The notes under the pieces were generated by a model, which was not told the origin of the DNA, ran no database searches, and saw only the letters and a program-made list of their open reading frames with translations. Shown piece after piece: positions 1-32,000 of a stretch of DNA of 32,000 bases. The first letter of the stretch is position 1; every line of letters starts with the position of its first letter. The stretch comes from Candidatus Saccharimonadota bacterium (lineage in GTDB: Bacteria > Patescibacteriota > Saccharimonadia > Saccharimonadales > UBA4665), in the NCBI GenBank assembly GCA_003516025.1, contig CP023991.1, positions 973,783-1,005,782 of the forward strand. The letters are read 5' to 3'. A program made the translations under genes and the position numbers.

Positions 1-1
1 C

Positions 2-1099
2 CAGGTGGCGGACATCGCATTTATCACCCCTATCCGTGATGGCATGAACCTGGTAGCCAAAGAATACATTGCCAGCAAACCGAAGAATGACGGCGTACTT
101 ATTCTCAGTGAAACCGCGGGCGCGGCCCAGGAATTAACGCAGGCCCTGATGGTGAATCCTAAAAAACCGGGCACACTGGTCGACGCCCTGACTAGCGCAG
201 TTAATATGCCGAAGCGTGAACTGAAGCAACGGATCACCACCATGCACAAACAAATCGCTACTCATACCGTACAGGATTGGGCAGGCACGTTTATGAAAAA
301 CTTACAGAAGCCTATCCCGAATACCCGGCATATCACCCGTACGGTCACCCGTGACCGCGAGCAGGACATGGTTGATTCCTTCCGGGCCGCCGGCGCGCGT
401 ATGATTTTACTTGACTATGATGGCGTCCTAGCCCCGTTCGCTGACAAGCCAGCCAGTGCTAAACCGTCTGCGGCCACAATTAAGTTACTGGAAAAGTTGG
501 CCGCTTTGCCGAATACCGACGTTATTATTATCAGTGGCCGAGGCAAAATTGATTTGGAATTGTGGCTGGGCGATTTGCCATTGACATTAATCGCCGAACA
601 TGGCGCCATTATCCGTAAAGCCGGTAATAAAAACTGGCGGCGAGTGGTAAATGGCAACCAGGACTGGCAAAAAGATGTCGAGGTCTTGCTGGAACGCTAC
701 GCCGCCCGCACACCCGGAGCCTTCGTAGAACATAAAGACTATTCACTCGTCTGGCACTACCGTAAGGCTTCCGCCTATTACGCCCAAAAGCACCTGGTGG
801 CACTCAAGCGGCTACTCAAAAAGCCAGCTAAAACATATAACCTGGACGTCCGCACCGGCAACAAAATTTTAGAAATCCGGCCTGTTGGTGTCACCAAGGG
901 CACGGCAGCTGCGGACATGGTTGAAGCCAAACCGGATTTCGTCCTGGCGATTGGCGACGACTACACCGACGAAGACATGTTTACCAGCCTACAGTGGCCA
1001 GCTTACACCGTTAAAGTTGGCCGCGGACCCACGGCAGCCCGCTTCCGTATTCCACGGATTGACGGCGTACAAAACTTGTTGAAAAAATTTGTCCGCTAA
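2..1099 (+). CDS. Trehalose-6-phosphate synthase (C-terminal part of the GT20 domain) fused to trehalose-6-phosphate phosphatase. The 5' end lies outside the window.
   Basis: The frame is open from the window edge. The N-terminal part FITPIRDGMNLVAKEYIA is the conserved OtsA/GT20 motif. The downstream part has the HAD/OtsB motif LLDYDGVLAPF plus IGDDYTDEDMF (motif IV). Confidence 0.85.
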   Translation, partial: QVADIAFITPIRDGMNLVAKEYIASKPKNDGVLILSETAGAAQELTQALMVNPKKPGTLVDALTSAVNMPKRELKQRITTMHKQIATHTVQDWAGTFMKNLQKPIPNTRHITRTVTRDREQDMVDSFRAAGARMILLDYDGVLAPFADKPASAKPSAATIKLLEKLAALPNTDVIIISGRGKIDLELWLGDLPLTLIAEHGAIIRKAGNKNWRRVVNGNQDWQKDVEVLLERYAARTPGAFVEHKDYSLVWHYRKASAYYAQKHLVALKRLLKKPAKTYNLDVRTGNKILEIRPVGVTKGTAAADMVEAKPDFVLAIGDDYTDEDMFTSLQWPAYTVKVGRGPTAARFRIPRIDGVQNLLKKFVR

Positions 1100-1971
1100 C
1101 TCTGTTCGACCTGTTCTTTCGGACAGATATGGGTACCCCGTCCGGCCACTCGGAGCTTTTCGATAATCGTACCGCAGCGCGGGCATGGTTGTCCTTCGCG
1201 GCGAAAGACATTGGCGAACGTCAGATACTTGCCACGCTTCCCTTCGGCGTCAACGTAGTGCTGGTCGGTCGAGCCGCCTTTGCTGATACTCAGTTCCAAC
1301 ACATCGCGCAATGCTTTATATAAAGCTTTAATTTCCTGATCAGTTACTGTCTTGACCAGCCGCTTAGGGTGGATTTTTGCGCCCCATAAGCTCTCGTCGG
1401 CATAAATGTTACCGACACCGGCAATTACGCTCTGGTCGAGCAGCGCGGCTTTGATGTTAGTGTTTTTACGGCGCTGCAGGCGCTCCCTCATAATTTCCCA
1501 GGTAAAGTCATTGCCGAGCGGCTCGGGGCCAACTTTTTGAAAGAAGTCGATCATGGGGATTTCGGCGGTCGGAACCAGGCGTACCCAGCCGAACTTACGC
1601 TGGTCGTTAAAGAACAGGCGGGCGCCGTCGCTAAGGTCGAAGATCACTCGCGTTGAGCGGTCGGGCAATTCGCCGATCAGGCTGTCGTTGGGATGTCCGG
1701 CACCAAACCGCTCATTGTCTGCCCGGTACACCATCTGGCCGGTCATCTTAAGGTGGATAATTAGGCTGTACTTGGTACTGAGTTCAATCATCAGTACCTT
1801 GGCGCGGCGTTTAACGGCTACGACTTGAGCGCCAATCATGAATTGTTCCACATCGGCGGGCGCGTTAGGAAAACTTTTTGGGTTGTCGGAAGATACGGCG
1901 ATAATAACAAGGCCTTCGAGTAGACGGCTCAGGCCACGGCGGACGGTTTCAACCTCTGGAAGTTCCGGCAT
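1096..1971 (-). CDS. mutM: Formamidopyrimidine-DNA glycosylase (Fpg/MutM)
   Basis: It has the canonical N-terminus MPELPEVETVRRGL, an H2TH region and a C-terminal zinc-finger-like CPRCG...HICPKEQ. Its stop overlaps the stop of the convergent gene at 1097..1099. Confidence 0.93.
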   Translation of the reverse strand: MPELPEVETVRRGLSRLLEGLVIIAVSSDNPKSFPNAPADVEQFMIGAQVVAVKRRAKVLMIELSTKYSLIIHLKMTGQMVYRADNERFGAGHPNDSLIGELPDRSTRVIFDLSDGARLFFNDQRKFGWVRLVPTAEIPMIDFFQKVGPEPLGNDFTWEIMRERLQRRKNTNIKAALLDQSVIAGVGNIYADESLWGAKIHPKRLVKTVTDQEIKALYKALRDVLELSISKGGSTDQHYVDAEGKRGKYLTFANVFRREGQPCPRCGTIIEKLRVAGRGTHICPKEQVEQS

Positions 1972-1977
1972 ACTACC

Positions 1978-1986
1978 ATTGTAACA
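1978..1986 (-). promoter_or_regulatory. Extended -10 box TGTTACAAT, 6 nt upstream of the mutM ATG (leaderless-type promoter)
   Basis: The minus strand reads cTTGTTACAATggtagtATG. There is no SD between the box and the start codon. The same 9-mer precedes arginase. Confidence 0.45.
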
Positions 1987-1988
1987 AG

Positions 1989-2546
1989 CTAAACTAGTCT
2001 AAGAAGCAAATTTGTGAGGACGGACCTTGTTTTGCGATGACGACGCGTGGTATCAAGTATTAACTTACTGACACCACCTTCGAGGCGGCTATCTGATTTT
2101 TCTGCTAAAAAGTCGAGAGCCACCAGGTCGTCACCTTCACGCCTAGGCTTGAGCGCGGTCTTCTTTACTGCATCGTGGACAATTACACGTTCCCTATCAG
2201 TAAACTGAGCCGGGAGCTCTTCACCCATCTCGTCATTAAGATGAAAAGGCTTTTCAAATATCACTTCCCCACCATTGTGGCGGGTTTCGTCTGCCTGAGC
2301 GCCCTCTTCAACTACAACCTCGTGGCGTACAAACCTACGAGTCAAATCTTCGACCGCCGTTGCAACGCTTGGCGTAGCCGCTATAACTGCGAACTCGGCG
2401 ATAGGTATCGCTTTATGTAATGCCCGCAACCTGGCTTCGGACCCATAAGTCGCATCTAACTCCATAGTGATAGCCTCATCAGTCAAGACATGAGTGAGAA
2501 AAAATGCTTCTTCGACTCGAGTGGGTTCAGCTAATGCGTGGGTCAT
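1989..2546 (-). CDS. Hypothetical protein (185 aa), no recognised domain
   Basis: It is the only long ORF covering this interval, and its composition matches the neighbouring genes. It ends 18 nt upstream of the mutM start, so it is probably co-transcribed. I see no motif I can name. Confidence 0.55.
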   Translation of the reverse strand: MTHALAEPTRVEEAFFLTHVLTDEAITMELDATYGSEARLRALHKAIPIAEFAVIAATPSVATAVEDLTRRFVRHEVVVEEGAQADETRHNGGEVIFEKPFHLNDEMGEELPAQFTDRERVIVHDAVKKTALKPRREGDDLVALDFLAEKSDSRLEGGVSKLILDTTRRHRKTRSVLTNLLLRLV

Positions 2547-2653
2547 TATTTATTATGTTAGCGCTAATGGTTAAACTACTTATAGTATACACTGATTCCT
2601 ATTTTTATGCAATAGCGTGATGAAAAATGTCACAGTGCTTTTGCCATAGAAGG

Positions 2654-2659
2654 TATAAT
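2654..2659 (+). promoter_or_regulatory. TATAAT -10 box, 7 nt upstream of the ATG at 2667
   Basis: The sequence is ggTATAATaaggagtATG. The AAGGAG could instead act as an SD if transcription starts further upstream, so the call is ambiguous. Confidence 0.3.
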
Positions 2660-2666
2660 AAGGAGT

Positions 2667-2906
2667 ATGAGCAGTTCCCTGGCTGACATTTTAGCGAATA
2701 AGAACTTTGATGAGCCGTATGAGGCCACGCAGATTAAAAAGTACGTCCTGGAAACGTATCAAAAAAGCGTAGCCGTTACCGTGAGGGAGAAAGACATCAC
2801 CATTACGGCGCAAGGCGCTGCCTTTACCCATGCCTTGCGCATGCGCTGGAAACAGATACAACGGGCCGCCGAAACCGACAAACGGCTAATTTTCCGTATA
2901 GCCTAA
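2667..2906 (+). CDS. Small protein (79 aa), tentatively DUF721/DciA-like
   Basis: AAGGAG lies upstream of the ATG. The C-terminal half (KDITITAQGAAFTHALRMRWKQIQRAAE) resembles, from memory, the 'L-t-I-v-ssa-w-a-q-eL-r-l-r-k-e-I' pattern of DUF721 proteins. This was not verified by any search. Confidence 0.6.
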   Translation: MSSSLADILANKNFDEPYEATQIKKYVLETYQKSVAVTVREKDITITAQGAAFTHALRMRWKQIQRAAETDKRLIFRIA

Positions 2907-3478
2907 CCTGCTTGAAGCAGTGTCTGCAGCTCCTGTTTCATCCGCGTGAAGTCCTGGTAGAATATGGCATGCATGCCCACGTCGCGGGCACCAGTACAGT
3001 GCCGTTCCTGATCGTCGATGAACACGATATCTTGCGGTGATACCTCCAGCCGGTCCGCGATAGTGAGGTACGCGCGGGCCTCTGGTTTTACGGTGCCCAT
3101 CTCATACGACAAGGCGATCTGGTCGAACAGGCTTATCTGGTCGGCTAAAAAGAGTTTGTGCAGCAAGTTTGAGCCGGCATTGCTTAACATGCCAATGGCG
3201 TAGCGTGGTTTTAATTCGGTAGAAATATAGGTAAATAATCCCGTATTAATGCTGCTAGCGTCAATTTCTCTGGCAGCCTGGCTCGGTGACAGGCTAGCCA
3301 TATCGGCCACCTGATCCAAGAAGTCATCGGGAGACAATATGCCGGCACCCGCCTGCTTATTGAGGTCACTGGCTTGCTCGAATAAATCCGGCTTATCGCC
3401 GAAGTATTTCTGCTTAAACGGCAGCCAACCATCAGATGTCAGTACGCCGAAACAATCAAAGACTATAGCCTGGATCAT
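2903..3478 (-). CDS. HAD-superfamily hydrolase (subfamily IA-like)
   Basis: The N-terminus AIVFDCFGVL is a motif I variant. A small cap region follows, and VFIDDQERHCTGARDVGM is motif IV. Confidence 0.8.
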   Translation of the reverse strand: MIQAIVFDCFGVLTSDGWLPFKQKYFGDKPDLFEQASDLNKQAGAGILSPDDFLDQVADMASLSPSQAAREIDASSINTGLFTYISTELKPRYAIGMLSNAGSNLLHKLFLADQISLFDQIALSYEMGTVKPEARAYLTIADRLEVSPQDIVFIDDQERHCTGARDVGMHAIFYQDFTRMKQELQTLLQAG

Positions 3479-3484
3479 AGTTCC

Positions 3485-3490
3485 AGTATA
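3485..3490 (-). promoter_or_regulatory. TATACT -10 box, 6 nt upstream of the HAD hydrolase ATG
   Basis: The minus strand reads cgcTATACTggaactATG, with no SD. Confidence 0.35.
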
Positions 3491-3503
3491 GCGAAGTTTG
3501 GAC

Positions 3504-4061
3504 TTATTGGTTTAAGTTCGAAGTGAGCTTATTGTAGTCAGGCACCTGGCTGCGATAGAGGCTGCGGATAGTGTCGGTCTTACCCTTGAAATTACCGATG
3601 TTACCGCATGAAGTGGACCAGTAGCGCTGCGTAACGTTGCCGCTACCATTGATAATTTCATAAATATAACGATAGCCAGTTGGGCAGTAGCCACGCTCGT
3701 CACGCTTGTCGGCATCACTGGTACCGTTGTTATAGCCAGCCACCTGCAAGGCGCGCAGGAAGTTGGCGTAGGCGGTTTCATTGTTCGCGTAGTTCTGTGA
3801 GCGTAGTACCTGGCCCTCATAACCGTTTTCTACAGTAAAGGTTACCTGATCGCGGCCAACAGTAGTTACCAGCTCGTGGTGGGTCTGGTTAGCGGTGACA
3901 GGATAATCCTGTATAAGGCGTACGGTGGTGTCAGTGGTGGCGTACGTGACCAGCTGCGCCGGCTGGTTTTGCGGCGTGTCATCACCGCCGCCACGAAAAA
4001 TAAGGACAAAAACCAGAATCAGGAGACCGATGCTAACTAAAAATCCAATAATGTACTTCAT
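3504..4061 (-). CDS. Hypothetical membrane-anchored or secreted protein (185 aa)
   Basis: It has an N-terminal hydrophobic helix (MKYIIGFLVSIGLLILVFVLIF), an SD (AAGAGGTGA) and a strong upstream promoter. No domain was recognised. Confidence 0.7.
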   Translation of the reverse strand: MKYIIGFLVSIGLLILVFVLIFRGGGDDTPQNQPAQLVTYATTDTTVRLIQDYPVTANQTHHELVTTVGRDQVTFTVENGYEGQVLRSQNYANNETAYANFLRALQVAGYNNGTSDADKRDERGYCPTGYRYIYEIINGSGNVTQRYWSTSCGNIGNFKGKTDTIRSLYRSQVPDYNKLTSNLNQ

Positions 4062-4092
4062 ATTATTCTGCTCACCTCTTATAGGTATCTAT

Positions 4093-4121
4093 ATAATAGC
4101 ACAAACAGATAAAAATTGCAA
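4093..4121 (-). promoter_or_regulatory. Sigma70-type promoter TTGCAA-N17-TATTAT (with TGC extended -10) for the 3504..4061 gene
   Basis: The minus strand reads TTGCAAtttttatctgtttgTGCTATTAT, followed by a ~31 nt leader containing AAGAGGTGA. Confidence 0.55.
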
Positions 4122-4201
4122 TACTTATGCTTGCGGTTAGAATTGGATATTGTCCCGGTAATCATATGGCCTGAGGGCGGTTGCGCATTGGCGGTAGAAT
4201 A

Positions 4202-6883
4202 TTATAACGCGCCCCAGTTTTCAGCGACAGTAACATCAACATCCAGCCGGACCGGAAGCTTGTAAATGTTCTCCATGGCGCCCTGTAGCAGCTTGCCTAC
4301 TTCTTCAGCGGCGTCAGCCGGACATTCGACCAGAATCGAATCATGAACCTGTAGCAGCTGTTTAGACCCCGGGTAGTCAGCTAACAGCTTATCGACCTCG
4401 ATCATGGCCATCTTCATCAGGTCAGCCTCGGTTCCCTGGATAGGCATGTTAATGGCGGCGCGCTCGGCAGCCTGGCGAACAATGAAGTTCGAGGAATGGA
4501 TATCCGGCATCGGCCGGCGGCGGCCAACCAGAGTTTCGACGTAACCTTGTTTGCGGGCCAACTCCCGGGTGCGATCCATATAATCGAACAGCGGCTGACG
4601 GACTTTTTTGTAACGCTCAATAAAGGTAACGGCCTGCTCGCGGGTCATACCGGTAGCGATAGACAGGCCGTGCGGACTCATACCGTACAAAATACCGAAG
4701 TTAATGACTTTGGCCGCCCGGCGCATACCCTTGGTGACATCTTCCACTTCGCGGCCGTAAACCAATGCCGCGGTGGCAGTATGGATATCCGCGCCGCTGT
4801 TGAACATGTCGACCAGTTCGCGGTCTTTGGCCATAACAGCGGCCAGGCGAAGTTCGAACTGGCTGTAATCGGCACTGACTAATTTATTGCCAGGTCCAGC
4901 GACAAAGGCGGTACGAATGCGACGTCCGAGGTCGGTGCGGGTTGGGATATTCTGTAAGTTCGGATCGGTGCTGCTCAGGCGGCCGGTTTGGGCAATAGTA
5001 AGGTTGAATGTCGTATGGACTCTACTGTGCCCGTCGACAAGTTTCGGCAGCGTATCAACATAGGTATTTTTAAGCTTGGCGACTTCGCGGTATTGCGTAA
5101 TGAGGTCAATAATTGGATGCTGGCCACGCAGTTTATCCAACTCGCTGGCAGCGGTAGAGTAGCCGGTTTTGCCCTTCTTGATACCACCGGTTGGCAGCTT
5201 AAGAAACTCAAACAGGATATCGGCTAGCTGCGTCGGGCTGCCGATGTTAAATTCCTGCTCGGCAACACCGTAAATCTGCCCTTCGAGATCAGCGATGGTA
5301 GCGTCAATTTCGGCGGCGAACTTTTCCAGGTAATCAGTATCGAGCAGCATTCCCTCGTATTCCATACGGGCCAGGACTTCGATGACCGGCCATTCCACGT
5401 TGCTGGCCAGTTCATCCACTTGTGGCATGTCCTTAAGCGCCGGAATTTGTTTGTCAGCTAAGGCAGTTATGACAGCAACTATTTCGGCCGCGCGGGTAGT
5501 CAGCTCCTCGTCGTCACTATCTTCGAACGGCGACCCATCGTAATCGAGCTCACTAGCAGCAAGTTCGCTCAAGGTAAGGTCGCGGCGCAACGAATCGAGT
5601 AAAAAGGCGGCAATCTGCGTGTCGTGTCCTACCCCGACTACCGTAATCCCCAACTCGTATAACACTTGTAGCGTGCTTTTAATGTCATGGCCCACTTTAC
5701 GTATGCCCGCATTCGACATAAACGGCTCCAGCACTTCGCGGACCTGATCGGCCGACACTTTAGTCAGGTCAATAGTATACGTGTGGCCGGCGCTTGGGCT
5801 GACCATCAGCACACGCGGGTCTTTGCCGTGGCGGCCGGCAGCCCGGGAGTGCAGTACCAGGCGATCGGTTTTACCAAGGTTGGCCGGCAGCTCCGCGAGC
5901 TTGGCGTCACTATCAATTACATTGTTGGCGCCGATTTTAAGGTCAGTCCGGCTGGTACTAGGCAGACTATCGGACGAGACCTGCATGATTTCCGGCAGTT
6001 GCCGGGCCAGGCTGCGGAATTCCAGACGTTGTAACATTTCAGCGATTTTTTCGGGATTTCCTTTAGAGCCGTCAAGTTCGTCAAGATCAAGTGTCATCGG
6101 CGCGTCGGTCCAGATAGCACCCAGTTCTTTACTGAGATAGGCCGATTCCCTGCCCGCCTCAAGTTTACGGCGCATGGCGTCCTTAACCAAACCCAGGTTT
6201 TCATAAATGCCATCAAGCGTTTCGAACTGCTGCAACAGCTGCACGGCACCTTTTTCACCTATTCCGGGCACGCCGGGAATATTGTCAGAGGAATCACCCT
6301 TAAGCGCCTTAAGGTCAAGCATTTGGTCGACCCGGATGCCGTATTTGGCTTCCAGCGTCTTCGGTGAGTACAGCTCAATGTTACTAAGGCCTTTTTTGAG
6401 AGCATAGACGTGGACCAGCGGATTAACCAACTGCAGCATGTCGAGGTCGCTGGTAATCAACAGTGTCTCGATGTTCTGATCGTGCGCCAGCCGGGCCATG
6501 GTGCCCATAATGTCATCGGCTTCGTAATCGTCAAATTCGTATAGAGGCCAGCCAAAGGCCTGCAACAGTTCGTGGAGCACGGGAATCTGCGCCTTAAAAT
6601 CAGGCGGCGTCGGTTTGCGGCCGGCTTTGTATTCCGGGTAGAGCTCAAGGCGGCGGCGGATGTTCGTTTTTGGCTTATCCCAGGCTACGGCCACGTAGTC
6701 CGGCTGCAGACGCTTAATAACTTCCAGGGCCATGGTAGCAAAACCAAACACGCCGCCAGTCGGCGTGCCGTCCTTGGTGCTCAGGTTCGGCATGGCATAA
6801 TAACCACGATAAAACACCGATTTTCCGTCGATGACAGCAAGTTTTTTACGGGGAGCGGTCGTTTCGCGTGAAGTGTCAGTCAT
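4202..6883 (-). CDS. polA: DNA polymerase I
   Basis: The 893-aa product has a 5'-3' exonuclease N-terminus (GVPGIGEKGA), a middle domain lacking the DxE exonuclease motif (Taq/Bst-like), and polymerase motifs DYSQFELR, RRAAKVINFGILYG and QVHDSILVE. Confidence 0.97.
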   Translation of the reverse strand: MTDTSRETTAPRKKLAVIDGKSVFYRGYYAMPNLSTKDGTPTGGVFGFATMALEVIKRLQPDYVAVAWDKPKTNIRRRLELYPEYKAGRKPTPPDFKAQIPVLHELLQAFGWPLYEFDDYEADDIMGTMARLAHDQNIETLLITSDLDMLQLVNPLVHVYALKKGLSNIELYSPKTLEAKYGIRVDQMLDLKALKGDSSDNIPGVPGIGEKGAVQLLQQFETLDGIYENLGLVKDAMRRKLEAGRESAYLSKELGAIWTDAPMTLDLDELDGSKGNPEKIAEMLQRLEFRSLARQLPEIMQVSSDSLPSTSRTDLKIGANNVIDSDAKLAELPANLGKTDRLVLHSRAAGRHGKDPRVLMVSPSAGHTYTIDLTKVSADQVREVLEPFMSNAGIRKVGHDIKSTLQVLYELGITVVGVGHDTQIAAFLLDSLRRDLTLSELAASELDYDGSPFEDSDDEELTTRAAEIVAVITALADKQIPALKDMPQVDELASNVEWPVIEVLARMEYEGMLLDTDYLEKFAAEIDATIADLEGQIYGVAEQEFNIGSPTQLADILFEFLKLPTGGIKKGKTGYSTAASELDKLRGQHPIIDLITQYREVAKLKNTYVDTLPKLVDGHSRVHTTFNLTIAQTGRLSSTDPNLQNIPTRTDLGRRIRTAFVAGPGNKLVSADYSQFELRLAAVMAKDRELVDMFNSGADIHTATAALVYGREVEDVTKGMRRAAKVINFGILYGMSPHGLSIATGMTREQAVTFIERYKKVRQPLFDYMDRTRELARKQGYVETLVGRRRPMPDIHSSNFIVRQAAERAAINMPIQGTEADLMKMAMIEVDKLLADYPGSKQLLQVHDSILVECPADAAEEVGKLLQGAMENIYKLPVRLDVDVTVAENWGAL

Positions 6884-6891
6884 TACTTCTT

Positions 6892-6897
6892 AGTATA
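6892..6897 (-). promoter_or_regulatory. TATACT -10 box, 8 nt upstream of the polA ATG
   Basis: The minus strand reads aaggTATACTaagaagtaATG. There is no SD, and I found no convincing -35. Confidence 0.3.
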
Positions 6898-6941
6898 CCT
6901 TGAAGTGGCGGGTTTTTATGGGCGGAGCTCTCTAAACGCGG

Positions 6942-7526
6942 TTATTCAGCCAGTAAGGCGGCAACTTCCTGCTTCAGCAGGTTCAATTCGTTGCCGCCGT
7001 TGGTCATATGGGTATCGGCTTTATCGCGGACGGCAGCCATATCAAGAGTAGCGGCGTCACCCGTAGAGTGCATTTCCGCCTGCTCTTCAGCTACAAATTG
7101 CTCATAGGTTTTTTCGTCTTCCCCGGCACGAGCCCGCTCGGCAGCATTAGAGCGGATACGAGTAAAGCGCAGCAGCGGATCAGCGTCAAGCCACCAGACC
7201 TCACCGCCCAGTTCATGTATGCGGTCAACCTCGAATGGATTACGTAAACTGGCGATGGCGACGCCTTTATATCTGCCTTTCGGCTGCTCGTAAAAAATAT
7301 CCATCGCCCGGTCAACCAGCACGCCAAAACCGAACTGTCGGCGCCATGAGGCACTCAGCTCACGCAGGTGCTCACGGTCGATCGGAAAGCCCTGCCGGCG
7401 TAGTTCCGCCCGCAGTACATCAGTTACAGATACGAACAAATAGCCATGCTCTACGGCAAGCGTATGGCCCACGGTGTCCTTACCGGATCCGTTTGTTCCG
7501 GCAATACCAATAATTTTCTTACTCAT
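6942..7526 (-). CDS. P-loop nucleotide/nucleoside kinase-like protein (AAA_17/dNMP-kinase-like)
   Basis: It has a Walker A motif (GIAGTNGSGKDT) at the N-terminus, and its size (194 aa) is typical of small kinases. The specific substrate cannot be determined from the sequence. Confidence 0.65.
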   Translation of the reverse strand: MSKKIIGIAGTNGSGKDTVGHTLAVEHGYLFVSVTDVLRAELRRQGFPIDREHLRELSASWRRQFGFGVLVDRAMDIFYEQPKGRYKGVAIASLRNPFEVDRIHELGGEVWWLDADPLLRFTRIRSNAAERARAGEDEKTYEQFVAEEQAEMHSTGDAATLDMAAVRDKADTHMTNGGNELNLLKQEVAALLAE

Positions 7527-7535
7527 GTCACAGCT

Positions 7536-7541
7536 ATTATA
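7536..7541 (-). promoter_or_regulatory. TATAAT -10 box, 9 nt upstream of the kinase ATG
   Basis: The minus strand reads ccgcTATAATagctgtgacATG, with no SD. Confidence 0.3.
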
Positions 7542-7556
7542 GCGGTAATCAACAGT

Positions 7557-8156
7557 TTAATCGAGTATTCGCGGCCTGAGCAAAACCAGCCGGGTAAAGA
7601 CAACACATATGTGCAGTACAAATATACTCACCAGTAACCATACGACAGACCGCAAAAAGACGTCCGGACCAATCCAGTCGACAAATATCGGCCCTTCAAG
7701 CAGGTGCGCGCCAGGCACAAAGACCATAAACACCAGTCCGGCGAACGCCAGGACACGAAATAATACGCGTTCACCCGCTTCGATCAACCGGCGGTTGCGA
7801 TTCGTGCCGTTCGGCCAGACAAATTCCCGCTGCTCCATACCTTCGCCCAACTCCGTGATAAACTGTGCTATTCCCCGTAAAAACAGGTACACAATCAAAC
7901 CGACAACCGCCCAAAAGGCGCCGACAACCAGAGCAGCCGTACGCCCCGATCCAATGAGTGAGTTCAGGACATCCTCGAGACCGCTTGATAAAAGGCGAGC
8001 AACATTGAAGTCACGCGGAATACGCAAATATTGCTGAATTGCCGGCAGTTGATGAAGCGAAAAGACCAGCCCGGAGAAAAACAGGTACCATACGACGCCG
8101 ATAGCGCTTGGACTAAAGACACTGGCAACTGTTTCTGTTTTAAACTGGTTTCGCAT
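7557..8156 (-). CDS. Hypothetical integral membrane protein (199 aa, about 4 TM helices)
   Basis: The ORF has several hydrophobic segments (VVWYLFFSGLVFSL, ALVVGAFWAVVGLIVYLFL, VLAFAGLVFMVFV, VVWLLVSIFVLHICVVF). Confidence 0.65.
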   Translation of the reverse strand: MRNQFKTETVASVFSPSAIGVVWYLFFSGLVFSLHQLPAIQQYLRIPRDFNVARLLSSGLEDVLNSLIGSGRTAALVVGAFWAVVGLIVYLFLRGIAQFITELGEGMEQREFVWPNGTNRNRRLIEAGERVLFRVLAFAGLVFMVFVPGAHLLEGPIFVDWIGPDVFLRSVVWLLVSIFVLHICVVFTRLVLLRPRILD

Positions 8157-8240
8157 AATTTAGCTTAAGCTTAACAAAAAGCCACGGCAGTACAAAACCG
8201 ACTCGCCTTACTAACGCGCTCAGAAAGCGCCGCCTACTGG

Positions 8241-9383
<1,143 letters not shown>

Positions 9384-9408
9384 GTGTATTCCTCCGTTAT
9401 AAATGTAT

Positions 9409-11178
9409 CTAAAGTTCTTTCGCTTGAGCTAGGATCTGGCTCAATTCGCTTAACTGCCGGGCAAGCTGCTGTTTACGGCTGTCGTCGGCGTCGCTATATT
9501 CGATACTGATAGTTTGTTGTTTGGTTTTGACATATTGATCAACAATAGTGACCTGCTGATGAGACGCACCACTCTCCAGGTCAGCATCGGGCGTGTCCTG
9601 GTAATGCTCTTCATCGAATGCTACTGATAATATTTTAACATAGTCTGCCACTGGCCGCAATGCTTCCACATGGGCGGCGTCAGTGCCGTCAAAGCCAGGA
9701 TTTTGTTGTAAAAATTCCAATAAAGTTTTGGCATCGCCGTCAATAAGCATATCCGGCCTGATGTACTGCAGATATTTACGCATGGCCGGCCGCATCAACG
9801 CAAAGGTTAGCAGGCGGTTTTGAGCGCGCCGGATGGTTGTTTGTTGCTTATCGGGTATGACCGGCCGATAGTTTGTCTGACGCCTTGGCTTAGGCGGAGC
9901 CGCTTTAGTTGTAGCCTCATACTTATCAGTCAGCGCCTCCCTGCTCACCCCAATAGTGGTGGCGAGCGTTCGCAGATAATGGTCACGTTCGACGCTATCG
10001 GTTAAGGCACGGACAACGGGCAGTAAGATGTCGCTAAACTTGCGCTTGCCTTCGGCGCTCGTTATATCCAATACACCCTTATAACGTTCGATCAGCCAGT
10101 CCAGCGCGTACTGGTTTTTACCAATCACTTCACGCCAGACATTAGCATCCTGCTTAATGAGCTCGTCAGGATCTTTGCCGCTTGGAATCGAGATAATACT
10201 CAGCGACACGCCAACCTTGCTGGCGATAGGTATAGCGCGTTCAGTAGCATTAATGCCAGCCTTGTCAGCATCAAAACTGAGACGAATATCACCCGTAAAC
10301 TTACTAAGCGCTTTAAGGTGTTGCTCCGTCATGGCCGTTCCTGCCGTGGCGACCACTTGTTTTACACCGGCTTGATGACTCTGAATAACATCCAGATTAC
10401 CCTCGGTCAGCACTACGAAGCCACTTTTACGTATGCCCTCTTTAGCCAGGTGCAGGCCATACACATGGCGGCTTTTGTCATACAGCATAGTTTGCGGCGT
10501 GTTGATATATTTGGGTGCGTCTTTAGCATCTGTTAGCAACCGTGCCGTAAAACCAATGGCTCGGCCCTGCGCGTCATGCAGTGGAATCATTAGGCGGCCG
10601 CGGAACATATCACCCAAACCACGGTAGCGCTGGGCGCTTAAACCGGCCCCCTTGATTTCATCAGACGTAAAGCCCTTGCTGACCATAAAGTCGCATAATG
10701 CCGTGCCGGTGTTCGGCGAATAGCCAAGTTGCCACTCCAGAGCCGTTTCTTTACTAAACTGGCGTTTTCCCAGCGCGTATTCCAAAGCGACCTTATTTTT
10801 GCTGAACTGCACCTGGTAAAACTTAACTGCTAGTTCCATGGCCGCGAACAAACGCTCGAGCTGTTTACCGTTATTAGAACCGCTGGTACGGTAATCCGCC
10901 AGCTCGATGCCGGCCTTACGGGCTAATAACTCTAATGCTCCCTTGAAGTCGAGACCTTCCATCTCCATAACAAAACTGAACATCGTGCCGCCCTTGCCAG
11001 AACTGAAGTCATGCCAGATGCCTTTCTCGGGACTAACCATAAAACTGGGTGATTTTTCGCTGCTAAAAGGACTTAGACCCTTAAAATTGCGACCGGCTCG
11101 CTTGAGTTCCACATACTCACCAACGACGTCCTCAATACTCAGGCGGGCTTTAACCTCTTCGACAGCATCCATGCTCAT
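9409..11178 (-). CDS. dnaG: DNA primase
   Basis: The N-terminal zinc-binding-domain fold sequence is [36 protein letters not shown], and the TOPRIM region includes [11 protein letters not shown] and LSFDADKAG. The start is uncertain: the ORF opens with TTG at 11193, with ATG codons at 11178 and 11172. Confidence 0.92.
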
Positions 11179-11208
11179 TAGTATAAGGGGCAACTCACGG
11201 AATGGCTA

Positions 11209-11224
11209 ACGCTACATGTAGCGT
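11209..11224. promoter_or_regulatory. Perfect 16-bp palindrome ACGCTACATGTAGCGT (candidate operator or 5'-UTR hairpin) just downstream of the predicted dnaG promoter
   Basis: The reverse complement of ACGCTACA is TGTAGCGT. On the minus strand the palindrome begins 3 nt after the predicted -10 box. Confidence 0.4.
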
Positions 11225-11227
11225 CTG

Positions 11228-11256
11228 ATTGTATCAAGTAACCCGTTCATGGTTAA
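11228..11256 (-). promoter_or_regulatory. Predicted promoter TTAACC-N17-TACAAT (TGA extended -10) for dnaG-rpoD
   Basis: The minus strand reads TTAACCatgaacgggttactTGATACAAT. Confidence 0.4.
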
Positions 11257-11267
11257 ATATAAGCAAT

Positions 11268-11891
11268 ATGCCGCCAAACCAATATCAATTCCCTGCTCCA
11301 GCACCGCAACAGCCGGAACACAATCCGTATGGCTTCTTCATGGAGCCCGACAAACCGCAGCGTTCTCCCATTGGCGGCTCACCCCTCAAAAAATATGGTC
11401 TCATCGTTGGAGTAATTGTTGCCGTAGTGTTATTGGTTATTATCATTATTGCCATGGCTACCGGCGGAAAAGACTCTAGCGCAGGTTTACTGACCATCGC
11501 CCAAGAACAACAGGAGCTCATTCGAGTATCGGCGGACGGCGCTAAAAACAGCAAGAGCACTCAATTGTTGAATTTTTCCGCCACAGCCCAGGTTAGCCTG
11601 GCCTCTTCCCAGAAAGACCTTACAGCATTTATGGCCAAGCACGGCGTTAAGACCGACGACAAGGTTCTGGCTCTCGGCAAAGATGCTCAGACCGACCAGG
11701 CGCTCAGCGGCGCGCTGGCTTCCAATACATATGACACGACATTCAATTCAGTCATTCAAGCCGAATTGGCTACCTATGTCAAAAATCTCGACGCGGCCAT
11801 ACAGACCGCGACGACCAAAACAGAACAGAACCTGCTCAAAAAGCAGAGCGCTAACGCCCAGTTATTAAGCAAGATGCTCACCGCCTTATAA
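11268..11891 (+). CDS. Hypothetical single-pass membrane protein (207 aa from the ATG at 11268)
   Basis: It has a Pro/Gln-rich N-terminus, one TM helix (YGLIVGVIVAVVLLVIIIIAMA) and a soluble C-terminal domain. The ORF track opens at a TTG at 11229, so the start is uncertain. Confidence 0.65.
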   Translation: MPPNQYQFPAPAPQQPEHNPYGFFMEPDKPQRSPIGGSPLKKYGLIVGVIVAVVLLVIIIIAMATGGKDSSAGLLTIAQEQQELIRVSADGAKNSKSTQLLNFSATAQVSLASSQKDLTAFMAKHGVKTDDKVLALGKDAQTDQALSGALASNTYDTTFNSVIQAELATYVKNLDAAIQTATTKTEQNLLKKQSANAQLLSKMLTAL

Positions 11892-11893
11892 GG

Positions 11894-12214
11894 CTAGTTT
11901 TCGGTCACTAAAATATAGGAGTGGCGAATCAGGTCCTGTACTTCTTCCCATTCCAGCTGCCCGGACAATACAATAGTATTCCAGTGTTTCTTGTTCAGAT
12001 GATAACCCGGCATAACAGTTTCATATTTTTCACGTAATACCTGGCTGAGCTGCGGATCGCATTTGAGGCTAAGCCGGACAGGGTCCGAGCCCTCGGCTAT
12101 CAGGGCAAACATTTTGTCCCCTGCTTTGTACACGGCCACGTCCTTACCAAACGGGTAATCGCGCACGGCGTTTGGCATGCTTAAAATATAGTCTTCGACA
12201 GTCTTATGATCCAT
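11894..12214 (-). CDS. MmcQ/YjbR family DNA-binding protein
   Basis: The 106-aa product has the family-typical pattern DYPFG.DV.VYK..GKMFAL and MPGYHLNKKHWNTI. Confidence 0.85.
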   Translation of the reverse strand: MDHKTVEDYILSMPNAVRDYPFGKDVAVYKAGDKMFALIAEGSDPVRLSLKCDPQLSQVLREKYETVMPGYHLNKKHWNTIVLSGQLEWEEVQDLIRHSYILVTEN

Positions 12215-12221
12215 TAAGACT

Positions 12222-12230
12222 ATTATACCA
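12222..12230 (-). promoter_or_regulatory. Extended -10 box TGGTATAAT, 7 nt upstream of the yjbR-like ATG
   Basis: The minus strand reads ttTGGTATAATagtcttaATG, with no SD. Confidence 0.45.
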
Positions 12231-12296
12231 AAAGATTGTCTAATATATATTATGCTATGAGACCTTTAGTGACCAGGGGCATGTTATATAACAACT

Positions 12297-15200
12297 TTAC
12301 TTCAAGTCGTAACGCCAATTTAAAATGATATCTTGACTCAAATCATTTTCATCAGATAAGGTGAACATGTTATCTGATATCGTACCAAGGTTCCATATAA
12401 GTGCACCATCTAACTCATTGGCCATAATGGAATTGCGAGCATTTTGGAAGAACACCCGCCTATCGGATTCAGTACCCACGTTAAGGTCGTAGCCAATTTC
12501 TCCAACATAAAATGGTTTGTTATATTTATCCGCCAACTCACGCCACGTATGGAGAGCTGTCCCTAGCGCGCCATAATTAACATTACTTTCAGCAGCACTG
12601 CCAAGGTATTTGCTATATACGTGGCCGCTGCATAACGTAATTACTTCCAACGTACATATATCTTCTATGGAACTGCCATGACGCTCATTATACGGCTGCC
12701 CAGTATAGTTACTAGTAAATCCTTCCGTTCCTGGGGATATCAAGTGCTTCTGGTCTATACTCGATACATACTGTCCAATCTCTTCAGTCCATGCCGTAAG
12801 CTTTACGGAATCCTGCTGTCCTTCAATTCTAGGCTCGTTAATTAATTCCCATGCGGCAATAGTGCCTTGGTCTTTCAACTTTAACCCGTTATAGGCAGAC
12901 CTATGTTCCAATATATGGCTGATATGTTCTTTATATAAATCCTTAGATGCTGTTGTAGTGAAAAAGGTTTGCGCGTTACCATTGGTACTAAAGTTATCGG
13001 GGCCTCCATAATCGTTATAGGTATTACCGAAGACGCATACAATTTTTACGCCGCTTAGTTCAGCTCTCTCAATGAGGTAATCCATCTTTGCTAGCTCAGC
13101 ATCAGTTAACTTTCCACCTTTGTCGAAGCACCATATACGCATCGTATTAAGGTTAGCCTTTTCGAGTACCCTCAAGCGTTGGTCAATAACCTCAACAGGT
13201 TGAGAGAGCACATCGTATGAATTCATGCCACTCATGACAAACGGCTTACCGCGCAAGGACAGGTGTTGGCCAGACCGCTGGATAAAATGTGGGTTTAAAT
13301 CTTTCTTTTTATAAACATACAGGTAGCCTGCCCGATACACATTAACGAATTTCTGATCTAATAAATCTTTGCGCTTAAGGTTTTTCCATATAGCGTCGGT
13401 GTCTGATTTTTGCAAGACAATCCACTCGGCATGCTTAGCCGGGTCGTCAAAACTTTCATTCCAATACGGTTTGTTGCCTGAACCAATAAAACTTTGCATA
13501 GGAACGCCAGATTCTACCGGCCCAATAGGACGCCTATAGTCATCCATAAGCACTAGACCCTTATCATAGTGGTCACGCATATACTCTTCGACCTCAGGAG
13601 AGTCGGGGCCCTTAGAAACCGCTTGTGATGAAAGTCCCCTCGTGCCGTCTACATATGTGATAACCGTGTCTGTCTTTATAAACATAAAAGCTTGAATACC
13701 TATAATCATAATTATTATGGGTATCAATTTTTTGAACCTTGCCCCAAGGAAAGCAGCAAATATAGCGATGAATAGCAGAATTTGTAAACCGTACCGCGTG
13801 TTAGAAATAGTGTACTTTGCGTCTTCTGCGGCGAATGTAGGTAGTATAAGACTTGCTTGCCCAATATACAGAGAAAGAACATAAAAAAACACGGGGGTTA
13901 ACATTAAAATAATAATTAAAAGGTACCGCATTTGTTTTTGAGATACAACTTTATACGTAAAGAAGCCCAATCCACACAATGCAAGCAGCACAACTGGTAA
14001 TCCAACGACCAGCCTAATATCCTCTAGGAAGTAAACTATTGATTTTGTAAAATTATGATAAGTAGGTAAATATCCGTTGTTTAAAAAGAATAGCTGCTGT
14101 TCCTTGGAACCGTAGACACTTTCCGAAAAATATAAAAAAGAATTAAATATAACTTTATTCCATATAAGCCAAAGCAAAATCCCCATAAATGCAATGAAAG
14201 AATATAAGAAAATCGTACCCTCAACAATTTTGTAGGATACCTTTTTGAGGACAAGGAATAATGCAATACAAGCCACCTCGATACACACAAGAGCCCACCC
14301 ATCATAACGCGACAGACTGGCCAGAGCGGTAAACACAGAGGCAAGTACTAAGTGCAAAAGATTCTGGGTTTTAAGCCACTTGGTAAAAAAGTATACCGAT
14401 GAGGTAAACATGCTCAAAAGCAATATTTCTGTCATAGGTGTGGTTGCCAAATATACAGAATTAGGATTTAACAAAACTACCAAAGGAGCTATGTAGCTTG
14501 CCGTAAAGTTTTTGGTCACTTCGTATGCTAGACGATACAACGTAACACACAGAAAAACGAATGCGGCAACGGATACTATACTGCCGCCAATTCCGCTACG
14601 CCAAAGCGGATCAAACGCGACAAAGGGCGCCATTAAAATATGGGGGAGCGGAAGCCATATCCCCCCTAGTTGGGCTGCACCTGCAGTAAGACTATCAGTA
14701 ACTCGTTTAGCGATGTTAAGGTGAGCTTCGGCGTCACCATAAGCCAAAATAACATTATTATGATACGCCCATGCAGTTGCAACCACAGCAACAGCCAGTG
14801 AAAGCAAAAACACCACTCTTATATTTAATTTCATACGAGCGCGTTCAGACCGGAGAAGCACCCAACGCAATGTATAAAATTCCTTAACGGCTCTCTTTAT
14901 GACATCAGCGTTTCCACCTGTCGACTCGCCTGCCATTCTTGGCTTGTGAGTGACGGGTACTTGCTTTATGGGCATCTTGGCAACTTTGGCGCGATGCAGA
15001 ATCTCCGTGTTAATCATCGCACTCTCAGATAGCAACTCCAGCTCATGTAAGCGCGTCCGCTTCATAAGCTTAAAAGCACAGTCAACGTCTTTTACTTTAA
15101 TACCAAAGAATATACGTGCGGCTATATTGAATATACCAGCATTTAATTTACGCCTAAATGAGTCCTTGCGGTCGCTTCTTTTTCCTATTATAAAATCGAA

Positions 15201-15575
15201 CGAATCAGAGAATGCCACTAACCTGCTAATTTCATGTAATTCAAACTGACCATCAGCATCCGTAAAGAAAACCCAATCATTTTTTGCAGAATCTAATCCT
15301 TTGCGCACAGTTGGCCCGTAGCCAATATTCACTTCATTGTTAATTAACCGCACATGGGGATTATGCAACGCGTATTGTTCAACAAGCTCACCGGTGGCGT
15401 CTTTGCTACCATCGTTAACGACAATGATTTCATATTGCTCAGTTACAGTCTGAGCACTCTTAACTGCGTCTTCAAGAACGGCAACTATGTTTTCCGACTC
15501 ATTATATGCCGGCAGGACTATAGACAGTGAGCCGAGTGTTTTAGGTCGCTGGTAAGTTAGTTGATCGGTGGCCAT
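12297..15575 (-). CDS. Three-module glycan enzyme (1092 aa): a polyprenyl-phosphate glycosyltransferase-like GT2 domain, a multi-TM GT-C/PMT-like domain and a C-terminal GH5 (beta-mannanase-like) glycoside hydrolase
   Basis: The GT2 module (~aa 17-235) contains LSIVLPAYNESENI, IIVVNDGSKD and FTDADG. About 12 TM helices (aa ~250-635) include a YGDAEAHL loop. The GH5 module (aa ~760-1092) has AWELINEPR (acid/base Glu), GTEGF, GHVY and PFYVGEIGY (nucleophile Glu). I chose the start at the ATG at 15575, which overlaps the upstream stop as TAATG. The longer ORF-track form (to 15725) would overlap the upstream gene by 150 nt. Confidence 0.85.
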   Translation of the reverse strand: MATDQLTYQRPKTLGSLSIVLPAYNESENIVAVLEDAVKSAQTVTEQYEIIVVNDGSKDATGELVEQYALHNPHVRLINNEVNIGYGPTVRKGLDSAKNDWVFFTDADGQFELHEISRLVAFSDSFDFIIGKRSDRKDSFRRKLNAGIFNIAARIFFGIKVKDVDCAFKLMKRTRLHELELLSESAMINTEILHRAKVAKMPIKQVPVTHKPRMAGESTGGNADVIKRAVKEFYTLRWVLLRSERARMKLNIRVVFLLSLAVAVVATAWAYHNNVILAYGDAEAHLNIAKRVTDSLTAGAAQLGGIWLPLPHILMAPFVAFDPLWRSGIGGSIVSVAAFVFLCVTLYRLAYEVTKNFTASYIAPLVVLLNPNSVYLATTPMTEILLLSMFTSSVYFFTKWLKTQNLLHLVLASVFTALASLSRYDGWALVCIEVACIALFLVLKKVSYKIVEGTIFLYSFIAFMGILLWLIWNKVIFNSFLYFSESVYGSKEQQLFFLNNGYLPTYHNFTKSIVYFLEDIRLVVGLPVVLLALCGLGFFTYKVVSQKQMRYLLIIILMLTPVFFYVLSLYIGQASLILPTFAAEDAKYTISNTRYGLQILLFIAIFAAFLGARFKKLIPIIIMIIGIQAFMFIKTDTVITYVDGTRGLSSQAVSKGPDSPEVEEYMRDHYDKGLVLMDDYRRPIGPVESGVPMQSFIGSGNKPYWNESFDDPAKHAEWIVLQKSDTDAIWKNLKRKDLLDQKFVNVYRAGYLYVYKKKDLNPHFIQRSGQHLSLRGKPFVMSGMNSYDVLSQPVEVIDQRLRVLEKANLNTMRIWCFDKGGKLTDAELAKMDYLIERAELSGVKIVCVFGNTYNDYGGPDNFSTNGNAQTFFTTTASKDLYKEHISHILEHRSAYNGLKLKDQGTIAAWELINEPRIEGQQDSVKLTAWTEEIGQYVSSIDQKHLISPGTEGFTSNYTGQPYNERHGSSIEDICTLEVITLCSGHVYSKYLGSAAESNVNYGALGTALHTWRELADKYNKPFYVGEIGYDLNVGTESDRRVFFQNARNSIMANELDGALIWNLGTISDNMFTLSDENDLSQDIILNWRYDLK

Positions 15576-16954
15576 TACTCCCCTGCCTTTTGTAAATGTA
15601 AACCATGTGTAGTTTTCTCCCAGTAATGTGGTTTGACTATGAGCTGATAAAACGCGTACATAGCAGCAATTGACATCATGAGCCAATAAAACGGCACAAT
15701 GACTACGAATTTTATTAAATTCCACTGTCCTCTTTGGGCGGTTCCCAGCATAAAATAATAAAGATACAGTAAATTACCTATAACTAATGTGATAAGGGCA
15801 ATATAGAATACTGGCGCCGGATATACACTCTCAATAGCTTCCCCCACCAAAGGCTTAAGTATAAAATAAGAGATGGTCAAAAGCCACATTAAGGGATTCG
15901 CTAGAATTGAAAGTACTTTGCCACCAACAACAAGATAAAATGTGAAGATATGCAGGTCGAATGGATGCTTCTGAATTTGCCGCGGCTGGCGGGTGTGTAC
16001 CAGAAAAGTTTGCATATAGCCTTTAAGCCATCGAGACCGCTGCCGTAGCCAGTTACCGAATTTACTGTTGGCTTCCTCGAGCGTATACGAATCAAGAATA
16101 CCAGTCCTAAATCCTTGCTTATATAGTCTTATGCCGAGGTCACAGTCCTCGGTAACATTGTAAGGGTCCCAACCAAAAAGACCTTTCAGTACATATGTCT
16201 TAAAATGGTTAGAAGTACCACCTAAAGGAACTGGTCCTTTTATATTCTGTAGTCCAACCAAAGTTAAATTAAACCATAGGGAGTATTCTGCAGTGAACAT
16301 ACGAGTTAAAAGGTTTTGATTAGCATTATAAAAATTTAATTTTGCTTGTACGCATGCAATATCACCAGGTGCGTTTTCAAACGCTATGACAGCTTTTTTT
16401 ATTTGGTCTGGCTCGGGAATATCTTCTGCATCATATATAACACAATATTCCGATTCAGTGAGGCTGAGCCCGTAGTTACACGCCTTAGGTTTGGTTTTTG
16501 GCAAGCTATGTGGAACAACGACTATTTCAAAATGTTTCTCGAGATTTAGAGACTTTGCCGCACCGATAGTTTCCACGTCATCCTCTTCTAGTAAAAGCAT
16601 GATGCGTAATTTCTCTTTAGGGTAATTTAGGTTGTTCATGGCTTCGGTGAACTGCCTCAATACTGATATCTCTTTATATAACGGACAGAAGACTGTATAT
16701 GTCGGCCACTCTCTTTCTATGGTAATTTCGCTTTTTGAAATTTTAAATTCAGAGCTGTTGTGAAGGCTAGAACCTACTAAGAACAGATTAAAGAGCATAT
16801 CTGCGAAATAAAGAATACTTATGAGAGCAACGGCTATGGTTATGGTAAGAATAGGTCCGAGCGTAAGGCTGGACGCAATAAACAGTACGATAAAAAATGG
16901 CAATATGAGTGCCTGCCAAAGCGTAAATGTCTTAAATGCTGAACTGTTTTTCAT
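15575..16954 (-). CDS. Membrane-embedded processive family-2 glycosyltransferase (cellulose/chitin/PNAG-synthase-like)
   Basis: It has two N-terminal and about four C-terminal TM helices. The catalytic core contains VIYDAEDIPEPD and GGTSNHF, and the processive-GT2 signature QRSRW lies at nt 16028..16042. Confidence 0.85.
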   Translation of the reverse strand: MKNSSAFKTFTLWQALILPFFIVLFIASSLTLGPILTITIAVALISILYFADMLFNLFLVGSSLHNSSEFKISKSEITIEREWPTYTVFCPLYKEISVLRQFTEAMNNLNYPKEKLRIMLLLEEDDVETIGAAKSLNLEKHFEIVVVPHSLPKTKPKACNYGLSLTESEYCVIYDAEDIPEPDQIKKAVIAFENAPGDIACVQAKLNFYNANQNLLTRMFTAEYSLWFNLTLVGLQNIKGPVPLGGTSNHFKTYVLKGLFGWDPYNVTEDCDLGIRLYKQGFRTGILDSYTLEEANSKFGNWLRQRSRWLKGYMQTFLVHTRQPRQIQKHPFDLHIFTFYLVVGGKVLSILANPLMWLLTISYFILKPLVGEAIESVYPAPVFYIALITLVIGNLLYLYYFMLGTAQRGQWNLIKFVVIVPFYWLMMSIAAMYAFYQLIVKPHYWEKTTHGLHLQKAGE

Positions 16955-16976
16955 TATTTACAAACTAGTTAATACA

Positions 16977-17005
16977 ACAATATCATTAAGAAATACTTTT
17001 GTCAC
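16977..17005 (-). promoter_or_regulatory. Weak candidate promoter GTGACA-N17-TATTGT (TGA extended -10) for the glycosyltransferase pair
   Basis: The minus strand reads GTGACAaaagtatttcttaaTGATATTGT, followed by a 22 nt leader without SD. Confidence 0.25.
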
Positions 17006-17050
17006 ATTTTCGTACTTACAGCGTACGCTATTGCATAGTCTTTTGATGCG

Positions 17051-17611
17051 TTACTTGCCAGAGTTCTGTTTGAACCACTCTAAATAGTGCTGCAGCTCAG
17101 CAATTGAGGCCTGAATATCATCGAAGGCGCGGTGTACATTGGCCTTTTCGAAATCAACACCGTAGCGGCCCTGCATATATATTTTCCACGAACTGACATC
17201 GAGCATACGGTAATGCAGTTTGAGGTCAAGCTGCGGCCACCATTCGGAAATAAACTTCCGGTCATTGTAGATAGAGTTTCCTGCCAACACGGCGGGTTCG
17301 CGGCCAAATTCCTTCTCCACAAAGGCAATCATATCCTGCTCGACTTCACTGCTCAGTTTCCCCTGATCCAGCTTATTGACGAACTCATCGCGGTTTTCCG
17401 GATAATCGGCCCACCAGATATTCTTTTGCATACGATCGAGTACCGTTTCGCGCGGTTGGCGTAGCCGGGCCTCGTAGCGGGCCAAGGTTTTAAATTCAAA
17501 ATCAGTTATTTCAGCTGCCACTTCCAGAATAACGTCCTGTTGCGGATCGAGCCCGGTCATTTCCAGATCAACCCACAGCAGCTTGGTCGGGAGTATAGTC
17601 TTGTCTATCAT
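17051..17611 (-). CDS. orn: Oligoribonuclease
   Basis: LLWVDLEMTGLDPQQDVILEVA is the DEDDh exonuclease motif I. AGNSIYNDRKFI and H..DDI motifs are also present. The size is 186 aa, and an SD (AAGAGG) lies upstream. Confidence 0.92.
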   Translation of the reverse strand: MIDKTILPTKLLWVDLEMTGLDPQQDVILEVAAEITDFEFKTLARYEARLRQPRETVLDRMQKNIWWADYPENRDEFVNKLDQGKLSSEVEQDMIAFVEKEFGREPAVLAGNSIYNDRKFISEWWPQLDLKLHYRMLDVSSWKIYMQGRYGVDFEKANVHRAFDDIQASIAELQHYLEWFKQNSGK

Positions 17612-17650
17612 ATGCCTCTTTCGTTTCCCTTATTATATCCCGAACAGAGG

Positions 17651-17687
17651 TAAATAAAAACTCCGGCCACTCATGATGGCCGGAGTT
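17651..17687 (-). terminator. Rho-independent terminator downstream of the FMN reductase gene
   Basis: A perfect 11-bp stem (17659-17669 pairs with 17677-17687) has a 7-nt loop. On the minus strand it is followed by TTTATTTA. Confidence 0.7.
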
Positions 17688-17707
17688 AGGAGTGCGCTTA
17701 CAGTAGA

Positions 17708-18295
17708 TTAGGCTTCTTGAGCGCGGGCAGCGGCAAGTGCGTCGCTGTACCACTTAAGCTCAGCCAGCATGCCGTCGAGCTGCGCCTGCGGGCCGTATGG
17801 GTTAGCCTTAAGGGCTTCGCTGAGGTTACCATCGTCGTCGATACCTTCGCTGACGCCATGGAAGGCTACAAAGCTAGGGATTGGCACAGTCTTACCTTCG
17901 CTCAGGATTTCCTTGAGGTGCATAGCTGCGCGCGCGCCGCCAACCGTACCGTGCGATACGATAGCCGACGGCTTGCGGTTCATCTGGAAGTCCAGGTAGT
18001 CAAAGGCGTTCTTGAGCACACCGGGGATCGAGTGATTGTATTCAGGAGTTACAAAGATGTAGGCGTCCTGCTCGGCCAGTTTGTCCAAAAATTTCTGAGC
18101 GGTTTCGTCAACAACGCGGTTCGGGTTGTACCGTGGTGAAATCGGCTCCGCGAAAAATGGCATCGGGTAATCGGCCAAGTCGATAATCTCGACGTCTACG
18201 TCTTCAAGCTTCGCGGCCGTAGTAGCAACCCACTGTGCCTGCTTTGGTGTCTGGCGTCCTTCACGGGTCGTACCGACAACTATACCTACCTTCAT
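17708..18295 (-). CDS. NAD(P)H-dependent FMN reductase family protein
   Basis: MKVGIVVGTTREGRQT and FVTPEYNHSIPGVLKNAFDYL are typical of the FMN_red family. The start at 18295 is preceded by GGAGGAAAC. The ORF-track extension to 18397 has no support. Confidence 0.88.
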   Translation of the reverse strand: MKVGIVVGTTREGRQTPKQAQWVATTAAKLEDVDVEIIDLADYPMPFFAEPISPRYNPNRVVDETAQKFLDKLAEQDAYIFVTPEYNHSIPGVLKNAFDYLDFQMNRKPSAIVSHGTVGGARAAMHLKEILSEGKTVPIPSFVAFHGVSEGIDDDGNLSEALKANPYGPQAQLDGMLAELKWYSDALAAARAQEA

Positions 18296-18330
18296 GTTTC
18301 CTCCTGTATGGTGTTTATGATAGAAATTTG

Positions 18331-18346
18331 ATACTATAAATAGTAT
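18331..18346. promoter_or_regulatory. Inverted repeat ATACTAT-AA-ATAGTAT, a candidate HxlR/YodB-type operator in the divergent intergenic region
   Basis: It has 7-bp perfect arms separated by 2 nt. A further TAGTATA copy lies at 18356-18362. The repeat sits between the divergent FMN reductase and HxlR genes. Confidence 0.4.
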
Positions 18347-18387
18347 AGTAATCTTTAGTATAAGGCCATTGCTATACAAAGTAAAGT

Positions 18388-18726
18388 ATGAAAACAATTA
18401 CACAACCACCAACTTTGGAATCTCACGTCGGCTGCATCGCTGCCGCTATGGAGATTATCGGTAACAAGTGGACCGCCCTGCTGCTACGTGATCTCACCAG
18501 CGGCCCTAAGCGCTTTAGCGAGCTCGAACGCTCCCTAAACGGCATCAGCCCGCGCACCCTGTCACAGCGTATGGACGACCTGGAAGCTAACGGCATCGTT
18601 ACCCGCCAGACCTACGCCGAAGTACCGCCACGCTGCGAATACAGCCTGACCGACAAAGGCCACGACCTGGTGCCTATCCTCAAACAAATGGCTGTTTGGG
18701 GCGAAAAGTATTACCAGTCCAAATAG
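18388..18726 (+). CDS. HxlR (MarR/DUF24) family transcriptional regulator
   Basis: CIAAAMEIIGNKWTALLLRDL....RFSELERSL.GISPRTLSQRMDDLEANGIV.R is the classic HxlR winged-helix signature, including the conserved N-terminal Cys. Confidence 0.92.
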   Translation: MKTITQPPTLESHVGCIAAAMEIIGNKWTALLLRDLTSGPKRFSELERSLNGISPRTLSQRMDDLEANGIVTRQTYAEVPPRCEYSLTDKGHDLVPILKQMAVWGEKYYQSK

Positions 18727-19137
18727 TTATTTTTTCTCGAAATCCAGTGAAACCGAGTTGATGCAGTAATGCTTCCCGTTTGGGCTGGTCGGATCATCGA
18801 ATAAGTGGCCCAGGTGGCTGCCACAAGTAGCACAGACCGCCTCGGTACGTTCCATGCCCAGGCTGCTGTCGGGCATCAGTTTTACCGCTCCCTCGTCGGC
18901 AGCATCAGAAAAGCTTGGCCAGCCGATCAGTCCGGGCATTGTTGACTCGTATTTGCTGTCACTCTTGAACACCACCGCGCCGCAGGCAGCACAGGTGTAG
19001 TTACCGGCGTCTTCGTTGTATAGCAGTTTACCGGTTCCGGGAATTTCGGTTCCCTTTTCGCGCAGCACATGGTACTGCTCCGGGCTCAGTTTCTGTTTCC
19101 AGTCGTCTTCGGTCATACTCGTCGCGTCTATTGCCAT
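18727..19137 (-). CDS. msrB: Peptide-methionine (R)-S-oxide reductase
   Basis: It has the CAACG and CATCG zinc-binding CxxC pairs and the GWPSF motif. The conserved region HLGHLFDDPTSPNGKHYCINS contains the catalytic Cys. An SD (AAGGGGG) lies upstream. Confidence 0.93.
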   Translation of the reverse strand: MAIDATSMTEDDWKQKLSPEQYHVLREKGTEIPGTGKLLYNEDAGNYTCAACGAVVFKSDSKYESTMPGLIGWPSFSDAADEGAVKLMPDSSLGMERTEAVCATCGSHLGHLFDDPTSPNGKHYCINSVSLDFEKK

Positions 19138-19151
19138 AGCGCCCCCTTTCG

Positions 19152-19673
19152 TTATTTCTTCTTTTTCTTGTCGTCTTTAGCAGGTTCTGCCACTACTTCT
19201 TTCGGCTTTTGCAGTCTATCAAGTTTTAAGATTTTTATCAGTGCGTAAATCGTACCGAGCACAATAATAAGGTTTAGCAGCGTATAGACCATATCACCCC
19301 ATTTAAAGACTTCGCCACGGCCATGGAACTGCCAATAAAAGGTGCGCTCACTGAGCTTAACGCCACCAAAGAATAGTTTAGTCGCCGGGTCGATAAAGTC
19401 GGCGATCAGCTGCTTAACCACAGCCTGAGCCTGCGAACCGGCTACAAAACCGATCGCCAGCCCCACGATACCATTATCACGCAGAAAGTTTACAAAGCCG
19501 CCAAACTGGGCCTTGACGACGTCGTCGGTATCCATAAGTACCTGGACGCTCGGCTTCGGAAGGTGTTTACGGCCATTGCCTTTAACGTGAGCCGTCACGG
19601 CTACCTGGGCATCTTTGGTGGCCTTAACATCTTCGACTTGCTGAGATTTGGTAGTTTTCTTTTGGGTTGGCAT
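19152..19673 (-). CDS. mscL: Large-conductance mechanosensitive channel (MscL family) with a ~45-aa N-terminal extension and a Lys-rich C-terminus
   Basis: FGGFVNFLRDNGIVGLAIGFVAGSQAQAVVKQLIADFIDP matches the MscL TM1 signature. A second TM helix follows, and the tail ends KDDKKKKK. An internal ATG (MDTDD...) is an alternative start. Confidence 0.8.
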   Translation of the reverse strand: MPTQKKTTKSQQVEDVKATKDAQVAVTAHVKGNGRKHLPKPSVQVLMDTDDVVKAQFGGFVNFLRDNGIVGLAIGFVAGSQAQAVVKQLIADFIDPATKLFFGGVKLSERTFYWQFHGRGEVFKWGDMVYTLLNLIIVLGTIYALIKILKLDRLQKPKEVVAEPAKDDKKKKK

Positions 19674-19697
19674 ATCTATTATTGTATTAACATTATA

Positions 19698-19726
19698 AGT
19701 ATAGCATAAGTTCGATAAATTTGCAA
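19698..19726 (-). promoter_or_regulatory. Promoter TTGCAA-N17-TATACT (TGC extended -10) for mscL-msrB
   Basis: The minus strand reads TTGCAAatttatcgaacttaTGCTATACT, followed by a 24 nt leader. Confidence 0.5.
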
Positions 19727-19744
19727 TATTACGCTTATGCTAAA

Positions 19745-21442
19745 CTACATGGATTCCGGCGCGCCCATGCCGAGCAGGCCCAAACCATCTTTGAGGATAC
19801 CAGCGTATGCTGAAACCAGCGTCAGCCGCTCAGCTTCCTGTTCGCCGCCAATAACGCGGCTGTTCTCATAGAAACGGTTAAACGTCTGTGATAGTTCATA
19901 GAGATAGGTGCAGATATGGTGCGGCAGCATCTCACTGACGGCACTGTCGACTACTTCGGGATATTCGGTTAGCTTACGGACCAGCAGGCGTTCCCACTCG
20001 TTGAAAGCATAGCCGTCCAGCGGCGCGGCAGTGGCCTGCGCCGCCTTCGCCAGAATTGAGCGGGCACGAGTGTGAGCATACTGCAAATACGGACCGCTAT
20101 TTCCCTGCAGGCTAACTGACTCTTCCGGGTCATAAATAATGTCACCTCCCAGGCGCTGCTTAAGAAAGGCGTATTTGACCGCTCCTAGCACTACCTGGTC
20201 ATCAGTTTTACCGGTAGCCGCCTGGTTCGCTTCCGCGGCGACCATCAGGACGTCCACAGCCCGCAGGATGTTGCCTTTACGGCTGCTCATTTTAACGCCA
20301 CCGGCCAGTTTGACGATACCATGTGTCAGATGGGTACTTTTTTGATACAGTTCAGGCGCGAATTGCTCGATAGCCTTAAGGACCACCGACATATACTGCA
20401 GCTGCTCGTTGCCGGTGATGACGACCGACCGGTCAAAGTGATAATCCTGCCACTTGTGCATGATGAGGCCGACATCCTTGGCCTCATAGGTAGGTATTCC
20501 CTGGCTGTTTATAAACACCCGGGTGTGCAAACCAAATTGTTCCGCCTTAAATACAGTGGCGCCGTCTGATTCTTCGAAAACGGAACCGATGTGTTGCTTG
20601 ACGGTTTGCAGTCCGAGATCGGCGACCTTGCTTTCCGGATAGTATTTTTCAAAAGCCGTACCAATTCGGGCATAAAAGTCGTCAAAGTACTCATAACTCC
20701 AGTCGCGGCATTGCCAATAAATTCGAGCCAGCGGAGACTCATGGTCGTCATTGGTATGAAAGGCATACACCTGCTTATTGAGCTCGATCATTTCCACTTT
20801 AGCAGCCTCGTCATCATCATAGGCATTATTGCCTTTTACGTAGCAGCCGGCCATCCATTCCGCTCGCTTATCCTGATCAATTTCTTCTAACTTTTCCGGA
20901 TACACGCCACCGAGTTCACCGATGATAGCCCACAGCGTCTTGCCGACGTGCATGCCGACATCTCCACCGAAGTTTACCCGGTGTACCTGGCCCCCGGCGG
21001 CCGCGAACAGGTTGGAAATCGCGTCGCCAACCACACTGGTATATAAATGTCCGGCGTGCAGGACTTTAAAAGGATTGGGGTCGGAGTATTCCGTAACAAT
21101 TACCTGGTCTTTATAGCGGTCAGAGTGTCCGTATGGTCGAGTAGCGTCGAGTATACCGGCCAGTTCGGCGGCAAGCACGGCGTCTGTCAGCCGAAAATTA
21201 ATGAAACCAGGGCCGGCGACGGTCGCCTCCGAAACGGTCTCAGACAAATTGGTACGGATTTGGGCAGCCAGTTGCTCGGCGATTTCACGCGGATTGCGGC
21301 CAGCCTGTTTGGCGAACTGCAGTGCCACATTAGTAGCAAAGTCACCGAATTGTTCATCGGGCCGGGTTAGCTCAACGGCTACATCAAGACCAAGTACGTC
21401 TTTGATCACCTGCGACAGGTTTTGTTCAAGTTCATGTTTCAC
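19745..21442 (-). CDS. argS: Arginine--tRNA ligase
   Basis: The 565-aa product has a class I HIGH-type motif (LHAGHLY), a KMSSRKG (KMSKS-like) motif and a C-terminal DALR anticodon-binding region. It uses a GTG start. Confidence 0.95.
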   Translation of the reverse strand: MKHELEQNLSQVIKDVLGLDVAVELTRPDEQFGDFATNVALQFAKQAGRNPREIAEQLAAQIRTNLSETVSEATVAGPGFINFRLTDAVLAAELAGILDATRPYGHSDRYKDQVIVTEYSDPNPFKVLHAGHLYTSVVGDAISNLFAAAGGQVHRVNFGGDVGMHVGKTLWAIIGELGGVYPEKLEEIDQDKRAEWMAGCYVKGNNAYDDDEAAKVEMIELNKQVYAFHTNDDHESPLARIYWQCRDWSYEYFDDFYARIGTAFEKYYPESKVADLGLQTVKQHIGSVFEESDGATVFKAEQFGLHTRVFINSQGIPTYEAKDVGLIMHKWQDYHFDRSVVITGNEQLQYMSVVLKAIEQFAPELYQKSTHLTHGIVKLAGGVKMSSRKGNILRAVDVLMVAAEANQAATGKTDDQVVLGAVKYAFLKQRLGGDIIYDPEESVSLQGNSGPYLQYAHTRARSILAKAAQATAAPLDGYAFNEWERLLVRKLTEYPEVVDSAVSEMLPHHICTYLYELSQTFNRFYENSRVIGGEQEAERLTLVSAYAGILKDGLGLLGMGAPESM

Positions 21443-21449
21443 TGCCTAC

Positions 21450-21458
21450 AGTATAACA
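21450..21458 (-). promoter_or_regulatory. Extended -10 box TGTTATACT, 7 nt upstream of the argS GTG start
   Basis: The minus strand reads ctcTGTTATACTgtaggcaGTG, with no SD. Confidence 0.4.
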
Positions 21459-21481
21459 GAGGCCGATACCCGTATCGAGCC

Positions 21482-22159
21482 TTACGGCCTGGGTGGCATG
21501 CGCAGCGTCCGGACGACGTTATACATTACCAGATACATTGACGTGAGAAGAATGAAGAAAACGCTCGTCGTCAGCATCATACGGGGGTACGACCAGGGAC
21601 TGATTAGTCGGTTAGAGACATCGAACAGCACGCCGGCCGGGTCGAGTACCACATCCCAAGTGTTCCATCGCAGGTACCGGCCCAAATAAATCGCGAAGCT
21701 GCATGCCAGCAGTATGGCGGCCAGCGTCAGGCGCGTTTGCAGCGAATTGAGACGACGGCGCAGTTCGGTATGCATCAGATATAAACTGATATAACCGAGA
21801 ATTAGTCCGTTCAACACAAATGATGTGATCATAACGGCGACGTATAGTATCTCGTTATCCGGCACATCCTGCAGATGGATATAATCTGTGACGATATAGA
21901 AACTGTTAGGCAGAAAAACCAGCCACAGAACAGTCGCTGCCACGCCCTGCCAACCCGACCAGGGCCGGTGGCGCAGCAGCCGAAGCAACAAACGCGCCAA
22001 CAACAGCGGCAACCAGGCTAGCAGAAGATTGCCGATAAGATAGGTGTAGGTACTGCCAAATCCCCTCGTAATACCGCCAGCATACAGGCCAACACTAACG
22101 AGACTGGAGAATATTAGCGTGCCGCTCAGATATGGCCATTCACGTTTTACGTCAACCAT
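21482..22159 (-). CDS. DUF1361-family integral membrane protein
   Basis: It has multiple TM helices and the motif LPNSFYIVTDYIHL, which I recall as the DUF1361 signature (PNApYilTDl.Hl). Confidence 0.7.
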   Translation of the reverse strand: MVDVKREWPYLSGTLIFSSLVSVGLYAGGITRGFGSTYTYLIGNLLLAWLPLLLARLLLRLLRHRPWSGWQGVAATVLWLVFLPNSFYIVTDYIHLQDVPDNEILYVAVMITSFVLNGLILGYISLYLMHTELRRRLNSLQTRLTLAAILLACSFAIYLGRYLRWNTWDVVLDPAGVLFDVSNRLISPWSYPRMMLTTSVFFILLTSMYLVMYNVVRTLRMPPRP

Positions 22160-22167
22160 TACTGCCT

Positions 22168-22176
22168 ATTATAGCA
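22168..22176 (-). promoter_or_regulatory. Extended -10 box TGCTATAAT, 8 nt upstream of the DUF1361 gene ATG
   Basis: The minus strand reads ttTGCTATAATaggcagtaATG, with no SD. Confidence 0.45.
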
Positions 22177-22178
22177 AA

Positions 22179-23210
22179 TTAGGCGTTCAATTCGGCCTTG
22201 AGGCGCTCTACGAGCTCAACCGGAGCTGGATTAAGGCCGTTAAGCAACGCCAGGTATAACGTGACGAAATCGCCGTAGTTTGAGGCCCACAACAATTGCC
22301 GTAAGATCGTATCACCTGGAGGAGTTACCACATTTGGGCTTGGACGGCGGCCGGAAAGCAAACGCTCACTGATCTCAAACCGCTTCTGAACCCGTTCGTG
22401 CTCAAGGTTGCTGCGGATTTCCACTACCGCGTACGGCTTATCGACCGGATGACTGCTCCATCCGATAAACTCGTTGTGGTTAAACTCGGGATACTGATTG
22501 ACCCAAGCGACATTCTTGGCGTTCTCATTGCAGCAGATTTTCCATTTATTAGCCGCCGGAAACATCTTAGGACCACTATAAATCACGACCGACCGGCCCA
22601 TCAGTTCCTGGGCCAATTGCTTAGTGGGATTTTGGGCTGTCGCTACCTCGGGCCGCCAATCGGCCGTTTGATCTTTAAGCCAGTCGCCGGTGGCAGCCAG
22701 TTCCACTACACTGCCCTGCGGGATAAGACCTAAAGGCTCCAGCAGCTGCGTGAGGGCTGCCAAGAAGTAAAACGATGACATTCGAGGCTGAATACCACCA
22801 GGAATGAGATACAACGGGAGAGCTTTCGTGCCCGCGTAGTCTGCCAGCTTACCTCCAGCCGTCATCACGACGCTTTTCGCGCCACGGGCCTCAGCGTCGT
22901 GAAGCGCCGACAGAGTTTCTTCGGTATTCCCGGAGTAACTTGATGATATAACCAGGCTGTGCGGACCAACATAGGCTGGAAGATTATAATCTCGCACTAC
23001 CTCAAGTGGCACGCTGGTTCGCGGCCATGAATTCAAATACAGTGCCGGCCAGGCTGAACCGCCCATACCGGCTACTACGATATTGTGAATTTCACCAAAC
23101 TCAGGCAGTTGAACATCAAAAGTGTACTGGAGTTGTTGCCATTGCTTCTCGGCGATTCCCAAGGTATCTTCAGCGTCACGGTCATGAATCATTTTTAAAT
23201 CGTCCAACAT
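22179..23210 (-). CDS. Bifunctional phosphoglucose/phosphomannose isomerase family protein (SIS domain)
   Basis: VVAGMGGSAWPA and SSSYSGNTEETL are SIS motifs. The length from the ATG at 23210 is 343 aa, and that ATG is preceded by GGAGGA. The ORF-track N-terminal extension (to 23522) overlaps the divergent gene and looks non-coding. Confidence 0.82.
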   Translation of the reverse strand: MLDDLKMIHDRDAEDTLGIAEKQWQQLQYTFDVQLPEFGEIHNIVVAGMGGSAWPALYLNSWPRTSVPLEVVRDYNLPAYVGPHSLVISSSYSGNTEETLSALHDAEARGAKSVVMTAGGKLADYAGTKALPLYLIPGGIQPRMSSFYFLAALTQLLEPLGLIPQGSVVELAATGDWLKDQTADWRPEVATAQNPTKQLAQELMGRSVVIYSGPKMFPAANKWKICCNENAKNVAWVNQYPEFNHNEFIGWSSHPVDKPYAVVEIRSNLEHERVQKRFEISERLLSGRRPSPNVVTPPGDTILRQLLWASNYGDFVTLYLALLNGLNPAPVELVERLKAELNA

Positions 23211-23269
23211 ACATCCTCCATCTGAAATTCTCATAAACATAACCGCTACTATTGCGAACGGCTTATTTT

Positions 23270-23278
23270 TGCTATTAT
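23270..23278 (+). promoter_or_regulatory. Extended -10 box TGCTATTAT for the 23326..23820 gene
   Basis: The sequence is ttTGCTATTATatc, followed by a ~47 nt leader ending in the SD GGGGGGA. Confidence 0.4.
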
Positions 23279-23325
23279 ATCTAGTATAAAGCAAAATAGT
23301 TCTAGTTATGTAGGGGGGATACACA

Positions 23326-23820
23326 ATGTTTGGGCACGATAACCAGAGCAACGACGACAATCCGGGACAGATCACTTTACCATCAACCGAGGAGTTAGAT
23401 AAAGACATCCCCGCTACGCCTACGGCTTTTTCGCCGCAGGCAGACATTGAAACACCCGACGACCTTAAAGCCGCCACAGACGTCCTAACGGCTGCCGATG
23501 CAATTGTCGCCGGCGCGAGCACTCACGACACACCGGCTGCGGCCGCAAGCGCGCCAACCGATGTTCCGGCCGACGAATTACTGGACATCAAACAGGACGT
23601 GCTTAAAGCTTTGACGCCACTTGTCGACCAATTAGAACAAAGCCCTGAAGAAAAATTCCGAACAACCATGATGTTAATCCAGGCCTCCGATAACCATAGC
23701 CTCATAAAGACAGCTTACGACGCCGCCCAGGGCATCAGCAGCGAAAAAGAGCGTGCCCAGGCGCTGCTTGATATCGTAAACGAAATCAACTACTTTACGC
23801 AAAATACGCCAAGCGCTTAA
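23326..23820 (+). CDS. Hypothetical acidic protein (164 aa)
   Basis: It has a strong G-rich SD and is followed by a terminator. The N-terminal half is disordered and rich in Asp, Pro, Ala and Thr, and the C-terminal ~70 aa look helical. No domain was recognised. Confidence 0.7.
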   Translation: MFGHDNQSNDDNPGQITLPSTEELDKDIPATPTAFSPQADIETPDDLKAATDVLTAADAIVAGASTHDTPAAAASAPTDVPADELLDIKQDVLKALTPLVDQLEQSPEEKFRTTMMLIQASDNHSLIKTAYDAAQGISSEKERAQALLDIVNEINYFTQNTPSA

Positions 23821-23837
23821 TAACTATATTTCTATAT

Positions 23838-23866
23838 AAAAGTGACTCCGCTCGGGAGTCGCTTTT
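23838..23866. terminator. Bidirectional rho-independent terminator between convergent genes
   Basis: The stem agtgactcc/ggagtcgct (one G-U pair) has a 5-nt loop. It is flanked by an A-run upstream and TTTT downstream, so it could work on both strands. Confidence 0.65.
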
Positions 23867-23883
23867 ATATTATGTGACAAGAA

Positions 23884-24417
23884 CTAGGCCCTGCTGTTAC
23901 GGATGTACCGGCCATGAATGAAAGCACCCGCGATGGTAACAAGGAGGAATGCGGATATCATAGCATTTTCACCGGGGCCAGTGTTTGGCAGATTTCCCGA
24001 AGCGTTCGGAGTAGCTGTAGTTGGTGCGGGAGCAGGAGCTGGCGTTGATGGAGTTGGCGTAGCCGGTTTCGGAGTCGTACTACCGTCGGTTCCACTGTTG
24101 TTATTAGAGCTACCACCCGTGTTGCCGCCACTATTAGTCGTAGGGGCATCATCGCTGCTGCCATTGCCTGACTTATCGTCCTCGTTTTGCTGCTGACTGG
24201 TCGAGTTATTAGAATTGGTATTTGAACTCGCGTTGTCGCTACCGGTAAATCGCTGGATGACCCAAATACCGGCCCAGATGAGCAATCCCAGGATAATGAC
24301 AAAAACGATTATGCGAATAATCCACTTTACCAAGCCGCCGTTGCCTGAGCTGTAATACTGCTGCAGGTCTACTGGTACATCGCTGTTTTCTGATTTCTTA
24401 CGTCCAAATAATGCCAT
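23884..24417 (-). CDS. LPXTG-motif cell-wall-anchored low-complexity protein (sortase substrate)
   Basis: The C-terminus has LPNTG, then a hydrophobic segment (AMISAFLLVTIAGAFI), then a basic tail (HGRYIRNSRA). The N-terminus has a TM/signal anchor. The middle is a low-complexity region rich in Ser, Asn, Gly, Thr and Pro. Confidence 0.85.
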   Translation of the reverse strand: MALFGRKKSENSDVPVDLQQYYSSGNGGLVKWIIRIIVFVIILGLLIWAGIWVIQRFTGSDNASSNTNSNNSTSQQQNEDDKSGNGSSDDAPTTNSGGNTGGSSNNNSGTDGSTTPKPATPTPSTPAPAPAPTTATPNASGNLPNTGPGENAMISAFLLVTIAGAFIHGRYIRNSRA

Positions 24418-24424
24418 ACCCTGC

Positions 24425-24452
24425 AGTATACTCTTTTGTGAATATTATGCAA
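24425..24452 (-). promoter_or_regulatory. Promoter TTGCAT-N16-TATACT, with the -10 box 7 nt upstream of the LPXTG protein ATG
   Basis: The minus strand reads TTGCATaatattcacaaaagagTATACTgcagggtATG. Confidence 0.45.
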
Positions 24453-24495
24453 TAATAAACAGTTTGTCGCTACTATGGTTATGCTTCTAAATCTG

Positions 24496-24530
24496 GAATA
24501 AAAATAACCCCGAGTTGCCTCGGGGTTATT
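24496..24530 (-). terminator. Rho-independent terminator of groES-groEL
   Basis: A 12-bp perfect stem (24503-24514 pairs with 24519-24530) has a TTGC loop. On the minus strand it is followed by TTTATTC. Confidence 0.8.
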
Positions 24531-24549
24531 TCGCCACAAAAGCGTGGTT

Positions 24550-26196
24550 TTACATCATGCCACCCATACCGCCCATATCAGGGCCGGCTGGTGCTGCCTT
24601 TTCTGGAACTTCAACGACCAAGGCACCCATAGTCATGGCCGTGCCGGCAATTGAAGTCGCGTTCTGTAATGCTTCTTTGGTAACACGGGCTGGATCAACC
24701 ACACCGGCCGCCTTTAGGTCAACCAGCTTGGTTGGATCGTTAACATTAACACCCTGCCCTGCTTTGGCTTTCTTAACCTGCGGCAACCACTCGTCAGCGT
24801 TCAAGCCGGCATTGGTCATAAGGATGCGGAATGGCATTTCGAGGGCGCGTTGCAGCAGTTGGCGGCCAGCCGTGACCGTCGCGTCGTCAGTGGCGTTCGT
24901 TTTAATAGTGCTCACGAGGTTAACAAGCGTAACGCCGCCGCCAGGTACGATACCTTCGTCGAGAGCAGCCTTAACAGCAGCGACTGCGTCGTCAACACGG
25001 AATTTCTTTTCTTCGATTTCAGTTTCAGTAGCGCCACCAACCTTGATGACAGCCACCTTACCGCTGAGTGAAGCGCGGCGCTTTTCGAGGTTTTCTTTAT
25101 CATATTCGCTGGTTGCAGCCTGGATCTGGGCATTGATCTGGTCGATCCGGGCGCTGACTTCGGTAACCTGGCCGGCGCCTTCGATAATAGTCGTTTCATC
25201 TTTGGTGACAATAACGCGGCGAGCCGAGCCTACCATATCGAGTTCAGCGTTTTCAAAAGTGTAACCCTGGTCTTCGGTAATCACCGTAGCGCCGGTAAGG
25301 ATGGCGATGTCGTTCAGGATGTCTTTACGGCGATCACCAAATGACGGAGCTTTGATGGCAACAGTATTAAAGACGCCTTTCAGGCGGTTCAGTACCAGAG
25401 TACCGAGCGCTTCACCTTCAACGTCTTCTGCGATCAGGACGAGGTCTTTCTTACCAGCCTGTGCCAATTTTTCCAATAGCGGCAGGAATTCCTGGACGCT
25501 GGAAATTTTTTTATCGGTAATAACAATAGCTGGCTTGTCGTAGGTAGCTTCCATGCGGGCGGTGTCAGTGACCATGTAGGGACTGACGAAGCCGCGGTCA
25601 AAGGTAAAGCCTTCGACGACTTCGCTCTCCAGGTTAAGACCCTGGCCTTCTTCTACGGTAACCACGCCGTCTTTACCGACTTTATCAATAACGTTAGCGA
25701 TTAGTTCACCAATCTGGGCGTCACCGGCAGAAATAGTGGCGACTTCGGCCACGCGGGTCTTATTACCCTTAATGTCTTCGGCAAGTGTGTTAAGCTTTGC
25801 GATAACATCGCTGGCAGCCGCTTCCAGGCCCTTGCGGAGGAGCATTGGGTTATGGCCGGCGGCAATAAGCTTATTAGCCTCGTTGAGGATGTTATATGTC
25901 AGGACAGTAACAGTAGTCGTACCATCACCGGCAACATCGTTCATCTTGCTGGCGGCCTGCTTGATCAGCTCGGCGCCGACTTTATAGCCAAGCGTTTCAT
26001 CGTCAACATCAGCGATGTCGACACCTTTAGCCACGGTTACGCCGTCGTGGGTAACGGTTGGCGCGCCGTAACTCTTGGAAATAACCACGTTGCGGCCTTT
26101 AGGACCCATTGTAGTTTTCACTGCATCATATAAAATTTGTGCCCCAGCCAGTACGCGGCGGCGCGCATCATCATCATAAAAAACTTTTTTAGCCAT
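24550..26196 (-). CDS. groEL: Chaperonin GroEL (60 kDa)
   Basis: The 548-aa product has the canonical AAVEEGIVPGGG-type motif (here DEGIVPGGGV) and the GGM-repeat C-terminus (GGMGGMM). Confidence 0.98.
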   Translation of the reverse strand: MAKKVFYDDDARRRVLAGAQILYDAVKTTMGPKGRNVVISKSYGAPTVTHDGVTVAKGVDIADVDDETLGYKVGAELIKQAASKMNDVAGDGTTTVTVLTYNILNEANKLIAAGHNPMLLRKGLEAAASDVIAKLNTLAEDIKGNKTRVAEVATISAGDAQIGELIANVIDKVGKDGVVTVEEGQGLNLESEVVEGFTFDRGFVSPYMVTDTARMEATYDKPAIVITDKKISSVQEFLPLLEKLAQAGKKDLVLIAEDVEGEALGTLVLNRLKGVFNTVAIKAPSFGDRRKDILNDIAILTGATVITEDQGYTFENAELDMVGSARRVIVTKDETTIIEGAGQVTEVSARIDQINAQIQAATSEYDKENLEKRRASLSGKVAVIKVGGATETEIEEKKFRVDDAVAAVKAALDEGIVPGGGVTLVNLVSTIKTNATDDATVTAGRQLLQRALEMPFRILMTNAGLNADEWLPQVKKAKAGQGVNVNDPTKLVDLKAAGVVDPARVTKEALQNATSIAGTAMTMGALVVEVPEKAAPAGPDMGGMGGMM

Positions 26197-26217
26197 GTTT
26201 CTCTCCCCTACTTACGG

Positions 26218-26484
26218 TTATTTGACGGTCGCGAGAACGTCTTCTTGTTTAACTAAAATGTACTCATCTTTACCGACTTTGACCGTGGTCTCACTGTAAC
26301 CCTTATAAATAATCCGGTCATCGACTTTAACATCTTTGACATCAGGGCCGACAGCTACAACTTTAACCGTTTTTGGCTTTTCCTTGGCGTTATCTGGCAA
26401 GTACAGACCGCTGGCAGTCTTACTTTCTGCTTCTTCGGCTTGGGCGACTACATAGTCAGCAAGCGGGTGAATAGGTGCACTCAT
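26218..26484 (-). CDS. groES: Co-chaperonin GroES
   Basis: The 88-aa product has the GroES pattern PL.D.V......E...T.SG..LP and sits immediately upstream of groEL. An SD (AAGAGGAG) lies upstream. Confidence 0.95.
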   Translation of the reverse strand: MSAPIHPLADYVVAQAEEAESKTASGLYLPDNAKEKPKTVKVVAVGPDVKDVKVDDRIIYKGYSETTVKVGKDEYILVKQEDVLATVK

Positions 26485-26514
26485 AGTAATACTCCTCTTT
26501 TACGTATTTGTACG

Positions 26515-26541
26515 TTAGCACTTAAGGCTTGAGAGTGCTAA
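26515..26541 (-). promoter_or_regulatory. CIRCE element (HrcA operator) TTAGCACTT-N9-GAGTGCTAA
   Basis: It matches the CIRCE consensus TTAGCACTC-N9-GAGTGCTAA at 17 of 18 arm positions. It lies between the predicted promoter and the groES SD. Confidence 0.9.
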
Positions 26542-26552
26542 CTCATGCACTC

Positions 26553-26581
26553 ATAATAATAAAGGCTTACCTTAGCGTCAA
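26553..26581 (-). promoter_or_regulatory. Promoter TTGACG-N17-TATTAT for groES-groEL
   Basis: The minus strand reads TTGACGctaaggtaagcctttatTATTAT, directly upstream of CIRCE. Confidence 0.6.
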
Positions 26582-26584
26582 TAG

Positions 26585-27052
26585 TCAGAGGATCTTTGTT
26601 ATGGGCACCAGTTGATAGGTAAACAGTTTATGGTCCAGACCGGTAACTGACAGGTCCTGTCGTTGCTCGAGAAATCTTTGATACGTTTCTTGGTCAACTT
26701 TTACGCTGTTATCTTCATCCGGGAAGCCAATAACAAAGAACGCGTCATCTTCTTCGGTAGCCGCGACTGGATTCTGAAAATCCAGATCTACGACAGGCAG
26801 TGACAGCCACAAAGTTTCGCTATTGCCACTAAGCAGCTGTTCGTAGTCGGTAGTCAAGGCAATTGTAGCCAACGGCCGGGGGAACTGTTCATATTGTCCG
26901 ACCCTGAAAAACAAGTAATCGTTTTGGTCTGCCACCACTTTCTTTTCCTGCTCTACTGCTTCACGCAGCCGGTCGCGCAGTGAAAGTAAAGCCATCTCAA
27001 ACTGTACGTCCGGTTCGTGTTCTTTCGACATGGCGTTGGATTCAGCTGTCAT
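26585..27052 (-). CDS. Hypothetical acidic protein (155 aa from the ATG at 27052)
   Basis: The ORF has host-like composition. I chose the ATG at 27052 (MTAESNA...) because the extended -10 box lies 8 nt upstream. The ORF track starts at 27070, inside that box. No domain was recognised. Confidence 0.6.
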   Translation of the reverse strand: MTAESNAMSKEHEPDVQFEMALLSLRDRLREAVEQEKKVVADQNDYLFFRVGQYEQFPRPLATIALTTDYEQLLSGNSETLWLSLPVVDLDFQNPVAATEEDDAFFVIGFPDEDNSVKVDQETYQRFLEQRQDLSVTGLDHKLFTYQLVPITKIL

Positions 27053-27060
27053 TTGTTGAC

Positions 27061-27069
27061 ATAGTAACA
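27061..27069 (-). promoter_or_regulatory. Extended -10 box TGTTACTAT, 8 nt upstream of the ATG at 27052
   Basis: The minus strand reads ataTGTTACTATgtcaacaaATG, with no SD. Confidence 0.4.
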
Positions 27070-27075
27070 TATATA

Positions 27076-27104
27076 TTGCAAAAAACTACCTCGTATTTTA
27101 TACT
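27076..27104 (+). promoter_or_regulatory. Promoter TTGCAA-N17-TATACT driving the high-GC ORF
   Basis: The plus strand reads TTGCAAaaaactacctcgtatttTATACT. A 46 nt AT-rich leader follows, with GGAG 8 nt before the ATG at 27151. Confidence 0.55.
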
Positions 27105-27150
27105 GCAATGGTCCTGTTCTGTTTCAAACGTTCCTTTTGGAGAAACGTTT

Positions 27151-27603
27151 ATGTCTGATCAGCAGCATGGCTCCAACCCGCACAGCTTCGGAAAGCTGAC
27201 CGGCAGCGACCTCAACAAGGAGAAGACCAAGCTCCGCCTGTTCTTCGAGTTCCCGCCCAGCCACCTGGACCCGCGCACCATCCGCACGGCCGTCGCGCAC
27301 ATCCCGCGTGTCGACCCGGGCAGCATCCAGGTCAAGATCAAGGACGACGTCACCGAGCTGTCGCTCGCGGTCTCCATGTCCAACCTGGACGGCAACGGAC
27401 GGCGCCAGGCCAAGAAGCGGGTCGTCACCGACACCCTGCTGGGCCTGCACCGCCTGATCGATAGGACCCGCCCGCACGTCGGCTCATCCACCAAGGAGAC
27501 CGCCGCCGTCACGGTCGGAGCTTCGGCCACCAGGCTCGCCACCCCGCCCAGCAGCCGACCGGCACGGCGCAGCCCGCAGATCGGCCGCCAGCGGCGCAGC
27601 TGA
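27151..27603 (+). CDS. Orphan protein (150 aa) encoded with high-GC (GC3 ~96%) codon usage, foreign to the rest of the window
   Basis: An RBS (GGAG) and a promoter lie upstream. In codons 7-105, 95 of 99 third positions are G/C, GC1 is 61/99 and GC2 is 41/99 (hand count), which is the pattern of genuine coding sequence from a high-GC genome. The last ~45 codons are a low-complexity tail rich in Arg, Pro, Ser and Ala with GC2 above GC1, so the true 3' end is uncertain. No motif was recognised. Confidence 0.6.
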   Translation: MSDQQHGSNPHSFGKLTGSDLNKEKTKLRLFFEFPPSHLDPRTIRTAVAHIPRVDPGSIQVKIKDDVTELSLAVSMSNLDGNGRRQAKKRVVTDTLLGLHRLIDRTRPHVGSSTKETAAVTVGASATRLATPPSSRPARRSPQIGRQRRS

Positions 27604-27687
27604 TCACGGAACACCGGACCGGGGGGGCGCGGCTTGCACCAGTTTCGACATCTTGTCGAGATTGGCCAGCAGGCTGCGCTCCCCCGC

Positions 27688-27771
27688 AGTCCGGGTTTAG
27701 TTTTATTGCAACAGTTATGTTGTTGGCCAACCGCCACCATATCCAAAACACAACAAAACTCAACCCGGACT
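27688..27771. repeat. Long imperfect inverted repeat/hairpin (21-bp stem with 19 pairs, 42-nt loop) spanning the right edge of the high-GC block
   Basis: AGTCCGGGTT (27688-27697) is the perfect reverse complement of AACCCGGACT (27762-27771). Pairing continues inward as AGTTTT/AAAACT and TTG/CAA, with two mismatches. Confidence 0.6.
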
Positions 27772-27783
27772 CTTACTCACTTT

Positions 27784-27792
27784 TGTTACAAT
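27784..27792 (+). promoter_or_regulatory. Extended -10 box TGTTACAAT, 6 nt upstream of the arginase ATG (leaderless-type promoter)
   Basis: The plus strand reads ttTGTTACAATactggtATG, with no SD. The 9-mer is identical to the one upstream of mutM. Confidence 0.45.
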
Positions 27793-27798
27793 ACTGGT

Positions 27799-28740
27799 AT
27801 GTCTATTACCCAAGCCACCCTTATTGGCGTTCCGCTTGATCTTGGCGCCGAGAATCTCGGTGTCGACATCGGCCCTAACGCCTTCCGTTATCAACACCTT
27901 ATCCAAAAGCTTGCCACCGCCGACCTCGAAGTCCACGATGCCGGCAATATAGCCATCGAGGAACGCAAGAACCTGCAACCCGGCAATCCACGGCTGAAGT
28001 ACGCCGCAGAAATTGTCCGCGTTAATGAAGAGTTAGCAGCTAAAACCGAACAGGCTATCCGAGGTGACAATAAAGCCATCGTCCTCGGAGGCGATCACTC
28101 GCTCACCCTCGGTACCGTAAGCGGAGCCTCAGCAGCCGTTGATGGCCAGATTGGCGTTATATATTTTGACGCTCACGGCGACATGAACACCGACGAGACT
28201 ACCATGTCAGGCAACATCCACGGTATGCACCTGGCCAGCCTGATGGGCTTCGGCGCGCCGGAACTGGCCAACGCCTACAAACCAGGCATTAAACTACCGA
28301 AGGAAAACCTGCTGCACATTGGCGCCAGCGATCTCGACCAAGGTGAAATTGACCTTATAGAACGCGAGAACCTGCGGATTTTTAGCCTTTTTGACCTGTT
28401 AACCTCCAACCTCGCGCCCCTGCTCAAAATGATCGACAACCTGGCGGCGCGCGTCCCCCATATCTGGATTAGCCTCGACCTCGACAGTATCGACCGGATT
28501 TACGCGCCTGGTGCCGGCATGCCGAATCCTAAAGGCCTTTCTTACCGTGAGATCGCAACCATTGCTGAATATATTGGTAAAAAGTGTAATGTCGTTGGCG
28601 TGGATGTCGTAGAATACAACCCCCTGCAAGACGAGCACAACAAAACCGCCGAACTCGGCATTGAGCTGATAGCCAAATTCCTTGGCAAAGAATACAGCTG
28701 GTACACCGGCTACATGAGTCGCAACCAGGTCAATGGCTAG
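27799..28740 (+). CDS. rocF: Arginase (ureohydrolase family, RocF-like)
   Basis: MSITQATLIGVPLDLGAENLGVDIGP, VLGGDHSLT, YFDAHGDMNT, SGNIHGMHLA and ISLDLDSID match the manganese-binding motifs, and the layout matches Bacillus-type arginase as I remember it. The start at 27799 aligns with the RocF N-terminus. The ORF-track extension from 27634 crosses the promoter region. Confidence 0.88.
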   Translation: MSITQATLIGVPLDLGAENLGVDIGPNAFRYQHLIQKLATADLEVHDAGNIAIEERKNLQPGNPRLKYAAEIVRVNEELAAKTEQAIRGDNKAIVLGGDHSLTLGTVSGASAAVDGQIGVIYFDAHGDMNTDETTMSGNIHGMHLASLMGFGAPELANAYKPGIKLPKENLLHIGASDLDQGEIDLIERENLRIFSLFDLLTSNLAPLLKMIDNLAARVPHIWISLDLDSIDRIYAPGAGMPNPKGLSYREIATIAEYIGKKCNVVGVDVVEYNPLQDEHNKTAELGIELIAKFLGKEYSWYTGYMSRNQVNG

Positions 28741-28751
28741 GTTGCGCCAAT

Positions 28752-28785
28752 AAAAAAGACCCCGGAATTTATCGGGGTCTTTTTT
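28752..28785. terminator. Bidirectional rho-independent terminator between arginase and the convergent 88-aa gene
   Basis: The sequence is AAAAAAgaccccg-gaatttat-cggggtcTTTTTT, a 7-bp GC-rich stem flanked by an A-run and a T-run. Confidence 0.85.
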
Positions 28786-28798
28786 ACATGCAAATGGT

Positions 28799-29065
28799 TT
28801 AATTCGCGCTATGGGCTCCGCCATTTACGGGGCCGCTCACATCCTGCTGTTCAGCAAACGCCTGCTGCACTTCAGCAGCTGGCGCAATTGAGCCGTCACT
28901 TAAGCCCACTAAGGCATTATGACCAATGTTAGCGGCGCCTTCACGGCGCTTCTGGGCTACTTCGGCGCGCAGTTCCTGCAGCGCCTGAGCATCTGCTTCG
29001 CTGTGTACGGCTGCTTCAAGATCTTCGGCAGCATCTAATTCTTTAAACATTTCTGACTGATTCAT
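28799..29065 (-). CDS. Hypothetical small acidic protein (88 aa)
   Basis: An SD (AAGGAAA) and a predicted promoter lie upstream, and a terminator lies downstream. No domain was recognised. Confidence 0.6.
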   Translation of the reverse strand: MNQSEMFKELDAAEDLEAAVHSEADAQALQELRAEVAQKRREGAANIGHNALVGLSDGSIAPAAEVQQAFAEQQDVSGPVNGGAHSAN

Positions 29066-29102
29066 TTTTGGTTTCCTTTTTTGTTTTGTGAACCTGATTA
29101 GT

Positions 29103-29131
29103 ATGTTACCACATGATTATGTTTTTGTCAA
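29103..29131 (-). promoter_or_regulatory. Promoter TTGACA-N17-TAACAT (TGG extended -10) for the 88-aa gene
   Basis: The minus strand reads TTGACAaaaacataatcatgTGGTAACAT. The -35 overlaps the stop codon of the upstream gene. Confidence 0.45.
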
Positions 29132-29451
29132 TAATGTGATTCAGAATTGTCGATACGATCAACCATGCGCATAGCTGCAAAGCCGCGCAGTTGCGTACGG
29201 GCAAGATTCAGTTCACCCAGAAAAAACTGGTAGTCAGGATCAGTATCAGGGTCAAGACCTTGTGCCTCCAGGGCACGGCGTACAGTAGTGTTCCTGCCTT
29301 CCATTTCCTGCACTTTATGTAACCAGTCTTCGTGTGTCTGCAGCGGTGCATACTCAGGAGTTTCAGCAGTAGGTTGTACATCCGGTTGATACGCCGGAAT
29401 TTCTTCGGAAAAATCAGGTTCTTGGCTACGTTCAAAATATTGTTCTGACAT
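29128..29451 (-). CDS. Hypothetical acidic protein (107 aa from the ATG at 29451)
   Basis: The ORF has host-like composition. I prefer the ATG at 29451 (MSEQYFERS...) because TATAAT lies 9 nt upstream. The ORF track begins at a GTG at 29469, inside that -10 box. Confidence 0.6.
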   Translation of the reverse strand: MSEQYFERSQEPDFSEEIPAYQPDVQPTAETPEYAPLQTHEDWLHKVQEMEGRNTTVRRALEAQGLDPDTDPDYQFFLGELNLARTQLRGFAAMRMVDRIDNSESHY

Positions 29452-29460
29452 ATAGCTCTT

Positions 29461-29489
29461 ATTATACACTACTTATGCTATTTTTGCAA
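29461..29489 (-). promoter_or_regulatory. Internal promoter TTGCAA-N17-TATAAT overlapping the 3' end of the murE-like gene
   Basis: The minus strand reads TTGCAAaaatagcataagtagtgTATAATaagagctatATG. Confidence 0.5.
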
Positions 29490-30818
29490 TAGCTGTAATG
29501 CTTTGCGGGCCGTGCCGATCTCATCCCATGGGTTTTCCCCATTCGCCCGTTCAATAGTCTTTTCGTGACCCTTGCCCAAAAGCAACACAGTATCGCCTGG
29601 CTTGGCGCGCCACATGGCAAATGTAATAGCTTCCGTACGGTCATGTACCAGGAATAAGTTCTGGTCGCGGACCTTACCGGCCATTTCAGCACCCCCGGCA
29701 ATTTGATTCATGATGCCCAGACCGTCAATATCGCGGTCATCTTCTTCGGTAATTATCACTTCGTCAGCATATTCACCGGCCAATTTGCCTTGCACGGCCC
29801 GTTTGGCCTCGTCTCGGCGGCCGGCCGAACCGAATAACACTATCAGTTTACCGGTTTTATGCGCTACTGGTTGTAAATCTTTGAATAACTTTTCGAAACT
29901 GTCAGGCGTATGGGCAAAATCTACAATTACACTAAAGTCCTGGCCCTCGTCGATAGTGGCCATCCGGCCCTCGACCCCCGGCAAAGCGGCGATCCCCTGC
30001 TCTATCTGCTCATCCGTTAATCCTATTGATATCCCCACCGCTGCCGCGGCCATGGCGTTGGATATGTTGAATGTCCCGGGTATATTGATCTTCAGACGCA
30101 AGGTTCGCGCTGCGCCTTTGTTCCAGAACTCAGCGGTAAACGAACTGCCCTGCGGCGACTGTTGAATATCTTTTGCCAAAAATAGGTTGTCACCAATTTC
30201 AGTATCACCCCCTCCTGTCGTGTAATTAACGCTGTTCGGGACGGCATCAATAAAGTACTCTGCGTTTGGGTCATCACCATTGACGATCCCGAGCCGCATG
30301 CCCTGCTTATTCTTAGCTGCCAACTTAAACATCTTTACTTTGGCATCACGGTAGCGCTCGAAAGTCTTGTGATAATCCAAGTGCTCGTGAGTGATATTCG
30401 TCATAACGGCGATGCTGTACGGCACGCCCCACACCCGGTTCTGAGCCAGTGCGTGCGAGGTAGTTTCTAAGACCAGCCACTCAGCCCCCTGCTGCTTCAT
30501 TTCTTTCAGGCGCTTCATAAGTTCCGGCACACCGACAGTGGTCATATGGTGGATCTGAGGATGGATGTCCATACCCACTCCATAGGCCACGGTGGTCATC
30601 AGTCCGACTTTGTAGCCCGCCTCATACAACATGCGATGGATAAGGTAGCTGGTGGTAGTCTTACCGTTCGTACCGGTAACACCTATAATCTTCATGCCGT
30701 GGGCCGGAAAGCCATTGATGGTGTTCAGGACTACCGCTTCTCCAAAGTGGCCGTAAGGCTCAATCATCGGAAACAGTCCAGTTGGTATAACTTTTTTAAC
30801 CGTTTTACGTATATTCAT
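29478..30818 (-). CDS. murE: Mur ligase family protein, MurE-like (UDP-N-acetylmuramoyl-tripeptide synthetase) with a short N-terminal domain
   Basis: The P-loop GVTGTNGKTTT is followed by a central domain (MTNITHEHLDYH) and a C-terminal domain (DFAHTPDS, GSAGRRD). The P-loop begins at aa ~46, versus ~110 in E. coli MurE as I recall it. The amino-acid specificity cannot be called. Confidence 0.8.
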   Translation of the reverse strand: MNIRKTVKKVIPTGLFPMIEPYGHFGEAVVLNTINGFPAHGMKIIGVTGTNGKTTTSYLIHRMLYEAGYKVGLMTTVAYGVGMDIHPQIHHMTTVGVPELMKRLKEMKQQGAEWLVLETTSHALAQNRVWGVPYSIAVMTNITHEHLDYHKTFERYRDAKVKMFKLAAKNKQGMRLGIVNGDDPNAEYFIDAVPNSVNYTTGGGDTEIGDNLFLAKDIQQSPQGSSFTAEFWNKGAARTLRLKINIPGTFNISNAMAAAAVGISIGLTDEQIEQGIAALPGVEGRMATIDEGQDFSVIVDFAHTPDSFEKLFKDLQPVAHKTGKLIVLFGSAGRRDEAKRAVQGKLAGEYADEVIITEEDDRDIDGLGIMNQIAGGAEMAGKVRDQNLFLVHDRTEAITFAMWRAKPGDTVLLLGKGHEKTIERANGENPWDEIGTARKALQLLQK

Positions 30819-30838
30819 ACGTATCAGTATAACTGACG

Positions 30839-31945
30839 CTAGGACAATATCTGACGAACGCGCTCCAGCAGCCGTTTCGTATCGTCGTTGGGCTGTACGG
30901 CCGGAGATGGTGGCTGAGGAACATTCGGACTGGCCGGATCCGGTGCCGGGTCGGGAGTTGCCTGCGCTTCACCGCTGAGACCGGTAATAGCAATTCGACT
31001 CATACTTCGAACGGCAACCGGACGAGCGATCGTTGCAGCCTGCCGCGGTTCCCGTTCCTGCAGTTTTTTAGCTGCCTCGCGGGCCTCCGCAGCCTCACGG
31101 TGGCACCGTAATTTAGTAGCGACATCATGCCTGAAAGCCTGGAATGCGGCAGCGCTGGTGCCGAAATCCTGTCTGATTTTTTGCTGTTCACGTTCAGTCA
31201 GCACCAAGAAACGCTTAGTGGGTTTCGCGCCGTCTAAAGTAAAACCACGATCATTTTTATAGCGTTCACGGTGTTGCGGAGCTAATTCACTGGTGAAATC
31301 AAACGCCAACAGCTGCCGTTCGTGATCACGTACGGCGCGTCCGTCAATACGGCCGTTCTTATCAGTTATTAAATCATCCTGCCTCAGTTCGGCATTAATC
31401 GCTATCCTGGCACGGGCCTGCTTTTTAGCCCGCTCAAGGGTTACCTGGGCTGGCTCGTTTAACTGTCGGCGATGGCGGCGCACGAACGCCCGGCCGTCCC
31501 GGCTTAAACCGTCCAAACCGGTGGCTGTGGCAACATTTTTATAATCAGCAAGGTCGGCCGGTTCAATCCGCCACCACGACTTATCGGTTCGCCGGATAAT
31601 TTCCTTCACGAGGTCAGCGTCAAGTTCACGCTTGTTCTGGTCTTTAAATATATCAACCTTTTTCCTGCCCTCATCGGTATCGACCATGCGGGTACCATGG
31701 GTTACCTTGCCTAAGACATCATGTTGTAAGGCCTGTAACTCAGCCACTGATGTCGGCGGATTTTCCAATAATGACTCGTGGGCGTCAACTAAAAACTGGT
31801 TCGGAGCGCCTTGCTGTTCCTGATGCTCGGCGGCGGCCGTGCCGGAAGCCGGCTCCCAGCCTACAGGCATACTGTCCTGCAGCGTGGTGTCGTATCGGTC
31901 TAAAGATGTGTCGCGCGGTTGGCGCCGTCGGTCTCCGGGATGCAT
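30839..31945 (-). CDS. Hypothetical highly charged protein (368 aa)
   Basis: It is a long ORF with a strong upstream promoter. The product is rich in Arg, Glu, Asp and Lys, has no TM helix and has a Pro-rich C-terminal segment. No domain was recognised. Confidence 0.65.
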   Translation of the reverse strand: MHPGDRRRQPRDTSLDRYDTTLQDSMPVGWEPASGTAAAEHQEQQGAPNQFLVDAHESLLENPPTSVAELQALQHDVLGKVTHGTRMVDTDEGRKKVDIFKDQNKRELDADLVKEIIRRTDKSWWRIEPADLADYKNVATATGLDGLSRDGRAFVRRHRRQLNEPAQVTLERAKKQARARIAINAELRQDDLITDKNGRIDGRAVRDHERQLLAFDFTSELAPQHRERYKNDRGFTLDGAKPTKRFLVLTEREQQKIRQDFGTSAAAFQAFRHDVATKLRCHREAAEAREAAKKLQEREPRQAATIARPVAVRSMSRIAITGLSGEAQATPDPAPDPASPNVPQPPSPAVQPNDDTKRLLERVRQILS

Positions 31946-31968
31946 AGTATACCTACTTAATTATCCAC

Positions 31969-31997
31969 ATTATACTATAAAGTAACCATTAATGCAA
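31969..31997 (-). promoter_or_regulatory. Promoter TTGCAT-N17-TATAAT for the 368-aa gene and the murE-like operon
   Basis: The minus strand reads TTGCATtaatggttactttatagTATAAT, followed by a 23 nt leader. Confidence 0.55.
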
Positions 31998-32000
31998 TAC

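Follow-up and report, generated by a model that had tools for sequence, protein, structure and literature searches.

Saccharibacteria live as obligate epibionts and have genomes of about 1 Mb, and diversity-generating retroelements (DGRs) are common in CPR bacteria. Horizontally acquired genomic islets are marked by sharply bounded deviant G+C, foreign-looking codon usage, an orphan product and absence from some close relatives. In an integron cassette a small ORF, often an orphan, precedes the attC site, an imperfect inverted repeat with core sites 5'-RYYYAAC ... GTTRRRY-3'. DGR target sites combine a variable coding region with a GC-rich inverted repeat behind it. At the level of the transcript, intrinsic terminators and RNase III stems place a stable GC-rich stem past the stop codon with a U-rich run within a few bases, and a stem of 18-30 bp suffices for RNase III.

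Here we describe a high-GC block in a 32-kb stretch of Saccharibacteria DNA (the whole of it referred to as the window), which lies between a variable gene on the groES side and an arginase gene. With a probability of roughly 0.6, we take the block to be this genome's copy of a lineage-specific, resident, hypervariable small-protein cassette that occupies one slot in a Saccharibacteria clade. The same anatomy recurs at the same site in five genomes, with conserved flanks, a covarying first hairpin and ORFs that are orphans and diverge from one genome to the next. The composition anomaly is probably not a mark of recent transfer from an actinobacterial host.

The G+C content of positions 27181-27697 is 68.9% (356 of 517 nt), exactly the hand count of an earlier note on this DNA, against 39% for 27701-27800 and 49.8% for the whole window. 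Across 500-nt windows outside the block it averages 0.495 (sd 0.047, maximum 0.568), while the block peaks at 0.692. In the 150-aa ORF (ORF150; 27151..27603, + strand), codons 7-105 have G or C at 61/99 first, 41/99 second and 95/99 third positions, again as counted before, and C exceeds G at third positions. Its GC3 of 0.95 compares with 0.43-0.62 in the native genes of the window. When the 32 kb were scanned for runs of 40 codons in which one codon phase is at least 90% GC, 27153-27557 was the only match, in keeping with the earlier claim that no other gene in the window resembles the block. That note had also read a high-GC coding signature in the block; the coding character and the anomalous composition stand, but the signature is clean only to about 27465, with GC2 near 0.83 beyond, and the last 94 nt (27604-27697) are non-coding and contain hairpin 1 and the 5' arm of hairpin 2. 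The mean of GC1 and GC2 is 0.51 for ORF150 and 0.495 for its counterpart in the related genome L010, compared with 0.46-0.52 in native genes. For the genes of Streptomyces phage R4 this mean is 0.558 ± 0.036 (minimum 0.49), and since this control overlaps, amino-acid composition was dropped as proof of native origin. Avoidance of the TA dinucleotide (observed/expected 0.08) was likewise dropped as a separate signal, as high GC3 and the lack of Tyr account for the deficit.

The product of ORF150 is probably a genuine small protein, with an alpha/beta fold and a disordered, basic tail. Single-sequence AlphaFold2 predicts an alpha/beta core at residues 13-106 (about 27187-27468; pLDDT 80-87), with strands at 13-20, 25-33, 60-64 and 67-75 and helices at 41-49 and 81-106. 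The remaining residues 108-150 (about 27469-27600) are rich in Arg, Ser, Pro and Ala and predicted to be disordered. The protein has no Cys and is an orphan, as the earlier note had stated: a word-indexed search of 5.8 billion protein clusters and an exhaustive HMMER search of 1.84 billion representatives each returned only the query itself, and no match was found in Pfam, PHROGs, PADLOC or NCBIfam. No homologue was present among PDB sequences or viral contigs, and blastn and tblastn searches of plasmids and phages gave no match. The 97-aa ORF of L010 (ORF97) is also a singleton, with no homologue in the 5.8 billion clusters by the word-indexed search. Both proteins are predicted by AlphaFold2, without an alignment, to adopt confident folds with a beta/alpha core and a long C-terminal helix, and their weak Foldseek matches overlap. 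These matches, in PDB and BFVD, are to generic alpha/beta folds (E ≥ 0.01 in PDB, best BFVD E = 1.1e-3), with a query-normalised TM score of at most 0.58.

An antisense ORF of 117 aa (27124..27477, − strand) shares its third codon positions with the plus-strand ORF; with GC1 below GC2, as inferred from the phases, it was rejected as a gene and attributed to the high GC3. Some pipelines call it in place of the plus-strand ORF, and because they recorded it the block could be traced on other contigs, of 1,005,782 bp (NCBI, Logan, ENA) and 1,005,352 bp (JGI/IMG). A minus-strand coding fragment at 27605-27690 was dropped, being the 3' arm region of hairpin 1, as was an 11-nt inverted repeat around the ORF (27156/27596), whose length is expected by chance.

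Upstream of the ORF, a consensus scan recovered the sigma-70-like promoter TTGCAA-N17-TATACT (27076..27104, + strand, 9/12 match) that the earlier note had named, and the GGAG ribosome-binding site and ATG are as described there. The equivalent sites, read from sequence, are TTGCCA-N17-TACACT in L010 and TTGTCC-N17-TACAAT in L080, and the leader with its GGAG is kept between these two genomes (71% over 45 nt). The proposal that promoter, leader and ribosome-binding site are of resident type is thereby upheld, as relatives have the same promoter spacing and leader. In the window the leader is predicted, by both MFE and centroid folds, to form a hairpin of putative function that includes the Shine-Dalgarno GGAG (27139-27142) and extends to the start codon (27126..27150, + strand). 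The host-like first six codons, previously taken for a graft junction, need not be one: the L080 ORF also begins MSD and has A/T-ending early codons.

The flanking genes are of two kinds. Downstream lies the arginase gene (27799-28740, + strand; Pfam PF00491, E = 1.3e-60), preceded by a TACAAT -10-like hexamer, read from sequence, just 3' of hairpin 2 (27788-27793, + strand); an equivalent TACAAT or TAGACT precedes arginase in L080, L089 and L010. Upstream, a divergently oriented gene for a 155-aa acidic orphan protein (26585..27052, − strand) likewise varies, as the second occupant of the spacer between groES and arginase. It has no family match in Pfam, PHROGs, PADLOC or NCBIfam, and as a query against genome contigs it gave only a spurious Gemmatimonadaceae match. 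At its position relatives carry other genes, of 213, 214, 339 or 107+ aa, and blastp among the spacer proteins of the window, L010, L008/L009 and L007 (the L080 protein left out) found no cross-genome similarity. These neighbouring acidic genes are as divergent as the cassette ORFs and have ordinary GC3 values of 0.52-0.63.

Downstream of the ORF, the DNA encodes two structured elements. Hairpin 1 is a near-perfect GC-rich stem-loop (27620..27686) that starts 17 nt past the stop codon and has a stem of 18-30 bp. The fold z-score is -9.8 for 27596-27790, with a second z-score of -7.3, compared with -0.4 for the ORF itself, which is no more structured than its shuffled controls; the idea of the ORF as a structured RNA was dropped on this value. 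In all five complete copies of the cassette the 13 base-proximal positions of hairpin 1 are paired (64/64 cells). For the window, L089 and L010 together, the paired share is 88% of cells and slid controls reach 28-48%; seven compensatory pairs are found, against 0-1 in the same controls. An alignment of the distant hairpin 1 stems with MAFFT was unsuccessful.

Hairpin 2 (27688..27771) is a 21-nt inverted repeat, 90% complementary, with arms at 27688-27708 (AGTCCGGGTTTAGTTTTATTG) and 27751-27771 (CAACAAAACTCAACCCGGACT) around a variable interior of 42 nt. Its arms, sought by regular expression in the relatives' loci, recur as CCGGGTTTAGT... / ...ACTAAACCCGG in L010, L080, L089 and L019 (twice in the last), with interiors of about 40-150 nt and with compensatory changes in the L019 copies. 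The two-hairpin shape is common to all five complete copies and is found likewise in L089. About 7 nt past the hairpin 1 stem begins a U-rich run, GGGUUUAGUUUU, which is the 5' arm of hairpin 2. The consensus scan for a canonical intrinsic terminator (T-run 0-2 nt past the stem) does not call hairpin 1, because the stem and the U-run do not adjoin; the canonical terminator of this genome, at 28753-28787, has an 8-bp stem and a T-run. Neither the window nor L010 matched Rfam 15 at gathering thresholds, and at E ≤ 1 only chance-level matches to miRNA hairpins appeared. Viral collections scanned for the hairpin motifs gave either no match or five chance matches within coding sequence, and a pattern scan found no match in a metagenome collection that does not include this sample.

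At least five related Saccharibacteria genomes have the cassette at this site, namely that of the window and L080, L089, L010 and L019, the last four of which come from other samples. In the relatives the unit consists of a sigma-70-like promoter, a GGAG leader, a small ORF of raised GC3 and two hairpins. By arginase identity the closest is L080 (87%), with an ORF of 106 aa and a GC3 of 0.81, against 0.62-0.69 in native genes of the same locus, which served as the reference throughout. L089 (85%) retains the 3' part of the ORF at a contig cut and gives no GC3 figures. In L010 (83%) the 97-aa ORF has a GC3 of 0.96 (native 0.58-0.72) and a three-base periodicity as strong as that of ORF150, and in L019 (72%) two ORFs lie in tandem, with GC3 values of 0.78 and 0.60 (native 0.36-0.39), each followed by its own hairpin pair. 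Thus GC3 of the ORF exceeds native GC3 in every copy with figures. The slot is empty in L007 and L086 (87-88%), L008 (84%) and L081 (83%), which belong to the same arginase clade, and this patchy presence within one clade requires either several losses or mobility.

Between genomes, the ends of the unit are conserved and its coding core is not recognisably so. The window and L010 share 65% identity over 141 nt (E = 1e-9), a stretch that begins 16 nt ahead of the stop codon and takes in hairpin 1 together with the first arm of hairpin 2. The ORFs also agree at both ends between genomes: they open with MSD and close in a common tail and stop context. Within their ORFs, the window and L010 have a 26-nt match, which spans a shared IKDD motif. 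Pairwise Smith-Waterman comparison of the ORFs found no significant cross-genome similarity (z < 1.3), and the tandem pair within L019 is the only one with a high score (z = 3.95). The flanking genes are about 76-78% identical in nucleotide sequence across the relatives, and their synonymous sites are far diverged. Position, flanks and predicted architecture suggest that the ORFs may be one family diverging in place. Since relatives with 72-87% arginase identity carry a GC3-rich ORF in the same slot, the locus is older than these lineages. The earlier note had named, as evidence against a recent acquisition, close relatives in which this ORF occupies the equivalent site and its codons are host-like: the relatives do carry the cassette at that place, but their codon usage is not host-like either.

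We weighed this resident cassette against four other readings. An assembly chimera, with foreign high-GC DNA joined into a Saccharibacteria contig, could explain the sharp composition boundaries, and all records of the exact sequence could stem from one sample, with assemblies of this genome perhaps sharing reads. It is effectively refuted by junctions that are identical in three or four different assemblies and assemblers; among these, the JGI contig Ga0066648_10000865 (100% identity over 11,992 nt) and the Logan contig SRR6241621_525106 (100% over 5,594 nt) each span both of them. In addition, the right junction sits inside the two-hairpin element, which is conserved and contiguous in the four genomes from other samples, and the left junction, from leader through ATG into a GC-rich ORF, recurs there as well. 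It is also very improbable that the ORF is accidental and untranslated within a GC-rich non-coding or structural element. The lack of homologues and of detectable protein conservation between genomes would fit such an element, as would the several long ORFs that overlap in the block, GC-rich DNA being poor in stop codons. Translation is favoured by the strong three-base periodicity over about 100 codons (GC2 0.41 against GC3 0.95), equalled in L010, by a Shine-Dalgarno sequence and ATG at the right distance, by the confident alpha/beta folds from single sequences, and by RNA structure in the ORF at the level of shuffled controls.

The remaining two readings concern movement of the ORF. It may have been imported recently into a resident slot from an unsampled high-GC donor (the host actinobacterium, a phage or a plasmid), replacing an earlier allele by recombination. 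We regard this as unlikely, despite a GC3 of 0.95-0.96 with its bias to C, an Arg-rich protein whose GC1 and GC2 fall inside the range of phage R4 genes, ORFs in sister genomes that lack sequence similarity between conserved flanks, and an orphan status that would be typical of small phage genes. Neither ORF150 nor ORF97 has a homologue in the 5.8 billion clusters, ORF150 has none in the 1.84 billion representatives, and tblastn found none in phages and plasmids; the ORF ends common to the genomes would not come with a foreign gene, the alleles share size class and predicted architecture, and the window holds no recombinase that we could find. A very recent transfer from an actinobacterial host, one of two options in the earlier note, is not supported, as no donor or homologue was found and L080, L089, L010 and L019 hold analogous GC3-rich ORFs with conserved flanks and hairpins. 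Alternatively, the unit might be a mobile cassette, inserted site-specifically upstream of arginase by recombination at the hairpins or inverted repeat, in the manner of an integron, a Xer/dif module, a MITE or a HUH transposon. The patchy presence, the tandem pair in L019 with a hairpin pair behind each cassette, the conserved sequence directly 3' of a structured hairpin, and orphan ORFs such as those in environmental integron cassettes all speak for this. Against it, no integrase, transposase or HUH gene occurs in the 32 kb, the window has a single copy, the site is always the same, cassettes bear their own promoter, attC core sites have the opposite polarity to the GTT/AAC of the hairpin 2 arms, and viral contigs give no matches, so that we consider it improbable.

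On the preferred reading of a resident cassette, the unit comprises a sigma-70-like promoter with a short GGAG leader, a small ORF of 97-150 aa with third positions much richer in G+C than the rest of the genome, a long near-perfect GC-rich hairpin just past the stop codon, and a second hairpin, its arms conserved, whose end lies a short way upstream of the arginase promoter. Between conserved ends, the ORF would evolve or be exchanged at great speed. The hairpin pair may end, process or insulate its transcript, and arginase would thereby be expressed from its own promoter. The composition anomaly would be a long-standing property of the cassette, maintained by selection or by repeated replacement of alleles. 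That nothing found here would hold GC3 at 0.95 in a genome of 50% GC weighs against this reading. Hypervariability or recombination alone is not the cause of the excess, because equally divergent neighbouring genes have ordinary GC3; GC-biased gene conversion at a recombination hotspot was dropped as a sufficient cause for the same reason. One speculative extension, to which we give little credence, is that Saccharibacteria keep an expression slot before arginase, framed by the conserved promoter and leader and by the hairpin pair, in which hypervariable, GC3-saturated orphan genes are captured or exchanged by recombination at the hairpins; this would amount to a CPR gene-cassette system without a known integrase. 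The gene pool might then be linked to the high-GC world of the actinobacterial hosts, which would keep the codons GC-rich.

The locus is of interest because the orphan gene in this single slot differs beyond recognition among the five genomes, yet each time has the same promoter and two covarying hairpins around it and silent sites far above its genome in G+C. Small proteins specific to a strain are leading candidates for a role in host interaction or in phage conflict. If the locus is resident, a strong local anomaly in codon composition can last long, and deviant GC3 is then not automatically a sign of recent transfer, a caution that would matter for the inference of horizontal transfer in host-associated CPR bacteria. 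Should it be a system for cassette exchange, ultra-small bacteria would have a new route for sampling genes. Under either reading, the hairpin pair provides a concrete, searchable marker for further cassettes.

In comparison with described systems, the locus resembles DGR target sites in the order of variable coding region and GC-rich inverted repeat. It differs in that the entire ORF varies, not just adenine-templated positions in a region of about 100 bp, and in that the 32 kb contain no reverse transcriptase domain, and the window and 5.6 kb beyond it no template repeat (a second copy of any part of the block). MITE or inverton features are represented by the 21-nt inverted repeat bounding a 42-nt segment, present in one copy in 32 kb and in a single orientation in all assemblies. 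With integron cassettes the locus shares the small orphan ORF followed by an inverted repeat of comparable size, a resident promoter upstream, a tandem pair in one genome, and ORF content that varies between genomes while the structured site is conserved. Unlike them, it has two hairpins instead of one, a promoter for each cassette and a fixed chromosomal position beside arginase in place of attI. L019 has two cassettes in tandem, and the other genomes have one each with its own promoter-like site. Pfam scans of the window ORFs and neighbouring genes for an IntI tyrosine recombinase near the block revealed housekeeping families only. The base of hairpin 2 also lacks the attC core sites, as its 5' arm ends ...TTTAGTT and its 3' arm begins AACT..., a polarity opposite to R''/R', and GTTTAGT departs from GTTRRRY at position 4.

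Hairpin 1 is like intrinsic terminators and RNase III stems in its stability, its GC-rich stem past the stop codon and its nearby U-rich run; it is unlike them in a stem far longer than the genome's canonical 8-bp terminator, in the separation of the U-run from the stem, and in the double role of that run as an arm of a second conserved hairpin. Finally, the block has the bounded deviant G+C, the foreign-looking codon usage, the orphan product and the absence from some close relatives of a horizontally acquired genomic islet. No donor, direct repeats or mobility genes accompany it, the 32-kb window containing no integrase, transposase, reverse transcriptase or tRNA that we could find, nor the window and the 5.6 kb beyond it a second copy of the block. 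It differs from an islet, too, in that relatives with as little as 72% arginase identity have analogous units, conserved flanks included, in the same slot, and in that GC3 is enriched across the copies although the flanking synonymous sites are far diverged.

The high-GC block at 27151-27697, directly upstream of the arginase gene, is set apart from the rest of the window. By count, G+C makes up 356 of 517 nt (68.9%) at 27181-27697 and 39% of 27701-27800, and the GC of the entire window is 49.8%. The 500-nt windows outside the block have a mean GC of 0.495 (sd 0.047, maximum 0.568) vs a block peak of 0.692. Codons 7-105 of the + frame 27151..27603, which encodes the 150-aa orphan ORF150, have G or C at 61/99 first, 41/99 second and 95/99 third positions. 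These values reproduce exactly the hand counts of the earlier note, and its statement that no other gene in the window has this signature was borne out: 27153-27557 was the sole stretch in 32 kb to pass a codon-phase GC scan (runs of 40 codons in which one codon phase is at least 90% GC). The clean coding signature holds up to ~27465 but not beyond, where GC2 climbs to about 0.83. Likewise, the extent proposed for the block is coding as far as the stop codon, but its final 94 nt (27604-27697) lie past it; the 3' quarter of the block is a GC-rich, non-coding hairpin (hairpin 1). An 11-nt inverted repeat (27156-27166 / 27596-27606; TGATCAGCAGC / GCAGCTGATCA), with one arm in codons 2-5 and the other spanning the stop codon, brackets the GC-rich ORF; such a length is expected by chance in this region, and the repeat was rejected as a special feature.

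The possibility of an assembly chimera, raised by the same note, is refuted. Window 20009-32000 is 100% identical to JGI contig Ga0066648_10000865, and 26407-32000 is 100% identical to the Logan assembly of SRR6241621, with both junctions spanned and intact in either assembly. An antisense 117-aa ORF of the block, picked by some gene callers, is recorded on the 1,005,782-bp contig (NCBI, Logan, ENA) and on the 1,005,352-bp JGI/IMG contig, all of which may derive from common reads. The stronger argument is that the architecture of both junctions was found again in other genomes from other samples.

The block follows groEL, groES and an acidic 155-aa orphan gene on the minus strand, and precedes arginase (PF00491, E = 1.3e-60). 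The other window genes are housekeeping (polA, rpoD, dnaG, argS, glycosyltransferases, a Mur ligase and others), and no integrase, transposase, reverse transcriptase or tRNA was found in the 32-kb window. The nearest arginase homologues are annotated as Candidatus Saccharibacteria or Saccharimonadales, which bears out the earlier note's guess at a Saccharibacterium. In the relatives' arginase loci the order groEL-groES-X-arginase is kept, and X varies by genome. X, flanked by groES on one side and by the cassette or arginase on the other, encodes a differing acidic orphan protein in each genome (window:26585-27052; L010:3620-4261; L080:2589-3233; L008:3883-4902; L007:1-320). The window, L010, L008/L009 and L007 proteins showed no cross-genome similarity by blastp, and by eye a resemblance is apparent solely between those of L010 and L080. 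GC3 is ordinary in the X genes, though the entire groES-arginase spacer is a variable hotspot.

Nothing like the block was present at the locus in L007 and L086/L087 (87-88% arginase identity), L008/L009 (84%) or L081-L085 (83%). The same slot is occupied in L080 (87%) by a 106-aa + ORF with GC3 of 0.81 vs 0.62-0.69 in its neighbours, and in L010 (83%) by a 97-aa ORF (ORF97) with 0.96 vs 0.58-0.72. The L089 contig (85%) begins within the unit and retains the end of a GC-rich ORF, with the same CTGATC stop context as the window, and both hairpins. L019 (72%) carries two units with ORF GC3 of 0.78 and 0.60, against 0.36 for its arginase, arranged in tandem at L019:2658-3900, each with an ORF, hairpin 1 and hairpin 2. 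In the arginase tree, cassette carriers are interleaved with non-carriers. The cassette-less L081 has a 125-aa Arg-rich minus-strand ORF upstream of arginase (L081:2611-3094; GC3 0.83 vs native 0.57-0.61) and a 12-bp perfect hairpin at 3039-3094, which may be the remains of a cassette or an alternative occupant of the slot.

Six copies from five genomes, the window's included, were compared. Promoter spacing is kept in the window, L010 and L080 (TTGCAA/TTGCCA/TTGTCC - N17 - TATACT/TACACT/TACAAT), and the GGAG leaders of L080 and L010 are 71% identical over 45 nt, up to the ATG. In the window, 27126-27150 is predicted to form a small hairpin that takes in the GGAG Shine-Dalgarno and stops at the ATG, a structure that could exert translational control or be due to chance. 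Conservation resumes 16-25 nt upstream of the stop codon and continues through both hairpins, at 65% identity over 141 nt (E = 1e-9) between the window and L010. The stem of hairpin 1 (window 27620-27686) is GC-rich and nearly perfect, and its sequence varies by genome. Its 13 base-proximal positions are paired in 64/64 cells across five complete copies, and on the window, L089 and L010 88% of cells pair vs 28-48% in slid controls, with 7 compensatory pairs vs 0-1. The arms of hairpin 2 (window 27688-27708 and 27751-27771; CCGGGTTTAGT... / ...ACTAAACCCGG) are strongly conserved and enclose a variable interior of some 40-150 nt, and the element ends shortly upstream of the arginase -10. The distal L019 copy has variant arms (GGGGTTTGGTT / AACCAAACCCC) whose pairing is kept by compensatory changes. 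Compared with shuffled controls, the hairpin region has a much stronger fold (z = -9.8 and -7.3), and it matched no Rfam family; the ORF150 coding region showed no excess over such controls (z = -0.4). A consensus scan did not call hairpin 1 as a canonical terminator. A canonical bidirectional intrinsic terminator at 28753-28787 (AAAAAAGACCCCG...CGGGGTCTTTTTT), between the convergent arginase and 88-aa genes, serves as a model of ordinary terminators in this genome, and hairpin 1 is very different from it.

The ORFs themselves showed no significant cross-genome similarity (Smith-Waterman z below 1.3 for all such pairs), the tandem L019 ORFs being the only detectable pair (z = 3.95). Their homology is putative, with faint signs of common descent: an MSD start in the window and L080, a 26-nt match over a shared IKDD motif between the window and L010 (E = 0.004 in that pairwise search), and, in all alleles, a long helix followed by a basic, disordered Arg/Ser/Pro-rich tail. 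ORF150 returned only itself from a protein search of 5.8 billion clusters and an exhaustive HMMER search of 1.84 billion representatives, and had no match in Pfam, PHROGs, PADLOC, NCBIfam, viral contigs, PDB sequences, or plasmids and phages (blastn, tblastn); ORF97 is likewise a singleton in the protein collection, with no homologue. The species-representative genome and metagenome contig collections did not return the window's own sequence, and their negatives are weaker than they appear. AlphaFold2 without an alignment predicted for ORF150 a confident core (residues 13-106, pLDDT 80-87) made up of two beta hairpins and two helices, one short and the other long and C-terminal, with residues 108-150 disordered. 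Foldseek gave generic two-layer alpha/beta matches only (Rpb11/RpoL, Pcc1, permuted S6, YbjN), with PDB E of at least 0.01 and a best BFVD E of 1.1e-3 (TMq 0.30). ORF97, confidently predicted in the same manner as beta-alpha-beta-beta plus a long helix (pLDDT 81.8), has weak fold matches that overlap those of ORF150.

GC3 exceeds that of the own genome in every allele (+0.40 in the window, about +0.25 in L010, about +0.15 in L080, +0.22 and +0.40 in L019). Since the flanking genes share only about 76-78% nucleotide identity between genomes, an ancient single import should have ameliorated. Repeated re-import from a high-GC pool fits the composition, the cassette ORFs lying at the low edge of the Streptomyces phage R4 range (control GC1 0.66, GC2 0.46, GC3 0.90), but sits poorly with the lack of any donor and the shared ORF ends. 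Recombination-associated GC bias is undercut by the neighbouring gene, equally variable yet normal in GC3, and selection on mRNA or codon choice is ad hoc, as groEL and groES lack such a bias. Each of these candidate causes of the persistent excess meets a difficulty.

High-GC3 genes may be recurrent in these Saccharibacteria genomes. On L059 (arginase 68% identical), a 69% GC island at 7141-8212 in a 54% GC locus is bracketed by a perfect 14-nt inverted repeat, GCGAAGAGATAGAT (7141-7154 / 8199-8212). It encodes a 285-aa minus-strand orphan (7222-8079; GC1/2/3 = 0.72/0.40/0.95) with three internal repeats, each about 210 nt long, followed by a hairpin (7166-7215), and had no match in phages, plasmids, Pfam, PHROGs, PADLOC or NCBIfam. 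Stretches with GC3 of at least 0.9 also occur on 52-54% GC contigs at L051:1261-1806, where a minus-strand ORF with an apparent membrane helix at its N terminus is followed by a long perfect hairpin (GAGTGGCCGGGA...TCCCGGCCACTC), and at L052:4453-4854, where the minus-strand ORF extends past the contig end.

The block is best explained, with a probability of roughly 0.6, as this genome's allele of a resident hypervariable cassette. It is not a one-off graft: the cassette is older than the split of lineages 13-28% apart in arginase sequence, its coding part being hypervariable and its regulatory and structural flanks constrained. The recent transfer from an actinobacterial host suggested in the earlier note is unsupported, with no donor found and analogous units in the same slot of relatives. 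That the ORF body alone was recently replaced from an unsampled GC-rich source seems unlikely, and a mobile cassette dependent on its hairpins is less probable still. For the resident cassette, we propose that expression from the promoter yields a small, basic-tailed alpha/beta protein, and that the two hairpins would terminate, process or insulate its transcript from arginase, which appears to have a -10 of its own immediately downstream of hairpin 2. The length of hairpin 1 is sufficient for RNase III.

The cassette resembles an HGT islet, but no donor was found, and the site is not empty in all relatives. Like an integron cassette, it has an ORF plus a folded site downstream of a resident promoter, and it occurs once as a tandem pair; unlike one, it occurs without IntI, and its core-site polarity is opposite to that of attC. 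A variable region with a GC-rich hairpin recalls a DGR target, but the 32 kb contain neither an RT nor a template repeat. The hairpin resembles a terminator or RNase III site, yet no U-run adjoins the stem. Each of these systems parts from the cassette at its own defining test, and the cassette is therefore filed as an orphan cassette that varies between strains and sits at a conserved hotspot, unusual in its persistent GC3 excess and its conserved hairpin pair.
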